Assembly: GCA_014730345.1 (NCBI GenBank)
Contig: WJIJ01000019.1
Span: 10,809-74,808 of the forward strand
Source: Candidatus Zixiibacteriota bacterium
GTDB taxonomy: Bacteria; Zixibacteria; MSB-5A5; UM-FILTER-46-8
Direction of reading: 5' to 3'
DNA length: 64,000 nt
Shown here: positions 1 to 64,000 of the stretch, one piece after another
Numbering within the stretch: the first letter of the stretch is position 1
How the letters are laid out: each line of letters opens with the position of its first letter
Position numbers and translations under genes: made by a program
The notes under the pieces: model-generated
Databases searched by the model: none
Told to the model about the DNA's origin: nothing
What the model saw: the letters and a program-made list of their open reading frames with translations, nothing else

Positions 1-477
1 ATTATGTTCGCGCCGACGACGCTGACTTCGTTTTTCCCTGATTCGGACTTTATGCAGACTGTTGCCGGGCTCATGGCTCCGACCAGCCTCGTTTATAATA
101 TAATTTTCGGGTTGATGATTGTGTTCTTCGCCTATTTCTATACGGCTATCGTATTCAATCCGGTTGATCTTGCTGATAACATGAAAAAGCAGGGCGGTTT
201 TATTCCGGGTATAAGACCGGGTAAGAAGACCGCCGAGTACATAGACAGGGTATTAACCAGAATAACTCTTCCGGGTGCGATATTCTTCGCGTTGATCGCG
301 ATTTTGCCGAATATAATGTCCAGCGCTTTCAATGTAACTTTCTACTTCGGCGGTACGGGTATGCTGATCGTAGTTGGTGTTGCTTTGGATACCCTTCAGC
401 AAATTGAATCGCACCTGATAATGCGTCATTATGACGGGTTCATAAAGAAGGGACGCATGAGGGGAAGATACGCGTAG
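1..477 (+). CDS. secY: Preprotein translocase SecY, C-terminal fragment (N-terminus lies upstream of the window)
   Basis: Multi-TM C-terminal SecY-like sequence ([14 protein letters not shown]...[23 protein letters not shown]). Position immediately upstream of adk-map-infA matches the conserved spc operon order. The ORF is open to the window edge. Confidence 0.88.
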
Positions 478-495
478 TAAACTGGAGATAAAGTA

Positions 496-1140
496 ATGAG
501 ATTGATTTTCTTAGGGCCTCCGGGATCCGGAAAAGGCACCCAGGCTAAAATTATAGCGTCGAAATCGTCCGCGAAGCATATTTCCACGGGCGATATCCTC
601 CGTGAAGCGGTCGCCGCCGGAACAGACCTGGGTATGAAAGCCAAAAAGTTTATGGATGCCGGGGAACTTGTACCGGACGAAGTATTGTTAGGTCTGGTGC
701 AGGACGTGCTTTCGGATAAACAAACGGCTGAAGCTTTTATCCTTGATGGTTTCCCGAGAACTATTCCCCAGGCGGAGGGTCTGGAGGAAATTTTCAGTAA
801 GCTGGGTTTAAAGCTCGATTGGGCGGTTTTACTCGATGTTCCCGACCAGGCGATTGTCGACAGGCTTACGGCCAGGATTTTCTGCGCCGATTGCAAAGCC
901 GACTATAATTTGAAGACCAAACCGCCGAAAGTTGAAGGCGTATGCGATGTTTGCGGGAGCACAAGGCTTATTCAGCGGGATGACGATAAAAAAGAAGTTA
1001 TCGAAAACCGTTTGAAAGTTTATCACGAAACTACGGAACCTATTGTAGAGTTTTACGATAAGAATAGTGTGCTAAAAAGAATTCCCGGTGACCGGGGATT
1101 TGATGAGATAACTGAAGATATTTTGAAAGCCGTTTCCTGA
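496..1140 (+). CDS. adk: Adenylate kinase, long form with Cys4 zinc LID (CADCK...CDVCGS)
   Basis: P-loop GPPGSGKGTQA at the N-terminus. NMP-binding and LID regions are present. Four cysteines in CxxC...CxxC arrangement sit in the LID. Genomic context is secY-adk-map. Confidence 0.95.
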   Translation: MRLIFLGPPGSGKGTQAKIIASKSSAKHISTGDILREAVAAGTDLGMKAKKFMDAGELVPDEVLLGLVQDVLSDKQTAEAFILDGFPRTIPQAEGLEEIFSKLGLKLDWAVLLDVPDQAIVDRLTARIFCADCKADYNLKTKPPKVEGVCDVCGSTRLIQRDDDKKEVIENRLKVYHETTEPIVEFYDKNSVLKRIPGDRGFDEITEDILKAVS

Positions 1141-1147
1141 TGAACGG

Positions 1148-1897
1148 ATGATTACTATTAAGAACGCCGAGGAAATTGAGTTGATGTCGGCGGCAGGCAA
1201 AATTGTCGCCGGTTGTTTTAGAGAAATTGAAAAGGTAATAGCACCCGGAATAAAAACCAAGCAACTCGATAAACTTTGCGATGAATACATCAGGGATAAC
1301 AAAGCGGTTCCGGCTTTCAAAGGATACAACGGGTATCCGGCTAATGTTTGTATTTCCATAAATGAAGTGGTAGTACACGGGATACCTGGAGAACGGGAAA
1401 TACAGGAATCGGACCTGGTTTCCATTGACATAGGCGCGTACAAGGATAAATATTACGGAGATTCTTCCGTAAGTTTCCTGGTGCCGCCTGAGGATAAAGA
1501 GAAGAAAAAACTTCTGGATACGACCCGAAAGGCTCTTGAGCTGGGAATCGACCAGGCGAGAGAGGGTAATCATTTGACCGATATCTCTTTTGCCATTCAG
1601 GATTACGCGGAGTCTTACGGTTATTCAGTGGTTAGAGACCTTGTGGGTCATGGCATAGGCACGAAATTGCACGAAGAGCCCCAGATCCCGAATTTCGGCA
1701 AGCCCGGTCGGGGTCCGGTTCTGAAGGCGGGCATGACCTTCGCGATTGAGCCTATGGTAAATATTGGGACCTGGAAGGTGGAAACGCTCAAAGACGAATG
1801 GACGATAGTTACCCAGGACAGGAAAGCATCGGCGCATTTTGAGCATACGATAGCGATAACCAATAATGGTCCGAGAATTTTAACGAAATTAGATTGA
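1148..1897 (+). CDS. map: Methionine aminopeptidase type I
   Basis: 249 aa. MAP-1 pita-bread fold motifs are present ([36 protein letters not shown]). Conserved position after adk. Confidence 0.95.
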
Positions 1898-1901
1898 ATC
1901 C

Positions 1902-2120
1902 ATGGCTAAAGAAGAAGCGATAACAGTAGACGGCAAAGTGCTTGAACCATTGCCAAACGCGATGTTCAAAGTCGAACTCGATAATGGACATCAGGTATTG
2001 GCTCATATCTCCGGTAAGATGCGTATGAATTTCATCAAGATTCTGCCTGGAGACCGGGTAACTCTCGAGTTGTCGCCGTATGATTTAAGCCGGGGACGTA
2101 TCGTTTATAGATATAAATAA
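1902..2120 (+). CDS. infA: Translation initiation factor IF-1
   Basis: 72 aa S1-like protein ([31 protein letters not shown]). Conserved position between map and rpmJ. Confidence 0.95.
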
Positions 2121-2141
2121 TTAAGACGCTGAGGTTATATA

Positions 2142-2255
2142 ATGAAAGTTCGGTCATCTGTAAAAAAACGCTGTGACAAATGCAAAATAATCCGGCGTAG
2201 AGGTGTAGTCAGGATTATCTGTGTTAATCCGAAGCACAAACAGAAACAAGGTTAA
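2142..2255 (+). CDS. rpmJ: 50S ribosomal protein L36
   Basis: 37-aa [40 protein letters not shown] with a CxxC...C...H zinc-ribbon pattern. It lies between infA and rpsM and is absent from the ORF track because of its size. Confidence 0.88.
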
Positions 2256-2278
2256 AGAATCGGATTTAGGAGGATAAT

Positions 2279-2647
2279 TTGGCACGTATAGCTGGCGTTG
2301 ACCTGCCCAAAAATAAAAGAATTGAAGTCGGTTTGACCTATATCTATGGTATCGGTGATCATTACGCCCGGAAGATATTGAAGGAAACCGGAGTGGATCC
2401 CGATACCCGTGTGCATAGCTTGACAGAGGACGATGTTGCCAAGATTAGAAACGCCATCGATAATGATTACAAGGTCGAGGGCGAGCTTCGCACCGAGATA
2501 GCTATGAATATCAAAAGATTGATTGATATAGGTTCTTACCGCGGATTAAGACACCGCAGAGGACTTCCCGTGCGCGGCCAGAATACGAAGAACAATGCCC
2601 GTACGAGAAAAGGCCCCGGTAAAGCGGTAGGTAAAAGCAAGAAATAA
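2279..2647 (+). CDS. rpsM: 30S ribosomal protein S13
   Basis: [10 protein letters not shown]... N-terminus, 122 aa, basic C-terminal tail. Conserved operon position. RBS AGGAGG upstream. Confidence 0.95.
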
Positions 2648-2671
2648 TATCTTTCTTAGATAGGAGGAAAG

Positions 2672-3064
2672 TTGGCTGACCCCAAGAGGAAAAGGACCAG
2701 GAAAAAAGCTAAAAGAGTAGACGAGATGGGAATCGCCCATATCAAAGCTACTTTTAATAACACTATTGTATCCCTCTCGGATTCGAAGGGAAACGTAATT
2801 TCATGGGCGTCGGCAGGCAGGTCCGGTTACAAGGGATCGAAGAAGTCGACACCGTTTGCCGCTCAGCTTGCTGCTGAATCAGCGGCCAAGGAAGCGTTGG
2901 AAATGGGACTGCGCAAGATTGAAGTACAGGTCAAGGGCCCCGGTTCGGGGCGTGAAGCGGCCATCCGCTCACTCCAGGCCGCTGGACTGGAGATAGTTTC
3001 AATCCGTGATGTAACCCCGATTCCTCACAATGGTTGTCGCCCTCCTAAACGCAGAAGGATTTAG
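2672..3064 (+). CDS. rpsK: 30S ribosomal protein S11 (probable TTG start)
   Basis: [18 protein letters not shown] matches the S11 signature. AGGAGG sits just upstream of the TTG at 2672. Conserved position. Confidence 0.93.
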
Positions 3065-3093
3065 TTCGAAATGCATTTTAACGGAGTTAATTA

Positions 3094-3723
3094 ATGGCCA
3101 GATATGTAGATGCTAATTGTAAATTATGTCGGAGAGAGGGACAGAAGCTGTTCTTGAAGGGCTCTCGATGCTATACTGATAAATGCGCTTTTGAAAAGAG
3201 ACCTTATCCTCCCGGACAGCACGGCCAGCGCATGCGCCGTAAAGTTTCCGAGTATGGTTTGCAGTTGAGGGAAAAGCAGAAAGTGCGCCGTATGTATGGG
3301 ATTCTCGAAAAACAGTTCCGTAATTATTTCACCAAGGCCGCGAAGGCAAAGGGCATAACCGGTGAAAACCTGCTGGCTATGCTTGAGTGCCGCCTGGATA
3401 ATTTCGTATACCGGCTGGGATTCGCCCCCTCAAGAAAGTCTGCTCGCCAGCTTGTTCTGCACAGGCATTTTATGGTGAATGGAAGAACTGTTAATATCCC
3501 TTCCTACCAGGTAAAACCGAAAGACATAGTCAAGGTTCGTGAAAAAAGCAGTAACCTTGATATTATACATGAAGCTTTAAAATCCTCGGGAAGAGGTACC
3601 GATTTAGCATGGTTGAGACTTGACAAGGCTAAATTGGAAGGCGAGCTTCTGGAGATACCGCGCAGGGATGACATTCCTGTCAATGTTCAGGAGCAGTTGA
3701 TAGTGGAGCTATATTCTAAGTAA
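3094..3723 (+). CDS. rpsD: 30S ribosomal protein S4
   Basis: MARY...KLCRREG... N-terminal zinc-ribbon-like region, S4 domain, 209 aa. Conserved position before rpoA. Confidence 0.95.
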
Positions 3724-3747
3724 TTTTATCCGGAGGGTTGTTAGGCA

Positions 3748-4743
3748 ATGAAGTGGAAAAGCCTGCAAATGCCACAAGAATTAGAGTATGATCAGGACAC
3801 GGCAACTGATTATTTTACCAGGTTTCATATCCAACCCCTCGAAAGAGGTTTTGGTTTAACGCTGGGTAATTCACTGCGTCGTGTTTTACTTTCATCGATT
3901 CAAGGAGCGGCAGTAACCGCCGTTAAAGTAGACGGCGCCAAACATGAATTCTCTACAATCCCCGGCGTTTTAGAAGACGTTACCCAGATTGTACTGAACA
4001 TTAAGCAGATCAGGTTGAAACTGCATGGTGATCCCCCCAAGAAAATGACCCTTGATGTTTCAGGGGCCGGTGATTACACCGCCGGAGACCTTCAACTTGA
4101 TACCGAGATGGAACTGCTCAACCCGGACCTTCATATCGTGAAGCTTACCGAGGACGTTGATTTCAGGATAGAGATGTTCGTAGGTTCGGGAAGAGGTTAT
4201 GAGCCAGCTGAGGCGCATAACAAAAACTCCGAGATTCAGGTCATGGATGTGATACCTGTGGATTCCTTATTCTCCCCGGTTACCAAGGTCAACTATCGGG
4301 TCGAAAACACACGTGTCGGTCAAAAGACCGACTATGATCATTTGATTATGGATGTATGGACTGATGGGAGCATAAAACCTGAAGAAGCGCTCGCGTTTTC
4401 GGCGAAACTTCTCCAGGATCACCTGAAGGTCTTTATGCATAAAGATGAAGAACTGCCGATGGCCGAAGAGGAAGTAGTCGACGAAGAAACTATCCGTATC
4501 CGCAACCTGCTCAAGATGCGCGTTGACGAGTTGGAACTTTCGGTCCGCTCTTCAAACTGCCTGCGGGCGGCTAATATCGTAACTATCGGGGAATTGGTTC
4601 AAAAAACCGAGAGTGATATGCTTAAGTACCGGAATTTCGGAAGAAAATCACTTACCGAATTGAACGCCATCTTATCTGAGATGGGATTATCATTCGGTAT
4701 GGATGTCAGCAAATATCTTGAGGAACCGGCCAATGCCGAGTAA
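3748..4743 (+). CDS. rpoA: DNA-directed RNA polymerase alpha subunit
   Basis: 331 aa. The N-terminal dimerisation domain and C-terminal alpha-CTD (RSSNCLRAANIVTIGELV) are recognisable. Lies between rpsD and rplQ. Confidence 0.95.
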   Translation: MKWKSLQMPQELEYDQDTATDYFTRFHIQPLERGFGLTLGNSLRRVLLSSIQGAAVTAVKVDGAKHEFSTIPGVLEDVTQIVLNIKQIRLKLHGDPPKKMTLDVSGAGDYTAGDLQLDTEMELLNPDLHIVKLTEDVDFRIEMFVGSGRGYEPAEAHNKNSEIQVMDVIPVDSLFSPVTKVNYRVENTRVGQKTDYDHLIMDVWTDGSIKPEEALAFSAKLLQDHLKVFMHKDEELPMAEEEVVDEETIRIRNLLKMRVDELELSVRSSNCLRAANIVTIGELVQKTESDMLKYRNFGRKSLTELNAILSEMGLSFGMDVSKYLEEPANAE

Positions 4744-4773
4744 TTTATATTGAATCTATGAAGGCGATTACTG

Positions 4774-5178
4774 ATGAGACACGCAAAAACTACACATAAA
4801 CTGGGAGTTAAAACCAACCATCGGGTCGCGATGTTGCGCAATATGGTAACTTCCCTGTTTCAGCATGGCAGGATTACCACGACCCATGCTCGCGCGCAGG
4901 CGTTGAAACCGCTTGCTGAGAAATTGGTAACCCTGGCCAAAACAGATACTGTGCATTCCCGGAGAATAGCCGCGGAGACAATTCAAAACCGTGAAGTTCT
5001 CCAGAAGCTGTTCAACACTATCGCTCCGGAGATGAGCGATCGTAATGGCGGTTATACCCGTGTAATGAAAAAGGGCTTTCGCAAAGGAGACAACGCTGAA
5101 CTTTCGATAGTTGAGCTGGTGAATTATAAGCCGGAAGAGCGCGAAGCCAAAGATGAGGATAAAAAGAAGAAGAAATAA
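4774..5178 (+). CDS. rplQ: 50S ribosomal protein L17
   Basis: MRHAKTTHKLGVKTNHR... L17 N-terminus. Last gene of the alpha operon. Lys/Glu-rich tail. Confidence 0.95.
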   Translation: MRHAKTTHKLGVKTNHRVAMLRNMVTSLFQHGRITTTHARAQALKPLAEKLVTLAKTDTVHSRRIAAETIQNREVLQKLFNTIAPEMSDRNGGYTRVMKKGFRKGDNAELSIVELVNYKPEEREAKDEDKKKKK

Positions 5179-5224
5179 CCGGACGTTAACGGACCGGTTT
5201 TATCTTTAAATATTTTTCTGCGCC

Positions 5225-5247
5225 GCCGCCAAAGGCGGCTTTCTTTC
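5225..5247 (+). terminator. Putative intrinsic terminator closing the ribosomal alpha operon
   Basis: GC stem GCCGCC-aaa-GGCGGC followed by TTTCTTTC. Lies directly after the rplQ stop and before deoB. Confidence 0.45.
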
Positions 5248-5250
5248 TAA

Positions 5251-6426
5251 ATGTTTAAACGTACTTTTTTAATAGTTTTAGATGCCTGCGGAGTGGGCGA
5301 GCTTCCCGATGCCGATTTATATGGCGATGAAGGAAGCGACACTCTTGGCAATACCGCTCTTCTTGTTGGGGGATTAAATTTGCCGAATTTGGCCAGACTT
5401 GGGCTGGGGAAGATTCATGATATTAAGGGAGTTTCAGCTGATGTAAATCCTATCGGGTGTTTTGGAAAAATGGCCGAACTATCCCCCGGCAAAGATTCCA
5501 CTACCGGGCACTGGGAGCTTATGGGATTGGTGCTGGAAAAACCCTTTCCGGTTTATCCCGATGGTTTTCCCCCTGATATTATTCAGAAATTTACAGCTTT
5601 AACCGGTTATGGCGTCCTTGGCAATAAACCCGCCTCCGGCACTGATATTATCAAGGAGCTTGGCGAGGAGCATATCCGTACGGGAAAATTGATAGTATAT
5701 ACCTCCGCCGATTCGGTTTTCCAGATAGCCGCCCATGAGGAAGTGGTCCCGGTTGATAAGCTTTACCAAGTTTGCCAGGCCGCCCGGGATATGTTAAGGG
5801 GGGAACATGGAGTTGGCAGGGTTATTGCCCGTCCGTTTATCGGCTCCGAGGGATCCTTTATCAGAACTTCCAACCGCCATGACTTTTCACTAAAACCGCC
5901 TTCCCGGACAGTTCTTGATTACCTTTATGAACGGGATCTGCCGGTTATCGCTATCGGCAAGATTAAAGACCTGTTCGCCGGAGAGGGAATCAGCGAACAT
6001 ATAAAGGCCGCCAATAACGATGAGGTTATGGAAGCTATCGCTAAGTCCATGGACACATACGACAATGGCTTTATCTTTTCCAATTTGGTTGATTTCGATA
6101 TGCTCTGGGGTCATCGCAACAATTATGAAGCATTCGCTGAAGGATTGGAAGAATTCGATAAGTTCCTGCCCAAGGTACTCGGAAAATTGCGCGACGAAGA
6201 TTTGTTGATCATTACCGCCGATCATGGTTGCGACCCCACCACGACCTCTACCGATCATTCCCGGGAATATGTGCCCCTTATCGTATACGGCAAATCCATA
6301 AGGCAGGGATGTAAACTGGGTGTCAGGAAAACGTTTTCCGATGTAGGGGCAACTATCTCCGATATCTTTTCCGCCGAACGCCCGACATGGGGGAGAAGCT
6401 TTTTCGATGATATCAAACGAACATAG
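5251..6426 (+). CDS. deoB: Phosphopentomutase
   Basis: 391 aa. N-terminal LDACGVGELPDA...GSDT metal-binding motif and overall alkaline-phosphatase-superfamily pattern typical of DeoB. Confidence 0.9.
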   Translation: MFKRTFLIVLDACGVGELPDADLYGDEGSDTLGNTALLVGGLNLPNLARLGLGKIHDIKGVSADVNPIGCFGKMAELSPGKDSTTGHWELMGLVLEKPFPVYPDGFPPDIIQKFTALTGYGVLGNKPASGTDIIKELGEEHIRTGKLIVYTSADSVFQIAAHEEVVPVDKLYQVCQAARDMLRGEHGVGRVIARPFIGSEGSFIRTSNRHDFSLKPPSRTVLDYLYERDLPVIAIGKIKDLFAGEGISEHIKAANNDEVMEAIAKSMDTYDNGFIFSNLVDFDMLWGHRNNYEAFAEGLEEFDKFLPKVLGKLRDEDLLIITADHGCDPTTTSTDHSREYVPLIVYGKSIRQGCKLGVRKTFSDVGATISDIFSAERPTWGRSFFDDIKRT

Positions 6427-6808
6427 AGAACTTATTTCTGCGGCGAGGGAAGCGCTGGAAAATGCCTACGCCCCATACTCTAACTTTCGTGTCGGGGCGG
6501 CGCTGCTCGGCGGCAATGGGCTAATCTACTCCGGGTGCAATGTTGAAAACGCGTCCTATGGATTAACGATTTGTGCCGAAAGAAACGCCATATTCAAAAT
6601 GATATCCGATGGGGAAAGAGAGATAAAAGCGATCGCGGTTGTTGTAGAAGGGAATCGCGTGGTTACCCCGTGTGGGGCATGCAGACAGGTTATTCGCGAA
6701 TTCGCCAGGGATGACTGCCCGGTTATCTGCTTATCTTCTGGTGCGAGAGAGGATTATCAATTTATTGAGCTTTTACCGCGGAGCTTCTCCGAAGTTGATT
6801 TGAAATAG
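6407..6808 (+). CDS. cdd: Cytidine deaminase (homotetrameric type)
   Basis: 133 aa. Zinc-binding CAERNA ... PCGACRQ motifs. Overlaps deoB by 20 nt. Confidence 0.87.
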   Translation: MISNEHRELISAAREALENAYAPYSNFRVGAALLGGNGLIYSGCNVENASYGLTICAERNAIFKMISDGEREIKAIAVVVEGNRVVTPCGACRQVIREFARDDCPVICLSSGAREDYQFIELLPRSFSEVDLK

Positions 6809-6814
6809 GATATT

Positions 6815-8119
6815 ATGTCTTTTCAAAGAATGATAGCGAAAAAGAGGGATGGTCATTCATTATCCCGGGATGAAATCGAGAGTTTTATTAAGGATTATAC
6901 GAACGGGCGCATTCCCGATTACCAGGTCTCCGCGCTGTTGATGGCTGTTTACTTCCGGGGTATGAATATTGGGGAAACTCGGGCATTGACCGGCGCGATG
7001 ATGAACTCCGGAGATGTCCTCGACCTGTCCGCCATCGAGGGGATGAAAATAGATAAACACTCCACTGGCGGAGTAGGCGATAAATTGTCGCTTATGATAG
7101 CTCCAATGGCGGCGGCATGTGGATTGAAAGTACCCATGGTATCGGGCCGGGGATTGGGGCATACCGGCGGAACGCTCGATAAGCTGGAATCTATACCCGG
7201 TTATAAAACCGACCTTAGTGAAAAAAAATTTATAGATATCATTAATTCATGCGGAGCTTCCATTATAGGACAAACAGCCCAAATCGCTCCGGCGGATAAA
7301 AAAATTTATGCCTTGCGGGATGTTACCGCTACTGTTGAATCAATCCCCTTGATTACCGCGTCCATCCTTTCCAAGAAGCTCGCTTCCGGAACCGATGGGA
7401 TTGTATTCGATATAAAGTGCGGAAATGGGGCTTTCATGAAAACTATCTCCGATGCCCAGGAGCTGGCGCGGTCATTGGTGGAGACCGCCAGGGAATTCGG
7501 TAAACAATGCCGGGCGGTGATTACATCCATGGATCAACCGCTGGGTTTCGCGGCAGGTAATTCTCTCGAAGTTATCGAAGCTATTAAATATTTAAAGGGC
7601 AAAAGACCTGCCGATGCTGATGATGTGATTATAGCCCTCGGGTCGAATATGTTGATTATCGGGGGAGCGGCTGGCGATGATAAAGAGGCTCGAGGTAAAC
7701 TCGAGGAAAGTATTTCATCCGGCAGGGCTCTGGAAATTTTCGCGAAGATGGTTGAACTGCACGGCGGCGACGCCCATGTTATCGATGATTATTCCCTTTT
7801 ACCAATGGCTGATTCGGCTGGCGAGTTCAAAGCATCGTCTGATGGTTTCCTCGCTGAATTCGACACTATGGAAATCGGATTGTCCGCCAATATGTTAGGA
7901 GCGGGACGCAGTAAGGTCGAGGACAGCGTCGATCACGGAGTGGGATTTATATTCCGCAAGAAACTCGGGGATTATTTGAAAGAAGGCGATGTAATTGCCG
8001 AAGTTTACGCACGGAGCGAAGAATCGGCCAATAACGCCATTAGCGCTTTATCTAAAGCTATCACAATACAGCCCGAGGAATCTATTTTGGCCCCGCGCGT
8101 TATAAAAGTTATCTCCTGA
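6815..8119 (+). CDS. pdp: Pyrimidine-nucleoside (thymidine) phosphorylase
   Basis: 434 aa. Glycosyltransferase family 3 N-terminal helical domain (DYQVSALLMAVYFRGM) and HSTGGVGDK phosphate-binding motif. Clusters with deoB/cdd. Confidence 0.9.
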   Translation: MSFQRMIAKKRDGHSLSRDEIESFIKDYTNGRIPDYQVSALLMAVYFRGMNIGETRALTGAMMNSGDVLDLSAIEGMKIDKHSTGGVGDKLSLMIAPMAAACGLKVPMVSGRGLGHTGGTLDKLESIPGYKTDLSEKKFIDIINSCGASIIGQTAQIAPADKKIYALRDVTATVESIPLITASILSKKLASGTDGIVFDIKCGNGAFMKTISDAQELARSLVETAREFGKQCRAVITSMDQPLGFAAGNSLEVIEAIKYLKGKRPADADDVIIALGSNMLIIGGAAGDDKEARGKLEESISSGRALEIFAKMVELHGGDAHVIDDYSLLPMADSAGEFKASSDGFLAEFDTMEIGLSANMLGAGRSKVEDSVDHGVGFIFRKKLGDYLKEGDVIAEVYARSEESANNAISALSKAITIQPEESILAPRVIKVIS

Positions 8120-8124
8120 ATTTA

Positions 8125-10290
8125 TTAAAACCTTATCGGCCGGGAAGACTCTCTTTTCTCTTTTTCCTTTAAATCCCGTTGGCGTTTGGGGATATATTCA
8201 CCCTTGTGGTCGAGGGGACACTGGAGCTTGGGTTCCTCGCCAAACCGGAAAACTTCTTCGATAACTTTCGGACAGCGTTCATTGGGAATCAGGCCGCTTT
8301 CATGACAAACATCGACTTTGACGATTCCGGCTGGCATGCGGAAATTCTGGACCGGGACGGAATCAAGAACTGTTTTCATAAATTCGGTCCATACCGGTAG
8401 AGCCGTAGTCGAACCTGTTTCTCCCCGCTCTCCGATTTTGGTTTTATCATCGAAACCTACCCAACAACCTGTTGTAACCTGGGGCACAAACCCAATAAAC
8501 CAGTTATCGGTCCACATGTCGGTGGTGCCGGTTTTCCCTCCCGCCGGGCGCCTGAAACCCCTGATACGGGCGCCGATTCCGGTTCCATGGTCGACTACAG
8601 TTTGAAGCATGTGGGTCATTATATAAGCGGTCTGCGATGATAGCACTTCCTCCTGGTAACCTCTTTCACGTTCCTCCACTATATTGCCATAGCGGTCAAT
8701 TATTTTGGTAATGAAAAATGGTTTGGTGCGTATCCCCCCGTTGGGAAACGTGGAGTAGGCCGCCGTCAGCTCAAGAAGATTAACTTCCGAGGTCCCGATT
8801 GCCAGCGAGGGCACCGGATTTAGCGGGGATTCAATGCCCATCTGATGCGCATAGAAAACCGTCTGTTGGGGGGTAACCCGGGGCTCCATTATCAACTTAA
8901 TCGCGATTAGGTTTCGTGATGCCCTGAGGCCCTCGCGAAGAGTCATTGCTCCCCTGAATGTATGGTCAATATTGTGCGGCCGCCATTCCTCATCCTGGCC
9001 GATCGGTATGACTACCGGTGAATCATTTAGTTTGTATGTTGGGCTGAAACCGTTGTCAATAGCGGTAGTAAATACAAATGGCTTGAAAGCCGATCCCGGT
9101 TGGCGCTGAGCTTGTATTGCCCGGTTGAATTTGCTTTCGGAGAAATCCCTTCCTCCGACCATGGTCAAAATGCCGCCGGTTTTATTATCAATGCAAACCA
9201 ACGCGCCCTGTATTTGTTTATACTCCCGCAGGGTGTCGCCTTCTTCGGTTATCTCTACAGGTATCGTATAATCCTCATCGTCGGGAGGATGGTTAGCTTC
9301 AACATTCATTTGCAAAGTATCCAGCAGATCATGTAAAATTGCTTCTCCCGCTATCTGCTTATCGTAGTCGAGGGTGGTGTATACAGTATAACCAGAGTTA
9401 TACAGGGCATCAGCGCCGTACCTTTCCTCTATATAACGCCTGATCATTTCGGTAAAATACGCCCCTACATACGCGTTTTCCTCTTTTTCAACCACTCCGA
9501 TAAGTTCATGTTTTATGCTGTCAGCGGCCTCCGGCGCGAGAACCCCGTAATCTACCATAGAACTAAGGACAATGTTCCTGCGCATCAGCGCCCGTTCCTC
9601 ATTCCGGAACGGATTGTACCTGTTGGGAGCTTTAAGCAAGCCGACGAGGGTGGCCGCTTCCTTGATATCTAACTCATCAGTATCTTTATCAAAATAAAAC
9701 CTCGAAGCCGATTGGATACCGTAGGTGTAACTTCCAAAGGGGCTTTGGTTTAGATACATGGCGATTATTTCGTCCTTGGAATAGTTCCGCTCGAGTTTTA
9801 TAGCGGTCAACGCCTCTTTTATTTTCCTTGATAGTGTTTGTTCCGGGGTAAGAAATAGCCTGCGGGCCAATTGCTGGGTAATTGTAGAACCGCCCTGAAT
9901 ATGGTCACTGGTAAACATAATTACGTATAAAGCGCGCAGGACGCCGGTAATATCGACTCCCCAATGGTCATAAAAACGTCGGTCTTCTACTGCTAAAAGG
10001 GCGTTTTTTAAATGGGGCGGGATATCATCATACGATATTAAAATCCGGTGCTCCCGGTAGAATTTTTTCAATAAAGTGCTGTCTTTAGCGTAAACTCTTG
10101 TGATTAAGCTGGGTTCGATATTGTGAAGTTGTTCAAATGATGGCAAATCTTTGCTGTAGGTATTAAAAATTAGTAAAAATACCAAAAGCGCGCTAAGGGC
10201 CATCGCGGCGAAAACAATACCTATTTTAACTATATGCCGCTTAAAAAAGGCCCAGTAACCGTTAAAAAGAGAGAAAAAATTGCTACTCAT
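8125..10290 (-). CDS. mrcA: Class A penicillin-binding protein (bifunctional transglycosylase/transpeptidase, PBP1A-like)
   Basis: 721 aa. N-terminal TM anchor. GT51 motifs (EDRRFYDHWGVD, GGSTITQQLAR). Transpeptidase SxxK (SAFKPF), SxN and KTGTT motifs. Convergent with pdp with only a 5-nt gap. Confidence 0.9.
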   Translation of the reverse strand: MSSNFFSLFNGYWAFFKRHIVKIGIVFAAMALSALLVFLLIFNTYSKDLPSFEQLHNIEPSLITRVYAKDSTLLKKFYREHRILISYDDIPPHLKNALLAVEDRRFYDHWGVDITGVLRALYVIMFTSDHIQGGSTITQQLARRLFLTPEQTLSRKIKEALTAIKLERNYSKDEIIAMYLNQSPFGSYTYGIQSASRFYFDKDTDELDIKEAATLVGLLKAPNRYNPFRNEERALMRRNIVLSSMVDYGVLAPEAADSIKHELIGVVEKEENAYVGAYFTEMIRRYIEERYGADALYNSGYTVYTTLDYDKQIAGEAILHDLLDTLQMNVEANHPPDDEDYTIPVEITEEGDTLREYKQIQGALVCIDNKTGGILTMVGGRDFSESKFNRAIQAQRQPGSAFKPFVFTTAIDNGFSPTYKLNDSPVVIPIGQDEEWRPHNIDHTFRGAMTLREGLRASRNLIAIKLIMEPRVTPQQTVFYAHQMGIESPLNPVPSLAIGTSEVNLLELTAAYSTFPNGGIRTKPFFITKIIDRYGNIVEERERGYQEEVLSSQTAYIMTHMLQTVVDHGTGIGARIRGFRRPAGGKTGTTDMWTDNWFIGFVPQVTTGCWVGFDDKTKIGERGETGSTTALPVWTEFMKTVLDSVPVQNFRMPAGIVKVDVCHESGLIPNERCPKVIEEVFRFGEEPKLQCPLDHKGEYIPKRQRDLKEKEKRESSRPIRF

Positions 10291-10490
10291 ACTACAAATA
10301 TCGACCTAAATTCAAAAGCTGTCAAGGAGAATAAAAAAAACATCGAACCCTATAAATTGATATTATTTTAACAATGATATGTTCCATGCCGATATACTTC
10401 AGTGTATGCAAAATTATATTCCGGGATAAGACGGCTTAACAGATTTATCTTATTGGCTAATTATTTATTATCATTAATCGAAGGGAGCTA

Positions 10491-12824
10491 ATGGCTGCTG
10501 TAGGCAAGAAACATGGCTATAAAACTGGAAACCGAATCAGGGGAAAAGTAGCTAAAAACAGGCTATCAACTTTTTCCACGGGAAATCGAGATATAGTTAA
10601 TGAATTATTGAACATCCTCGACAAGCCGGCTGTTATTTTATCAACCGATAATATAATTCTGAAAGCGAACGGGATGTTTTATGAACACCTCATCCCTGCT
10701 GATTATGAAATCGAGGGCAAAAATATAGAGACATGTGTGGAGGTATATCCTGAATTCAAAAAAATATTTAAATCGATTATCAATGTTAAAGAGAATGCTT
10801 CCAGGGAAAGGATTAAGAGCGTCAATGATATTTCGATTACCAGCTTTAATAACACCGCCTCCTATAATATCAGATTGAAGAGATCAAACTTAGGTATTTC
10901 AGAGCTTCCTTTCAGTGTTTTCACATTTGATAAAATAGAATCGAAAGAGCAGGAATTCGATATTTCAGAAATTTGGGCTAAGTACCTTGACAGCGTTTTA
11001 AAGAGTTCCATTGAGTATTCGATCATCACATTAGATAAGCAATTGAAGATAACATATCTGAATCCGGCGGCGGAAAAGGTTTTTGGTCTTTCCAGGTTCG
11101 ATGTTCTGGGCAAGCCTATTAGTGAAGTTGTACCCCAGGGTTACTGCCCGGATTCAGGATGGAATTCTTTGGTTAAGGCGCTTGAAACAGGTGATGAGTA
11201 CAGCTACACAGTAGCTCCCAAAGACAAAATGTATATGTTTTACGAGATAGTAATATCCAATATCCGGGATCAGAATGGAAACAGGGTTGGGTATTCCATA
11301 TTTATAAAAGATGTCTCCCGGCATAAAAAGAATATGCAGGTTCTCCAGCAGTCATACAGTTTTATTCAGAACGTGCTGGATTCGGTACCCGCGCGAATAG
11401 CGGTTGTAAACACGGATATGAAAGTGATGATGGTCAACAAAACCTGGAGAAAATTCGCGTCCGACACCGGTTATAAAGCCACAACATTTGGAGTGGGAGA
11501 GATATATGAAGATTTCTGCGCTGGTATAGACCTTACCGACGAAAACGAATTGAAGCAGGTCGCCGATGGGATACGAAACGTGATAGCGGACGATTACAGC
11601 GAGTTCAATCATGAATATTCCTGGAGAGGCCCTGAAGGACTAAACTGGTTCGAAGTTAAGGTATGCCCATTACTTTATGAAAACCGTCAATGGGCGATTG
11701 TCATGCATACCGATATTACCGAAAGACGCATAATACAGGATAAGCTCCTGCAGTATGGTGTTTTTGTCGAAAGTATAATCGAATCACTGTCACATCCCTT
11801 TTTCGTCGTGGATATCAATGATTATAAGATCGAGATGGCTAATTCAGCTACCTGGGAGAATTTCGAGAATCAAGGTAAACGGTGTTATTCATTAATGGGT
11901 GAAAATTGGCAGCCATGTAAGAACAAAACAGATCAGTGCCCTTTAGCGTTGGTAACAAAAACGAAAAAACCGGTCAGGATTGAATATCTTCATATCGAAA
12001 GAAACGGGAAAAAAGCGTACTATGAAATAAACGGGTTCCCGGTTTTTGACAACGACGGTGAGGTTATCAGGGCCATAGTATATATTCATGATATTACCAG
12101 GCGTAAAACCTACGATGAGGAACTCAAAAGGATTTTAAAAGACCTCGAAAGATCCAACGCGGAGTTACAGCAGTTCGCGTATGTCGCGTCCCACGATTTA
12201 CAGGAACCACTGCGTATGGTGTCGAGCTATTGCCAGCTTTTATCACAGCGATATAGTGAGTTGCTGGATGAAGACGGCAGGGAATTTATAAATTACGCTA
12301 TAGATGGGGCGGCGCGGATGAAAACGTTGGTTAACGACCTCCTCCAGTATTCGAGGGTGGGGACCCATGGCGAAGAGTTCAACAAATTCGATAGTCAAAA
12401 TACGTTGAAAAAGGCGATAAAAAATCTCGAGAATTATATAAAGGAAAAGAACGCGGAAATTTACTGTGATGAGCTTCCGGAGGTAATCGGCGATGAAATA
12501 CAGATAATGCGAGTTTTCCAGAACCTCTTGAATAATGCTTTGAAGTTTCATGGGCGGGAACGGCCCAAAATACACATTAACGCTGTACTTGAAGAGAATG
12601 ATTGTATATTCCGGGTAAAAGATAACGGCATAGGAATCGCCGAACATAACAGGGAGAGAGTATTTCAAATATTCCAAAGGTTGAACGCTCAATCGGAATA
12701 CTCCGGCACGGGTATAGGGTTGGCGGTCTGTAAAAAAATTGTTGAAAGACACGGTGGAAAAATCGGCGTGGAATCGGAGTTAGGTAAGGGAAGTACCTTT
12801 TATTTCTCTCTACCATTAAATTAG
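10491..12824 (+). CDS. Cytoplasmic multi-PAS sensor histidine kinase
   Basis: 777 aa with no obvious TM segments. Several PAS-like blocks. HisKA H-box [12 protein letters not shown]. HATPase_c N/G boxes ([33 protein letters not shown]). The start codon is uncertain. Confidence 0.85.
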
Positions 12825-12833
12825 GAGGTAATT

Positions 12834-13301
12834 ATGATAACAGATGCGGAAACTCGCCCAATAGAGATATTATTGGTTGAAGATAATCCCGGCGACGTGC
12901 GTCTGACCCAGGAGGCTCTCAAGGACAGTAAAATTTTCAACAATCTTAATATCGTAAACGATGGCGACCAGGCGATGGACTTTTTATTAAAAAAAGACAA
13001 ATACCATCAAAGCCCAACACCGGATATAATCCTGTTGGATTTGAATCTTCCAAAGAAAGACGGAAGGCAGGTGCTCGAGGAAATCAAGGCAAATCATGAT
13101 TTGATGAAAATTCCAGTGGTGATTTTAACGACATCTCACGCGGAGGAGGACATTATCAATACCTATAACCTCCATGCCAATTGCTATGTAACTAAACCCG
13201 TGGATCTAAACCAGTTCATCAAGGTTGTTAAATCGATTGAGGATTTTTGGTTCACTATAGTAAGGCTCCCGGTGGGTCATTCGACCGCCGTAGGAAGCTG
13301 A
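12834..13301 (+). CDS. Single-domain response regulator (REC only)
   Basis: 155 aa. ILLVEDNPGD ... ILLDLNLPKKDG ... K receiver motifs and no output domain. 9 nt after the kinase stop. Confidence 0.85.
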   Translation: MITDAETRPIEILLVEDNPGDVRLTQEALKDSKIFNNLNIVNDGDQAMDFLLKKDKYHQSPTPDIILLDLNLPKKDGRQVLEEIKANHDLMKIPVVILTTSHAEEDIINTYNLHANCYVTKPVDLNQFIKVVKSIEDFWFTIVRLPVGHSTAVGS

Positions 13302-13352
13302 TAGTATACAACATTTATTATAGGAACCGTTGTAAATTGGGGAGTAAGGACA

Positions 13353-15113
13353 ATGCCCGAAGCGATTGTTGATATTTTATTGATTGAAGATAATCCCGGT
13401 GATACCAGATTAATTGAAGAAATGCTCGCCGAATCCCCTGAGGTTAATTCGGGCACTTTTACCTACGAATTAACCTTCGCTGAGACGCTTGAGGAAGGAC
13501 TTCGGTTGTTGGAAAAAAATCCTATTGACATTGTACTTCTGGATCTATCTTTGCCCGATTCCCGGGGTTTAGCTACAATTATCAAGGTGAAAGAAAAGGC
13601 TCCGGATGTTCCCATTGTTGCCCTTACCGGTCTGGATGATCATATTCTCGCGGTAAAAGCACTGCAAAAAGGAGCCCAGGATTATCTCGTTAAGGGACAG
13701 GTAGACTCGGCCCTCTTAATAAGGAGCATGCGTTATGCTATCGAGCGGGAACTTATGACCAAAGACCTTGAGAGGGCGCGTAAACTGGAAAGGCATCTTG
13801 CGTATCATGATACTCTCACCAACCTTCCTAATCGTTCCCTATTCTATGACCGGCTCAACCAGGCTATCTCCTTCGCGAAAAGGTCCAATAATCGTGTCGC
13901 CGTTTTGTTCCTGGACCTGGATGGTTTTAAACGTATTAATGATTCCCTCGGGCACAGTAAAGGCGATATCCTTCTTCAGATATTCGCACAGCGGTTAAAA
14001 AGCACTATTCGCGAAAGCGATACTATCGCCCGGCTCGGCGGGGACGAATTTACCATCATTTTGGAAAACGTCCACAGTGGAAAGGACGCGGCAATGGTCG
14101 CCGAGAAAATCCTGAAGGTGCTTGCAGACCCTATCTCCGTCAGTGGATTTGAGGTCCATGTTTCGGCGAGTATAGGTATAAGCCTCTATCCCAATGACGC
14201 CCGGGATATTGAATCCCTGGTGAAAAACGCCGACCTGGCTATGTACCGGGCTAAAAACAGGGGAAAAAATAATTACCAGCTGTACAATCTTTCTATGGAC
14301 GCCCGGGCATCCGAACGGCTGGAGATTGAGAACTCATTGCGCAGGGGAATCGAGAATAATGAATTCCATATCCACTATCAACCGCAGGTGCACCTCCTTA
14401 CCGGGGAGTTAACCGGAGCTGAAGCGCTTGTTCGCTGGCGTCATCCAAAGTTAGGATTGGTTTATCCCGATTCTTTTATCCATATCGCGGAGGAGACGGG
14501 TTTGATAATACCATTGGGGCAGTGGGTTATTAACGAGGTATGCAGGCAAAATGTGCAGTGGCAGGAAAGCGGCATACCACCATTGAGGGTTTCTGTAAAC
14601 CTTTCGCCAAGGCAATTCGCGGATAAAGGTCTGGTTGAAACAATTTATGGCATACTCAATAAAACCGGTTTAAATCCTCTAACCCTTGAACTTGAGATAA
14701 CCGAAGGAAGCGCTATGGAGGATGTCGATTATACCGCGCTAACCCTGCAGGCTCTTAAGAAAATGGGGGTACGTATTTCGGTCGATGATTTTGGAACCGG
14801 ATATTCATCGATGGGTTATTTAAAAAAGTTTCCCATAGACAAACTTAAAATCGACCAGTCCTTCCTGCGTAATGTCCCCGATGACCAGGAAAACGTTGCC
14901 ATTACTACCGCTATCGTGGCATTGGCTCATAGTATGGGATTAAAAGTTGTCGCGGAAGGCGTGGAAAATGTTCACCAGGAGCGTTTTTTAAAAAACATTA
15001 AATGCGACGAAATGCAGGGTTTTCATTATTGCCGTCCGCTTGCTTTAGGCAGATTCAAAGATGTAATCAAAAACCGAAATAGAACCAGGATTTCTAACTC
15101 ACTGCAACTGTAA
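13353..15113 (+). CDS. Response regulator with GGDEF and EAL domains (c-di-GMP cyclase/phosphodiesterase)
   Basis: 586 aa. REC domain (ILLIEDNPGD...LLDLSLPD). Intact GGDEF motif (RLGGDEF) with an upstream RESD I-site-like motif. EAL domain (EALVRWRHP, ELEITE, DDFGTGYSS, QGFHYCRP). Confidence 0.9.
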   Translation: MPEAIVDILLIEDNPGDTRLIEEMLAESPEVNSGTFTYELTFAETLEEGLRLLEKNPIDIVLLDLSLPDSRGLATIIKVKEKAPDVPIVALTGLDDHILAVKALQKGAQDYLVKGQVDSALLIRSMRYAIERELMTKDLERARKLERHLAYHDTLTNLPNRSLFYDRLNQAISFAKRSNNRVAVLFLDLDGFKRINDSLGHSKGDILLQIFAQRLKSTIRESDTIARLGGDEFTIILENVHSGKDAAMVAEKILKVLADPISVSGFEVHVSASIGISLYPNDARDIESLVKNADLAMYRAKNRGKNNYQLYNLSMDARASERLEIENSLRRGIENNEFHIHYQPQVHLLTGELTGAEALVRWRHPKLGLVYPDSFIHIAEETGLIIPLGQWVINEVCRQNVQWQESGIPPLRVSVNLSPRQFADKGLVETIYGILNKTGLNPLTLELEITEGSAMEDVDYTALTLQALKKMGVRISVDDFGTGYSSMGYLKKFPIDKLKIDQSFLRNVPDDQENVAITTAIVALAHSMGLKVVAEGVENVHQERFLKNIKCDEMQGFHYCRPLALGRFKDVIKNRNRTRISNSLQL

Positions 15114-15566
15114 TTTATTATCCTGGAAATTTTTGTATCTCTCGATACATAATGATTCAACCCTGCGTGTAATCAATTGTAAATTATTATAGTACATCCG
15201 CTAACGGCGCAATAACCCTTATCATCTTTAGTTACCCTTTTTACAAAATTAATGGAATTTTGGCTCCGAATCGGCAAATTTAAGATTGACAATTATTATA
15301 AATATATTTAATTTAGTATATTCTCACCGGCGCTTATTAAGGATGATATCGTTGGTTTTGATCTTTTCAACAGGCCAGAACTTGTATTGATTCCGGGTTT
15401 AAAAATGGGGATGTTACCGGTGATGAGTTTACTGGAGTTTTGGTATACTCTAATATAAAGTTGATTTTTTGATTTTAAATCCTATTTGAGGGATTTTCTT
15501 CGACCTTTTTCTGATGTTTGGCAGTTTACTAATTATCGGCACCTTTTCGGAAAGCACGGAGGATTT

Positions 15567-18500
15567 ATGCGTAAGAGCATTCACCGCCTTCTAAAATACA
15601 CTAATTTCCTGATTACAATTATAACAATAGTTGTTGGTGGCTTCAGCGTAGATGTTGCCTCTGGCCGGCTGGCTGAAAACTTCTATTCCGGTGTACCTCT
15701 ACCGGGTGAATGCCTCGTGCAGTTTAGCGGCGATATTAATAAAACCGAGGCTATAAGCGCGTTGAATCGAAATAGTATACGGTTTAGATCCATGATTTTT
15801 GACCGCTACGCCAACCGTGCCCTTGTCAGCTATGATCCTGAAAGCGCTTCCGTGATTGAGGGAATTACTGATGGAAAAGCGAAAATATCCGGAATAAAGT
15901 ATGTTAGTCCAGCTTATGGCGATGAGAAATGCCGTGAATTTCTTATCGATGAGATCGCGGTCGTGTTGGAATCACCCGCGGGCATCGACAGGATTGAAAG
16001 CTGGTGTTCATTGAATGGTTGTTCAGTTATAAGAATTCGCCAGTGGTACGATTACACGGGCGTTTTGATCCGGGTGGATAATTTTTCAGAGGAGCGCTTA
16101 AGCACGGCATGCTCCGAATTAGCAGGTTTTGAAGAAAGTTATCTGGTTCAGCCCAATGTTTTAAAATTCTCCGATCCTGCATCGGTGAACCCTGATGATA
16201 CTTATTTCGATGACCAATGGGCGCTGAAAAATACCGGAATGAACGGATGGCTCGAGGATGCTGATATTGACGCGCCTGAAGGGTGGGAGTTGGCCCGGGG
16301 CAGTTCGGAAATAATTATCGCGGTGCTGGATATGGGAGTTGATGTCGAACACGAGGAATTTATCGATAAGATAGTTGCTCCGTACAACGCGGTTGACGGT
16401 ACGGATGAGCAAACCCCAAATGATTGGGACGCTCACGGCACATGCTGTGCCGGTATTGCCGCGGCCCGGACCGATAACAATAAAGGGATAGCCGGCGTAA
16501 ACTGGAACGCGCAAATTATGCCGATTAAGATCGGCTATACGCCTGAACCCGGGGGGCAGAGGATGGTTACTGATTACTGGGCATCCGATGGAATCCTGAC
16601 CGCCGCACAGAGGGGAGCGGATGTATTGAGTAATAGCTGGTATACAACGCCGTCGGACCTGATCGATCTGGCGTTCTATACAGTTTACCAGACCGGCCGC
16701 GATGGCAGGGGTTGCATTTCGGTTGCCGCCGCGGGGAATTTTAATTCCGATTTAGTCTATCCGGCAAGCTTGCCTGAAACTTTCGCCGTGGGCGCTACCA
16801 GCCCCTGCGATGAACGCAAGAGCCCTACTTCCTGCGATGGTGAAACATGGTGGGGAAGCAATTATGGCCAGGGACTCGACGTTATGGCCCCGGGATGTTA
16901 TATATGGACAACTGACATAACCGGAGGCGGCGGTTCCAATCCGGGAAATCCGGCTTATGGAGATCCGCTGGGGGATTACGTATCACGCTTCAGGGGCACA
17001 TCGTCGGCCACTCCCCAGGTTGCCGGTTTGGCGGCTATTATTTTATCTATCGATCCGGAGATGACCGCTTTTGAAGTACAGCAACTAATAATCGACAATA
17101 CCGATGATCTTGGGCCGCAGGGTTGGGATGAAGAATTTGGGTATGGAAGAATCAATATTTTCAAAACCATTTCAGCAATGGACAGGGTTATACGGGTAGA
17201 TGGAAATATACGCGAGGATCAAGTTTGGAAGCATGGAAATGTATACCTTGTTGAAAATTCTGTAAATATTGAGTCGGATGTTACCATTACTATAGAGGGG
17301 GGAACAGTTGTCAAGTTCAATCCCGAAGAGAGCATGGAGGTTAATGGGATTCTCAGGCTCGAGGGCACAGCCGGATACCCGGTTGTATTTACATCCTATC
17401 GCGACGATGAATATGGGGGGGACACGAATGGCGACGGTCCATCGAACGGGCAGATGTGCGATTGGGGCAAGATAACCATTAATAATCCGGCGAGTGAATT
17501 TCATGATGTAATTATGAGATATGCTGGTCATGACTGGGTTCCACTTCCTTATGACCGTTCACTGGAAACCGTGGCGCTCTATGATGGAATCCAGGATTGT
17601 ACATTTCAATATTGCGGAGGCAACAGCAGGGGAGTAATAGATATAAATGAGAGCGAAGATTTTCAATTTATTATTTCTGATTTGACATTCGAGAATTGTG
17701 ATTATTGGGCGATAAATTATAATGCCAGCCCCACGATTCCGCCCCATTTAGTAAATGTGGATGTTTCGGGGGCGCAGGGGATTTATATGCGCTATGAACA
17801 AAACGGTTCCCCGGTTATAGCCTATTGCGTTGTTTCCGATTTTAATTCTGGCGATGGAATCTATTATTACGGCGGCTACAGCTATGTTTCCCATCCGCAG
17901 ATATTTAACAACCGCGTAGACGGCGGTTCATACTCAACAGGGATTACTGTTTGGTCCGGCGGAGATCAGTCATCCATTAGATTCAATGAGATTATCAATA
18001 ACCAGGATGGGATAAGGCTGGAGAATTATTCGGGAGAAGTATACTCCAACAACATAGAAGGAAATAGCGGTTATGGCCTGATAAATAATTCAGGGATTAT
18101 AACCATAGACGCGGACAGCAACTGGTGGGGCGCGCCCGACGGACCCTCGGGAGGAGGCAGTGGATCGGGGGATGCTATCTCTGGAAATATAGCTTATCAG
18201 CCATACCTTACTGAACCTGCTTCATTTTACGGCCCCCCGGATATTGTCGTCAACCACGACGCTTTCCATGTTGACATGCATCCGGCCGAAATTATCGCTA
18301 AACAGTTCCGGATTACAAATCGCGGGCAAAGTGAACTCGTATACGATGTATACGAAATAGACAGTATTCCTGGTATGAACATGAATGATATCGATATACA
18401 AACTTTAAACAACCCCCTTTCGGATGATTATAAGAGGATTGCCGGTTATATAGTCGACCATGATAACCGTGATGATGTAAGTTGGCTGGAGCCCGTGCCC

Positions 18501-19367
18501 GTCTCCGGAGCGTTGGATACTGGTCAAACAAAGGACATTATGGTGAATTTCTATAGCGGTGAAATGGTTCCTGACAGGTATTCATGCCTGCTTTCTGTTG
18601 TCTCCAATGATCCGGCGAGGCCGGTTTACAATCTCCCCGTATATCTCAATGTGGAACAGCCAGTGGAGTTTTCGGTTATAATGCTCCCGGACGATCCACC
18701 GGCACATGTACCCCACACAGGCGGTGAGTTCGGTTACACGGGCACCTTGAGAAATAATACCGGCCAGTATCAAACCCTTGATTTGTGGTTAACGGTGCAG
18801 ACTCCAGTGGGCGAGGTCCTGGGGCCATTTTATAAAGTTGATAACATACGGATGGCTCCTTATGAAACAATGGTTGCCGCTAATTTATCCAAATATGTGC
18901 CGGGAGATATGATGGCTGGCGACTACATCTTCAGCGCTATCGGCGGTGATTACCCTGACAAAACCGACTCTTGCAGCTTCATCGTTACCAAGGATAATTT
19001 CCGGGGCAATAAAGACGATGGCAATGAGAAAATCTCGTATAGCGGTGAAGCAGTTTTCATTGGCGAGCCGTGGTTTAGAAACAGCGGCGATGAAAACCTG
19101 CCCCTTGTTTTATCACTCGGTAATAATTATCCAAATCCTTTTAACGCGGCCACTTCGATTTCCTACGAACTGCCGTACCCGGCAGATGTCCGCCTTGAGG
19201 TCTATAACCTGATGGGGCAAAGGGTTACGAGGTTGGCTGGCGGTTACCATAAAGCCGGGCGTTATAGTGTTAACTGGGACGCGTCCGATTATTCCAGCGG
19301 GGTCTATTTCTACAGGCTGACCGCGGGCGATGCGACTATAGTTAAGCGGATGACGCTATTGAAGTAA
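15567..19367 (+). CDS. Secreted subtilisin-like serine protease (S8) with I9-like propeptide, parallel beta-helix region and T9SS type-A C-terminal sorting domain
   Basis: The ATG at 15567 gives a signal/anchor peptide MRKSIHRLLKYTNFLITIITIVVGG; the track ORF begins at an upstream TTG at 15486. S8 triad blocks are present (AVLDMGVD, HGTCCAGIAAA, GTSSATPQVAGLAAI). The central region carries repetitive beta-helix-like segments. The C-terminus NYPNPFNAATSISYELP...GVYFYRL...KRMTLLK matches the Por_Secre_tail family. Confidence 0.88.
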   Translation: MRKSIHRLLKYTNFLITIITIVVGGFSVDVASGRLAENFYSGVPLPGECLVQFSGDINKTEAISALNRNSIRFRSMIFDRYANRALVSYDPESASVIEGITDGKAKISGIKYVSPAYGDEKCREFLIDEIAVVLESPAGIDRIESWCSLNGCSVIRIRQWYDYTGVLIRVDNFSEERLSTACSELAGFEESYLVQPNVLKFSDPASVNPDDTYFDDQWALKNTGMNGWLEDADIDAPEGWELARGSSEIIIAVLDMGVDVEHEEFIDKIVAPYNAVDGTDEQTPNDWDAHGTCCAGIAAARTDNNKGIAGVNWNAQIMPIKIGYTPEPGGQRMVTDYWASDGILTAAQRGADVLSNSWYTTPSDLIDLAFYTVYQTGRDGRGCISVAAAGNFNSDLVYPASLPETFAVGATSPCDERKSPTSCDGETWWGSNYGQGLDVMAPGCYIWTTDITGGGGSNPGNPAYGDPLGDYVSRFRGTSSATPQVAGLAAIILSIDPEMTAFEVQQLIIDNTDDLGPQGWDEEFGYGRINIFKTISAMDRVIRVDGNIREDQVWKHGNVYLVENSVNIESDVTITIEGGTVVKFNPEESMEVNGILRLEGTAGYPVVFTSYRDDEYGGDTNGDGPSNGQMCDWGKITINNPASEFHDVIMRYAGHDWVPLPYDRSLETVALYDGIQDCTFQYCGGNSRGVIDINESEDFQFIISDLTFENCDYWAINYNASPTIPPHLVNVDVSGAQGIYMRYEQNGSPVIAYCVVSDFNSGDGIYYYGGYSYVSHPQIFNNRVDGGSYSTGITVWSGGDQSSIRFNEIINNQDGIRLENYSGEVYSNNIEGNSGYGLINNSGIITIDADSNWWGAPDGPSGGGSGSGDAISGNIAYQPYLTEPASFYGPPDIVVNHDAFHVDMHPAEIIAKQFRITNRGQSELVYDVYEIDSIPGMNMNDIDIQTLNNPLSDDYKRIAGYIVDHDNRDDVSWLEPVPVSGALDTGQTKDIMVNFYSGEMVPDRYSCLLSVVSNDPARPVYNLPVYLNVEQPVEFSVIMLPDDPPAHVPHTGGEFGYTGTLRNNTGQYQTLDLWLTVQTPVGEVLGPFYKVDNIRMAPYETMVAANLSKYVPGDMMAGDYIFSAIGGDYPDKTDSCSFIVTKDNFRGNKDDGNEKISYSGEAVFIGEPWFRNSGDENLPLVLSLGNNYPNPFNAATSISYELPYPADVRLEVYNLMGQRVTRLAGGYHKAGRYSVNWDASDYSSGVYFYRLTAGDATIVKRMTLLK

Positions 19368-19772
19368 TCCGAATTCAGAATCCGTTGTTCGGGGATTAAT
19401 GGGGCGAAATATAGTTTCATGTCTACTAAAATTAGGCTTGACATCGAGCATGTAATTTGTAATTTATTTAGATTGTTTTAATGCCGCTGTAGAAAAGGTT
19501 TTGCCGCGATATTCGGATTTCGCCGCAGGGCTTATGCCGTTTAACTGTATATAATATAATCCGCGTTTCGATATCGGAATTTTGATAGTAATTAACAGAT
19601 CCAAACAAAGGGAAAACGGCTGATACGGCGGTTAAGCAGGTGGTGGTTTACCCGATATTAATCTGGCCACTGTTTTCTCTGACGCTTATGGAGAAGCGCA
19701 TACTCAGGGCTGTTGGCAAGGATGAAGAATAAGTAATTGCGCCGAATTAATCTAAGCCCTGCTGATCTAACC

Positions 19773-20861
19773 ATGAAGAATTGGAAACTACTTAAAACCA
19801 TCCCGGTTTTTATACTTGCCTTCTTATCAATACTTGTTTCTATCCAATTCGGGGGTTGCGGCAATCAAAGCATCAGTACTATTAAAAAGTACATAAAACA
19901 GGATAATTTCCAGGGAGCGAAATCTGAGTTAACCGAGCTTCTAAAGCGCGACCCGGTGAATAACGAAGCGCTGTTTCTCATGGGCAAGACCTGCGCCCAA
20001 TTGAAGGAATTCCGGTGTATGAATGAAAATTTCTCGCGGTCGTTGGAAATAGGCGACAGGTTCAGCAGGAAGATAGAGTACATAAAACTGGATAATTGGG
20101 CTTATTATTTTAATATGGCGATGGCATCGTATAGAATTCATGATTATGACAAGGCAATCACATTCGGTGAGTACGCGCTGGCTATAGCCGACACGGCGTA
20201 TGCTCATTTTTATTATCCTGATTTTGAAAATGTTACGCGAATGCAACTGGTTATGGGAGAATCATTCCGGGAGCTGGGGAGAATCGAGGATGCCAACAGG
20301 TATTACCGGTTGTGCCTGGGAAATAATCCGGACCAATTGCTCTGTTTAAACAGGCTGGCGGATTATTATTATTACAAAACGGCTTATGACAGCGCGTTGA
20401 TATTTTACCAGCGCATCGGCAGGATACGTCCTTATGATGAAAACGCTGCGGTACGGGCGGTTAAGTGTGTTGAAAATATTGATGGAGTGGAGGCCGCGAT
20501 CGAGATGGCTAACAGCAAGCTTTCCTCATCATCGAGAAGCGCGATATTAACGCGTTATATAGTTAATCTATACCTCCGGGAAGGAAATTTCAACGGTGCG
20601 GAATTCTGGCTGGAGAATGGTTATGTCGGAGAAAAGGATTATGATTATTACTTCATGCTGGGTCAGTGTAAATACAACCTTATGGATTTTGATAGCGCGA
20701 AGCAGTTGTTTGAAAAAGCTGTGGGTTTATCGCCCACTGGAAAAGAGGCGTGGGAATACCTCCAGATAATCTATGGCAATATTGGAGATATCGAAAAATA
20801 TGAATATGCACGGAGCCGGGTTAATTCTCTTCCGGGAAATGAGGATCAGTTAAAGGACTAA
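19773..20861 (+). CDS. TPR-repeat lipoprotein
   Basis: Start chosen at MKNWKLLKTIPVFILAFLSILVSIQFGGCG (lipobox-like FGGC). Multiple TPR-like helical repeats. Its stop overlaps the start of the next gene (TAATG). Confidence 0.6.
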   Translation: MKNWKLLKTIPVFILAFLSILVSIQFGGCGNQSISTIKKYIKQDNFQGAKSELTELLKRDPVNNEALFLMGKTCAQLKEFRCMNENFSRSLEIGDRFSRKIEYIKLDNWAYYFNMAMASYRIHDYDKAITFGEYALAIADTAYAHFYYPDFENVTRMQLVMGESFRELGRIEDANRYYRLCLGNNPDQLLCLNRLADYYYYKTAYDSALIFYQRIGRIRPYDENAAVRAVKCVENIDGVEAAIEMANSKLSSSSRSAILTRYIVNLYLREGNFNGAEFWLENGYVGEKDYDYYFMLGQCKYNLMDFDSAKQLFEKAVGLSPTGKEAWEYLQIIYGNIGDIEKYEYARSRVNSLPGNEDQLKD

Positions 20862-23800
20862 TGGACTATAACAAACAGACATCCCTTCTATTGAGGGCTT
20901 TGCGGATCCTGGTTTTCTCTATGCTTGTTATACCGCTCTGGGTTAACAACGCCGCGGCGTTGGATATTATCTCGTTTTACCCCGCTAATTTCTCGCTTGG
21001 TTTCGAGGCTACTGATTCCATAAGAGTGGTTTTCGATGCTATTATCGATGACGGGTCAGTTGATAGTACATCATTTTTGGTAAGGGGCAAAACGAGCGGA
21101 GTCTATCGGGGGACATACCGGGTATCGGCGGATACCGCGTGGTTTATTCCCCGCTGGCCATCGACTTTTATCTGGGGCGACATGATAACGGTTACAGTTA
21201 CCGAGGATGTCAGGACACCGATCAATGATTTCCTGGACCGGTCGGTGACATGGCAATTCTGGGTACGTCCTTCCGGCGGCGCAAGGGGCGCTACGGAGAG
21301 GTGGTTTGACCTTAATTCTTTCGACCCGGGCAAACTTATCGAGGTCGTCGATTTAGGTCCGGATGCCGACAGCATTCTTCATCAGCCGGACCTTGTCTCT
21401 ATCGGTCCCAAGCTTGGCGGCGACAGGGTTTCGTACTGGTTGAATGAATTTTCGAGCGACCCTGATATACCTTACCGTAATCCCCGGGCTGGTTTTTTTG
21501 ACCTCGATAACCAGCACAGCACGGATATAGAACCCGGCGATTTCAATAATGACGGCAGGATGGATCTTATTGTGGCCAATGAAGAAAGCGACTATTTCTA
21601 TTTTATTAAAAACACCGGCGGTTCTATCCCTCAGTTCGATTCTGTTTATTATGATATAGGAGGTATCCATTTCAACAGGTTTACCACTCTCGATTATGAC
21701 GGTGACGGATACCTTGATCTCGCGGGGATCAGCCCCGGGCAGAATATACTCGCGGTATTTCACAACGTCCCTTCAGGAAGCGAACGCGATTTCATAGTCG
21801 ACTGGGCTGACTCAACATCTGAATTCTGGCCCAGCGACTTGATCAGCGCTGATTTTAATAATGACCGGTTGATGGATATCGCGGTTTGCGCGAGAAATGA
21901 CGATGGGGAAAGCATTTATATTTACATTAACACCGGAGGTTTGCCGGGGAACCCATTCATTAGCGCCGTAATCCAGACCGGTCCCAATTCCATAACCGGG
22001 GTGGAAGCGGTAAACGCCGATGGCAATCAATCGCCTGACCTGCTTTTGTATTCCAGCCTTACCACTAACTGGCGGGCGGCTGTTATCAATAATCCCATGG
22101 GTCCTTCGACAAGCATAGATACCCTGCAGGGAATAGAACCGGGTATTCATGGTTACCCGGTAGATGCCAAAGCCGCGGATATTGAATTTAGCGGAGGCAT
22201 TAATCTCGAATACGCGGTGATTACCGAACAGAACTATCTTTTTCAGTATATCAGCGGATACGATAATCCCATCATAATAGGACCCGTCGTTGGGATGACC
22301 CTCGAAGAATCACCGCCCAAATTATCCCTCGCCGACCTCGACTACGACGGTGATATAGATATCCTCGTATCCTACGAAAGCGGCAATACAATTGTTGGCT
22401 GGCGCAATCCGGACACCCTCGAGAACCTGGTTGTGGTTCCCGATACAGTGAATTTCGGTATCGTGGAAATAAATACTGTTGATACATTGACCTATTCCAT
22501 AATAAACGCCGGCAATGAGATCGCCACCCTCGATGATATATACGGTGATGATCTTCCATTTAACGTGATTGATTTCCAGGCTGGAGATACGCTGGCACCC
22601 GGCGAGAGCAGTGATATAACGGCGGTATTCCAACCGCCAGCCTACGCTATATTCGAGGATACGGTTGTTCATGTTATAGGTTTAAGGTCTTTATACAGGT
22701 TCGAGGAAAATGTTATTTACTATGGAATTGGCGGCAAAAGGAGTTTTGGCCTTGATTCTGACACCATTGATTTCGGAGTTCAGTGCCGGGATACAGTCTT
22801 CCAGCAATTGCGGATAGAAAACTCATCTCCCGAAAACAATATGGAATTGGTTATCGATTCCTACCGGTGGAACCCGGCCGGTCAAGACCGTTTCCGGGTC
22901 AGGGGCGTGAGCTTGCCGGACACCATCCAGGCCGGGGAAGCTATAACATATTTTGTCGATTTCTTCGCCGACTCGATTTTTGCATCCTATTCGGCGTGGC
23001 TTGTTTTCGAACATAATGCCACCGGGACCGCGGGCATTGATTCGGTGTATATGACCGGCACCGTATTCTGCAATATTCCTCCCGAGGCCGACACGGTGCT
23101 TTTCACGATAAGCGAATGTTCCGATACCGCCTTGTACATTTCTTCTGAAAACTACCGCGATCCGGATAATCTCCCGCAGAACCTGAGTATTATTTCCGTG
23201 GTGGGATATCCATCCTGGGTAAGTTGGGACGGAGACACTACTTTGATTGCCAACCCCGGTCCCGAGGTGCAGGTTGATGAGGATACCGAATACTGGTTTC
23301 CGTACGTTATTACCGATGGGGCGGATACCGCTTCGTCCTGGATTGGTTTAACGCTTCTTGATGTTGAGAACGAACCTCCCGAAGTTGGTCCCCAGCTTTT
23401 CTCGATATTAGGGGATAGTACCCAGAATTTATCGCTGGAGATAAGCGACAACGATGGGGGCTGTTTAGGCTTTCCGGATATTGCTACAACATATACCAAC
23501 AGGTCGCTTCAACTACTTGGTGTGCTCCAAAATTATGATACATTGATTATTGTTCATCCTGATCAGGTACCGGAAGGCGATGTGCTGGTTTGCTCGCTTA
23601 TGGTTTCCGCTTTTGACGGTTTCGATTCATCCTATACAGTAATACCGGTTAATATTCTCCATAATCCTAATATCAAACCCGACCTGCGATTAATTGGACT
23701 GTCAGCGGCATCACAGCGCGTACCGGTGCGGGACTCGGTGGCGCTTACAGTTATTACCGATGTTATCCAAAACAGCTTCCCTGAAGAATATGTGATAGAA

Positions 23801-24283
23801 CTCCGCGACAATGACACCCTGTTCGCAGAGATAAGCATGCCTCCGCTGGGAAAGGACGAAGCTGACACTGTAACGGTTAGGCGATTGATTAGTTCGCTTG
23901 GCAACCATACTATAAACGCGCGGGCGGTTATTCCCCAGGGAGCGGCAGACAGGGATACCACTAACAATGAAAGGTCAATTATCGTGGTGGGAACCGAAGG
24001 GGACGTTATCGTCAAACCAAAGCCGTTTACTCCCAACGGCGATGGTTTTAATGACCGTTTGATTTTTGATTTAACCGCGTTGTACATAGATGAACCGCAG
24101 GTATTGATTTACTCGCTCGCGGGCGTAAAATTGAAGAAACTGGATGATGTATCCGCTGATAAGTTAATCTACTGGGATGGGAAGGATGATTCGGGACTGG
24201 ATCTCCCGCCCGGCGCGTATATGTTTATAGTAACGGACGGTTCTCGCAAACTGCATTCAGGTGTGATTTCCCTTGCAAGATAG
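20861..24283 (+). CDS. Large FG-GAP/VCBS-repeat adhesin-like protein with T9SS type-B (CHU_C, gliding-motility-associated) C-terminal domain
   Basis: 1140 aa. Signal peptide. Repeated FG-GAP-like Ca-binding loops (FNNDGRMDLIVAN, DYDGDGYLDLAG, DLDYDGDIDILVS, DFNNDRLMDIAV). The last about 90 aa contain PKPFTPNGDGFNDRLIF ... GAYMFIV, the hallmark of the type-B T9SS CTD. Confidence 0.72.
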   Translation: MDYNKQTSLLLRALRILVFSMLVIPLWVNNAAALDIISFYPANFSLGFEATDSIRVVFDAIIDDGSVDSTSFLVRGKTSGVYRGTYRVSADTAWFIPRWPSTFIWGDMITVTVTEDVRTPINDFLDRSVTWQFWVRPSGGARGATERWFDLNSFDPGKLIEVVDLGPDADSILHQPDLVSIGPKLGGDRVSYWLNEFSSDPDIPYRNPRAGFFDLDNQHSTDIEPGDFNNDGRMDLIVANEESDYFYFIKNTGGSIPQFDSVYYDIGGIHFNRFTTLDYDGDGYLDLAGISPGQNILAVFHNVPSGSERDFIVDWADSTSEFWPSDLISADFNNDRLMDIAVCARNDDGESIYIYINTGGLPGNPFISAVIQTGPNSITGVEAVNADGNQSPDLLLYSSLTTNWRAAVINNPMGPSTSIDTLQGIEPGIHGYPVDAKAADIEFSGGINLEYAVITEQNYLFQYISGYDNPIIIGPVVGMTLEESPPKLSLADLDYDGDIDILVSYESGNTIVGWRNPDTLENLVVVPDTVNFGIVEINTVDTLTYSIINAGNEIATLDDIYGDDLPFNVIDFQAGDTLAPGESSDITAVFQPPAYAIFEDTVVHVIGLRSLYRFEENVIYYGIGGKRSFGLDSDTIDFGVQCRDTVFQQLRIENSSPENNMELVIDSYRWNPAGQDRFRVRGVSLPDTIQAGEAITYFVDFFADSIFASYSAWLVFEHNATGTAGIDSVYMTGTVFCNIPPEADTVLFTISECSDTALYISSENYRDPDNLPQNLSIISVVGYPSWVSWDGDTTLIANPGPEVQVDEDTEYWFPYVITDGADTASSWIGLTLLDVENEPPEVGPQLFSILGDSTQNLSLEISDNDGGCLGFPDIATTYTNRSLQLLGVLQNYDTLIIVHPDQVPEGDVLVCSLMVSAFDGFDSSYTVIPVNILHNPNIKPDLRLIGLSAASQRVPVRDSVALTVITDVIQNSFPEEYVIELRDNDTLFAEISMPPLGKDEADTVTVRRLISSLGNHTINARAVIPQGAADRDTTNNERSIIVVGTEGDVIVKPKPFTPNGDGFNDRLIFDLTALYIDEPQVLIYSLAGVKLKKLDDVSADKLIYWDGKDDSGLDLPPGAYMFIVTDGSRKLHSGVISLAR

Positions 24284-24291
24284 ACAGGTAA

Positions 24292-26106
24292 ATGGTTTTT
24301 AAGATATTAAAATACGCAATGCTTATCTCTTCGTTCCTGCTGTTATTCACTCCGATCGTATATAGCCAGAATATGTTTGATGACAATCCGGCTGATATCG
24401 ATGGCGCCGTTGCCATCTACTCCAATCCGGCTCTTGGATACTTCGTGGAAAACAGGCTGGTACTGGGTATGGATGCCAGGTATCTGGGTCTTTTGGATAA
24501 CCAGCTTGGTTTAAGAAATCTCTATATTAACTATATCCCTTCATGGAGATTCCGGGGTTTCTCTTTTGGAGCGCAAACATTCAGCGCGGATATTTATAAT
24601 CAAACCACCTTTGGCGTTTCTTATTCCCGTAGTTTGCTGATAAAAAATCTGTCCGTTGGCGCTTCTGTTAACATATTCAACCGGGGTTTCGACAAGGATG
24701 ATTTCGATTTGATAGACAGCAATGACCCGGTTCTTGGTACCAGCCTGTCCAAAACCAATCTTGATATCACCATGGGAATAGCGTTCTTCCCGGTATCCAA
24801 TGTATGCGTTGGTTTTTCTGCTGAGCATATTAATCAACCTAATATAGCAATCGATGGCGACTATTCTCATCCTGCAATGATTTCGCTGGGCGCTAAAGCG
24901 TACTTCGGTAGATTGCATCCGTCTTTGTTTCTATCGAATCTCGAATGGTACGATAATTTAACCCTGTGGGACGCTGTAAAGCGCAACAAGTACCTGCTTA
25001 CATTCGGACTTGACTATGAATTATCAAACAGGTTTATAGTAGGTTCACAAATCAACCGCTCAGGTGCAGGCGTGGGAACAATGTTTAAGATTACTGATCT
25101 ACTCGGCGTGGATTACAGGTATGAATATCCGGTGACCGACATTAATAAATTCGCGTGGGGTTCACACCGGTTGAGCATGGTCTTCGAATTCGATTATGTA
25201 CCCGCTTACCGCCCGTCGGCCGGGATTGTTGAACCACCGGTACCCGTTTATTCTCCGCCCGAAATTGCGGTCAGCAACAGTTCCGACCTGTTTGCATTTT
25301 CGGATGTGGATAGCGTAACTATTCTGGAGCGGGAGATAAACCGCAGGCTCGATAAAGAAATCGACATGAACGAATTCGCGAAACTGAAACCTGCGGAATT
25401 GAACATAACCAGCGGAATCCTCCAGCTCGAAGACAGGTATTTCGCGGCCGATACCGTAGCGGTGAAAGATCCGCTTTCGGAGTTGAAGGGCGCTTATTCA
25501 ACATCTTACCGGGGCGCCTTGAATTCGATCGTTTACGGTATCAAGGAGAAAAGGACCTTGAAAGCCAGTCTTGTAGCGGGGCCCGATAACCTCCAACGGG
25601 CGAATTCCATGTATAACCTGATATCGGGATACGGCCAGCTATTCCCGGAGAACCTTGCAGTCGTAGTGCCGTACTACAGTATAACAGATACGACCGCGGG
25701 GGATATTAATATAATGGCTATGGAACCGGTCGAAAACAGGATTGATATTATTCCCGAGGAGATGAATTTTAAAATCCTGCGGCAGAACCATAGCGGCCAG
25801 GTTTCTGAATGGGCTTTGATGATAAATACTTACGAAGATATTACCGTGAAACTGTGGAATGGAGCCGGGAATCTCCCGGAAGAGATAAAATGGGATTTGC
25901 GTGATGATAGAGGGGAACTGATTAAAGAGGGACAGTATTATTATTATCTTGAATGGCTCGAACCGGACGGGAGTACGCGTCGGTCTTTCAGACAGCAACT
26001 TACAGTCTTGCGTATCCAGAAGAGATTGTTTATAGATGTAACTACGCAACCTTCGTATGACAGATTAAAAGAGGCAGATAAGATAGATTTAATTTTGGGT
26101 CGGTAA
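24292..26106 (+). CDS. PorP/SprF-family T9SS outer-membrane protein homologue with a long C-terminal extension
   Basis: 604 aa. Signal peptide then the IYSNPALGY motif typical of the PorP/SprF N-terminus. Predicted beta-strand-rich first half of about 300 aa. Located 8 nt downstream of a type-B CTD cargo gene, the canonical arrangement. The C-terminal 300 aa have no recognisable family. Confidence 0.5.
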   Translation: MVFKILKYAMLISSFLLLFTPIVYSQNMFDDNPADIDGAVAIYSNPALGYFVENRLVLGMDARYLGLLDNQLGLRNLYINYIPSWRFRGFSFGAQTFSADIYNQTTFGVSYSRSLLIKNLSVGASVNIFNRGFDKDDFDLIDSNDPVLGTSLSKTNLDITMGIAFFPVSNVCVGFSAEHINQPNIAIDGDYSHPAMISLGAKAYFGRLHPSLFLSNLEWYDNLTLWDAVKRNKYLLTFGLDYELSNRFIVGSQINRSGAGVGTMFKITDLLGVDYRYEYPVTDINKFAWGSHRLSMVFEFDYVPAYRPSAGIVEPPVPVYSPPEIAVSNSSDLFAFSDVDSVTILEREINRRLDKEIDMNEFAKLKPAELNITSGILQLEDRYFAADTVAVKDPLSELKGAYSTSYRGALNSIVYGIKEKRTLKASLVAGPDNLQRANSMYNLISGYGQLFPENLAVVVPYYSITDTTAGDINIMAMEPVENRIDIIPEEMNFKILRQNHSGQVSEWALMINTYEDITVKLWNGAGNLPEEIKWDLRDDRGELIKEGQYYYYLEWLEPDGSTRRSFRQQLTVLRIQKRLFIDVTTQPSYDRLKEADKIDLILGR

Positions 26107-26163
26107 CATCGATCCGATAAATAAAATAAGGGAAATACCGGATTACGGATAAGGAGCAGGTGA

Positions 26164-26940
26164 ATGAAAATCGGGATACTAACTATATTGATGACAGCGC
26201 TTTTATTTATGCCATTTTGCGTTTTGTTCGCGCAAACCGGTGATCAGACCGCGGATGAAAGCGCGTCAGCCATTGAGAATACAACTGTGCAGGATACTGT
26301 AGCGCAGGACTACAGCATCGGCGGAATCCTGGCAAGGGCCGGCAAGACAAGATATTTTATTTATGGAGTTCTTGCCCTGGGAGTATTTTTCATAATTTTT
26401 CAGTTTATATTGCTGACCCTCGACAGGAAAAGGTCGGCAGGATTGCGCAAATCGGATCTGGAAAAGATGCCTGTAGAGTCTATACGGAAACGCCTCGAGA
26501 CCGAACCGGATTCATCGGTCAACAGCGCGCTCCTGATGCTTTACCGGGTTTATTCCTCGTCCCGGGATATCAGTGCGTTGAATGAGGAAATAAATTCGTT
26601 TCTCGGGGGCATGAAATCGAGGTTTTCAACATTTACGAATTGGATGAATTTCCTGTCCGATGCCGCTGGAGCTCTGGGTTTATTGGGTACCGTTATTGGT
26701 ATGTTTACCACATTTTTCGGCGCGGATACCGGGTTTGATAACCGCAAAATACTTGACGGTATGGGTATCGCCCTTATCACCACCTTACTCGGCATTATCG
26801 TAAGTTTGATACTAAACCTGCTTACAGTACTGGTAACCAACTACCATAACCGGAATCTCGAATACGTTATGGAAAAATCGGATGAATTCCGCATTATCGC
26901 CGCCCGCAGCCAGAGAAGGGATGAAGCTCCCCGGGCGTAG
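26164..26940 (+). CDS. exbB: MotA/TolQ/ExbB-family proton channel
   Basis: 258 aa. Signal peptide plus three TM helices. Diagnostic LGLLGTVIGMFTTF and GIALITTLLGIIVSLILN motifs. Strong RBS AAGGAG. Confidence 0.8.
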   Translation: MKIGILTILMTALLFMPFCVLFAQTGDQTADESASAIENTTVQDTVAQDYSIGGILARAGKTRYFIYGVLALGVFFIIFQFILLTLDRKRSAGLRKSDLEKMPVESIRKRLETEPDSSVNSALLMLYRVYSSSRDISALNEEINSFLGGMKSRFSTFTNWMNFLSDAAGALGLLGTVIGMFTTFFGADTGFDNRKILDGMGIALITTLLGIIVSLILNLLTVLVTNYHNRNLEYVMEKSDEFRIIAARSQRRDEAPRA

Positions 26941-26958
26941 AATGGAGATTAAAGCAAA

Positions 26959-27339
26959 ATGTTGCTGAGATTGGTAGACATAACCCTTATCCTGCTTTTC
27001 GGATTTATATCCATTAGTTCTATAGAACCACGCACCAATATACGCCTGCCCGAAGCGGAATATGCCGAATTCGACTCCCAAAAACGGAGAGCGGTTGAAA
27101 TTATCGGGATAGATAACCAGGGACGTATCCTTATCAGCGAAGAGAGATACCGGGTGGATAGAGAACTCCTGCTCCCCTACCTTATTCAAAAACGAGAACA
27201 ATTCGATTCGCTGAGAGTAAAAATCAGGGCAGAACGCGACGCGGAGATCATAGATGTCAAAAAGGTCGCATTGCTCTGTGATTCCCTGAGAATACCCAAG
27301 AGCATCGAGGTGCGTATGCCGGAGGGAAGCAGGCGATGA
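26959..27339 (+). CDS. exbD: ExbD/TolR-family protein
   Basis: 126 aa. N-terminal RLVDITLILLFGFI TM typical of ExbD. ATGA overlap with the next gene. Confidence 0.6.
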   Translation: MLLRLVDITLILLFGFISISSIEPRTNIRLPEAEYAEFDSQKRRAVEIIGIDNQGRILISEERYRVDRELLLPYLIQKREQFDSLRVKIRAERDAEIIDVKKVALLCDSLRIPKSIEVRMPEGSRR

Positions 27340-27731
27340 AACGCAAAGGGATAATAATCCGATTAATTGACGTTGTTTTGATAATCCTCCTCGGATTTTT
27401 AGCCATTTCCGATTTCCAGGCTAAAACGCCCATCGACCTTCCCGATTTAACTCCGGATGAGGAGATTGTCAAGGAACCGGAACTCGAGGAAATTCCGATA
27501 GCGGAAGTGGTAATTGACAACGAAAACAAGTTTATTTTTTCCGTCAACCAGGCTGACACAATTATCCTCGACAACAAGGAAGACCTTGAATATACCATAT
27601 ATGATTTTTATTCGCGGGATACATCTATGGTAGTGCTAATCCTGCCCCGGGACAGCTCCGAGGTGCAGGCCACCGTGGATGTAATCGATATATGCGAAAA
27701 ATATGAAATTCCCAGAAATCTGACATTTTAA
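27336..27731 (+). CDS. exbD: ExbD/TolR-family protein (second copy)
   Basis: 131 aa. N-terminal RLIDVVLIILLGFL TM. Directly follows the first ExbD-like gene. Confidence 0.6.
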   Translation: MKRKGIIIRLIDVVLIILLGFLAISDFQAKTPIDLPDLTPDEEIVKEPELEEIPIAEVVIDNENKFIFSVNQADTIILDNKEDLEYTIYDFYSRDTSMVVLILPRDSSEVQATVDVIDICEKYEIPRNLTF

Positions 27732-28673
27732 ATGTACTACGCAAAAAACGAAAATAAGATAAAGCTAATATCGGCGATAATCACGGTGATTATACTGCCG
27801 CTTGTTTACTTCGCCGTAAAAAACCAGACCCCATTCGTGTTTTTACGGCAGATGGCCGAAGAATCCTCCAGGTGGATAACAATTATGAGGCCCGAACCGC
27901 CGCCTGAACCGCCTGATGTGCGCGATGAGCTTTTACGCAGGCTGGAGAGTTTAAAGCAGAGAACCCAGCAAGCGCTCCTTGAGCGAATGGAACGATTGAC
28001 AGAGGAGTTTCAGAAAAATCCGGAACGTATCCAGATTGATAATCGCCCGCAATTCGCACTTCAGCAGGACAGGCTTCGGGACGCAATCGACCGCGTAGGT
28101 TCCGGAAAGCGCGCCAACAGCAAGATACGATCCGGGGGTATAGATTTCACTCCCGGGGGAAATTATAATTTCGGAAACAGCAGTCAGGGCGGCAGTTTTT
28201 CCGGCAAGCGGGAGGGTGTTGCCCGCAAAGATGTCAATGCCGTTACCCCGGGCGATATGAACTGGGCGGAATTCGGTGATGTTAATCTCGACGATGATAT
28301 CTCCAGCGACTATGATAGATTATTGCAGTGGGTTAAAAACCATCCGAAATCTCTTCCAAATGTTTTCATTAACTTGATGGAAGGCGAACGGACTGATCCC
28401 CAGACGATAATTAGGCATAAACACGCCGATATATATCTGTTAATTAATGACCGGGCCAAGCTGGTTAATATCGCTGTTGTAAACAGCGACAGCGTGGCTG
28501 TTATGATCGACCATGGCCTGGCATTGGAAATACGCAAACTTGACCTTGGCGAGGTTTTCCGGAGGAACGAGGACTCGATCATCGGTCTCGATGTCAATCC
28601 CGCTCAAACCCGCAGGAGTTTATACGAGCCGTGGTATACGGCGTTTCGATCATGGTGGGAAGGAATAAGATGA
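27732..28673 (+). CDS. TonB-like protein: N-terminal TM anchor, proline-rich spacer (RPEPPPEPPD), non-canonical C-terminal domain
   Basis: 313 aa. TM at residues about 12-32 and a Pro/Glu-rich segment as in TonB. The C-terminal 120 aa do not resemble the TonB_C fold by eye. Positioned after exbB-exbD-exbD. Confidence 0.45.
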   Translation: MYYAKNENKIKLISAIITVIILPLVYFAVKNQTPFVFLRQMAEESSRWITIMRPEPPPEPPDVRDELLRRLESLKQRTQQALLERMERLTEEFQKNPERIQIDNRPQFALQQDRLRDAIDRVGSGKRANSKIRSGGIDFTPGGNYNFGNSSQGGSFSGKREGVARKDVNAVTPGDMNWAEFGDVNLDDDISSDYDRLLQWVKNHPKSLPNVFINLMEGERTDPQTIIRHKHADIYLLINDRAKLVNIAVVNSDSVAVMIDHGLALEIRKLDLGEVFRRNEDSIIGLDVNPAQTRRSLYEPWYTAFRSWWEGIR

Positions 28674-30256
28674 AAAGGAAGCGTATCGAATTCTATATAT
28701 TGTTGGCAGGTCTAATCATCATGGTTGCCTGTTCAGGGTCTCCAAAAGAGGATACATTAAAACCGGTCGGCGCGCCTGTTACGATTGACACCGTTACTGT
28801 TTATGTCCCGATTCCCCCCGGTATCGATACTACAACAGCGATAGAAGCATACAAACTTGCCGATAAAAGCTTCGTTTCATTAAGCGAGGACTCACTCGCG
28901 GATGCGCTTTATGATGAAGGACATCAGTTGAAAATTGAGGTCGACTCGATCTGGAGCGAATATGAAAAAGCGCTTAACGAGAAAGATTCAGTTGACAATG
29001 ATACAACTGGAATGGGAATGACTATGCGCGCGCTTGAACTTCATGACCAGTATGACAGGTATTATCCCTCGCAAGAAGCATCTCCGGAAGCTATTGCCAA
29101 TATACCAGAGGCCAGATTTCGGCGGCTGGTAACCAATTACGAACGCGCGCGGGATATCATGGAACAGGTTATCCTTATAAATCCATATAATGACCTGTAT
29201 CGAGGATTCCTGGCCACCCTGTATTCCCGGCTTGCCCAGCTCCACCGGTCCCGCGATGACCTTGAAAAATCTATAGAGTTGTATGAAAACCTTATACGTC
29301 TCAACAAGGGATACTTCCGCAACTATTACAACGTTGCCCAGGTTTATGAAGACGCCGGCGATTATCGAAAGGCCTATGAAAACTACAGGAAGGCTGAGGA
29401 GATACTGTTGGAGACCTGGCATTTTGAAACCACGGACACAAACGCGTTCAGGGTCAAGGCATGCCGTCTCGATGATTTTCCGCTTATTGAATATGCCACT
29501 TACATTTTCAGCCAGGCGCTTATGCAGGAGAGAATGTGGCGGGTCGAGAACGCGATTGTCGATTACCGCAGGCTCCGTGAAGTTTCCCGTATGGCCGGTG
29601 ACCGGGAGTATGAACAGTACGCAATAGATGGTATCGCTGAACTTCAATGGGATTACGGCGATATAGCCGCCAGGCAAAAATGGCTCGAATTCTGGGATGT
29701 ACGGCAGAATGATGAAGACCGGGCGGCTTTGCTTTTAAGGGATTTACTGCCGCGTTTGGATGATCCCGATGTTAGAATAATGGCCCAATTCGAGATGGGA
29801 GTTCTTGAATGGACTTCTCTAAACCAGCGTGAGCAGGCTATAACAAGGATAGGGATACTTGTCGATGAGATTGAGCTCGATGAAAATGGCGCTGTTGTCG
29901 ACACGTCATATTACCGGATTATAAACAGCTATGGGTCGATGTGTTTCACCCTCGGAAAGGAATACGAAGATACGGATAAAGTAAAATCTCTCCAATACTA
30001 CCTTGAATCGACAAAATACGAATGGGACCATCGCGGTTCAGGTTTGATTAACTGCATGATTAAACTTCAAAACAGACCGGAGGAAGTTGTTAGACTCGGG
30101 CAGATGGCGGTTGATTATACCGGACAGTTGAACGAGCAGGAATTGAAATTGCTTTTCCAGTTAATGATTGATTCGTACAAAAAAATTGGCGATTTCAGGA
30201 GCGCGCGTATGTATTATTCGAGATGGCGGGACTTGCAAAACATGAGTGGAGGTTAA
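28670..30256 (+). CDS. TPR-repeat lipoprotein
   Basis: Start MKRKRIEFYILLAGLIIMVACSGS (lipobox VAC) overlaps the TonB-like stop (ATGA). Long array of TPR-like helices. Confidence 0.6.
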   Translation: MKRKRIEFYILLAGLIIMVACSGSPKEDTLKPVGAPVTIDTVTVYVPIPPGIDTTTAIEAYKLADKSFVSLSEDSLADALYDEGHQLKIEVDSIWSEYEKALNEKDSVDNDTTGMGMTMRALELHDQYDRYYPSQEASPEAIANIPEARFRRLVTNYERARDIMEQVILINPYNDLYRGFLATLYSRLAQLHRSRDDLEKSIELYENLIRLNKGYFRNYYNVAQVYEDAGDYRKAYENYRKAEEILLETWHFETTDTNAFRVKACRLDDFPLIEYATYIFSQALMQERMWRVENAIVDYRRLREVSRMAGDREYEQYAIDGIAELQWDYGDIAARQKWLEFWDVRQNDEDRAALLLRDLLPRLDDPDVRIMAQFEMGVLEWTSLNQREQAITRIGILVDEIELDENGAVVDTSYYRIINSYGSMCFTLGKEYEDTDKVKSLQYYLESTKYEWDHRGSGLINCMIKLQNRPEEVVRLGQMAVDYTGQLNEQELKLLFQLMIDSYKKIGDFRSARMYYSRWRDLQNMSGG

Positions 30257-30268
30257 AGAGAAGCGCTT

Positions 30269-30994
30269 ATGCCGGGTTATAATAAAGTAATGATTGCCAT
30301 ACTGGGAATAATCATGTTCCCGATGGCTATATTTGCCCAACCGTCGGTTGTTCCCCATAAAGTTGATAAAGCGGTGATAACTGATAAGGTACTTATACGG
30401 GAAATTGCCGCCGAGATGTATATCACCGTTGATATTGAAACCGTGGAGAAGATGGAGATTATTGATATCACCGGGGATGGTTTCGGTAAAAATGATATCG
30501 CTAAAGTTTTTCCTTCAGAGCGATTCTTCCAGCTAAGCGAAATATCCGATGAACTCGAAGAGGAGATGGGCAGTTGGAAAAGGGAGGCCGCCGGTGGTGT
30601 TGTATTTGAGAACCTGCCCGCCGATGAATTCCGTGAGATTTACAACGGGCGGAAACTACCCCAATATCTTTTGCTGGCCAATATCGGCTATGCCCTGGAA
30701 CAGATTTACGGCGACAGTTTGCCCATTGAGCTCTACTACAGCAAGGACACAACAGGAATCATATTCCATTACTGGGGTTACGTGGAAGACTCGCTGGTTT
30801 ATCGTCCCGGGAAAAGGGGAGATGTAGCCAGGACTACGGCTTATGATTTGATGTATGTGTTGAAGAATGATACCACGGTTGTGGTGGATACGACGATGTA
30901 CGATATAATGTTCATTTATAAAACACTGACGGACACGGTCTACCTGCCCGGTCCTGGAAAATTACCACAGGGGAGAGGGCCAATAAATGAATAA
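30269..30994 (+). CDS. Hypothetical secreted protein
   Basis: 241 aa. N-terminal signal peptide. No recognisable domain. Tightly packed in the array and overlaps the next gene by 8 nt. Confidence 0.35.
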   Translation: MPGYNKVMIAILGIIMFPMAIFAQPSVVPHKVDKAVITDKVLIREIAAEMYITVDIETVEKMEIIDITGDGFGKNDIAKVFPSERFFQLSEISDELEEEMGSWKREAAGGVVFENLPADEFREIYNGRKLPQYLLLANIGYALEQIYGDSLPIELYYSKDTTGIIFHYWGYVEDSLVYRPGKRGDVARTTAYDLMYVLKNDTTVVVDTTMYDIMFIYKTLTDTVYLPGPGKLPQGRGPINE

Positions 30995-32033
30995 GAGCTT
31001 TTCATTTAATAGCCCTTTGGCTCTGTTATTGGCAGGTATTTGTTTTATCTTCTACGCCGCGTCTATAAAGATCGCTGTTGCGGGAGAGGTGCATGTTCAA
31101 ATCGCTGAAATCAGTGGAAATGAGTTGATGGTAACCTGGAGCAAAGAGCAGTACAGCGGCGGGAAGGTGTCCATTTTAGTATCTGATATAGGATCCGGTC
31201 AATCCTTTAAATATAATGAAGGCGGTGATAAAGGATTTTTTATAGTTAATAACCTTAAATACGGTTTTGATTATAAGGTGACTGTCGAAATCGATATTAA
31301 TGATGATAACTTCGGCAAAACATTCAATTTAATTAAATCAAAACCATTTGAGGAAACTGTGTTTGTGGCTCAGATGAAATTATTGGTTTATAGATATGAA
31401 GTTACCAACAAGCAATATAAAGAATTTTGCGACTCAACCGGCAGAAACTATCCCCCGCCGGTTCCCTTTACCGGATTGGGGGACTATTTCACTACCCAGG
31501 GCGAATATCCGGTGGTCAAAGTTAGCTGGTACGATGCTGTAGATTTCTGCAACTGGAGAAGTAAACAACTGGGACTGACAGAATGCTATGATGATGATTA
31601 TCAATTGATACCCGGTTCTGATGGATTCCGCCTGCCGCGTATGGACGAATGGATGGATTTAGCATTTCCGGACATGGGAACACCTGGCAGAGTTTCGATC
31701 TATTCGGGAGCTTTTAATAAGGGTAGCGTTAAATCCACTTCAAGGTTCACCGAAAAAGTCGGTACCTCATCGGAGCCGAACGCGTACGGTATTTATGATA
31801 TATTCGGAAATGTGTGGGAATGGTGCCAGGATGATTATATTCCCAAAATTGAGCAGGATTTCGATGTGTCCGCCGCGGAAATGAAAAAGAATCTAAAACC
31901 GGTTTGTGGAGGAAGCTGGGCCGACAATCCCGCCAGTCTCGATTTTAAAATTAGAACCTTTAATTATCCCGATAACAGGTATTCCACGGTCGGTTTCCGT
32001 CCGGTGAGGAACACTGGTTTCGAAGTTAACTAA
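30987..32033 (+). CDS. FGE-sulfatase (SUMF1/formylglycine-generating-enzyme-like) domain protein
   Basis: 348 aa. Signal peptide and N-terminal beta-rich region of about 120 aa. FGE-sulfatase blocks EVTNKQYKEF, YPVVKVSWYDAVDFCNWRS, GFRLPRMDEWMD, GNVWEWCQDDY, GGSW...STVGFRPV. Same family as GldJ/GldK/PorK. Confidence 0.75.
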   Translation: MNKSFSFNSPLALLLAGICFIFYAASIKIAVAGEVHVQIAEISGNELMVTWSKEQYSGGKVSILVSDIGSGQSFKYNEGGDKGFFIVNNLKYGFDYKVTVEIDINDDNFGKTFNLIKSKPFEETVFVAQMKLLVYRYEVTNKQYKEFCDSTGRNYPPPVPFTGLGDYFTTQGEYPVVKVSWYDAVDFCNWRSKQLGLTECYDDDYQLIPGSDGFRLPRMDEWMDLAFPDMGTPGRVSIYSGAFNKGSVKSTSRFTEKVGTSSEPNAYGIYDIFGNVWEWCQDDYIPKIEQDFDVSAAEMKKNLKPVCGGSWADNPASLDFKIRTFNYPDNRYSTVGFRPVRNTGFEVN

Positions 32034-32052
32034 AAAGGGAGTTGAGTGCAGC

Positions 32053-32901
32053 TTGAATAAAATATTCTACGTTATTCTAATCTTAGTGTTAAGCCCTTTA
32101 ACAACTTTTGGACAGCCGCCGGTAATGCCAACCGAAGTTCCAGACGGTATGGTACTCGTGCCCGGGGGACCATTTTACTTCCTTAATACTCCCGACGGAT
32201 ACGGTTTAACGAAATATCCCGGCAATCCGGCGCGTTTGGACAGCTTTTACATAGATATTACCGAGGTGACCAATTCCCAGTATGCTGAATTTTTAAACTC
32301 CGGCAATGAAGAGTTTTACCATGATGATATGAATATCAGCAGGGATTCAATGGGCATTTTCAAATCTGATTTTGGAATGGAAGAGCACCCGGTGGTATCG
32401 GTCAGCTACAATGGAGCGAACGCCTTTGCCCGATGGGCGGGCAAAAGGCTTCCCACCGAGATGGAATGGGAAAAGGCGGCAAGAGGAAGCGCCGGCGGGG
32501 AAGATGAAAACGCTATTGGTTTCGGATATATGTTCCCCTGGGGAAATTCAGAACCGGATTCTTTGATAGCCAATTTTATCAATGGAGCGCCCTACGGATA
32601 CCCGGAGACGACCCCGGTCGGTTACTACGATGGCGAAATACATGATGGTTTTCCAACAGAGGATAATTCCTCTATATATGGCGCTTATGACATGGCCGGC
32701 AATGTATGGGAATGGACCAGCGGAAAACTGATACCATTCGCCGGGGAAACTGTCCCGGACGACGTTATTGAATTGAGGGTAGTACGCGGGGGAAGCTTCA
32801 AGGATGCCGCCATGTCTTTAAGAACCACGACTCGCTCGGGTTACAGTGATTCCACCCACATGCATAATATCGGTTTCCGGTGCGTGAAAGATTTAAGATA
32901 A
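32053..32901 (+). CDS. FGE-sulfatase domain protein (second paralogue; TTG start)
   Basis: 282 aa. Signal peptide. Complete domain: MVLVPGGPF, EVTNSQYAEF, HPVVSVSYNGANAFARWAGKRLPTEMEWEKAARG, FPWGN, GNVWEWTSG, VVRGGSF...RTTTRSGY...NIGFRCV. Confidence 0.85.
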   Translation: MNKIFYVILILVLSPLTTFGQPPVMPTEVPDGMVLVPGGPFYFLNTPDGYGLTKYPGNPARLDSFYIDITEVTNSQYAEFLNSGNEEFYHDDMNISRDSMGIFKSDFGMEEHPVVSVSYNGANAFARWAGKRLPTEMEWEKAARGSAGGEDENAIGFGYMFPWGNSEPDSLIANFINGAPYGYPETTPVGYYDGEIHDGFPTEDNSSIYGAYDMAGNVWEWTSGKLIPFAGETVPDDVIELRVVRGGSFKDAAMSLRTTTRSGYSDSTHMHNIGFRCVKDLR

Positions 32902-32909
32902 TCCTGCTT

Positions 32910-34841
32910 ATGTTTAGCAAAAGTCCTGCCGGGCATGTTATATCCCTGTTTATATTTCTCTCATCGTTGGTTCTAATAGGTTGCGGCGGTAAACCAAAAG
33001 ATAATTATACCGCTGGGGCTGACAAAATTCGTAAGCATATTACACTGACCGGGAAACAGATCAGCGACCATTCCGTCCGGCTTGATTGGGAGTTTAAAAG
33101 GGATTTTGATTCATCATCTATCTCAATTGAGATGAGGACCGGGGATGAGCTGTATTATAAAACTATTGCCGAATCCCTGAATATGTCCATATCGACATAT
33201 ACTTATGATGAAATAAAGCCCGGAGAGATATATTATTTCAGGATCAGGGAGAGTTCCAGAACGGATTTCGGGAGTATGAGCGATCCATGGATTCTGCAGT
33301 CGCTATTCTCTGCTCCAATATTGAAAGAGCCGGAAGTTTTAACTGACCATGAGGTGCGACTTGGATGGGAAGTAAATAATCCGATGGCTATTTCGGTCGA
33401 GATCGAAAGGCAGGATATTGGACTTTTTAAGCGGGTGGCAACAGTGAACGCTTCCGAGAGTAGCTGGATGGATACAACCCTCGCGTCAAATCGTGATTAT
33501 AAATATCGCGTAAGGTGTAAAGGCGAGAGGTACTATTCCTCTTACTCTGATATCGTCAACGTAAACACCCAACTGCCTCCGCCATCCGACCTGTCAATTG
33601 AAATTATTGACGGAGATAAAGTAGTGTTAAGCTGGATAGATAAAAGCGGTTGGGCTGACACCTTTTATGTTTATCGGAGGAAGATAAACGAAGACTTTCG
33701 ACATATCCAAACCCTTCCCAGTAATATGAACCGCTTTTCAGACTTCGGTCTCGAATATAACACTTCTTATCTTTACAAGCTAAAAGCCAGGTCAGCCGGA
33801 AATTTCTCGGGTTTCTCCGAGCCCGAGGACATAACCATTAAAATTAAGAAACTGGAAAAACCTGAAGCGAAACTTGTAGGCAAAAATGCTCTCGAGCTTA
33901 AGTGGAAAAAGCCAGAGTCCTTTGTAAAGGGTTACAGGATAATCAGGAAAGAAAAGGGAATAGTAGAGGATAAAATCATTGCGCAATTACCCCCGGACAG
34001 CATTTCATTTGTTGATACAACTATCGCCGCCGGGACCCGATATATCTATATCGTCAATCCGCTTTATTCTGGCGATTTGCCGGATTTATCCAACCGGGTG
34101 GAGTATTACATCCCGGATATTTCCTCGGAAATGGTGTTTATTGGCTCCGGTTCGGTTAACCGCCGTATCGATAGTCTCGGCAGTTGGTACGGCGATAAGT
34201 ATAAAAAGGTTGAAGTAAACGCGTTTTACATATCCCGGCACGAGATAACCAACCGCGAATACCAATTGTTTATCGATGAAACCGGGCATAAACCCCCTCC
34301 ATCAGCTATGTTCGAGAACATGGACAATTATTTTTACGATTATCCCGATTATCCTGTCGTAATGGTGAACTGGTATGACGCCGTGGAATATTGCAATTGG
34401 CTGAGTAAACGCATGGGTTTAGAACCGGCTTATGGAAAAAACTACAAATTTATTCAAAGCGCCAATGGATATCGTCTACCCCGCGAGAACCAATTTATTA
34501 AAATATATCAGGATATGTATGGGTTAAACGGCGTCAGCGAGGAAAACGGAAATTTTTTTGGAAACAGGGATGGTTATCCGACAACTTCGCCGGCGGGAAA
34601 ATTAACCGGCGGCGGGAAAGCGTATCCGGTCTGGGATATTGTCGGCAATGTTGCTGAATGGCTCAACGACAAAGTTATGGGAAGGGGACAGGAAATGCTG
34701 GAACTCCGCAAGATAATTGGAGGCGACTGGTCGACTTCGCAGGATGACTTTGACATCGAATTCACACTGACCCTTCTGCCATCGAACAGGTTCAATCATG
34801 TCGGGTTCCGGGTGATTCTGCCCGGTGATTATGATAAATAG
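32910..34841 (+). CDS. Lipoprotein with FN3-like repeats fused to a C-terminal FGE-sulfatase domain (third paralogue)
   Basis: Start at MFSKSPAG...LVLIGCGG (lipobox LIGC). Three to four about 90-aa repeats with a VRLxWE pattern (FN3-like). C-terminal EITNREYQLF, YPVVMVNWYDAVEYCNWLSKRMG, GYRLPRENQF, GNVAEWLND, IIGGDWS...HVGFRVI. Confidence 0.75.
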   Translation: MFSKSPAGHVISLFIFLSSLVLIGCGGKPKDNYTAGADKIRKHITLTGKQISDHSVRLDWEFKRDFDSSSISIEMRTGDELYYKTIAESLNMSISTYTYDEIKPGEIYYFRIRESSRTDFGSMSDPWILQSLFSAPILKEPEVLTDHEVRLGWEVNNPMAISVEIERQDIGLFKRVATVNASESSWMDTTLASNRDYKYRVRCKGERYYSSYSDIVNVNTQLPPPSDLSIEIIDGDKVVLSWIDKSGWADTFYVYRRKINEDFRHIQTLPSNMNRFSDFGLEYNTSYLYKLKARSAGNFSGFSEPEDITIKIKKLEKPEAKLVGKNALELKWKKPESFVKGYRIIRKEKGIVEDKIIAQLPPDSISFVDTTIAAGTRYIYIVNPLYSGDLPDLSNRVEYYIPDISSEMVFIGSGSVNRRIDSLGSWYGDKYKKVEVNAFYISRHEITNREYQLFIDETGHKPPPSAMFENMDNYFYDYPDYPVVMVNWYDAVEYCNWLSKRMGLEPAYGKNYKFIQSANGYRLPRENQFIKIYQDMYGLNGVSEENGNFFGNRDGYPTTSPAGKLTGGGKAYPVWDIVGNVAEWLNDKVMGRGQEMLELRKIIGGDWSTSQDDFDIEFTLTLLPSNRFNHVGFRVILPGDYDK

Positions 34842-34992
34842 AACCTTATAAAAAACTTGTAAATGGAGGAATAAATTAGTATGATTTTGCTGGATAAAAT
34901 ATTGAAAAATGGCCGATATTATTAATAGCTATTGAATCAAAATGCTCAATTTTTGAGTATTTGCCGGTTATTATGAAACCACGGAGCAGGTT

Positions 34993-37608
34993 ATGCCGAA
35001 ATCATTCGAGATATTCCGCGTTAAAGCAACTTTACCCGAAGAGCTTTCCAAGCTTTCTGAAATAGCATACAATCTATACTGGTCATGGAACCACGAGGCG
35101 ATTGACCTTTACCGGCGCCTTGACAGGGATCTATGGGATGACTGCGAACATAATCCTGTGCGCATGTTGGGTATGGTCAAGCAGGATGTCCTTGCCCAGG
35201 TAGCCGGCGATGAGGGTTTTATGGCCCAAATGCGCAGGGTTTACCAGGATCTGCAGGAGCACCTGACCCGGAAAACTTGGTTTGAAATTAATTACGGAAA
35301 ATTCGACACCCCGAAAATTGGCTATTTCTCCATGGAATATGGTTTGACCGAATGCCTGCATATCTATTCCGGCGGCCTCGGAATCCTCGCCGGGGATCAT
35401 TTAAAATCCGCAAGCGAACTCGGAATTCCCCTTGTGGGGGTGGGTCTGCTCTATCAACAGGGTTATTTCAGGCAATATCTCAATGCCGATGGTTGGCAAC
35501 AGGAGACATATCCGGACAATGATTTCTATAACCTGCCCCTGACACCCGAACTCGACGACGATGGTTCCCCTTTGCTTGTTGGTGTTCCATTTCCCGGGCG
35601 CACGGTTTACTGCCGTATCTGGCGAATCCAGGTGGGGCGGATACCTCTTTATTTATTGGATACCAATACTCCGGAAAACCAGTACCGCGACCGGAAGATA
35701 ACTTATCAGCTTTACGGCGGCGATGATGAAACCCGGATTCAGCAGGAGCTGGTGCTCGGTGTTGGCGGTATGCGGGCATTGCGGGAGTTGGATATTCACG
35801 TTCATGTCTGTCACATGAACGAGGGCCATGCGGCGTTTCTGGGATTCGAGCGCATGCGGCACAGGAAAGAAGTTGATAGATTAACCACCGAAGCGGCGTA
35901 CGAAGTAGTGAAGGCGGGAACTGTTTTCACTACACACACTCCGGTCCCCGCCGGAATCGATATTTTTAAACCCGCGTTAGTGGAAAAATATATTAACCGC
36001 ATGCTTGATGGGGCTAAAATAGACTTCAGCGATTTCATGTCACTGGGGCGTAAGAATCCAAAAAGCCAGGATGAACCTTTAAACATGGCTTTAATGGCAT
36101 TGCGGACAACATCTTTTGCCAACGGCGTAAGCAAACTCCATGGCGAAGTCTCACGTAAGATGTGGCAGTCCATCTGGCCTAATATCCCTTTACATGAGGT
36201 GCCAATCGGTCATGTAACCAACGGCGTCCATACTCACTCATGGATATCCAAGGAGATGTCGGAGTTGTTCACCCGGTACCTGGGGCCTAACTGGATAAAA
36301 AACCCTCACGACACCGGTATATGGAAATCGGTGGAACGTATTCCCGATGTCGAGTTATGGCGGATACATGAGAGAAGGCGCGAGAGGTTGGTGGCTTTTA
36401 CCCGCAGGCAGTTGATAGACCAGCTCAAGCGCAGGGGCGCCAGCGCGAGAGAAATCGACAGCGCTTACGAATCACTCAATCCCGAAGCCCTCACCATCGG
36501 TTTTGCCAGGAGGTTTGCCACTTATAAGAGAGCAACCCTGCTGTTAAAAGACCCCGCGAGGCTAAAAAGCATCCTCACCAATCCGGAAAGACCGGTGCAG
36601 ATAATCATTGCGGGCAAAGCGCACCCGCGGGACAACGAGGGCAAGGAATTGATACGCCAATTAATTCATTTTGCCAGGCAGGAGAATGTCCGCAAACATT
36701 TTGTTTTTATTGAGAATTACGATATGAATGTAGCCCGTTATCTCGTGGAGGGCGTTGATATATGGCTTAATAATCCGCGGCGTCCTATGGAAGCGAGCGG
36801 CACCAGCGGCATGAAAGTACTCGCCAACGGCGGATTGAACTTCAGTATTCTCGATGGCTGGTGGGTGGAAGGTTATTCAATCGATACCGGCTGGGCCATA
36901 GGCGCCGGTGAAGAATATGACGACCCCAGTTACCAGGATGAAGTCGAAAGCAAGAGCCTTTATCATGTTCTCGAAAGCGATATCGTTCCTCTTTTCTATG
37001 ATATAGGAAGCGACAGCATCCCCCGCAGGTGGATATCAAAAGTGAAAACCTCAATGGCTACCTTGTCGCAGGTCTTTGGCGCGAACCGGATGGTCAAAGA
37101 ATATACCGATAGATTCTATATGCCTGCTTATACCAATTGGAAAAATCTCTCAGCGAATAAATACGAACGCGCCCGCAAACTGATGGAATGGAAGGAATAT
37201 ATCCAGGGGCAATGGCCGATGGTGCATATTATTAAATCCAAGATGGCAAAGAAAGAAACCGAGGTCGGAACAGCCCTCAAAGTTACAGCCGTAGTCTACC
37301 TGGGTTCCCTTAAAGATGAAGATGTTAAAGTACAGATATACAGCGGACATCTCGATTCGGATTACAATGTCATCGACAGTTCGGTAGCTGACATGAAAAG
37401 CGTAGATAATCCCCAGGAAGGTCTGTATATTTTCGAGGGCTATATTCCCTGCGATGAAAGCGGTTTATTCGGTTATTCCGTCCGGGTTATGCCCCACCAT
37501 CCCGATATGACCGACCATTTTGATCTGGAAATGACCCGCTGGATCGACGAGTCGGTTAAAAAACCATTCGCTAAGGAAGCGGAAGCGATCTTAAACGCCG
37601 TTTATTAA
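34993..37608 (+). CDS. glgP: Alpha-glucan phosphorylase (GT35; maltodextrin/glycogen phosphorylase family, archaeal/bacterial short type)
   Basis: 871 aa. N-terminal WSWNHEAIDLYRRLD and YFSMEYGLTE...GGLGILAGDHLKSASE blocks. PLP-lysine region (GTSGMKVLANGG). Confidence 0.85.
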   Translation: MPKSFEIFRVKATLPEELSKLSEIAYNLYWSWNHEAIDLYRRLDRDLWDDCEHNPVRMLGMVKQDVLAQVAGDEGFMAQMRRVYQDLQEHLTRKTWFEINYGKFDTPKIGYFSMEYGLTECLHIYSGGLGILAGDHLKSASELGIPLVGVGLLYQQGYFRQYLNADGWQQETYPDNDFYNLPLTPELDDDGSPLLVGVPFPGRTVYCRIWRIQVGRIPLYLLDTNTPENQYRDRKITYQLYGGDDETRIQQELVLGVGGMRALRELDIHVHVCHMNEGHAAFLGFERMRHRKEVDRLTTEAAYEVVKAGTVFTTHTPVPAGIDIFKPALVEKYINRMLDGAKIDFSDFMSLGRKNPKSQDEPLNMALMALRTTSFANGVSKLHGEVSRKMWQSIWPNIPLHEVPIGHVTNGVHTHSWISKEMSELFTRYLGPNWIKNPHDTGIWKSVERIPDVELWRIHERRRERLVAFTRRQLIDQLKRRGASAREIDSAYESLNPEALTIGFARRFATYKRATLLLKDPARLKSILTNPERPVQIIIAGKAHPRDNEGKELIRQLIHFARQENVRKHFVFIENYDMNVARYLVEGVDIWLNNPRRPMEASGTSGMKVLANGGLNFSILDGWWVEGYSIDTGWAIGAGEEYDDPSYQDEVESKSLYHVLESDIVPLFYDIGSDSIPRRWISKVKTSMATLSQVFGANRMVKEYTDRFYMPAYTNWKNLSANKYERARKLMEWKEYIQGQWPMVHIIKSKMAKKETEVGTALKVTAVVYLGSLKDEDVKVQIYSGHLDSDYNVIDSSVADMKSVDNPQEGLYIFEGYIPCDESGLFGYSVRVMPHHPDMTDHFDLEMTRWIDESVKKPFAKEAEAILNAVY

Positions 37609-37626
37609 ATCCAATATCGCGATTGT

Positions 37627-38616
37627 CTAATCTTTTGATTCTAAATCCTCTACGCATTCTGGGCAGAGGCAATAGGAGAAATCGGCTTCGGAATGTTCCT
37701 GAATATACTCTTCCAGATTACTCCATTCCCCCTGTTTATTGCGGATTTTCTTGCATGTGGAACATATAGGTATAAGCCCGCTCAATGCCCTTATCTTTGA
37801 TAGAGCTTCCTGGAGATGTTTGATTAATTTCTCACGCTGTTCTTCGATTAACTTTGTGGAAGTGGTGTCGTAAATTACCCATATCTGACCCAGTATACTG
37901 CCTTCTTCACCCCTGATCAACGACGCGTGGTAGTCGATCAGTGTATGGTCTCCATTCCGGGAAAGAAGAGTTGTGTTCGAGATCATGTGGGGTATATACC
38001 TTTCGGCGAAAGACTTCTGTGCTGGTATTTCGATTATTTTGCGCGAGACACTGTCGATTATTTTTAAAACATCCTTTAGTTTTTTTCCAAATGCTTCGGA
38101 TGCCTTCCAACCGGTCATGACCTCCGCGGTTTGATTAATAAAATTTATATTGCCGTCGGTATCGGTTACAATAACGCCATTACCGATATTGGACAATACA
38201 TTGACCAACCAGTCATTCCTCTGGGTTAGAGCTTTGCTTTTTTTGTGCTTTCTCAAGGATATTTCTATTGTAGTATAAAGCTCTTTGGTCTCGAAGGGCT
38301 TTACCAGGTAACCGTATGGTTCTGCATCCTTGGCTTTTTCCAATGTATCATCGTCAGCATAAGCGGTTAAAAATATTACCGGGATATCATTCTCCAGGTA
38401 TATTTTTTTCGCGGCATCGATACCATTCATCCGGTCATGCAGTCTTATATCCATCAGCACCAGGTCGGGTTTCAACAGCGCCGCCTGTTTGATCGCGTCC
38501 TCAGCCGTGCTGACTATGCCCATTATTTTATATCCGAGATCTTTCAATCGCTCTTCAATATTACGGGCTACTATGATTTCATCTTCGACTATAATTATGC
38601 TTGCGTTGCCTCCCAA
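37627..38616 (-). CDS. Response regulator: REC + PAS + conserved C-terminal Cys4 (IPICSTCKKIR...CLCPEC) module
   Basis: 329 aa. REC motifs (IIIVEDE..., LVLMDIRL, K). A PAS block (VIVTDTDGNINFINQTAEVMTGW). The C-terminal CxxC...CxC/CxxC looks like a zinc-ribbon output domain. No HTH is present. Confidence 0.8.
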   Translation of the reverse strand: MGGNASIIIVEDEIIVARNIEERLKDLGYKIMGIVSTAEDAIKQAALLKPDLVLMDIRLHDRMNGIDAAKKIYLENDIPVIFLTAYADDDTLEKAKDAEPYGYLVKPFETKELYTTIEISLRKHKKSKALTQRNDWLVNVLSNIGNGVIVTDTDGNINFINQTAEVMTGWKASEAFGKKLKDVLKIIDSVSRKIIEIPAQKSFAERYIPHMISNTTLLSRNGDHTLIDYHASLIRGEEGSILGQIWVIYDTTSTKLIEEQREKLIKHLQEALSKIRALSGLIPICSTCKKIRNKQGEWSNLEEYIQEHSEADFSYCLCPECVEDLESKD

Positions 38617-38835
38617 AATTCTACTCCCTATAAGAAAAAGCGTTAGATATCCCTGTAAATACCTTCATGGTACAATTTGAAGTATTGGTATTTTCTGAAT
38701 ATCGCATATATTGTAGTATTTTTCCTCTTGTAATGAGATTATAGTATTTGTCTAACACCGTATTAATTTAATATATCCTTGCCCCTTGTGCAAGCTAAAT
38801 TATTGGCATATAACGAGTAATACTGAATTTATAAA

Positions 38836-39012
38836 GTATTTTTGCCGATTTCGGTAAAAAATTTTTGTGTAATTTAATATTTATTGAAATTCCAATTATA
38901 TAATAGCCATAATTTGGTAACATCGCGTAAGATGTCCTATTCCACAGATAAAGCATAAATCAATCCCATCTATTTATCATATTTTTATCAAAAGGTATTT
39001 GCGCCGATTTTG
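38836..39012. repeat. Direct repeat pair GTATTT(T)TGCCGATTT(C/T)G (38836-38854 and 38994-39012) inside a 481-bp AT-rich divergent intergenic region
   Basis: Two similar 18-19-nt motifs about 158 bp apart. They lie upstream of the glycosyltransferase gene and of the divergent response-regulator gene. Confidence 0.3.
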
Positions 39013-39097
39013 AATAAGTTTACCGGAGACAGTTATCAAAGTCAATGGCCGGAATTCCGATAAAAGTATTGATAAACCTCATTAGCGGGAATCTTAG

Positions 39098-40342
39098 ATG
39101 AGTTCAAAACGTACTCTTTTACTCACTCATGGCTATCCGCCGGAGAAAGGCGGATCATATAATTACTTACATCGTATCCATAAAAACCTCGCTGAAAAGT
39201 GGACTGTATTAACGGCTCGTTTTCCGGGCGACAGGGCATTTGACAGAAAGCAGTTGTTTAAAATCAAGAGGAGTTTTATTTACACGCTGTTGCTCCTATT
39301 TGATGGACGCGGCGGGGCTTTATTTCCGCTTTTAAAACCGTTGATTTGTCCTTACGTATATATTTATCAGCGGACACGATATCTTCGTTTAATAGGGCAT
39401 TTTTTAATCTTGATACGTTCTCTGCTTGAGATTATTATAGGCAGGTATGACCTGGTTATCTGCGGACATGCTTGTATGCCCATCGGGCTTGTCGGATATC
39501 TATCCAGGAAAATTCTGCGAATCCCATACATCGCGTTCGTATATGGAGAAGAGTTAACCGAGATAGAATATAAGGGACACCGGATCACCAAAAAGCTAAT
39601 GCGGAATGTGGTTATAAGCGCCGAGCGGGTCGTTGTTTGCAGTAGCGCTACCGGTGGCAGATTATTGAAGCTGGGCGTGCCCCAGAATAGGATAAAGCTG
39701 GTTTACCCTGGTGTCGATATTGAACGTTTCAAGCCTTTTAAACCCGGTTCGGAGTTCCTCGATAAACTGGGAATTAATGGCGATAAACTGATGCTATCAG
39801 TCGGCAGGCTTATCGAGAGAAAAGGTTTTGATACGGTTTTAGATTCGCTTCCGGACATAATGCGGTCTGTTGGTCCGGTAAAATATATTATTGCCGGAAA
39901 CGGACCGGACCGAAAGCGGCTGGAATTAAAAGTGAAAGAAAACGGTGTCGAAAGTTCGGTTATTTTTCTCGACGGAGTAACCGATGAAGAATTGCCCGCT
40001 CTCTACAATGCATGCGACTTATTCGTTATGCCCAACAGGATTGGCAAACAGGCCGGCGACGTTGAGGGATTCGGCATGGTATTCCTGGAAGCTTCGGCAT
40101 GCGGGAAACCGGTTATTGGCGGACGTTCGGGAGGCGCGGTGGAAGCAATCGAACACTCAAGTTCCGGTTACCTGGTTCATCCGGAATCTAAAGATGAGTT
40201 TATAACCGCCGCGGTGGATATCCTGAAAAACGGCAAGGGAACAGCCTATGGCGCTAATGGCCTTAAAAGGTGCAGAAGCCAGTTCACATGGAAACAATCT
40301 GCTGAGACCATGCGATCGGTTTTGGATAGTATTTCGATATAA
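39098..40342 (+). CDS. Glycosyltransferase family 4 (GT-B, retaining)
   Basis: 414 aa. C-terminal EGFGMVFLEASACGKPVIGG ... motif typical of GT1/GT4 sugar-nucleotide-binding domains. Confidence 0.85.
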   Translation: MSSKRTLLLTHGYPPEKGGSYNYLHRIHKNLAEKWTVLTARFPGDRAFDRKQLFKIKRSFIYTLLLLFDGRGGALFPLLKPLICPYVYIYQRTRYLRLIGHFLILIRSLLEIIIGRYDLVICGHACMPIGLVGYLSRKILRIPYIAFVYGEELTEIEYKGHRITKKLMRNVVISAERVVVCSSATGGRLLKLGVPQNRIKLVYPGVDIERFKPFKPGSEFLDKLGINGDKLMLSVGRLIERKGFDTVLDSLPDIMRSVGPVKYIIAGNGPDRKRLELKVKENGVESSVIFLDGVTDEELPALYNACDLFVMPNRIGKQAGDVEGFGMVFLEASACGKPVIGGRSGGAVEAIEHSSSGYLVHPESKDEFITAAVDILKNGKGTAYGANGLKRCRSQFTWKQSAETMRSVLDSISI

Positions 40343-40384
40343 CTGATTACCCATACTGCAATCCTTATACTGACTTCCGCGATT

Positions 40385-40423
40385 CCGGTATTATTGTCCC
40401 GCGTCATTCCGGCGAAATACCGG
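40385..40423. other. Inverted repeat CCGGTATT...AATACCGG (8-bp arms, 23-nt spacer) between convergent genes
   Basis: Perfect 8-bp arms located between the GT gene stop and the MATE gene stop. Possible bidirectional terminator or stem-loop, though there is no clear U-tract. Confidence 0.3.
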
Positions 40424-40527
40424 AGGGAGTGAAAGTTGGAATCTAATGGCCGGGGAGAGCAAATCCGTGAAAAACGGTTGGAAAGTAGTCCAGATTTATA
40501 AAGATCCATGGTTGTCCCCATAGAGTT

Positions 40528-41937
40528 TTATATCAATTTCTCAAGCCATTTCTCGCGTTTAAAATACATGAAAAATAGCACCGTCCCCGCGTATCCGGAA
40601 AAGACCATTGACCACCATACCGCCGTGTGATCGAAATCCAATAACTTCGTGGTAATTAGAATTGCGGGGATTAGCAGTATCCATGAATAAATCAGCGAGA
40701 ACACCATCGACGGTTTATTATCTCCCGCGCCGGCATATATCATTTCAATTACCTTGGCTATGCCAATCGCGGGCAATGTCATAGCAAGTATCCGTATGAC
40801 CTCTTTTCCCAACGACACGAGAGGCTCGGTGTCGAAGAAGAATTTTACTATAAAATCCGCGCCCAGTATAAAAAACAAAGAAAACCCGGTCATTACCGCG
40901 GCTGTAAATAAAATCGATTTGTATGCTGTTTCTTTAGCCCGGTCGAATTTTTTAGCGCCGAGATTCTGCCCGGTTAATGCCGATACCCCGAGCCCCATTC
41001 CCACAACTATCATAATAGCCATCGCCGTTACCCTCATTCCGACTCCATAAGCCGCTACAACGTTGGTCCCGAACACGGTTACCATGGGCATAATCACCAA
41101 ACGCGAAAGAGAAAAGCTGATTGAATTAATCCCTGAAGGAAAACCGATTTTTATCATTTGCCAGATTCGAAGCATGGAGACGCGCATCTGCCCCTTAAGA
41201 TGCAACCTTACAGAAGTAAAACCTCCGTAAAATATAACTAATCCGACAATGAACGCGAAGCTCCTCGATATCACCGATGCGAGGGCGGCGCCCCGGATAC
41301 CCATCTCCGGGAAAATCCACCACCCGAAGATAAGGAAGGGGTCCAGGGCCATATTCAGGACCACGCCGGCTATCATCAAGCCCATCGCCTTGTTAGGATC
41401 GCCAACACCGCGGAGGGCTGTATAAATCGTAAATACAGCGAATGAGACTCCTAATCCATACAATTGGATTATTCCATACTCGATACTCAGTTGAAGAACA
41501 TTCGTCTCCGCCCCCAGCAATGCCAATATCTGCCTGATGAATATATATCCGAGTATACCGAAAAATATCGCCAGCATCCATTTCAGGAGAATAGCTTCCT
41601 TAATGGCGGCCTCGGTCGCCGGAAAATCCTTCTCCCCGTATCGCCTGGATATTAACGCGACTGAACCAGTTCCGGCTATCTGGTTGGCGGAGGAAATTAC
41701 CCAGTAGAATGAAAAGAAAATTGTAATCGCGGCTACATTCTCCGGCCCCAGTTTCGCCACCCAGAACATATCCACAACATCATACAGATTTACTGCCGCG
41801 AAACCTATCATCGACGGCAGGCCCATCTTGAATATTGAACCGAAGATACTTCCTTCGGTGAGATCGTATTTGGGGGGAGTTTTGGCAGGGGATAAGTGCC
41901 CGAATTCGTCGGTAAACCTATCTCTGTCGCTTCTCAA
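40528..41937 (-). CDS. MATE-family efflux transporter
   Basis: 469 aa with about 12 predicted TM helices. N-terminal LTEGSIFGSIFKMGLPSMIGFAAVNLYDVVDMFWV matches the MATE (NorM/DinF) consensus. Confidence 0.8.
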   Translation of the reverse strand: MRSDRDRFTDEFGHLSPAKTPPKYDLTEGSIFGSIFKMGLPSMIGFAAVNLYDVVDMFWVAKLGPENVAAITIFFSFYWVISSANQIAGTGSVALISRRYGEKDFPATEAAIKEAILLKWMLAIFFGILGYIFIRQILALLGAETNVLQLSIEYGIIQLYGLGVSFAVFTIYTALRGVGDPNKAMGLMIAGVVLNMALDPFLIFGWWIFPEMGIRGAALASVISRSFAFIVGLVIFYGGFTSVRLHLKGQMRVSMLRIWQMIKIGFPSGINSISFSLSRLVIMPMVTVFGTNVVAAYGVGMRVTAMAIMIVVGMGLGVSALTGQNLGAKKFDRAKETAYKSILFTAAVMTGFSLFFILGADFIVKFFFDTEPLVSLGKEVIRILAMTLPAIGIAKVIEMIYAGAGDNKPSMVFSLIYSWILLIPAILITTKLLDFDHTAVWWSMVFSGYAGTVLFFMYFKREKWLEKLI

Positions 41938-42946
41938 TTTTGTCCAATAACTCTTTAGATTTCTTTAAGTATTCCGGGGCATCGTGATAGTCAACTATTT
42001 TCTCCTCGAGCTTAATACCTTCCTCGAGGTTAGATACGGCGGCTTCGAGATTATTCTGGTTAAATTGCGCGAGGGCGATAAGATAGCGCAGTTCCACTTC
42101 AGCGTTTGGATGATAATAGTGAGAATCTTTAATTGCCTGCAAAAGCCTGCGATAAATATCCTCGGAATTGCCCCATTGCCCGAGCTGGGCGTAACCGTCG
42201 CCGAGCCACCAGAAAGCATAAGGGTCATTTGGGTTTATGGATTCGAGGTACTTGTACCATACATCGAACATTTTCTCGAAATCCTTTTCATTATGATAAA
42301 CCCGGACAAGCGCGTAGAGGCATTCATTTGGAGAGTATTTCCCCTTTTCGACTGCCTTCCACATATACTCAATACCCTGTTCACGCCGGTCAGAGAAGAA
42401 CGGTAGCCACCAGAGAACCTTGGTTTTCGCCGAACGCCAGTAATCATAGGAGCCTAATCCGTAATATACATCGTAATTGGTGGAATCGATTTCAAGCGCT
42501 TTTTCCAGTTTGCCCCTGGCGCGGGCGCCGTCTTTGAATGCTCCCCACCAATCCCCCTGGTCGGATTTATATATCCCGCGGTAACCGAGCGCGGCGCCAT
42601 AATAAAAATAATCCTCGTCAGTTCCAACTTTGTCCTCCGCTCTTTTCTCCCCAAGGGTAACTGCCGAATCGATATATGCCTCAAAATCATCCCGGTATTC
42701 AGGATTTCTGTATTCGTTTATTAAACAAAGATATGTAGCCGCGATATAAAAATAGGGCATGGGAGTCCCCGGACTAATTTCAATCAGTTCTTTAAAAGTC
42801 TCTATTCCTTCAAGAAAATCCTCATTATGAACCTGTCTGATTGCCCCTATAACTATGCTGTCGACTTCGGGATTGCCGATTGCGAACGCTTCGGCGTGAA
42901 CGAAAATTGCGCTTAAAATTATGAATAAACTAATTAATTTTTTCAT
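41918..42946 (-). CDS. Secreted TPR-repeat protein
   Basis: Start at MKKLISLFIILSAIFVHAEA (signal peptide). Multiple TPR/Sel1-like helices (W..GDGYAQLGQWG, YYGLGSYDYW). Overlaps the MATE start by 20 nt on the same strand. Confidence 0.6.
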   Translation of the reverse strand: MKKLISLFIILSAIFVHAEAFAIGNPEVDSIVIGAIRQVHNEDFLEGIETFKELIEISPGTPMPYFYIAATYLCLINEYRNPEYRDDFEAYIDSAVTLGEKRAEDKVGTDEDYFYYGAALGYRGIYKSDQGDWWGAFKDGARARGKLEKALEIDSTNYDVYYGLGSYDYWRSAKTKVLWWLPFFSDRREQGIEYMWKAVEKGKYSPNECLYALVRVYHNEKDFEKMFDVWYKYLESINPNDPYAFWWLGDGYAQLGQWGNSEDIYRRLLQAIKDSHYYHPNAEVELRYLIALAQFNQNNLEAAVSNLEEGIKLEEKIVDYHDAPEYLKKSKELLDKIEKRQR

Positions 42947-43402
42947 TTTATCTGGCCTGAATATTCGTGGTTTAAAAATTTTAAAAGTATTCTCATGTTT
43001 GACAAAAAGCAAGAGTTTTATTTTCCATATAATTATACCTGATTGCCATATAACAACTTCGAACTACGAAATATTCAAGCATCATTAGCTGAATGTTATG
43101 GAATTGTTAGATTTTACTTGACACAAAAGGGGTAGATTTTTATATTAGGATAACCTAAAAAGGTTGGTTCTCTCAGAATAGAGGGATGTTCTTCTTACAG
43201 TATTAATACATCAGTAATTATTTTTCTTCTCTAACAGGGCAGGTTAGGATTTTAGAATGCAGTGGCCGTTCGTGATGGCGATTTATATCAATATTATATA
43301 CGGGTTTTATATTTTGCGAGAAGGGAGGTGTTAAACCGAAGTATTCTCGTTTTCGTCATTCTAACTCATTTAATAATTAACCAAATCTTTACGGAGGTTT
43401 AA

Positions 43403-45727
43403 ATGAAACTTTCACGCGTATTTGCTTTATCGATTCTCAGCCTTCTGGTGGTTTCTTCCTTCGCTTTTGGCGGCTTGACCCAGGAAGAACTGGCTAAAAA
43501 GATCGCCGACAATCCCAACATGTACAATGACAAGGGCGATTTGATCACCACCCCGGTAGGCCAGGAAGAGATATTTGGCTCGGGTAACGACTCCTACGGT
43601 AATACCTGGATCGATTCCGATGAACCAGGTGGTCCCGCTTATAACTGGATAGATGTAACCAGCCTTCCGGGAGCGACCCAGCTTTCTCCCGGCGATGACT
43701 GGAACAGCGGTCCTCTTGCCTTGGGCTTTAATGTATTCCAATATGGCAACAGCTACAGCAATCTCTATGTTTGCTCCAATGGCTGGACCAGCTTCACCAG
43801 TACTTTGACCACCTATTTTAACCAGCCTTTACCGTACGCGTCGGGCCCCTTTGATCTGGTTGCTCCCTACTGGGACGACCTTAATCCGAGTGCCGGCGGC
43901 CAGATGTGGTTCTGGACCAATAGCACCGACAGCGCTATCGTAGCCTGGCTGGGCGTACCTCATTATTCCAACGACGGCGCCGTTACCATGGAAATGATCA
44001 TAACCGGTCAGCAGATATTCTTCATGTATGACTCTTTAAACTTCCCGGTTGCTGGTAACGGAAGCGGTACCATTGGTATGCAAAACCAGGATGGTACCGT
44101 GGGAATGCAGATTCGTTATAATACTGTATTCACCTATGACGACTATGCCGTCCAGATTGACCTGGCTCTGCCGGCCGCTGATGACATAGTCGGTGATGAA
44201 ATTCTTGCCGGTATTATGTATGTCGACAGCGCGTACACTCCGCAGGCTGTCTTCACCAACGCCGGTACCAATGACCAGACCGATGTACCTGTATGGTTTG
44301 AAATCTGGTTCGGCGGAAGCATGGTCTACCAGGATGATACTACAATCGACCTTCTTTCCGGTCAGAGCGGAACTGCTACATTCATGGATTATACTCCGAC
44401 CACACCGGGTTATTATGTTCTTGAAGCTTATGCCGCGTTACCGGGCGATGAAAATCCTGGCAACGACTATTGCCCGACTGATTCGACATTCGCTTATAAC
44501 TTCCCGACTCCTCAGCACTTCGAGGACTTCGAAGCTAACAACGGCGCTTTCCTTGGCGACGGCGACTGGGAGTGGGGCGCACCGACCTCTGGTCCTGGAA
44601 GCGCGTACTCCGGTTCCAACGTATGGGCTACCGTACTTGGCGGAGACTATAACATAAGCACTCTTTCCGAGTTGATCACTCCGTACTTCTACCTGAGTGA
44701 TGCCAGCCCGACCCTCGCCTTCTGGCATTGGTTCGACACCGAAGCCAGTTATGACGGCGGTAACATGGAAATCACCACCGACAACGGCGCGACCTGGACA
44801 ATTATACCCAACCTGCCGTACACCGGTACTGCCAACTCCGCCAACCCGATTGGCAATGGCGAACCGATTATTACCGGTCATGACCAGGGATTCTGGGAAT
44901 TCGTTATCGTTGACCTGAGCGCTTATGCCGGCGATACCGTACGCTTCAAATATGTGTTCGGCGCCGATGGTAGTGTAACCTATCCCGGCTGGTATTTCGA
45001 TGATTTCCTCGTAGCCGGCGGTGAGAGAATTGACGTAGCGGCCCTGACCTGTAATGTCAATATCCTTACCCCGACTGTACCGTCTATCAATGGCGATATT
45101 GTGTTCGATCTCGAAATCACCAATACCGGTACTCTCGTATATCCTGAAGTCTACGGTGAGATCTATCCGACCATAGGCGACTGCGCTACTGGTCAGGTCT
45201 TTGACTTCAACCTCGCCAGACAGCTTACCGCTGATCTGCAGATCGGCGAATCCTTCGTCGGCAGATACTTCTATCATGTGGTAGATGTAAGCGGCTTAGG
45301 CTTGAGCCAGGTTGCTCTTACCGCTGATGTCGGTATGGGTGTCGATGACTATCAGGCCCAGTGCTGTGATGAGTTCCACTTCACCAATCCGTGGGGACGC
45401 AGTGGCGGCGAAGTCATTTGGGGTGACAAGTGGCTCGATCGTGAAGACGGAATGGCTCTGCCGACTGTAACCAGCCTCGGCCAGAACTATCCGAATCCGT
45501 TCAACGCTACCACCAGCATTCCGTTCAACCTCGCCGAGGAAGGCAATGTAACCATAAAGGTTTACAACCTTACCGGTCAGCTGGTTGAAACCCTTGTTGA
45601 TGGTAAGTACTCCGCTGGCAACCATGTAGCCACCTGGGATGCTTCTACCGTATCCTCCGGCGTCTACTTCTACAGCCTTGAAGCGGGCGACTACAGCACC
45701 ACCAAGAAGATGAATCTCTTGAAGTAA
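43403..45727 (+). CDS. Hypothetical secreted protein with MAM-like/jelly-roll domain and T9SS type-A C-terminal sorting domain
   Basis: 774 aa. Signal peptide MKLSRVFALSILSLLVVSSFAFG. A central W..G.......W..FW...D...EITTDNGATW block. C-terminus NYPNPFNATTSIPFNLAEEGNVTIKVYNLTGQLV...GVYFYSL...KKMNLLK. Confidence 0.6.
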   Translation: MKLSRVFALSILSLLVVSSFAFGGLTQEELAKKIADNPNMYNDKGDLITTPVGQEEIFGSGNDSYGNTWIDSDEPGGPAYNWIDVTSLPGATQLSPGDDWNSGPLALGFNVFQYGNSYSNLYVCSNGWTSFTSTLTTYFNQPLPYASGPFDLVAPYWDDLNPSAGGQMWFWTNSTDSAIVAWLGVPHYSNDGAVTMEMIITGQQIFFMYDSLNFPVAGNGSGTIGMQNQDGTVGMQIRYNTVFTYDDYAVQIDLALPAADDIVGDEILAGIMYVDSAYTPQAVFTNAGTNDQTDVPVWFEIWFGGSMVYQDDTTIDLLSGQSGTATFMDYTPTTPGYYVLEAYAALPGDENPGNDYCPTDSTFAYNFPTPQHFEDFEANNGAFLGDGDWEWGAPTSGPGSAYSGSNVWATVLGGDYNISTLSELITPYFYLSDASPTLAFWHWFDTEASYDGGNMEITTDNGATWTIIPNLPYTGTANSANPIGNGEPIITGHDQGFWEFVIVDLSAYAGDTVRFKYVFGADGSVTYPGWYFDDFLVAGGERIDVAALTCNVNILTPTVPSINGDIVFDLEITNTGTLVYPEVYGEIYPTIGDCATGQVFDFNLARQLTADLQIGESFVGRYFYHVVDVSGLGLSQVALTADVGMGVDDYQAQCCDEFHFTNPWGRSGGEVIWGDKWLDREDGMALPTVTSLGQNYPNPFNATTSIPFNLAEEGNVTIKVYNLTGQLVETLVDGKYSAGNHVATWDASTVSSGVYFYSLEAGDYSTTKKMNLLK

Positions 45728-45758
45728 TATTATACTTTAAGTAGTTTCAAATACTTGA

Positions 45759-45785
45759 CCCCCCGTTTTCCGGGGGGTTTTTTAT
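45759..45785 (+). terminator. Rho-independent terminator
   Basis: CCCCCCG-ttttc-CGGGGGG stem followed by TTTTTTAT. Lies 31 nt after the stop of the 43403-45727 gene. Confidence 0.7.
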
Positions 45786-45935
45786 TTCAGTTCACCTCCG
45801 CTTCAGCTATAAATCGCGCCATTAAAAACTACTTGATTATTCGGGGGAATTTTGTATATTGAAAAGGCGTAGTAGCGTAGATATTTAGGACATAATGTAT
45901 TGGTAGATATAAAATTAGAAAATTCGGAGGTTGTC

Positions 45936-48884
45936 GTGAAATTAGCGAAAAAAGCGGGATTAATGTTGTTGCTTTCATTGATTCTTTCAATCCCTGCTTC
46001 CTATGGGGCTGAATTGAGTCCCGGTTTGGAGGAAGCTTTAACCAATAATGGGCCTGATGAACCGGTTAAAGCAATAGTGTATCTAAAAAGCCAATTCGAT
46101 ACACGCCAGTTGGACCTGGAATTATCAACCCGGCAGGCAAACCGCCAGGAGCGCCACGAGGAAGTCATTACGGCGTTGAGAGACCACGCTCAATCGACCC
46201 AGGATGATTTGATCAACCTTATGGAGCAGGCCAAACTTGATGGCAGGGTAGTTGGTTACAGGCCATTCTGGATCGTGAATGCTATCGCTGTACAAGCCAA
46301 CAGGGTAGGTATCGATGCCCTAAGGATACATCCTGATGTTGATAAATTAGTCCTTGACCGCGAAGTCGAATTAATCGAACCCGTAGAAAAGGGAAAAGGA
46401 ACACCGCCGGAGATTGCCAGTGTAGAAGCAGGATTAAGGGCTATCAAGGCCGATTCGGCCTGGATGATGGGCTACACCGGGCAAGGCAGGTTAGTATGTA
46501 ATTTCGACACCGGCGTTGACGGTTACCATCCCGCGTTGAATCAAAAATGGCGGGGATGGGACCTGCGTTATATGGGACATCCCGAATGGGCATGGTACGA
46601 TTCGGTATCGCAGAGTTCATTCCCGTTTGACTCAAATGGCCACGGCACTCATACCATGGGGACAATTTGCGGCTTAGGGCAGACAACAGGAGATACAATA
46701 GGCGTAGCTCACGGCGCTCAATGGATTGCCGCCGCATGTATAGACACCGGTGGCGGTACATCGGATATTTTAGCCGCTTACGAATGGTGCGCCGATCCCG
46801 ACCGCAACCCGCAGACGGTATGGGATGTGCCTGACGTTTGTTCCAACTCGTGGGGTTATTCGCCCCTTTATCATGGCGTTGAACCATGCGATGAAACTTT
46901 TTGGGATGCTATCGATAACTGCGAAGCGGCTGGTATCGTGGTAATATTCGCCGCGGGTAATGAAGGGCCCAATCCGAGCACCCTGCGTACACCGGGAGAC
47001 AGGGCGACTACTGATGTGAATATTCTCTCTGTCGGCGCTATCAACGGCAATAATCCCGATTATCCCATAGCGGGATTTTCCAGCAGGGGACCATGCGATT
47101 GCACGCCCACTGCTGATACTACCTTTAAACCGGAAGTTGTCGCACCGGGAGTCCAGGTTCGTTCATCCGTACCGGGAGGCGGTTATGAAGGCAACTGGAG
47201 CGGTACATCGATGGCCTGTCCCCATGTAGCCGGAGCGGCGGCCATTTTAAGGCAGGTCAATCCCGACGCGACGGTCGATGATGTCAAATTCGCCCTGTTA
47301 AGTACCGCCGTTGACCTCGGCGAAACCGGGGAAGATAATAATTATGGGATGGGTATAATCGATATTATGGCCGCTATAGACGCATTGCCTACCGGTCCTT
47401 CGCCATATCTCTATATATCCGATGTTATCACTCCCGATGGCAATGACAGCATACCATATCCTGGTGAAGAAATAAATGGTATCGTTACTCTTACCAACAG
47501 CGGAAGCCTACCGGCGGAGGATGTTTTCGCTTTGTTAAGCACCGAGGACTCATTTGCCACCGTAACCCAGGATTCGGCTTTCTTCGGAGATATCGATTCC
47601 GGCAATGCCGCGAATAACGAGGATTACCCCTATGTAATCTCAATTTCCAATGATACTCCCGAAGGTTACGTTACCACATTCGTGCTGGATATTAACGCGG
47701 TAGACTACCGGGCGTTGAGAACCTTCAGCCTGCGCGTTGGTCCGCCGCCTGAAGGTATGATCGCCGACCACGATATCGGTGATGTTAAATTCACCATGTC
47801 CAACTACGGTCAGTATGGGCTGGCTCCCGCGAGCGTAAATCCGCAGAATGGAAGCGGATTCCGGTATCCCCAGAGCGGACAAAACCATCTATTCGAAGGC
47901 GCATTAATGATTGGTACCGGCGCGGACAGGTTGTCATCGGGAGCAAGGCATATCGATGAAACCCCCGGCGATGATTTTGTGCCGTCATCCGAGCTGGTGG
48001 TAATTGAACCGGGCGTTCGGGCTGATGAAGATATAGTTGGCTCCTATAACGACCTCAATGCCAATAATCCCATGAACGTGGAGATTACCCAGACCTCGAT
48101 GGCATATGCAGTTGATCCGTTCCGGAATTTCGTGATAATCGAATACCTGGTAATCAATAATGGTTCGGAAGAATTGAGCGATATTTACGCCGCCCAGTTC
48201 GCCGATTGGGATTTCCTGGATGCTACCGCCGACCTGGGCAACTTCTCACGCGATTATAGGCTCGGCTACATGTATCAGAACCAGGGCTCTAATTACCGCG
48301 GTATAGCCGTGTTAAACGAAGAGGGCGTAAGTTCTTTCGCCTGCGTCCGCAACGACCCGGATGTTTATTATAATTTCGATGATGCCATGAAGTGGGATTT
48401 AATGACCCGCGGTTTCGATGATACAACGTACTATCCCGCCGAAGACGGTTCCATGTGTATAACAACCGGCCCGTTTAATCTTGGCCCCGGCGAGAGCGAT
48501 ACAATAGCTTTCGCGTATATCGGGGCGAATGATTTAAGCGACCTCGAAATCTCTGCTGATAACGCTTATATGCGTTACTGGGATATAGTCGGCGTTGATG
48601 ACGGTTCTACCAATATCCCTTATGAGTTCGCCTTATCGCAAAACTACCCGAATCCATTCAACCCATCGACGACAATCGGATTTACTATCCCGGAAAATGG
48701 AAATGTTAAGCTCGAGGTTTTGAATGTAATGGGCCAGCGGGTAGCGACGGTAGTAGACGGACGCCTCCTTGCGGGACATCACAGTGTCCAGTTCGATGGA
48801 AGCGAACTTTCATCGGGAGTTTATTTTTACAGGCTTAGAACCGAATCCAATACCGAAGTCCGTAAAATGATATTGCTGAAGTAG
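45936..48884 (+). CDS. Secreted subtilisin-like serine protease (S8) with I9 propeptide and T9SS type-A C-terminal sorting domain
   Basis: The GTG at 45936 is preceded by GGAGG; the track ORF starts at 45900. Signal peptide. I9-like propeptide. Catalytic blocks DTGVD, HGTHTMGT, GTSMACPHVAGAAAIL. C-terminus NYPNPFNPSTTIGFTIPENGNVKLEVLNVMGQRV...GVYFYRL...RKMILLK. Confidence 0.9.
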   Translation: MKLAKKAGLMLLLSLILSIPASYGAELSPGLEEALTNNGPDEPVKAIVYLKSQFDTRQLDLELSTRQANRQERHEEVITALRDHAQSTQDDLINLMEQAKLDGRVVGYRPFWIVNAIAVQANRVGIDALRIHPDVDKLVLDREVELIEPVEKGKGTPPEIASVEAGLRAIKADSAWMMGYTGQGRLVCNFDTGVDGYHPALNQKWRGWDLRYMGHPEWAWYDSVSQSSFPFDSNGHGTHTMGTICGLGQTTGDTIGVAHGAQWIAAACIDTGGGTSDILAAYEWCADPDRNPQTVWDVPDVCSNSWGYSPLYHGVEPCDETFWDAIDNCEAAGIVVIFAAGNEGPNPSTLRTPGDRATTDVNILSVGAINGNNPDYPIAGFSSRGPCDCTPTADTTFKPEVVAPGVQVRSSVPGGGYEGNWSGTSMACPHVAGAAAILRQVNPDATVDDVKFALLSTAVDLGETGEDNNYGMGIIDIMAAIDALPTGPSPYLYISDVITPDGNDSIPYPGEEINGIVTLTNSGSLPAEDVFALLSTEDSFATVTQDSAFFGDIDSGNAANNEDYPYVISISNDTPEGYVTTFVLDINAVDYRALRTFSLRVGPPPEGMIADHDIGDVKFTMSNYGQYGLAPASVNPQNGSGFRYPQSGQNHLFEGALMIGTGADRLSSGARHIDETPGDDFVPSSELVVIEPGVRADEDIVGSYNDLNANNPMNVEITQTSMAYAVDPFRNFVIIEYLVINNGSEELSDIYAAQFADWDFLDATADLGNFSRDYRLGYMYQNQGSNYRGIAVLNEEGVSSFACVRNDPDVYYNFDDAMKWDLMTRGFDDTTYYPAEDGSMCITTGPFNLGPGESDTIAFAYIGANDLSDLEISADNAYMRYWDIVGVDDGSTNIPYEFALSQNYPNPFNPSTTIGFTIPENGNVKLEVLNVMGQRVATVVDGRLLAGHHSVQFDGSELSSGVYFYRLRTESNTEVRKMILLK

Positions 48885-48905
48885 TTTCATAAAGATGACT
48901 GAACA

Positions 48906-48940
48906 AAAACGCCCCCGTTGGACGGGGGCGTTTTGTATTT
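48906..48940. terminator. Bidirectional rho-independent terminator between convergent genes
   Basis: AAAACGCCCCCG-ttgga-CGGGGGCGTTTT. A perfect 12-bp stem with a U-run on both strands. Sits between the S8 protease gene (+) and cydB (-). Confidence 0.7.
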
Positions 48941-48963
48941 TGGGCATTAACAATCAGGCGAAT

Positions 48964-49992
48964 TTAGTAACTCGATTCATCCAATTTTACCTTACCCCGG
49001 AATACCCAGTAGATACTCGATGTATATGCCAGTACTAATGGCATCCCAAGGATTGCGATAACCAGCATTATCCATAGAGTTTTCTGCGATGATGCCGCGT
49101 TGTAAATAGTTAAGCTATTAGCGATGACGGGATTGGACAGGATAAGGTTAGGGTACATCTCGATCCCGAATAAGGCCAGCAATAACAGCACGGAGGCGCA
49201 GGAGGACAGGAATGCCCTGAATTCGCGCCGGTGGTGTATTTCACGGGGTATATTGGCTATAGCAAGCATATTTAACAGCGGTACGACGAACAGCCATGGA
49301 TTGGCCTGTATATTCGCCGACATTTGGGGAACATAAAGCAAAGTAGCCATAGTGGTTATCGCGTAGCTGATGATAAAAAAGATTATCGTGTTATTGATCC
49401 ATCCCCTGACTTTCGATTGCAGTTCACCCTCGGTTTTCAAGACCACATAAATCGCGCCATGCATCATGAACAACGCGACTGTTGTAACTCCGACGATGAG
49501 GGCGTAGGGATGAAGCAATCCCCAGAATGTACCGATAAATTCATGGTTCGAATCCAATGGTATTCCCCAGGCAATATTCCCCAGCGCGACACCGATTAGA
49601 AGGGCAGAGATAATACTGCTTGCGCTGAAGGAAATATCCCAGAACTGCCGCCACGTTTTAGATTCCTGCTTGCTTCGGAATTCGATAGCGACCGCCCTGA
49701 AGATCAATCCCACGAGGAGAAACATCATCGCGACATAAAAACCGGAGAAGGACGTTGCGTAAACCTCGGGAAAAGCGGCGAACAACGCGCCGCCGCCGGT
49801 AACCAGCCAGACTTCGTTGCCGTCCCATACGGGGCCGATTGAATTTATCATCAAACGGCGCTCGGTATCGGATTTAGTGAACAGGTGCAGGGTGCCCACT
49901 CCGAGGTCGAAGCCATCGAGGATGGCATAACCAATGAAAAGTACGCCAACAAGCATGAACCAGATTGTATTCAAATCGAATGTAAAACTCAT
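48964..49992 (-). CDS. cydB: Cytochrome bd ubiquinol oxidase subunit II
   Basis: 342 aa with about 8 TM helices. N-terminal [21 protein letters not shown] is characteristic of CydB. Overlaps cydA by 4 nt. Confidence 0.85.
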
Positions 49993-51335
49993 GACCGCCC
50001 TCCCTCTTTTTTCGCTTTTGTTTCAACGGGTCCATGTTGAATCTTCTCGTTTAAGAGGTAAATAAACAGGATAAACAGAAGAATATAGATAAATGTAAAC
50101 AGCGCCATTGAAAGCCACACATGTCCTTCGCCGATACTTACCGAAAGCGCGTCTTTTGTCCTCAACAGCCCATATACGATCCAGGGCTGCCTGCCGACTT
50201 CGGCTGAGAACCAGCCCAATTGATTGGCAATCTGGGGTAGAAGCACAGAGAATACAAATATCCACAGCAGTTTCCTGTTGGTGAATAATATTCCGGTGCG
50301 CCAACCGATTATGCCTATAACCGACAGCGCGATCAATAACATCCCGATGGATACCATTATATGATAACTCTGGAATACTAAATTTACGGGCGGTCGGTCT
50401 TCTTTGGAAAATGCCTGCAAACCGGTTACAGGTTCATCGGTGTCCCAATGAACAAGGAAGCTTAACAATCCCGGGATTTCCAAACCTGTAACGTCCTCAT
50501 TCTCCTCATCCACCCAACCGAAAAGATATGCGCCCGCCGGAGCTTCGGCGGGGTAATGTCCTTCGAAAGCGGCAAGTTTGGCAGGCTGGGTTTCAGCTAC
50601 TGTATCCGCGCTCCAATGGCCCGTGATAAGCTGGAAAACGGAGGAGAAGAGCGCGATAACGATGGCGATTTTCATTGATGCTTTCGCGAAATCGATGTGC
50701 TTCTTCCTCAATAGATAAAAGGCGCTTACGCTTAGAACAAAAAATGCGCCCGCTTGCCACGCGCCCATGTAAACGTGGCTTATCCGGTCAAGGAAGGAAG
50801 GATTGAAAACAACCTGCCAGAAATCGACGATTTCCGCCCGGACACCATTAGCCGTTTCTACGATATGATGACCCGCCGGGGTCTGTTGCCATGAGTTAGC
50901 CACTACTATCCATATCGCTGAGAAATGCGCCCCGAAAGCGACCATGATAGTTGCGAAAAAGTGGGTTCTCGGTTTTACCTTGTCCCAGCCGAACAGCAAA
51001 ATAGCCAGAAATCCCGATTCGAGGAAAAAGGCGAAAATTCCTTCAGCGGCAAGCGCGCTTCCGAAAACATCGCCGACGAAACGGGAGTAAGTCGCCCAGT
51101 TGGTGCCGAATTGGAATTCCATAACAATTCCGGACGCGACCCCCAGGGCGAAAATCAATCCGAAAATTTTAACCCAGAAGCGAGTCATTTGATGATACAA
51201 TTCGTTCTTGGTTTTTAAGTAAGTTCCTTCCATGATGACCAGGAACAGCCCTAATCCGATACTTAATGGAGGGAAGATGTAATGGAATCCAACCGTATAA
51301 CCGAATTGTATCCGGGAGAGAAGTTCGTAATCCAT
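49989..51335 (-). CDS. cydA: Cytochrome bd ubiquinol oxidase subunit I (short Q-loop type)
   Basis: 448 aa. N-terminal [27 protein letters not shown] and the heme-ligand regions are typical of CydA. Confidence 0.9.
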
Positions 51336-51583
51336 TTTACTATACCCCGTAACTGAAAATAGTATGTATTATTCAAAAGGTAACATGTGTAAGATTTACA
51401 TATTTTTGTCTTATTCGTCAAGAATTATTGTAGTAATTTATCAGGGTTTTAATTTTAAAGCCTTATGATTGATTACTAAAAAGTCAAGATTAGTTTAAAA
51501 ACTTTGAACAACAAGATTAAATCATGGTTTTATATAGGATATATTAATCTGTTGAACTCTGTAGAAAATTGGAAGGGAATACT

Positions 51584-54262
51584 ATGACTGATAAGGAAAA
51601 ACAGGAAATAAAAAAGGCGATAGAAGTTGAAGACCAGGAATGGTTGGAAGCTCTTGATTATATAGTCGATAAGGACGGGCCGGAACGCGCCCAGAGCCTT
51701 ATGGCCAAACTAATGGCCAGGGTGCAGATTTTCGGAATTCACTCCCTTTGTCCGGGTAATACGCCTTATATAAACACGATTTCTAAAGAGCATCAACCGG
51801 AGTTTCCCGGAAACCGTGAACTCGAAAGGCGGATTAAAAGCATCAACCGATGGAATGCCATGGCTATGGTGGTTCGCGCTAATCGGGTGGAAGACGGGAT
51901 CGGCGGACATATTTCTACTTACGCGTCTTCAGCTACCCTTTACGAGGTGGGATTCAATCACTTTTTCCGGGGAAGAGATAACAATAAGCCGGGGGATATA
52001 ATCTATTTCCAGGGTCACGCCGCTCCCGGTATTTACGCCCGCGCTTTTCTTGAAGGAAGGCTAAGTGAGAAGGACTTGGAAAACTTCCGCAGGGAATTAA
52101 ATCCAGATGGAGGATTGTCATCGTACCCGCATCCATGGCTGATGCCTGATTTCTGGGAGTTTCCCACGGTTTCCATGGGACTCGCTCCCATAATGGCGAT
52201 CTACCAGGCGCGTTTCAATCATTATCTTAATGACAGGGGGCTTCTGGATACCTCAGGTCAAAAGATTTGGGCATTCCTCGGCGACGGGGAAATGGATGAA
52301 CCGGAGTCTATGGGTGCGATAACATTACCGGCGAGAGAAAAGCTCGATAATTTGATTTTTGTCATTAACTGTAATTTACAGCGTCTTGACGGTCCCGTGC
52401 GCGGCAACGGTAAAATCATCCAGGAGTTGGAAGCCGCTTTCCGTGGAGCGGGATGGAACGTAATCAAGGTTATCTGGGGTGATGACTGGGATCCCCTTCT
52501 TGAGCGGGATAAGAACGGCCTTTTAGTCAAGCGAATGGGCGAGATAGTAGATGGACAATCCCAAAAATACGCCGTTTCCAAGGGCGATTTCATCCGTGAA
52601 GATTTCTTTGGCAAGTACCCGGAGTTAAAGGAAATTGTCAAGGATTACAGCGATGAGCAGTTGCGGACTCTCCGCCGCGGCGGTCATGATCCCGAAAAAG
52701 TATACGCGGCTTATAAAGCGGCAGTCGGGCACGAAGGCTCTCCCACCGTGATTCTCGCCCAGACAATTAAAGGCTACGGTCTCGGCGAAGCGGGAGAAGG
52801 GAAGAATATTACTCACCAGCAAAAGAAGCTGAATGAGGATGAGCTTAAGTCTTTCCGTAAAAGGTTTGATATTCCCATACCTGAAGATAAGGTTGCCCAA
52901 GCCCCGTTCTATCGTCCCGATGAAAACAGCGAGGAGATGAAATACCTGAAGGAAACCCGGAATAAACTCGGTGGCAGTATACCGCAAAGAAAATTAACTG
53001 TCAGGCCCATTGAAATGCCCCCGGAGGAATTATTCAAGGAATTTTACGAGGGCTCAGGCAACCTTGAAGTTTCGACAACCATGGCGTTTGTAAGCATTCT
53101 TTCGAAATTGCTGAAGGATAAGGGCATTGGTAAAAACGTAGTGCCTATCGTTCCCGATGAAGCACGCACCTTCGGAATGGAATCGTTATTCCGGCAGGTG
53201 GGGATTTATTCGCACTACGGCCAACTCTACGAACCGGTCGATAAAGAGAATCTGCTATATTACCGTGAAGATAAACAGGGCGCGATATTAGAAGAAGGAA
53301 TAACCGAGGCGGGTTCGATGTCCTCGTTCATAGCCGCCGGCACAGCCTATGCCACACACGGAATCAATATAATACCATTCTTCATTTATTATTCCATGTT
53401 TGGTTTTCAGCGGATAGGAGATTTAATATGGGCCGCCGGAGATATGCAGGCGAAGGGTTTCCTGCTCGGAGGAACTTCGGGGAGGACGACTCTTGCCGGG
53501 GAAGGGCTCCAGCACCAGGATGGCCAGAGCCACCTTTACGCGCTCTCGGTGCCCAACCTTCTTGCTTATGATCCAGCCTACGCCTACGAAATCGCGGTTA
53601 TAATCCAGGATGGTATCAAACGGATGTACGCGGATCAGGAGAATATTTTTTATTACCTTACCCTTGGCAACGAGCCCTACCAGATGCCGAAGATGACGGA
53701 TGGTTTAAAAGATGGGATACTCAAGGGTATATATAAGCTGAATAAGGGAGAAGGCTCCGGGAAAAATATGAAAGTTAATCTACTGGGAAGCGGCGCCATT
53801 CTAAATGAAACACTGAAAGCCCAGAAACTTCTCGCTGACAACTACGATGTTGATTCCGATGTTTGGAGCGTTACCGGTTACAAGCAACTTTACCGCGATG
53901 CCATCGAAACCGAGCGGTGGAACAGGCTCAATCCGCAAAAGGAGCCCAGGGTTCCATATATTAGGCAAGTATTGAACGGCAACGGCAATCTTTGTGTAGC
54001 CTCGACGGACTATGTTCATGTCCTGCCGCTTACGATATCCAAATGGCTGCCGAACAGGATTGCCACGCTGGGCACCGACGGTTATGGCCGGAGCGACGGG
54101 CGCAAACAACTCCGCGATTTCTTTGAAGTAGATCATCGTTATATAGCCTTGACAACCCTTCTTGAGTTAGTCAAGGAAGATAAACTTGACAGGACCGTTA
54201 TTGATAAAGCTATGAAAGAGTTGGAGATTAATCCGGAGAAGCTGAATCCGCTTGTTGATTGA
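51584..54262 (+). CDS. aceE: Pyruvate dehydrogenase E1 component, homodimeric type
   Basis: About 892 aa from the ATG at 51584; the track ORF begins at an upstream TTG. GGHISTYASSATLYEVGFNHFFRG and ThDP-binding GDGEMDEPES...N motifs match AceE. No E2/E3 genes are adjacent. Confidence 0.88.
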   Translation: MTDKEKQEIKKAIEVEDQEWLEALDYIVDKDGPERAQSLMAKLMARVQIFGIHSLCPGNTPYINTISKEHQPEFPGNRELERRIKSINRWNAMAMVVRANRVEDGIGGHISTYASSATLYEVGFNHFFRGRDNNKPGDIIYFQGHAAPGIYARAFLEGRLSEKDLENFRRELNPDGGLSSYPHPWLMPDFWEFPTVSMGLAPIMAIYQARFNHYLNDRGLLDTSGQKIWAFLGDGEMDEPESMGAITLPAREKLDNLIFVINCNLQRLDGPVRGNGKIIQELEAAFRGAGWNVIKVIWGDDWDPLLERDKNGLLVKRMGEIVDGQSQKYAVSKGDFIREDFFGKYPELKEIVKDYSDEQLRTLRRGGHDPEKVYAAYKAAVGHEGSPTVILAQTIKGYGLGEAGEGKNITHQQKKLNEDELKSFRKRFDIPIPEDKVAQAPFYRPDENSEEMKYLKETRNKLGGSIPQRKLTVRPIEMPPEELFKEFYEGSGNLEVSTTMAFVSILSKLLKDKGIGKNVVPIVPDEARTFGMESLFRQVGIYSHYGQLYEPVDKENLLYYREDKQGAILEEGITEAGSMSSFIAAGTAYATHGINIIPFFIYYSMFGFQRIGDLIWAAGDMQAKGFLLGGTSGRTTLAGEGLQHQDGQSHLYALSVPNLLAYDPAYAYEIAVIIQDGIKRMYADQENIFYYLTLGNEPYQMPKMTDGLKDGILKGIYKLNKGEGSGKNMKVNLLGSGAILNETLKAQKLLADNYDVDSDVWSVTGYKQLYRDAIETERWNRLNPQKEPRVPYIRQVLNGNGNLCVASTDYVHVLPLTISKWLPNRIATLGTDGYGRSDGRKQLRDFFEVDHRYIALTTLLELVKEDKLDRTVIDKAMKELEINPEKLNPLVD

Positions 54263-54282
54263 TACTTGCGATTACTTATAAT

Positions 54283-54305
54283 CGGCCGGATTTATCACCC
54301 GGCCG
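54283..54305 (+). terminator. Possible terminator hairpin after aceE
   Basis: CGGCCGG-atttatcac-CCGGCCG, a 7-bp GC stem. The downstream T-tract (CTTTACG) is weak. Confidence 0.35.
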
Positions 54306-54380
54306 CTTTACGCTGAGGTAGAATCTGGTTCGAAGAATAATGGAAGCAAAATGTAATATCTTAAAAAAACGGTAAAAGGA

Positions 54381-54409
54381 CTTGACATGTTTTAAGTAAT
54401 GATTTATAA
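54381..54409 (+). promoter_or_regulatory. Consensus sigma70-type promoter (TTGACA-17 nt-TATAAT) upstream of the tetR-led operon
   Basis: Exact TTGACA at 54381-54386 and exact TATAAT at 54404-54409, with a 17-nt spacer. It sits 70 nt upstream of the TetR start codon. Confidence 0.6.
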
Positions 54410-54410
54410 T

Positions 54411-54424
54411 GACCGACCAGTCGG
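54411..54424 (+). promoter_or_regulatory. Perfect palindrome ACCGACcaGTCGGT, candidate TetR operator overlapping the predicted transcription start
   Basis: A 6-2-6 inverted repeat that begins 2 nt after the -10 hexamer. This is the classic repressor-operator geometry for an autoregulated TetR. Confidence 0.5.
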
Positions 54425-54478
54425 TTATATAAGGCGATCATAGCAGGATTTAGGATTAAAATATTAAGAGAAATAAAT

Positions 54479-55087
54479 ATGTCACCTCGCATAGTTAACA
54501 AGCAGGCTAAAAAGGAAGCGATTATACAGAAAGCAACGGAAGTTATCTCCGCAAAGGGGATTTACAGTTTTAAAATGAGCGATGTCGCCGATGCCGCTGA
54601 TGTGGGCAAGGGAACCCTTTATGAATATTTCAAAGACAAGGAGGAGTTGGTTACGGCTTGCTATGTCTACTTTTTGGATTCCTTTATTGATATTGCTGAT
54701 AGCGTTGATTTGAAAAATTCGGCGAGAGCCAATTTGAGGTCTTACATTTCAGTTCTATTCAAACATTTCTCGAAAAATATCGATAGCGTGCACATAGCGT
54801 TTGATTTCTGGTCGCAAGCGCTTCAATCAAGTGATAACAGGCAGTATGTTAAATTAATGACCAAGGCATACAACGATTTCGTAGCAGTGCTTATCCGAAT
54901 TATAAAAGACGGAATCAAGAAGGGTGAATTCCGCGCGATAGATGTGGAAAAATACGCCGCCGCGATAGTAGGCATGCTTGATGGAATTCTATTCCAGGGC
55001 GTTATGGGGATTAATGATATAACTGATGCAAAATGGCCGAGAGTAATTAGCAACATGATTTTGAATGGTCTCAGCAAAACCGGGTGA
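54479..55087 (+). CDS. TetR/AcrR-family transcriptional regulator
   Basis: 202 aa. N-terminal HTH with KGTLYEYFKDKEEL, then an all-helical ligand-binding domain. Confidence 0.8.
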   Translation: MSPRIVNKQAKKEAIIQKATEVISAKGIYSFKMSDVADAADVGKGTLYEYFKDKEELVTACYVYFLDSFIDIADSVDLKNSARANLRSYISVLFKHFSKNIDSVHIAFDFWSQALQSSDNRQYVKLMTKAYNDFVAVLIRIIKDGIKKGEFRAIDVEKYAAAIVGMLDGILFQGVMGINDITDAKWPRVISNMILNGLSKTG

Positions 55088-55094
55088 TAGATAA

Positions 55095-55877
55095 GTGAAC
55101 AGGAGGAGCAGATTGAAGAAGAATATTGTCATAGCTGTAATATTTATATCTCTAATCATAGGGAAAGGCTATAGTTACGCCGAGGACGCGAAAGAGATAG
55201 TGGACAAAGCCGACAAGCATTTTCGGGGTAATACAAGTTATAGCGAGATGAGTATGAAGATAGCGCGTCCAGACTGGAGCCGTGAACTCGGAATGAAAAG
55301 TTGGTCTAAGGGACGAGAGCTGTCATTGATTATTATAACCGAACCAGCCAGAGATAAAGGAACCGCTTTTTTGAAAAGGGGAAATGAAGTATGGAACTGG
55401 GTGCCGCGGGTTGAGAAAGTTATTAAGATTCCTCCTTCGATGATGCAACAGTCATGGATGGGCAGTGATTTCACTAATGACGACCTTGTGAAGGAATCAT
55501 CGATTGTTGAAGATTATTCCCATGAAATAGTCGGCGATTCGGTTATACAGGGGCGGGAATGTTATAAAATTAAAATGACTCCTAAGCCGGAAGCGCCCGT
55601 AGTTTGGGATAAGGTTTTGTTGTGGGTAAGTAAAAAGCACTACCTGCAAATGCGTGGTGAGTACTACAATGAGGATGGTGAACTTGAAAATACCATGATA
55701 ATGACCGATGTAAAAACCCTCGGAGGAAGGCTCATTCCGGCGATCATGACCATGATCCCCGCCGATGAACCGGGGAATAAAACGGTTATAACTATCCATG
55801 AAATGCAGTTCAATCAACCGATCAATGATTCCTTTTTCTCCGAGCGTAATATGAAAAAGATGAGTAGCAGGATTTAG
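55095..55877 (+). CDS. LolA-like outer-membrane lipoprotein-sorting family protein (periplasmic; alternative TTG start at 55113 preceded by AGGAGG)
   Basis: About 255 aa. Signal peptide. Blocks MSMKIARPDWSRELGMKSW, GTAFLKRGNEVWNWVP, KIPPSMMQQSWMGSDFTNDDL are as I recall for the LolA-like family that travels with FtsX/MacB-type ABC exporters. Confidence 0.5.
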   Translation: MNRRSRLKKNIVIAVIFISLIIGKGYSYAEDAKEIVDKADKHFRGNTSYSEMSMKIARPDWSRELGMKSWSKGRELSLIIITEPARDKGTAFLKRGNEVWNWVPRVEKVIKIPPSMMQQSWMGSDFTNDDLVKESSIVEDYSHEIVGDSVIQGRECYKIKMTPKPEAPVVWDKVLLWVSKKHYLQMRGEYYNEDGELENTMIMTDVKTLGGRLIPAIMTMIPADEPGNKTVITIHEMQFNQPINDSFFSERNMKKMSSRI

Positions 55878-55888
55878 CGGTCAGTATT

Positions 55889-57112
55889 ATGAATATGTAC
55901 TTAAGATTAGCATGGCGGAACATCTGGCGAAATAAAAGGCGGAGCATAATATCGATCGCGTCGGTGTTGCTGGCGGTATTAATTGCGCTTTTTATGCGTT
56001 CTATGCAGAAGGGAACCTACGCCCGGGCTATTGATAACGTTGTGTCATTTTATACCGGATATATCCAGATTCATAATCCGGGTTACTGGGATAAAAAATC
56101 ACTTAATAAAACATTCGCGGTTCAGGAATCGTTAATAGAAAACGTTTCCTCGACAGAGTATGTAACCCATGTAACTCCCCGCCTTGAAGGTTATGGATTA
56201 ATATCGGGCGGCGAACGTACTGACGTCGGATTGGTGATAGGCATTAATCCCGAAGTTGAAAACGATATGACCGGTTTAGAAGGCAAACTTATAGAAGGCG
56301 AATATCTTCAACAGGGAGATATGGGAATTATGCTCGCCAAGGGATTAAGCGACCATCTCGACCTCGGGATTGGCGACACGGTGGTGATACTCGGGCAGGG
56401 TTACCATGATATTATGGCCGCCGGTAAGTATGAGATTCAAGGTTTGATTGAATTTCCTATAAAGCAATTAAACAATACTATGTCATACCTTACGCTTGAA
56501 GAAGCCCAGTATCTATTTGGAGCGTACAACAGATTAACATCGCTCTCAATAATGATCGAAGGGGAGGATAAACTCGATGAAGTGATGAATAATCTCGGTA
56601 AAAAATACAGCGAAGACTACGAGATTATGAGCTGGAAGGAAATGAGTCCGGAACTGGAGCAGGGGATAGAAGCAGATAACGCTTCCGGCTTGATTATGTT
56701 GTTTATACTTTACATGGTGGTAGGTTTCGGGATATTAGGAACAATATTGATGATGACCATGGAGCGCACCAGGGAATTCGGGGTTTTGATCGCGGTAGGA
56801 ATGAAGCGCGGTTACCTGAGGCTGATAACATTAATAGAGAGCATCTTCCTGTCTTTTGTGGGAGTAGTGCTGGGAACTATTCTCTCGGTGCCGATTCTCG
56901 CATATTTCCGAAGCAATCCCATTTATTTCACCGGGGAGCTTGCCAAATCGATGACCGAGTTCGGTTACGAACCGATACTGGCGTTTACCCTCGCGCCAGG
57001 TATATTTCTATGGCAGGCGGTCGTTGTTTTTATAATAGCTTTCATAGCGGCATTATATCCATTATGGAAAATTACCCGGTTGGATGCTGTCGACGCGATG
57101 AGGTCGGTATGA
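55889..57112 (+). CDS. ABC transporter permease, FtsX/MacB/LolCE family
   Basis: 407 aa. N-terminal LAWRNIWRNKRRS and TM1, a large periplasmic domain, and three C-terminal TMs. This is the MacB/LolC topology. Confidence 0.75.
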   Translation: MNMYLRLAWRNIWRNKRRSIISIASVLLAVLIALFMRSMQKGTYARAIDNVVSFYTGYIQIHNPGYWDKKSLNKTFAVQESLIENVSSTEYVTHVTPRLEGYGLISGGERTDVGLVIGINPEVENDMTGLEGKLIEGEYLQQGDMGIMLAKGLSDHLDLGIGDTVVILGQGYHDIMAAGKYEIQGLIEFPIKQLNNTMSYLTLEEAQYLFGAYNRLTSLSIMIEGEDKLDEVMNNLGKKYSEDYEIMSWKEMSPELEQGIEADNASGLIMLFILYMVVGFGILGTILMMTMERTREFGVLIAVGMKRGYLRLITLIESIFLSFVGVVLGTILSVPILAYFRSNPIYFTGELAKSMTEFGYEPILAFTLAPGIFLWQAVVVFIIAFIAALYPLWKITRLDAVDAMRSV

Positions 57113-57140
57113 TTATGAATTATAACAGGGGAATGATAAT

Positions 57141-58355
57141 ATGATTTGGTCGATTGCCTGGCGTAATGTCTGGAGGAATAAAAAGCGGTCAGCGATTATA
57201 CTAACCGCAGTTGCTTTTGGTATTTGGGCTGGATTGATGAGCAACGCTATTATGCTGGGAGCGTCAAGGCAGATGGTTAAATCAGCGATAGAAACCAGGA
57301 CCTCGCATATACAGGTCCACCGTGAAGGATTCCGTGACCACCACGAAATTGATTTGATGATTCAGGAACCGGATAGCGTGACAAGTGTAATTAAATCCAT
57401 TGAAGGCGTTAAGGCGATTTCGGTCAGGTCAGTTTTAACCGGGATGTGCCGTTCGCCGGAGTCCGGTACCGGGGTTACTTTATTCGGAATCAAGCCCGAG
57501 GATGAAGCGCGGGTTTCGGCAATAGAAGATAAACTTGTTGACGGTTCATTCTTCAAGGATGAATATCGCAACCCGATTATTGTTGGCGATGACCTTGCTA
57601 AAAAACTCGATGTCGGCGTAGGAAATAAAATAGTAGTTAACGCGCAGGACCTCGAAGGTTCGATCGCGGGGGGCGCTTTTCGTGTGGTTGGCATCTTTAA
57701 TACAGTCTCTTCTGAATTCGACAAATCGAATGTGTTCGCTCTCAGGAATGATATTGACGAGATTTATGAACTTGGCGGTGGAGTCCATGAGATAGCTGTT
57801 ATCCTGAATAGCAACGACATGTTGAAGACGGTTGATGAAAAACTGAAAAATAGTTTATCAAATCTCGATGTGGCGACGTGGGAAGAGATTGAACCGCAGA
57901 TGTCGATCTTAACCGGCACCCAAAAGCAGATGTCATACATTTTCATAGGGATAATTCTACTTGCTCTTGTCTTCGGTATCACTAATACGATGTTGATGGG
58001 CGTGCTGGAACGAATAAGAGAGCTTGGCGTCGTACTTTCGCTGGGCATGAACCATTTCCGGATATTCTACATGATTCTCCTCGAAACGATATTCCTGTCG
58101 ATTATAGGCGCGGGAGGAGGGATGCTGGCGACCGTAGGTACCATCGCTGTCGCGGGGAAAACCGGTATCGATCTATCTATAGTCTCAGCCGGCCTTGAGG
58201 CTTTCGGGATGAGTACCATGCTTTATCCCTATCTGCCCGCGGGGGAATATCCTGTAGTCGCTCTGATGGTCGTAGTTACCGCGGTTGTAGCGTCAATATA
58301 TCCGGGCATAAAAGCAATCAGACTCAACCCGGTGGAAGCGATTAGAACTTATTAA
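57141..58355 (+). CDS. ABC transporter permease, FtsX/MacB/LolCE family (second copy)
   Basis: 404 aa. IAWRNVWRNKKRS N-terminus and the same topology as the preceding gene. Confidence 0.75.
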   Translation: MIWSIAWRNVWRNKKRSAIILTAVAFGIWAGLMSNAIMLGASRQMVKSAIETRTSHIQVHREGFRDHHEIDLMIQEPDSVTSVIKSIEGVKAISVRSVLTGMCRSPESGTGVTLFGIKPEDEARVSAIEDKLVDGSFFKDEYRNPIIVGDDLAKKLDVGVGNKIVVNAQDLEGSIAGGAFRVVGIFNTVSSEFDKSNVFALRNDIDEIYELGGGVHEIAVILNSNDMLKTVDEKLKNSLSNLDVATWEEIEPQMSILTGTQKQMSYIFIGIILLALVFGITNTMLMGVLERIRELGVVLSLGMNHFRIFYMILLETIFLSIIGAGGGMLATVGTIAVAGKTGIDLSIVSAGLEAFGMSTMLYPYLPAGEYPVVALMVVVTAVVASIYPGIKAIRLNPVEAIRTY

Positions 58356-58372
58356 TTATAAAGGAGCTTGTC

Positions 58373-59068
58373 GTGGCGGTAATAATGAGTGAAAAGATAT
58401 GTAAAACGTACAACGACGGCGGCGTGCCGGTGAAAGCGTTGAAGGATGTCGATATGGAAATAGAGGATGGTGAATTTACCGCTATCGTTGGTCCATCAGG
58501 TTCAGGTAAAACTACATTGCTGAATGTGATTGGAGGTTTAGATACTCTGACCTCAGGGAAACTACGGGTAGGGGATAAGGAAATCTCGGAGATGACCCCT
58601 AACGACCTTATTGAATTCAGGTTGAACAATATCGGATTCGTTTTCCAGGCCTATAATCTTATCCCGGTGCTGACCGCTATAGAAAACGTTGAGTTCATAA
58701 TGTTACTTCAAAAAGTATCAAAAGAGGAAAGGCGCGGGAGGGCGCGGGAATTGCTTAAATCGGTTGGATTGGAAGATATGATTAACAGAAAACCGATAGA
58801 GCTTTCCGGGGGACAGCAACAGAGGGTAGCCGTCGCCCGCGCGCTGGCATCCCGCCCCCGTTTCGTGCTAGCTGATGAACCGACCGCCAACCTCGATACC
58901 GCGTCCGCCGAAAACCTGCTCGATATCATGGAGCGCATGAACGATGAACACAAGATGACCTTCATTTTTTCCACCCATGACCAGCGGGTGGTCAGGCGCG
59001 CCCGCCGGGTTATCACTTTAAAAGACGGGCAGGTCGATACCGATGAACGCAAGGGGGAAAATGGGTGA
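58373..59068 (+). CDS. ABC transporter ATP-binding protein (LolD/MacB-ATPase-like)
   Basis: 231 aa. Walker A GPSGSGKTT, signature LSGGQQQRVAVARAL, Walker B FVLADEPT, H-loop. GTG start with AAGGAG RBS. Confidence 0.9.
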   Translation: MAVIMSEKICKTYNDGGVPVKALKDVDMEIEDGEFTAIVGPSGSGKTTLLNVIGGLDTLTSGKLRVGDKEISEMTPNDLIEFRLNNIGFVFQAYNLIPVLTAIENVEFIMLLQKVSKEERRGRARELLKSVGLEDMINRKPIELSGGQQQRVAVARALASRPRFVLADEPTANLDTASAENLLDIMERMNDEHKMTFIFSTHDQRVVRRARRVITLKDGQVDTDERKGENG

Positions 59069-60228
59069 TACGTTTACTCCTCTCCATTTTAATATCAGTA
59101 TTCGCCGCCTTACCTGTCTATGCTCAATGGGGAGACCCCTACAGCTTCGGCGGGTATCTAAGGATTACGCCCATGGTCTGGAAACCGGCTTCCTATTTCA
59201 CCAGCGATGAGAATTACGAGGTAATGAATATCATTCTCACCCGGCAGAATTTCAGATGGTACCCTACAACTAACTTCACATTCGGTTTAGAGCTTAAAAG
59301 CAGGATTTACCAGGGCGGTTCAATTTACCTGCTAAAACAAACCGCCAATGTTTCATCGTTGGGCGCGTCATATTTCGATTGGGATAAAAACTGGCTCGAA
59401 GAAGATGAAGTATTAATCAACAGTACCATCGACAGGGCATGGCTGAAAGTATATTTCGGTGATTTACAGATAGACCTCGGACGGCAGAGGATTGCCTGGG
59501 GAACGAATCTCGTATGGAACCCTGTTGACCTTTTCAATCCCTCCAACCCGATGGATTTTACCAATGACGAGATGCCTGGTACCGATGCCGTTCGCGCGCA
59601 ATACTACCTCGGTCCCAACTCTAAGATTGAAACCGCTGTTGCTCCTCAAAAAGAAGAGGATGAAACGATCGCCGCCGGTTTACTCCAGATTAATTTGTGG
59701 GATTATGATTGGATATTTCTTGGAGGAAGGCGTTATCAGGAAACCGTATTCGGATTCGCCTGGGCCGGCAGTATTCTTGACGGCGGTTTCCGCGGGGAGT
59801 TTTTGTATTCCAAACCGCGGAGATACCTGAATGATTCCGGTGGTTATCTCGTCGCCAGTGTCTCCGGCGACTACACAATGAAAAACTCCCAGTATTTTCA
59901 CGGGGCTTTGCTCTACAACGAGAGGGGTACAACCGATGATGCCGGCGGATTCCGTCAACTGCTGGCATATATGCGTGGCGAATTGACTCCTGCGCGCATT
60001 TCATTATGGGGAGAGATAGCACGTGATTTGACACCGCTGTTACGGGGAGATATCGCTATGATATTCAACCCCTATGATAACTCGTGGTACCTGAGCCCCA
60101 ATTTTACCTACTCTTTGATTACCGATCTGGATGTTACCGCGATGGCTTTGATTTTCGGCGGTGATGATGGCACCGAGTTCGGCGACACCGGCAATATCTA
60201 CATGATGCGCTTCAAGTACTCATTTTAA
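59065..60228 (+). CDS. Putative outer-membrane beta-barrel protein, last gene of the TetR/ABC operon
   Basis: 387 aa. GTG start overlapping the upstream stop (GTGA). Signal peptide ...ALPVYAQ. Alternating amphipathic beta-strand pattern and a C-terminal ...RFKYSF ending in Phe. Confidence 0.35.
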   Translation: MIRLLLSILISVFAALPVYAQWGDPYSFGGYLRITPMVWKPASYFTSDENYEVMNIILTRQNFRWYPTTNFTFGLELKSRIYQGGSIYLLKQTANVSSLGASYFDWDKNWLEEDEVLINSTIDRAWLKVYFGDLQIDLGRQRIAWGTNLVWNPVDLFNPSNPMDFTNDEMPGTDAVRAQYYLGPNSKIETAVAPQKEEDETIAAGLLQINLWDYDWIFLGGRRYQETVFGFAWAGSILDGGFRGEFLYSKPRRYLNDSGGYLVASVSGDYTMKNSQYFHGALLYNERGTTDDAGGFRQLLAYMRGELTPARISLWGEIARDLTPLLRGDIAMIFNPYDNSWYLSPNFTYSLITDLDVTAMALIFGGDDGTEFGDTGNIYMMRFKYSF

Positions 60229-60482
60229 TCTCGTCGAGTTTTCGCTTTTTTCCTATGTAAATATAGAAATAATTTCTCTTGACAGATTCTATAATCCGGG
60301 TTATGGTTGTTTAGCCAAAAGGTGGGGGCTGGAACCATGAAAAACGTGAAAGCCAAAATTCAGCTAATATCCTGTATTCGGGGGGGGAGTTTTTCAATTC
60401 TTGAGCGCCGCCTCCTTTTTACCCTGTAATATGTATTATCTTACTATTTGACAATTAATTAACCATATTCGATGGAGGCGCT

Positions 60483-60935
60483 ATGCGCTGTAAGACTATA
60501 TTAATAGTAATCTTTGGTTTAATGATATTTAATTTAATATCATTTGGATCTGCCTTGGCGCAACCCCAATCTCAGATGGAGGTTTTTGCATCAACCGATT
60601 ATTCATTGCCTGTAGAAAGCGAAGAGTTTACTTCCGCCGCACGATATGCCACTATAACTCTTGATTTTGATCGTACCGATAAAATCGCTATCCCTGGAAC
60701 ATATGACACTGAAATAAAGCCATACAATTACGACTGTAATTCATGGAGCGAAATGGTTTTTGCTTCGAACTGGGCTACAAACGGCGAATACCACATAGCC
60801 TATCCTACGGAAGATTGTGGGAGTGCCGGTGATCAAACCATGGGAATTGATATTACTATTAGTAGTGAAAAAGGGCATTTTGTTAATATGGAGCCTGGAT
60901 TCACTTATTCAAGTTCAATGCCGGAAAAAGAGTAA
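60483..60935 (+). CDS. Hypothetical small secreted protein
   Basis: 150 aa. Signal peptide MRCKTILIVIFGLMIFNLISFGSALAQ. RBS GGAGG. No recognisable domain. Confidence 0.35.
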   Translation: MRCKTILIVIFGLMIFNLISFGSALAQPQSQMEVFASTDYSLPVESEEFTSAARYATITLDFDRTDKIAIPGTYDTEIKPYNYDCNSWSEMVFASNWATNGEYHIAYPTEDCGSAGDQTMGIDITISSEKGHFVNMEPGFTYSSSMPEKE

Positions 60936-60946
60936 CCTATATCCAA

Positions 60947-60973
60947 TTGCCCTCCGGGTTTCCCGGAGGGCAA
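60947..60973 (+). other. Strong intergenic hairpin TTGCCCTCCGGG-ttt-CCCGGAGGGCAA (12-bp perfect stem)
   Basis: Perfect inverted repeat 12 nt after the stop of the 60483 gene and 20 nt before the BNR gene start. There is no U-tract on either strand. Confidence 0.45.
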
Positions 60974-60992
60974 ACTTTAGAAGGTAAGAATA

Positions 60993-63260
60993 ATGTTATT
61001 AATACGAACAATTACATTTTCCTTTATAATTCTTTTATCGGGAATTGCGTCGGCCGGTGAAAATGTTTGGACATCCAATGGTCCCTATGGGGCATCATCG
61101 AAAGCGATCGCCTTTCATCCTGAATATCCACAGGTAGTATTCACCGGGACGATATCTATGTCCGTTTTTAAAACGATAAATGGCGGTAGAGATTGGGAGA
61201 GAATTAGCGATGATTCTTTAAATAGTTCAGTTTGGGATTTAGAAATCCATCCCGTTGCTCCCGATACAATGTATCTTTGCGGGACAAGGGGTATCTATAA
61301 AAGTGTTAACGGGGGATATGATTGGTTTGGAATTAGAACTGATAATGTGTACAATACTATAGCGCTCCACCCGATTCAACCAAGCATACTTTTCGCAGGA
61401 GGCCCCTATTCATATATTTCAAAAGACGGAGGAAATACATGGAACAGGTTGATGGAGGAGAACGTTTTAATTAAAGATATCGAAGTGAGCCCCCATAGTT
61501 CAAATACAATTTTCGCGGTAACCAGTAAATTTTATTTGGGTAAAGGAGTTTTTAGAAGCGATGACAGCGGGGACACGTGGCGTAATATCCACAACAACTT
61601 AGACTACAGCCACTCGCCAGGTTACTCAATCGATTTCGATCCGCATGATTCGCTTACTATCTATATTTCCCGTTTATCCCTCCCCTATGAGGGTGAGTGG
61701 ATTGGTCTGAATAAAACTACTGACGGAGGGGAAACCTGGATGGATATAACTCCTTCTGGTCTCACCGAACCATGGATTCGCGATGTGGAGGTCCACCCCC
61801 TTATTGAAAACATGGTTTTTGCCGCGACAAGCCATGACGGTGTATGGATGAGTTCTAACGGCGGAAGCAATTGGGAAATCAGAAATGAACCATCTGCAGG
61901 GTCGCCAAGCACACTTGAGTTTAGTGGTAGCGGCTTGGATTTGTTGCTGGGAAAATATCATTCCGGGATTTTTAAGACTACCGATAACGGAAGAACTTGG
62001 GTTTCCTCAAGTAATGGTTTGAGCGAAGGCCCGATAAGTAGTATGATATTTCATCCCCATGAAGATGATAAGCTTTATGCCTTAGGTGGGGCCGGATTGT
62101 TTTCCAGTAATAATGGTGGCTCGAATTGGAGTCGAGTTGAAATAGGAATTGAGGTGAGTCATCTTTTTAAGCCAGGTGTTATCCTGTCGGATACTATCGG
62201 TAGCGGTAGAATCTTTTTGTGTCTTAACGCCTGTGGTTTGAATGGATGGTATAAAGATGGTTTGTTTCTTTACAGCGAGAACTGGGGAGAGAGTTGGACG
62301 GAGTATAACCTTGGTTTGCCGGATTCGATATTCTACACCTGTATGGATATAGCCTACTGCCCGGGCAATCAATACAAAATCTACCTCACAGCAGCCGACT
62401 CCGGAGTATATTATTGCGATGATTTGGTCAGCGGTTGGCATAAATGCGACGATGGCCTTCCGCAAGCGCCTAATTTCGGATGGTACAAGATAAGGGTTAA
62501 TCCGGGAAATCCGGATGATATATATGTTAGTTCCGGATTCGGCGATGTATTCCGTTCGATAGATGGAGCGCAGAGCTGGCAATTTGTTACGGAGATGCCG
62601 GATATGGTTACCGAGATCGCTTTTAACCCTATCAATCCATTGACTCAGTATATATCTTCCTGCGCCGGTTTATATAAGACTACCGATAATGGCGAAACCT
62701 GGGTAAACCTCTCCGAGGATTGGATCGAAAAAGAAGTTTACGGAATTGTTTTCAACCCCCGAAATCCCTCCGAATTGATCATCTCCTCATTTGCGCATCG
62801 CGTCGCCAAAAGTACGGATGGCGGCGATACGTGGCATACGATGAATGATGGTTTATTATATAGAAGTTATTTCGTTCCGAGAAATATATTCGTGTCACCC
62901 CACGAAGATGAAAAGTATTACCTGACTTCTGACATGGGAATCTGGGAATATAATAGAGTGCAAACCCCTGTTGACGATAGTTATATTGATTCAATTCAAG
63001 ATCCACTAATACTGACCAGCTTCCCCAATCCATCTAACAACCAAATATTAATAGAGTACCGAATAGAAACGGGCGGTGATGTGAAACTTGAGGTATTCAA
63101 TGTAAAAGGGCAACTTATTACTAAATTAGTCGAGGAGAAACAAACGCCGGGTACGTATACAGTGAGTTGGGACGGCATTGGTTTTTCATCCGGAGTTTAT
63201 TTCGCTAAACTGAAAACAGGGGAGAGGACTTATACGCGTAAAATGGTGATGACTAAATAA
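60993..63260 (+). CDS. BNR/Asp-box repeat (beta-propeller) protein with T9SS type-A C-terminal sorting domain
   Basis: 755 aa. Signal peptide. At least 10 S-x-D-x-G-x-T-W type repeats (SKDGGNTW, SDDSGDTW, TTDGGETW, SSNGGSNW, TTDNGRTW, STDGGDTW ...). C-terminus FPNPSNNQILIEYRIETGGDVKLEVFNVKGQLI...GVYFAKL...RKMVMTK. Confidence 0.75.
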   Translation: MLLIRTITFSFIILLSGIASAGENVWTSNGPYGASSKAIAFHPEYPQVVFTGTISMSVFKTINGGRDWERISDDSLNSSVWDLEIHPVAPDTMYLCGTRGIYKSVNGGYDWFGIRTDNVYNTIALHPIQPSILFAGGPYSYISKDGGNTWNRLMEENVLIKDIEVSPHSSNTIFAVTSKFYLGKGVFRSDDSGDTWRNIHNNLDYSHSPGYSIDFDPHDSLTIYISRLSLPYEGEWIGLNKTTDGGETWMDITPSGLTEPWIRDVEVHPLIENMVFAATSHDGVWMSSNGGSNWEIRNEPSAGSPSTLEFSGSGLDLLLGKYHSGIFKTTDNGRTWVSSSNGLSEGPISSMIFHPHEDDKLYALGGAGLFSSNNGGSNWSRVEIGIEVSHLFKPGVILSDTIGSGRIFLCLNACGLNGWYKDGLFLYSENWGESWTEYNLGLPDSIFYTCMDIAYCPGNQYKIYLTAADSGVYYCDDLVSGWHKCDDGLPQAPNFGWYKIRVNPGNPDDIYVSSGFGDVFRSIDGAQSWQFVTEMPDMVTEIAFNPINPLTQYISSCAGLYKTTDNGETWVNLSEDWIEKEVYGIVFNPRNPSELIISSFAHRVAKSTDGGDTWHTMNDGLLYRSYFVPRNIFVSPHEDEKYYLTSDMGIWEYNRVQTPVDDSYIDSIQDPLILTSFPNPSNNQILIEYRIETGGDVKLEVFNVKGQLITKLVEEKQTPGTYTVSWDGIGFSSGVYFAKLKTGERTYTRKMVMTK

Positions 63261-63271
63261 GGATTTGGATA

Positions 63272-64000
63272 TCAATTATCTAAATGCGCGAATTTGCCCT
63301 CCAGGTCCACCTTGCTGGTAAGATACGTTTTCAATTCCTCGAGGTACTTGTCGCGGGCTTCCAGATGGGTAACCTTCGTTTCCAATAATTCCCGCTTGGA
63401 TATCTGCCCGTCGCTAAAACGCCCCTCAGCTATTCTTACCCTCTGGTAGGCGAGTTCTATCTGCTGGCGCATTATATCCAGCCGTCGATAACTGACATCG
63501 AGATTATTAAGCAGGTCAACGATTTCCGCCCGCGCCTGCTGTTTGGCCCGGTTGTATTCTAATTTCGCCTGCTCCGCCTGGATGCGCGCCGCTTTCAACG
63601 CCGCCGAGGATGAACCGCCGTCCCAAATAGGATATGAAAGATTCAACGAGATTCCCCATCCGCGGGTGTTGATATCCTCCACCACGCCGTCGGTTTTAAC
63701 TTCGCCCTGACCGGTGGAGTAGTCGGCGGTCAAATCGCCGGTGAGGCCATGCCCGGATGCCTGGTAATCCGCCTGGCGTTTGGCGCGTTTGTATTCCAGG
63801 TCCGCCTTCTTTATCGGCAATGATTCGTTCCACGAGTTGGAGTACGCGCCTTTTTGTTGTTCGGTGAGATGTTCTTCTACCGTCGGTTCTATCAAATGCA
63901 GTTCTTCATCGACATCCCGGTCCAGCAGTATCGCCAGCGCGCGTTTCTTCTCGCTTAAATCAGTTTGAATGTCGAACAGGCTCAACTCGGCGTCCAATCT
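63272..64000 (-). CDS. TolC-family outer-membrane efflux protein, C-terminal part (gene continues beyond the window end)
   Basis: Coiled-coil heptad-rich sequence typical of TolC/OprM (LEYNRAKQQARAEIVDLLNNLDVSYRRLDIMRQQIELAYQRVRIAEGRFSDGQISKRELLE). The ORF is open to the window edge. Convergent with the BNR gene with an 11-nt gap. Confidence 0.7.
   Translation of the reverse strand, partial: RLDAELSLFDIQTDLSEKKRALAILLDRDVDEELHLIEPTVEEHLTEQQKGAYSNSWNESLPIKKADLEYKRAKRQADYQASGHGLTGDLTADYSTGQGEVKTDGVVEDINTRGWGISLNLSYPIWDGGSSSAALKAARIQAEQAKLEYNRAKQQARAEIVDLLNNLDVSYRRLDIMRQQIELAYQRVRIAEGRFSDGQISKRELLETKVTHLEARDKYLEELKTYLTSKVDLEGKFAHLDN

Follow-up and report, generated by a model that had tools for sequence, protein, structure and literature searches.

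The window analysed here, a stretch of DNA of 64 kb, contains an operon of 12 genes at positions 19737-34841 on the forward strand, all of whose junctions are overlaps or gaps of at most 57 nt. The first gene (19737..20861, +) encodes a TPR protein of 374 aa, recognised by Pfam TPR families, and a TPR gene occupies the matching first position at a related locus, L015. The end of this gene overlaps by 1 nt the gene for a putative surface adhesin or cargo protein of 1140 aa (20861..24283, +), which contains Big_5, FG-GAP repeats (Pfam FG-GAP_3, E 8e-16) and Ig-like domains, followed by a C-terminal CHU_C/type-B T9SS sorting domain that falls slightly under threshold (CHU_C 26.5 bits against a cut-off of 27; TIGR04131 27.4 against 35). 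The same architecture is repeated upstream of a PorP-like gene at loci L003, L005, L008, L009, L010, L013 and L015; the weak CHU_C match recurs in the orthologues, and the PorP-like gene adjoins every time. In the window this neighbour (24292..26106, +) encodes a PorP/SprF-like outer-membrane barrel of 604 aa, of which about 300 aa make up a C-terminal extension. Residues 99-298 match Pfam PorP_SprF (PF11751) with 61.6 bits, above its cut-off of 22.3, whereas the score against NCBIfam TIGR03519 is 65.7 bits, under the cut-off of 90.55. Its sequence has no C-terminal Cys-x-Cys tail, there being a single cysteine in the entire protein, and its orthologues are 601-670 aa long across all loci.

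The next genes resemble those of a proton-driven motor. They encode a MotA/TolQ/ExbB-family proton channel of 258 aa (26164..26940, +; Pfam MotA_ExbB, E 3.6e-13) and two ExbD/TolR-like proteins, both matching Pfam ExbD and each with an aspartate in the transmembrane helix: ExbD1 (126 aa; 26959..27339, +; RLVDITL) and ExbD2 (131 aa; 27336..27731, +; RLIDVVL). ExbD2 is a paralogue distinct from ExbD1 at every locus, as judged by reciprocal best matches between loci. In the protein that we call X313 (27732..28673, +), the alignment of its orthologues shows a membrane anchor at the N-terminus, then a charged linker rich in Pro (EPPPEPP), and a C-terminal domain that is conserved; sequence searches of Pfam, NCBIfam and the PDB gave no match. 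It is followed by a TPR protein (28670..30256, +; Pfam TPR_2 and others) that is conserved at all loci, and whose N-terminus, read by eye, is that of a putative lipoprotein (about 528 aa from M14, with the lipobox MVAC). The next gene (30269..30994, +) encodes Y241, a secreted protein of 241 aa that serves as a marker of the operon. Its family has no Pfam or NCBIfam match, and has 106 representatives among the 1.84e9 proteins searched. The AF2 model of Y241 has a pLDDT of 80.5; it is confident over residues 30-180, and has low confidence in the conserved C-terminal tail. A PDB structure search with this model returned no structural neighbour.

The operon ends with three genes for FGE-fold proteins: FGE1 (348 aa; 30987..32033, +), FGE2 (282 aa, with a TTG start; 32053..32901, +) and FGE3 (32910..34841, +; 643 aa from the ATG used by NCBI, or 653 aa from a GTG at 32880). 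The Y241 and FGE1 genes overlap by 8 nt, FGE1 and FGE2 are separated by 19 nt with AAGGGAG upstream of FGE2, and FGE2 and FGE3 are separated by 8 nt. An AT-rich spacer of 151 nt follows FGE3. The initial annotation of this DNA had proposed that the trio closes a coupled array at its 3' end, and this is borne out. All three proteins score well above the gathering threshold of the Pfam FGE-sulfatase family (PF03781, 23.3 bits), with 105 bits for FGE1 (E 6.9e-30), 164.6 bits for FGE2 (E 4.3e-48) and 88.7 bits for FGE3 (E 6.5e-25). The same annotation had described a complete SUMF1-like domain in each, which is correct as far as the presence of the domain goes; however, that of FGE1 is incomplete, covering profile positions 38-255 of 255 and lacking some 25 residues at the N-terminus that are retained in its orthologues.

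The three proteins have different architectures. FGE1 consists of a signal-like sequence, an N-terminal β-rich (FN3-like) module and the N-terminally shortened FGE-fold domain (nt 31383-32009). The β-rich module sits where the orthologues have one to three FN3 units according to an iterated HMM, and the FGE-fold domain carries a 21-aa insertion after the CNW helix, which is also present in FGE3. FGE2, the most conserved of the trio (mean identity of its orthologues 47.6%), is a signal-like sequence and a minimal FGE-fold domain (nt 32143-32889, profile positions 3-255). FGE3 is indeed fused to FN3 repeats, and the stalk that had been suggested is borne out: in the 643-aa form the iterated HMM places FN3-like units, four in all, at residues 49-122, 142-212, 231-302 and 321-390 (nt 33054-33275, 33333-33545, 33600-33815 and 33870-34079), the third being the Pfam fn3 match (E 2.4e-17), and the FGE-fold domain follows at nt 34128-34817. 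The AF2 model of FGE3 is of low confidence (pLDDT 60.7), and matches FGE, pFGE, PvdO, TvpA and multi-FN3 structures. FGE3 is 100% identical to a Zixibacteria MAG protein at NCBI.

All three proteins are predicted to be secreted, on the basis of signal-like N-termini read from the sequence by eye (FGE1, MNKSFSFNSPLALLLAGICFIFYAASIKIAVA; FGE2, (M)NKIFYVILILVLSPLTTFGQ; FGE3, MFSKSPAGHVISLFIFLSSLVLIGC), and FGE3 is a probable lipoprotein, with the lipobox LIGC at Cys25 (nt 32982-32984); both features had been anticipated. The lipobox is found in two of the six FGE3 orthologues examined, namely that of the window and its closest orthologue, at L001 (LSGC). The other four have plain hydrophobic N-termini with no lipobox, and FGE1 and FGE2 likewise have none.

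In true FGEs the catalytic cysteines bind Cu(I) (C336 and C341 in the human enzyme), and lie in the loop LCHDSYC in S. coelicolor. The FGE-fold proteins were aligned with HMMER to 2q17 and 2afy, and MAFFT alignments were made of 14 and of 17 orthologues, the latter coming from six loci. None of the 17 has a cysteine at either catalytic position, and in all of them the catalytic loop is 3-5 residues shorter. When FGE1 is aligned to human FGE, Cys336 falls in a gap and Cys341 is replaced by Ser, while FGE2 has KDAAM in place of LCHDSYC. On the evidence of these alignments, none of FGE1, FGE2 and FGE3 is an FGE, and the known Cu/Cys formylglycine mechanism is refuted for them by the cysteine loss and the shortened loop. 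In addition, no match to the sulfatase family PF00884 was found in gene-like ORFs of at least 150 aa in the 64-kb window. The earlier suggestions that the fold is not in FGE-type enzymatic use here, and that no sulfatase lies nearby, therefore stand.

It had also been suggested that the trio resembles the structural use of the fold in GldJ, GldK and PorK, all of which are FGE folds without the catalytic cysteines that act as docking hubs or as a track, and that work beside PorP-family carriers and a 5:2 motor (PMC12421860, PMC12635249). The resemblance holds for the dead active site and for the setting, in that the operon is one for an envelope machine and includes a PorP/SprF-like barrel, a type-B-like adhesin and ExbB/ExbD, but does not extend to family membership. 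The HMM comparison with these families gave 26-101 bits, where the cut-offs are 350 and 458. For PorK/GldK (TIGR03525, equivalog cut-off 350) the scores are 86.2 (FGE1), 101.2 (FGE2) and 51.5 bits (FGE3), and the matches cover only the C-terminal half of the model; for GldJ (TIGR03524/TIGR03530, cut-offs 458 and 383) they are 34.7, 42.9 and 25.8 bits. Membership of either family is rejected on these values. PorK moreover has an insertion, InsH (R81-P230, 150 aa), which mediates ring self-association (PMC12421860), and this is absent here: the PF03781 domain occupies 249 residues over 253 profile positions in FGE2 and 230 over 251 in FGE3, which leaves no space for a 150-aa insertion. No PorN/GldN partner was detected. 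In sequence, PorK is more distant from FGE1-3 than FGE, pFGE and TvpA are.

The FGE genes are found 3' of the Y241 gene in seven diverged lineages (the window, L001/2, L003/4, L005-7, L008, L017 and L018/19), across which the identity of Y241 drops to 24-35%. The order Y241-FGE1-FGE2-FGE3 is found in five of the six lineages that could be read to the end (the window, L001, L005, L008 and L018); L003 is without FGE1, and at L017 the contig ends after the first FGE gene. All five of the FGE2 homologues of at least 42% identity that were looked up are in this operon, the next one (P0019, 40%) being outside it. A sister clade that includes KSB1, Calditrichaceae-related and other loci has the core operon with no FGE gene next to it, and these loci group as a single clade when an NJ tree is built from the TPR protein. 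The FGE proteins are therefore accessory or replaceable.

We suggest, with about even confidence, that FGE1-3 are inactive FGE-fold (C-type-lectin-like) subunits that provide periplasmic docking or scaffolding for a hitherto undescribed ExbBD-driven adhesin apparatus encoded by the operon. Their role is most likely GldJ/GldK-like, by analogy, without their belonging to the GldJ or GldK families. In such an apparatus, X313 with its membrane anchor, the TPR lipoprotein and Y241 would couple the inner-membrane ExbB/ExbD1/ExbD2 motor to the PorP/SprF-like barrel at its periplasmic C-terminal domain, and the barrel would hold the FG-GAP/Ig adhesin on the cell surface. FGE1, FGE2 and FGE3 would be located in the periplasm in physical association with other products of the operon. 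Since their gene order is fixed and each has its own architecture, a heteromeric assembly is probable, in which FGE3 would stand on a stalk of four FN3 units, roughly 15 nm long and, in the lineage of the window, held by a lipid anchor. The former FGE substrate groove may serve as a binding site, as the PorK groove does for PorN.

A different possibility is that these are lectin-like modules rather than scaffold, with a small molecule, a peptide or a glycan (peptidoglycan, capsule or a substrate polymer) as the ligand, whose binding would anchor the motor complex or hold it in place, or would serve to detect a signal from the envelope or from outside the cell. We regard this as rather unlikely. 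The FGE fold is a subclass of the C-type-lectin fold, and the best PDB sequence match of FGE1 (48.4 bits) is TvpA, a variable protein of Treponema denticola (PDB 2y3c) whose FGE-type lectin fold is purely for binding, and which shares with FGE1 and FGE3 the insertion after the CNW helix. FN3 stalks are frequent in binding proteins, and accessory status relative to the core operon would suit an adaptor or sensor. However, no ligand can be inferred, and a trio in fixed order favours a complex over independent receptors. TvpA is the target of a diversity-generating retroelement; here such an element is not evident, since Pfam scans of the window ORFs found no reverse-transcriptase domain.

It is improbable that the three proteins are enzymes of some other chemistry, PvdO-like or sulfoxide-synthase-like, that modify the adhesin or an envelope component in the periplasm. 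NCBI names them 'SUMF1/EgtB/PvdO family nonheme iron enzyme', there are weak NCBIfam matches to EgtB, SenA, OvoA and PvdO, and PvdO is itself a periplasmic FGE fold that likewise lacks the FGE cysteines. These matches score only about 21-83 bits against cut-offs of 360-500, however, and the active-site loop of FGE has been deleted in them. In EgtB and OvoA the iron site is held by a DinB-like N-terminal domain, and no such domain was found in the Pfam search. This and the scores (21-83 bits against 360-420) lead us to reject the EgtB/OvoA/SenA sulfoxide or selenoxide synthases, and PvdO (NF051459) is rejected with 37.9, 40.1 and 45.1 bits for FGE1, FGE2 and FGE3 against 500. Three diverged paralogues with FN3 stalks would also be atypical of an enzyme.

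There is only a slight chance that FGE1-3 are an independent unit that merely lies downstream of the ExbBD/PorP operon and shares no function with it. The core operon does occur without them, and proteins with this domain are very common in these phyla (7951 FGE-sulfatase-domain matches in the homologue search); but the repeated adjacency and orientation in seven diverged lineages, with start-stop overlaps with Y241, the recurrent FGE1-FGE2-FGE3 order and the confinement of the FGE2 orthologue group to this operon context all argue against chance neighbours. That they are genuine formylglycine-generating enzymes for sulfatases encoded elsewhere in the genome can be dismissed almost entirely, since only the Pfam family name and homologue annotations ('formylglycine-generating enzyme required for sulfatase activity') speak for it, against a Cu/Cys pair missing and a loop shortened in every orthologue aligned and no sulfatase within 64 kb.

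Returning to the docking or scaffold reading, a broader and more speculative extension of it, which we think doubtful, is that the 12-gene operon encodes an undescribed proton-driven machine that moves or loads a surface adhesin in Zixibacteria and related FCB candidate phyla. This machine would use an ExbB/ExbD-type stator in place of GldL/GldM and a PorP/SprF-like carrier of a type-B-like adhesin, and in the Zixibacteria branch its hub or track under the outer membrane would be formed by the three dead FGE-fold proteins, in the manner of GldJ/GldK in Bacteroidota. If this is true, the machine would either be related by descent to the T9SS/gliding energy chain or have reinvented it independently.

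Among known FGE folds, the best PDB sequence match of FGE2 is SUMF2/pFGE (PDB 1y4j, 88.7 bits), a non-catalytic paralogue of human FGE in the eukaryotic ER lumen that is tied to sulfatase maturation. Like FGE2 it has the FGE fold in minimal form and no longer carries the cysteine pair, but its loop is not shortened and it has no operon context.

The remaining comparisons are with envelope machines. The Ton system shares the MotA/ExbB and ExbD Pfam families, with a transmembrane Asp in each ExbD, after which come a Pro-rich protein with a membrane anchor and a TPR protein. In contrast to it, X313 has no match to the TonB C-terminal domain and no His in its transmembrane helix, and the operon has no TonB-dependent receptor, the outer-membrane partner being the PorP/SprF-like barrel. 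The Agl-Glt gliding complex of Myxococcus has a TolQ-like protein (AglR), two different TolR-like proteins, TonB-like and TPR proteins, outer-membrane barrels and a surface adhesin. The operon resembles it in combining one channel protein and two heterologous ExbD/TolR paralogues with an anchored Pro-rich protein, a TPR lipoprotein, a barrel and an adhesin. It differs in that its adhesin relies on a PorP-family carrier and a signal like that of T9SS type B. The search found no Glt homologues, and Agl-Glt is not known to contain FGE-fold proteins.

GldJ, a gliding-track lipoprotein, has a non-catalytic FGE fold, and is part with its paralogue GldK of a multi-FGE-fold assembly under the outer membrane, an arrangement that FGE1-3 would resemble. 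GldJ has other insertions, and FGE1-3 are found outside Bacteroidota with no gld genes nearby. From PorK/GldK, which is a lipoprotein of the T9SS hub or of the gliding track, they differ in that the motor here is ExbB/ExbD rather than PorL/PorM, in the presence of FN3 stalks, and in a lipid anchor that is not conserved. The Cys-x-Cys tail of SprF or PorG makes a disulfide with an invariant cysteine (Cys343 in GldK), whereas the PorP-like carrier here is without such a tail, so that attachment by a SprF-GldK-type disulfide cannot apply as such. What they appear to share with PorK/GldK is a non-catalytic FGE fold for docking, a periplasmic location (predicted here), a PorP-family barrel and a proton-driven motor of the 5:2 type encoded nearby, and a tie to the carriers of type-B adhesins (PMC12421860, PMC12635249).

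The three tandem FGE-sulfatase genes FGE1, FGE2 and FGE3 are real, and they close a tightly spaced array of 12 genes, all on the + strand (19737-34841). Their products are candidates for an FGE fold put to a new use as part of an envelope machine. Every junction within the array is an overlap or a gap of at most 57 nt, in keeping with the trio's proposed position at the 3' end of a coupled array; FGE1 starts within the end of the Y241 gene (ATGAATAA) and is preceded by GGGAGAGGG. In order, the genes encode a TPR protein, a 1140-aa FG-GAP/Big_5/Ig protein with a CHU_C/type-B T9SS sorting domain just below threshold, a 604-aa PorP/SprF-like barrel extended by about 300 aa at its C-terminus (PorP604, 24292-26106), a MotA/ExbB-family channel, two different ExbD paralogues, each with a transmembrane Asp, a membrane-anchored Pro-rich protein (X313, 27732-28673), a TPR lipoprotein (28670-30256), a secreted 241-aa protein belonging to no family (Y241, 30269-30994), and FGE1 to FGE3. 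A promoter/terminator scan of the operon gave counts not usefully above shuffles. FGE3 is followed by an AT-rich spacer of 151 nt, beyond which lies, on the same strand, an alpha-glucan phosphorylase-like gene (DUF3417 + Phosphorylase, 34993-37608). This gene is not kept beside the operon in other loci, and is therefore probably unrelated to it.

FGE1 (30987-32033, 348 aa), FGE2 (32053-32901, 282 aa from a TTG start) and FGE3 (32910-34841, 643 aa from an ATG or 653 aa from an upstream GTG) all match the FGE-sulfatase profile PF03781 far above the Pfam threshold (E 6.9e-30, 4.3e-48 and 6.5e-25), confirming three consecutive + strand reading frames with this domain. The proteins have 100% identical counterparts at NCBI, in a MAG assigned to candidate division Zixibacteria. 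The initial annotation had described all three domains as complete; FGE2 and FGE3 match profile positions 3-255 and 4-254, but FGE1 is N-terminally shortened (38-255). In the FGE1 of the window (30987-31400) the domain opens without some 25 residues that its orthologues retain, and it may have lost its first β-strands or have others in their place. The fusion to FN3 repeats ascribed to one gene is present in FGE3, where an iterated HMM seeded on the Pfam fn3 match finds four FN3-like units (four also in three orthologues and six in another), but such modules are not limited to the third gene: FGE1 has an N-terminal β-rich module where its orthologues have one to three FN3-like units. The AlphaFold2 model of FGE3 is of low confidence (pLDDT 60.7); it resembles FGE-fold structures and multi-FN3 fibronectin fragments, in line with the sequence evidence, and contributes little beyond it. 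Hydrophobic signal-like N-termini on all three proteins and a lipobox (LIGC) at the N-terminus of FGE3, both read by eye, agree with the view that all are secreted and that the third is a lipoprotein.

FGE1 and FGE3 are sister paralogues, and have in common a 21-residue insertion after the CNW helix, which is present in TvpA too. FGE2 is the minimal fold and the most conserved of the trio, with a mean of 47.6% identity among orthologues, against 32-33% for FGE1 and FGE3. It is worth adding that the NCBI record begins FGE2 at Met25 (258 aa), cutting off the signal-like sequence (32053-32127). The sequence AAGGGAG lies 11 nt upstream of the TTG at 32053, all orthologues have signal-like N-termini, and the longer form is probably correct.

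The catalytic site was compared with those of the known enzymes. In a HMMER alignment of FGE2 with S. coelicolor FGE (2q17), the loop RGGSYLCHDSYCNRYR becomes RGGSFKDAAMSLR, and FGE1 has a gap at Cys336 and a Ser at Cys341 of human FGE. Orthologues from six loci, 14 in a first MAFFT alignment and 17 in a second, have a cysteine at neither catalytic position, and a catalytic loop shorter by 3-5 residues in every member of all three paralogue groups. The two catalytic cysteines of FGE are its copper ligands, so that with both absent the site is not conserved in the way that would speak against a structural role. On these alignments, FGE1-3 are not FGE-type enzymes. The only cysteine of FGE2 is Cys277 (32881-32883), which stands in a C-terminal GFRC motif and is kept in all FGE2 orthologues. 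It aligns with Cys365 of human FGE, and the disulfide partner position, Cys218, is not a cysteine in FGE2. Its use as an attachment site like Cys343 of GldK was considered and set aside, since S. coelicolor FGE has the same cysteine, also partnerless; given this shared pattern, Cys277 may be a buried relic.

The initial annotation had likened the trio to the structural use of the fold in GldJ, GldK and PorK. The direction was right, but the likeness was overstated. Scores for FGE1, FGE2 and FGE3 against the NCBIfam models are 86, 101 and 51 for GldK/PorK (cut-off 350) and 35, 43 and 26 for GldJ (cut-off 458), which is far under both cut-offs. Membership of PvdO (38, 40 and 45; cut-off 500) and EgtB (41, 83 and 22; cut-off 360) was rejected in the same way. 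By sequence the three are nearer to FGE, pFGE and TvpA than to PorK: FGE2 reaches 88.7 bits with SUMF2 against 64.9 with PorK, FGE1 48.4 with TvpA against 39.4 with PorK, and FGE3 40.2 with SUMF1 against 21 with PorK. PorK is an FGE-like fold without catalytic cysteines, with a 150-residue insertion (InsH) for ring self-association and a substrate groove repurposed for docking PorN (PMC12421860). FGE1-3 likewise have the fold without the cysteines, but there is no room in them for InsH, because the domain spans approximately the length of the Pfam profile, and they carry FN3 stalks instead. With the family scores below cut-off and InsH absent, these comparisons place FGE1-3 in the FGE-sulfatase superfamily only.

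Around the observed fold, dead active site, export signals (as read), operon spacing and conservation, we infer a complete force chain, including the location and contacts of its parts and any ring or track geometry. Proton flow through an ExbB/ExbD1/ExbD2 stator would generate force, which X313, the TPR lipoprotein and Y241 would relay through the periplasm. It would reach the PorP-like barrel, the putative carrier of the adhesin, at that barrel's periplasmic domain. In the Zixibacteria branch, FGE1-3 would form a heteromeric periplasmic scaffold, with FGE3 lipid-tethered on a stalk of about 15 nm, and this scaffold would dock one partner of the force chain via the former substrate groove. 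A docking or scaffold role for the trio is the leading reading, at about even odds, and the stronger reading, that they form a gliding- or T9SS-like track or hub, is doubtful. Lectin-like ligand binding would be an alternative use of a catalytically dead fold; we consider it unlikely. An enzymatic activity other than that of FGE, to be set beside the shortened catalytic loop and the EgtB and PvdO scores, is decidedly improbable.

The docking or scaffold reading can be viewed against the distribution of the genes. Loci of relatives (L001-L019) were recovered by exact-sequence look-ups of FGE2 homologues and by pattern scans with Y241; a metagenome scan gave only two short extra loci, and a 47-sequence alignment was too diverse for pattern search. 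FGE genes are directly 3' of Y241 in seven lineages (the window, L001/L002, L003/L004, L005-L007, L008, L017 and L018/L019), across which the identity of Y241 falls to 24-35%. L017 ends after the first FGE gene. Six lineages could be followed to the end of the array, and five of them (the window, L001, L005, L008 and L018) have the order Y241-FGE1-FGE2-FGE3; L003/L004 have no FGE1. The core order from the adhesin gene to Y241 is identical wherever the contig extends upstream (the window, L001, L003, L005 and L008); in L017 and L018 only TPR-Y241 is preserved ahead of the FGE genes. All five FGE2 homologues of at least 42% identity that were looked up are within the operon, and the next one down (P0019, 40%) is flanked by unrelated metabolic genes.

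Y241 is present without following FGE genes in L009 (a KSB1 MAG), L011, L013 and L015, while the contigs of L010 (Calditrichaceae) and L016 end too early for a call. The FGE-less loci are one clade when the TPR lipoprotein is used for a neighbour-joining tree, a pattern suggestive of a single gain or a single loss and unlike that of random shuffling. From the recurring order and the single FGE-less clade, it follows that the FGE trio is a stable addition, specific to its lineage, to a core machine of wider distribution; the initial annotation had missed that it is accessory to a broader operon. Given this recurrence, the idea that FGE1-3 are unrelated neighbours of the operon has very little probability. 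No sulfatase domain (PF00884) was found in any gene-like ORF of at least 150 aa in the 64-kb window, as had been suggested. True FGE function was rejected on the loss of the cysteine pair and is the most improbable reading.

The ExbB homologue is 408-556 aa long in the FGE-less clade (L009:5084-6349, L010:5013-6293, L011:4784-6454, L015:5191-6417, L016:486-1721), as against 248-291 aa in FGE-bearing loci, with L013 exceptional at 275-334 aa. The long forms have a C-terminal extension, with a Big_1 Ig-like domain in L011, and this extension might be a substitute for the FGE proteins. A rearranged, distant variant of the operon is found on a complete Rhodothermales (Bacteroidota) chromosome (L012:6307-17321), in the order 1181-aa Ig-rich protein, Y241-like, ExbD, 352-aa protein, ExbD, 518-aa protein resembling the TPR lipoprotein, 848-aa unknown protein and ExbB; the FGE domain is absent from it.

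Y241 has no Pfam or NCBIfam match; out of 1.84 billion proteins, its family has about 106 representatives at 50% identity. Ten long members were scanned for fusions to FGE or other known domains, and none was informative. The AlphaFold2 model of the monomer is confident for residues 30-180. The C-terminal tail (residues 190-241) holds the most conserved motifs of the family (DTT..YD..YIYKT) at a pLDDT of 40-59, and it may fold only upon partner binding. X313 was considered as a TonB and rejected, having no Pfam, NCBIfam or PDB sequence match. The PorP604 extension has no PDB sequence relative either, and no PorN- or TonB-type partner emerged among Y241, X313 and this extension.

Four proteins in the window carry a T9SS type-A C-terminal sorting domain (Por_Secre_tail), these being two S8 proteases, a MAM/NIDO protein and a sortilin/BNR protein (15486-19367, 43403-45727, 45900-48884 and 60993-63260). 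From these we infer that the organism has a T9SS; the window contains none of its core genes. About 4.6 kb before the operon, and separated from it by no more than an S8 protease gene, is a signalling set (10491-15113) made up of a PAS histidine kinase, a single-domain response regulator and a response-regulator-GGDEF-EAL protein, which could provide c-di-GMP control of the surface apparatus.

What is new here is the Y241 family and a conserved operon for which literature searches found no description; for Zixibacteria and Calditrichota they likewise found no account of a T9SS or of gliding. The families linked to motors that a 2025 survey of periplasmic force transducers newly describes do not include this one (PMC12204202). 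Outside Bacteroidota there is thus again a set of dead FGE folds, a PorP/SprF-like carrier, a type-B-like adhesin and a 5:2-type proton motor. Should these components work jointly, the FGE fold would have a second mechanical use, independent or ancestral, and comparison of the two could show how Ton/Tol-like motors gave rise to the T9SS/gliding energy chain.

In Bacteroidota, work from 2025 has found that GldJ, GldK and PorK, with an FGE fold repurposed from an enzyme, are the moving track or hub through which force from the motor reaches carriers of the PorP family, both in gliding and in type IX secretion (PMC12635249, PMC12421860). The type-B adhesin SprB of Flavobacterium is held by SprF, a PorP-family carrier whose C-terminal Cys-x-Cys tail is disulfide-bonded to Cys343 of GldK (Liu et al. 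2025, PMC12635249). GldK, GldJ and GldN form a moving track driven by GldLM, of which the PorKN ring is a miniature (PMC12635249). The operon has the same kinds of part, namely a type-B-like adhesin, a PorP-like carrier, dead FGE folds and a 5:2-type proton motor of the MotA/ExbB-ExbD class. Unlike SprF, PorP604 has one cysteine and no Cys-x-Cys tail, with a putative 300-aa periplasmic domain in its place. The motor also differs from GldLM, in that it consists of ExbB and two heterologous ExbD proteins, an arrangement that recalls AglR/AglQ/AglS of Myxococcus.

Follow-up and report, generated by a model that had tools for sequence, protein, structure and literature searches.

The window (the whole 64,000-nt stretch of the Candidatus Zixiibacteriota genome that was analysed) contains six co-directional genes on the forward strand, separated by gaps of -4 to +28 nt, downstream of a pyruvate dehydrogenase E1 gene that ends at 54262. 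The first gene (54479-55087) encodes a FadR-like TetR-family repressor of 202 amino acids (Pfam TetR_N, E = 2.7e-14; TetR_C_6, E = 7.7e-9) with the recognition helix DVGKGTLYEYF, as the preliminary description had proposed for a TetR gene at this place, and no in-frame start codon was found upstream of its ATG at 54479. The protein is identical in sequence to one annotated in a metagenome-derived genome of candidate division Zixibacteria. The second (55095-55877) encodes a LolA-like periplasmic carrier for hydrophobic cargo (TP_0789-like, PF17131; Pfam LolA_like, E = 1.9e-60) that shares 50-70% identity with over 7800 homologues. Next on the same strand are two LolC/E-like permeases with MacB_PCD and FtsX domains (55889-57112 and 57141-58355; Pfam and NCBIfam), a LolD-like ABC ATPase (58373-59068; Pfam ABC_tran; 233 bits to the NCBIfam LolD model, under its cut-off) and a predicted outer-membrane, porin-like beta-barrel of 387 amino acids (59065-60228), which carries a signal peptide and has phenylalanine as its last residue. 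The sixth protein matched no Pfam family, and every one of its 585 homologues is annotated as hypothetical; its AlphaFold model is a beta-barrel (pLDDT 88.9), for which the top Foldseek matches, MOMP, OccD/OprD and AlgE, suggest likeness to 16-18-stranded porins. A distant genome (locus L001) has these six genes in the same order, and its sixth gene product is 29% identical to that of the window.

The transporter is Lol-like in architecture and, by the scores of its proteins, outside the canonical Lol system, which was rejected as an assignment (lolCE, 115 and 110 versus 362 bits; LolD, 233 versus 308 bits; LolA1_Flavo, 28 versus 100 bits). From its predicted proteins, the operon looks like an envelope-spanning exporter of lipid-like cargo. 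The six-gene operon of the preliminary description stands as a run of six genes, and its label of an export operon is reasonable but tentative.

Promoter and palindrome upstream of the TetR gene

The gap between the pyruvate dehydrogenase E1 gene and the TetR gene contains a terminator-like hairpin on the forward strand, GGCCGG-N9-CCGGCC (54284-54305), located 3' of the pyruvate dehydrogenase E1 gene. The segment 54270-54320 folds with -16.1 kcal/mol (z = -2.6); the hairpin is missing from the terminator scan because its T-run is weak. It probably shields the TetR promoter from upstream read-through.

Sequence reading and a promoter scan both place an exact sigma-70-type promoter farther downstream on the forward strand, composed of a -35 hexamer TTGACA (54382-54387), a spacer of 17 nt (54388-54404) and a -10 hexamer TATAAT (54405-54410). 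This 12/12 match is the only exact occurrence of TTGACA-N16-18-TATAAT on either strand of the 64 kb, where 0.04 would be expected by chance; 4 of 100 shuffled sequences contained one match, and a scan of 50000-64000 found no other 12/12 match. The exact promoter that had been claimed is therefore confirmed and so is its rarity, but the accompanying statement that the genome is AT-poor is wrong, because the window has a mean G+C content of about 46% (range 39-52%; 42% near the site).

A single base (G54411) separates TATAAT from a perfect 6-2-6 palindrome, ACCGAC-ca-GTCGGT (ACCGACcaGTCGGT, 54412-54425), of which the window holds no second exact copy. A further search for copies had been suggested beforehand, and when run on the 64-kb window it returned this one alone. 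A core with one mismatch is present at 37543-37556, inside an ORF. The promoter and the palindrome had been assigned to 54381-54424, which gives the right elements with both end coordinates displaced by one base. The perfect 6-2-6 symmetry after the -10 hexamer also holds, but the extent of the operator had been set too short, at 14 bp instead of 18 bp: since a weight matrix derived from other species (described below) defines an 18-bp site, the 6-2-6 palindrome is taken as the core of a 9+9 operator. This predicted TetR binding site, TGACCGACCAGTCGGTTA, occupies 54410-54427 without strand preference and consists of the halves TGACCGACC and AGTCGGTTA, with 7 of 9 arm positions complementary in addition to the perfect core; a repeat finder likewise extended the inverted repeat to arms of 9 nt (ATGACCGAC and GTCGGTTAT, 8/9 complementary). 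Base T54410 is common to the operator and the -10 hexamer of the consensus promoter. The core ends 53 nt before the TetR ATG, not 55 nt as previously given, and the 18-bp operator ends 51 nt before it.

Sigma-70 promoters usually initiate 6-8 nt downstream of the -10 hexamer. By this geometry, transcription would start on the forward strand at 54417-54418, approximately 7 nt past TATAAT and within the left arm of the operator.

Conservation of the site in related loci

The TetR protein has no close relatives (the best are 36-39% identical), and because a word-indexed search for its homologues yielded only five proteins and one useful locus, related loci were reached through the LolA-like neighbour and through an exhaustive TetR search. 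In locus L001, which has the same six genes and a TetR 36% identical to that of the window, the TetR gene is preceded by TTGACA...TATAA-TGACCGAACGGTCGGTCA, with the same palindrome right after TATAAT. The LolA-derived set comprises 80 loci from species-representative genomes of Bacteroidota, Balneolales, Ignavibacteria, Calditrichota, Krumholzibacteria and two Vibrionaceae, all chosen blind to the DNA motif. A TetR gene is located immediately upstream on the same strand in 63 of the 80, and most of these TetR-bearing loci have an 18-20-bp palindrome, TTGACyGAmCGkTCrGTCAA (18-mer TGACyGAmCGkTCrGTCA), 13-32 nt before the TetR start.

A weight matrix was constructed from 52 such sites in 52 other species, with the window excluded; TGAC...GTCA is nearly invariant among them. 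Matches above 10 bits number 59 within 160 nt upstream of TetR starts versus 5 in the remaining 519 kb, and 3 of those 5 are at the operon promoter, before an extra methyltransferase-like first gene. The window site (54410-54427) scores 16.8 bits and ranks first in the 64 kb, compared with 25-30 bits for most sites in the 52 matrix species. It differs from the family consensus twice (centre G to A, and GTTA for GTCA in the right arm) and is farther from the start codon than most of its relatives (centre at -60 versus -13 to -32). The matrix scan found no second operator in the gap 54263-54478. A second match of 14 bits occurs at 38202-38219; like the one-mismatch core mentioned above, it is taken as a chance match because it is inside an ORF.

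The TetR-derived set was chosen by TetR protein similarity only: metagenome contigs were scanned with an alignment of same-subfamily TetR proteins, in which the recognition helix GKGT(L/I)YEYF is invariant, and this gave 80 loci, 74 of them non-redundant with enough upstream sequence. In 60 of the 74 loci, the 200 nt before the TetR gene contain ACCGACNNGTCGGT with at most one mismatch, in 27 of them exactly; overall there are 67 matches in 14.4 kb of upstream sequence versus 10 in 280 kb elsewhere, an approximately 130-fold greater density. The window 14-mer is matched exactly in several loci (L086, L113, L118, L136 and L140). The central dinucleotide of the metagenomic sites is CG in 24, TG in 21 and CA in 12, and since TG and CA represent one site on opposite strands (33 in total), the CA centre of the window site is a common variant.

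It is scarcely credible that the promoter match and the palindrome are functionless and adjacent by chance. Intergenic DNA rich in AT often contains short palindromes and hexamers that resemble promoter elements, and the 14-bit match inside an ORF is of the kind that chance produces, but only 3 of 200 simulated 64-kb windows reached 16.8 bits anywhere, and the real match falls in the 216-nt gap before a TetR gene. The concentration of matrix matches upstream of TetR starts (59 versus 5), the recurrence of the core in 60 of 74 metagenomic loci and the co-occurrence with TetR genes described below (49/59 versus 0/17) all argue against accident.

The promoter is conserved together with the palindrome. 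An alignment of 52 loci on the operator shows TTG at -29 to -27 (83%, 69% and 58%) and, 17 nt from it, TAnnTT at -6 to -1, abutting the operator (T 83%, A 87%, last T 92%). The Bacteroidota version reads TAnnTTTG, with the final TG supplied by the operator; TAnnTTTG is the known -7 element of Bacteroidetes. Zixibacteria, Calditrichota and many metagenomic loci have TTGACA-17-TATAAT or TATATT instead, and a promoter match of at least 9/12 ends 2-12 nt (mostly 2-8 nt) before the core in 37 metagenomic loci. With a gap of 1 nt from the -10 hexamer to the core, the window is the tightest case.

These alignments bear on the possibility that a genuine operator accompanies an inactive consensus promoter, in which case transcription would start elsewhere and TetR would be a roadblock or act on a different promoter. 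Promoter matches are matches to a consensus only, and 50000-64000 contains 35 of them versus 27 +/- 5 expected; Zixibacteria belong to the FCB group, within which Bacteroidota use a different promoter consensus, and a weaker candidate, TTGATT-16-TATAAT, is available at 54255-54282, upstream of the hairpin. This alternative is nevertheless improbable, given a 12/12 match that is unique in 64 kb (0.04 expected), the fixed distance of TTG and TAnnTT from the operator in about 50 species and the TTGACA/TATAAT-type matches of at least 9/12 just before the core in the 37 metagenomic loci. In relatives of the operon that lack the TetR gene, the LolA-like gene is still preceded by a near-consensus TTGACA promoter.

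Co-occurrence and covariation of the site with the TetR

Of the loci for which at least 1 kb of sequence precedes the LolA-like gene, 59 have the TetR gene and 17 do not; a site scoring 15 bits or more is present in 49 of the former and none of the latter (Fisher p = 2e-10). The ten TetR-bearing loci without a site above this threshold fall into three groups: in L005, L008 and L009 the site is farther upstream, before an extra methyltransferase-like first gene; L053, L055 and L062 have the variant TACCGAACGGTCGGT instead; and no recognisable site was found in four loci of high-G+C lineages with divergent TetR proteins. The transporter operons most similar to that of the window (L163, L167 and L168, LolA-like proteins 65-70% identical) have neither the TetR gene nor the operator, and the near-consensus TTGACA promoter is the one retained before the LolA-like gene in L163 and L168; L165 has both a TetR gene and a perfect site. 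This pattern of conservation among orthologous and paralogous loci, with absence of the site where the regulator is absent, is the one that characterizes a TetR autoregulated module.

The sequence of the operator varies with the recognition helix of the adjacent TetR. The helix GKGT.YEY, the type found in the window, is associated with the half-site TGACCGACC (58 sites; C5 85%, G6 100%, C8 84%), and the helix SKGL.YNY, mostly from the LolA-derived set, with the half-site TGACTGAAC (39 sites; T5 58%, A8 59%, C9 94%). The two half-sites of the window, TGACCGACC and TAACCGACT, fit their own helix class at 16-17 of 18 positions. Such covariation would be produced neither by the site of an unrelated factor nor by an RNA element nor by chance.

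A different regulator, for example a TetR paralogue of the FadR, PaaR or PfmR type encoded elsewhere in the genome, might nonetheless bind the palindrome while the adjacent TetR acts on another target. One operator core is known to serve the distinct TetR proteins PaaR, PfmR and SbtR, and sites in Thermus can serve two TetR proteins (PMC7022988); cross-talk is conceivable because same-subfamily TetR proteins with the same operator head other operons. Against this, the site strictly accompanies the TetR gene in cis (49/59 versus 0/17), the closest operons without the TetR gene are also without the site, and the operator sequence changes in step with the recognition helix of the TetR beside it, so that another regulator is an unlikely occupant.

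Still less likely is that the palindrome works as RNA, in a hairpin of the 5' untranslated region that affects stability, attenuation or translation. The segment 54410-54430 does fold as a 7-bp hairpin (-7.2 kcal/mol, z = -2.95), and symmetrical changes among homologues would preserve base pairing just as they preserve a protein-binding palindrome. The left arm, however, is probably not transcribed, since the start is predicted approximately 7 nt after the -10 hexamer, and no U-tract follows the hairpin. What is conserved is the sequence itself (TGAC...GTCA) and not merely its pairing. Asymmetries in many sites would disrupt base pairs, and the link to the TetR gene and its recognition helix has no explanation at the level of RNA. 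A hairpin or attenuator was rejected on the grounds of the untranscribed left arm, the absent U-tract and the conservation at the level of sequence.

The 18-bp palindrome (54410-54427) is thus very probably the operator of the TetR encoded 53 nt downstream of its core. The preliminary description had already proposed the palindrome as the operator of the adjacent TetR, and this is now supported by sequence conservation, by co-occurrence and by covariation with the recognition helix; all the computational tests capable of contradicting it were in agreement with it.

Comparison with known regulators and proposed function

The operators of Burkholderia cenocepacia PaaR contain ACCGACCGGTCGGT, and mutation of the repeat abolishes the negative control attributed to PaaR (PMC2770484). 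PaaR is also a TetR-type repressor with an operator in the core promoter, and the window sequence ACCGACCAGTCGGT has the same 6-2-6 core, with CA in place of CG at the centre; the 24 related sites with a CG centre have the PaaR-type core in this respect too. The PaaR repeat is between the -35 and -10 hexamers, whereas the repeat of the window starts at the end of the -10 hexamer. The genes under PaaR control are those of phenylacetate catabolism. None of the paa genes was found in the operon or its flanks, and for want of them a PaaR-type phenylacetate regulator was rejected despite the shared operator core.

The closest solved relatives of the window TetR are Bacillus FadR/YsiA proteins, from B. 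subtilis and B. halodurans (1vi0, 3whb, 5gp9 and 5gpc; E = 1e-13 to 2e-10), and its best NCBIfam match is to Bacillus FadR (69.1 bits). In B. halodurans, FadR recognizes ATGAATGAAT*ACTCATTCAT as a dimer of dimers, and long-chain acyl-CoA causes its release (PMC5397183). The half-site frame TGAnnGA is common to both operators (6 of 10 positions agree with the left half of the window site and 7 of 10 with the FCB consensus), FadR too is autoregulated, and the G and Y of GT(I/L)Y in the recognition helix are conserved. FadR controls beta-oxidation genes through ATGAATGAnTAnTCATTCAT, whereas the operon of the window encodes a transporter, and the half-site of the window is GC-rich, with CCGAC where FadR has ATGAA. 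An assignment as a FadR (YsiA) equivalog was rejected in view of the score (69.1 bits versus the 200-bit cut-off of NF053878), the transporter operon and an operator likeness confined to the TGAnnGA frame. By these protein comparisons, the window TetR is related to FadR and outside the FadR family proper.

Two regulators of Thermus thermophilus are also similar: PfmR (TTHB023) binds TACCGACCGNTNGGTN / CTGACCGATCGGTCAG, SbtR (TTHA0167) binds TGACYrnnyRGTCA, and both are linked to fatty-acid and phenylacetate metabolism (PMC7022988). They have the TGACCG...CGGTCA arms and autoregulation in common with the site of the window, but their palindromes are 14-16 bp in length versus 18 bp and the regulated genes are different; one related locus (L059) has the short, Thermus-like form of the palindrome. 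TetR with tetO and QacR with IR1 are the textbook autoregulated efflux modules in which a ligand releases the repressor; a comparison with QacR is made in PMC2770484. As in those modules, the repressor gene of the window is beside a transporter and the palindrome is predicted to overlap the promoter and start; the difference is that here the repressor gene opens the operon itself instead of being divergent from it. The GACnGAC...GTCnGTC periodicity of the window site resembles the dual overlapping inverted repeat to which two dimers bind. Binding by two dimers, on the analogy of the overlapping repeats of FadR and QacR, would be a guess.

No characterised operon of the type TetR, LolA-like, LolCDE-like and barrel was found in the literature, which offered architectural analogues only. 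The Borrelia cluster BBJ23-29 combines LolA-like and MacB/LolCDE-like proteins with an outer-membrane barrel and has been described computationally (PMC13078400). A TetR gene is part of the TetR/MMPL/LolA-like operons of Prevotella and P. gingivalis (PG1175-81), which are iron-responsive and strongly regulated (PMC10434189). These clusters differ from that of the window in having an Omp85-type instead of a porin-like barrel, or an MMPL instead of an FtsX-type transporter; the Porphyromonas and Prevotella operons are induced by iron limitation, and the papers describe no operator.

The promoter-operator geometry and the TetR/QacR paradigm suggest repression by occlusion: because the operator starts with the final T of TATAAT and covers the predicted start, TetR bound to it, as one dimer or possibly two, would block RNA polymerase at -10/+1. 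Repression would silence all six genes, the TetR gene included, until a small hydrophobic effector freed the repressor and turned the exporter operon on. The effector may be a fatty acyl-CoA or related lipid, for which the odds are roughly even. The distant homology to FadR, the operator class and the gene neighbourhoods of paralogues point in this direction together, in that same-subfamily TetR genes with this operator are also located ahead of MMPL transporters, acyl-CoA dehydrogenases of the ACAD9/VLCAD type and a TolC/HlyD pair.

The promoter-operator switch itself is an ordinary, textbook arrangement, and the FadR/PaaR/PfmR operator class was already known. What is new is a defined 18-bp operator, with the consensus TGACCGACyrGTCGGTCA, for TetR proteins with the GKGT.YEY helix. 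Thousands of TetR/LolA-like/LolCDE-like operons that lack characterisation, in Zixibacteria, Calditrichota, Ignavibacteria, Balneolales and Bacteroidota, have a gene of the associated TetR family at their head, and with the operator known, the regulon becomes predictable in any such genome. Mariniphaga anaerophila DSM 26910 (L081) and Gracilimonas halophila (L017) are examples of cultured bacteria with the operon. An in vitro screen for the inducer would be the fastest way to learn the cargo of the transporter, and the compact consensus promoter with its abutting operator could serve as a portable repressible module. It is possible, though a tentative suggestion, that TetR and its operator are the sensor of a new envelope pathway with a very wide distribution in the FCB superphylum, in which a LolCDE-like extractor, a LolA-like carrier and a dedicated porin-like barrel would export or remodel lipid or lipid-anchored cargo on an acyl-CoA or lipid signal. 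If so, the conserved operator would mark a regulon for lipid homeostasis that crosses phyla, with MMPL transporters and very-long-chain acyl-CoA dehydrogenases also among its members.

Distribution and placement of the operator

The transporter operons nearest to that of the window (55095-60228), those of loci L163, L167 and L168, whose LolA-like proteins are 65-70% identical to the window's, have neither a TetR gene nor the operator, but a near-consensus TTGACA promoter is retained in L163 and L168 despite their absence. Because both are missing from these nearest operons, the TetR gene and operator seem to be gained or lost as one unit ahead of the same operon. In four high-G+C relatives (L003, L004, L006 and L007, 56-73% G+C, Krumholzibacteria among them), a TetR gene precedes the LolA-like gene, yet a recognisable copy of the operator is absent; the subfamily profile gives the TetRs of these relatives low scores, and they thus probably use a different operator.

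Three genomes have the operator (L005:1340, L008:1494, L009:272) ahead of an extra first gene, and the TetR and LolA-like genes come after that gene. Its product, of approximately 222 aa, is methyltransferase-like and carries a class I SAM motif. This methyltransferase-like gene suggests that the cargo is modified in some lineages. Several Bacteroidales-type loci (L012, L047, L054 and L081) possess, ahead of the TetR gene, two operators with a spacing of approximately 75 nt, whereas the window has a single one; cooperative or dual-promoter control may result from the pairing.

The second-best operator-like sequence in the window (TGACCAACCAGTCATTCC, 38202-38219, 14 bits with a weight matrix from 52 other species, the window left out) is inside a minus-strand ORF (37627-38616), and the core with one mismatch (ATCGACGAGTCGGT, 37543-37556) is inside a plus-strand ORF (34993-37608). 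Both were rejected as further operators, since they lie within ORFs and are probably chance matches.

Gene start and flanks of the operon

The LolA-like ORF (55095-55877) begins with GTG at 55095 and encodes 260 aa, compared with approximately 250 aa in its homologues, whereas the identical protein in public annotation (P0006) has only 209 aa. Judging from these lengths, the deposited start was probably set too far downstream. Upstream of the operon, a terminator-like hairpin with a weak T-run (GGCCGG-N9-CCGGCC, 54284-54305), 22 nt past the stop codon of pyruvate dehydrogenase E1, would keep aceE transcription apart from the TetR promoter. On the 3' side of the operon is a second strong promoter-like site (TTGACA-17-TATGGT, 60279-60307). 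Downstream of this site (60483-63260) lie an ORF of 150 aa that belongs to no family and the gene for a BNR/sortilin-repeat protein of 755 aa, which has a C-terminal sorting domain for type IX secretion.

The predicted outer-membrane barrel and a possible regulon family

The sixth gene of the operon (59065-60228), annotated as hypothetical and without a Pfam family, encodes a predicted outer-membrane protein with a confidently modelled porin-like beta-barrel (pLDDT 88.9; top fold matches MOMP, OccD/OprD and AlgE). All 585 of its homologues are unnamed, and a barrel family dedicated to LolA-like/LolCDE-like operons appears undescribed so far.

Other operons (L109, L152, L114, L121, L137, L124, L157 and L134) are likewise headed by a TetR of the window TetR's subfamily and have the same operator, ACCGAC..GTCGGT. 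Their products include acyl-CoA dehydrogenases of the ACAD9/VLCAD-like type, MMPL transporters and a TolC/HlyD pair, which hints at a regulon family tied to lipids.
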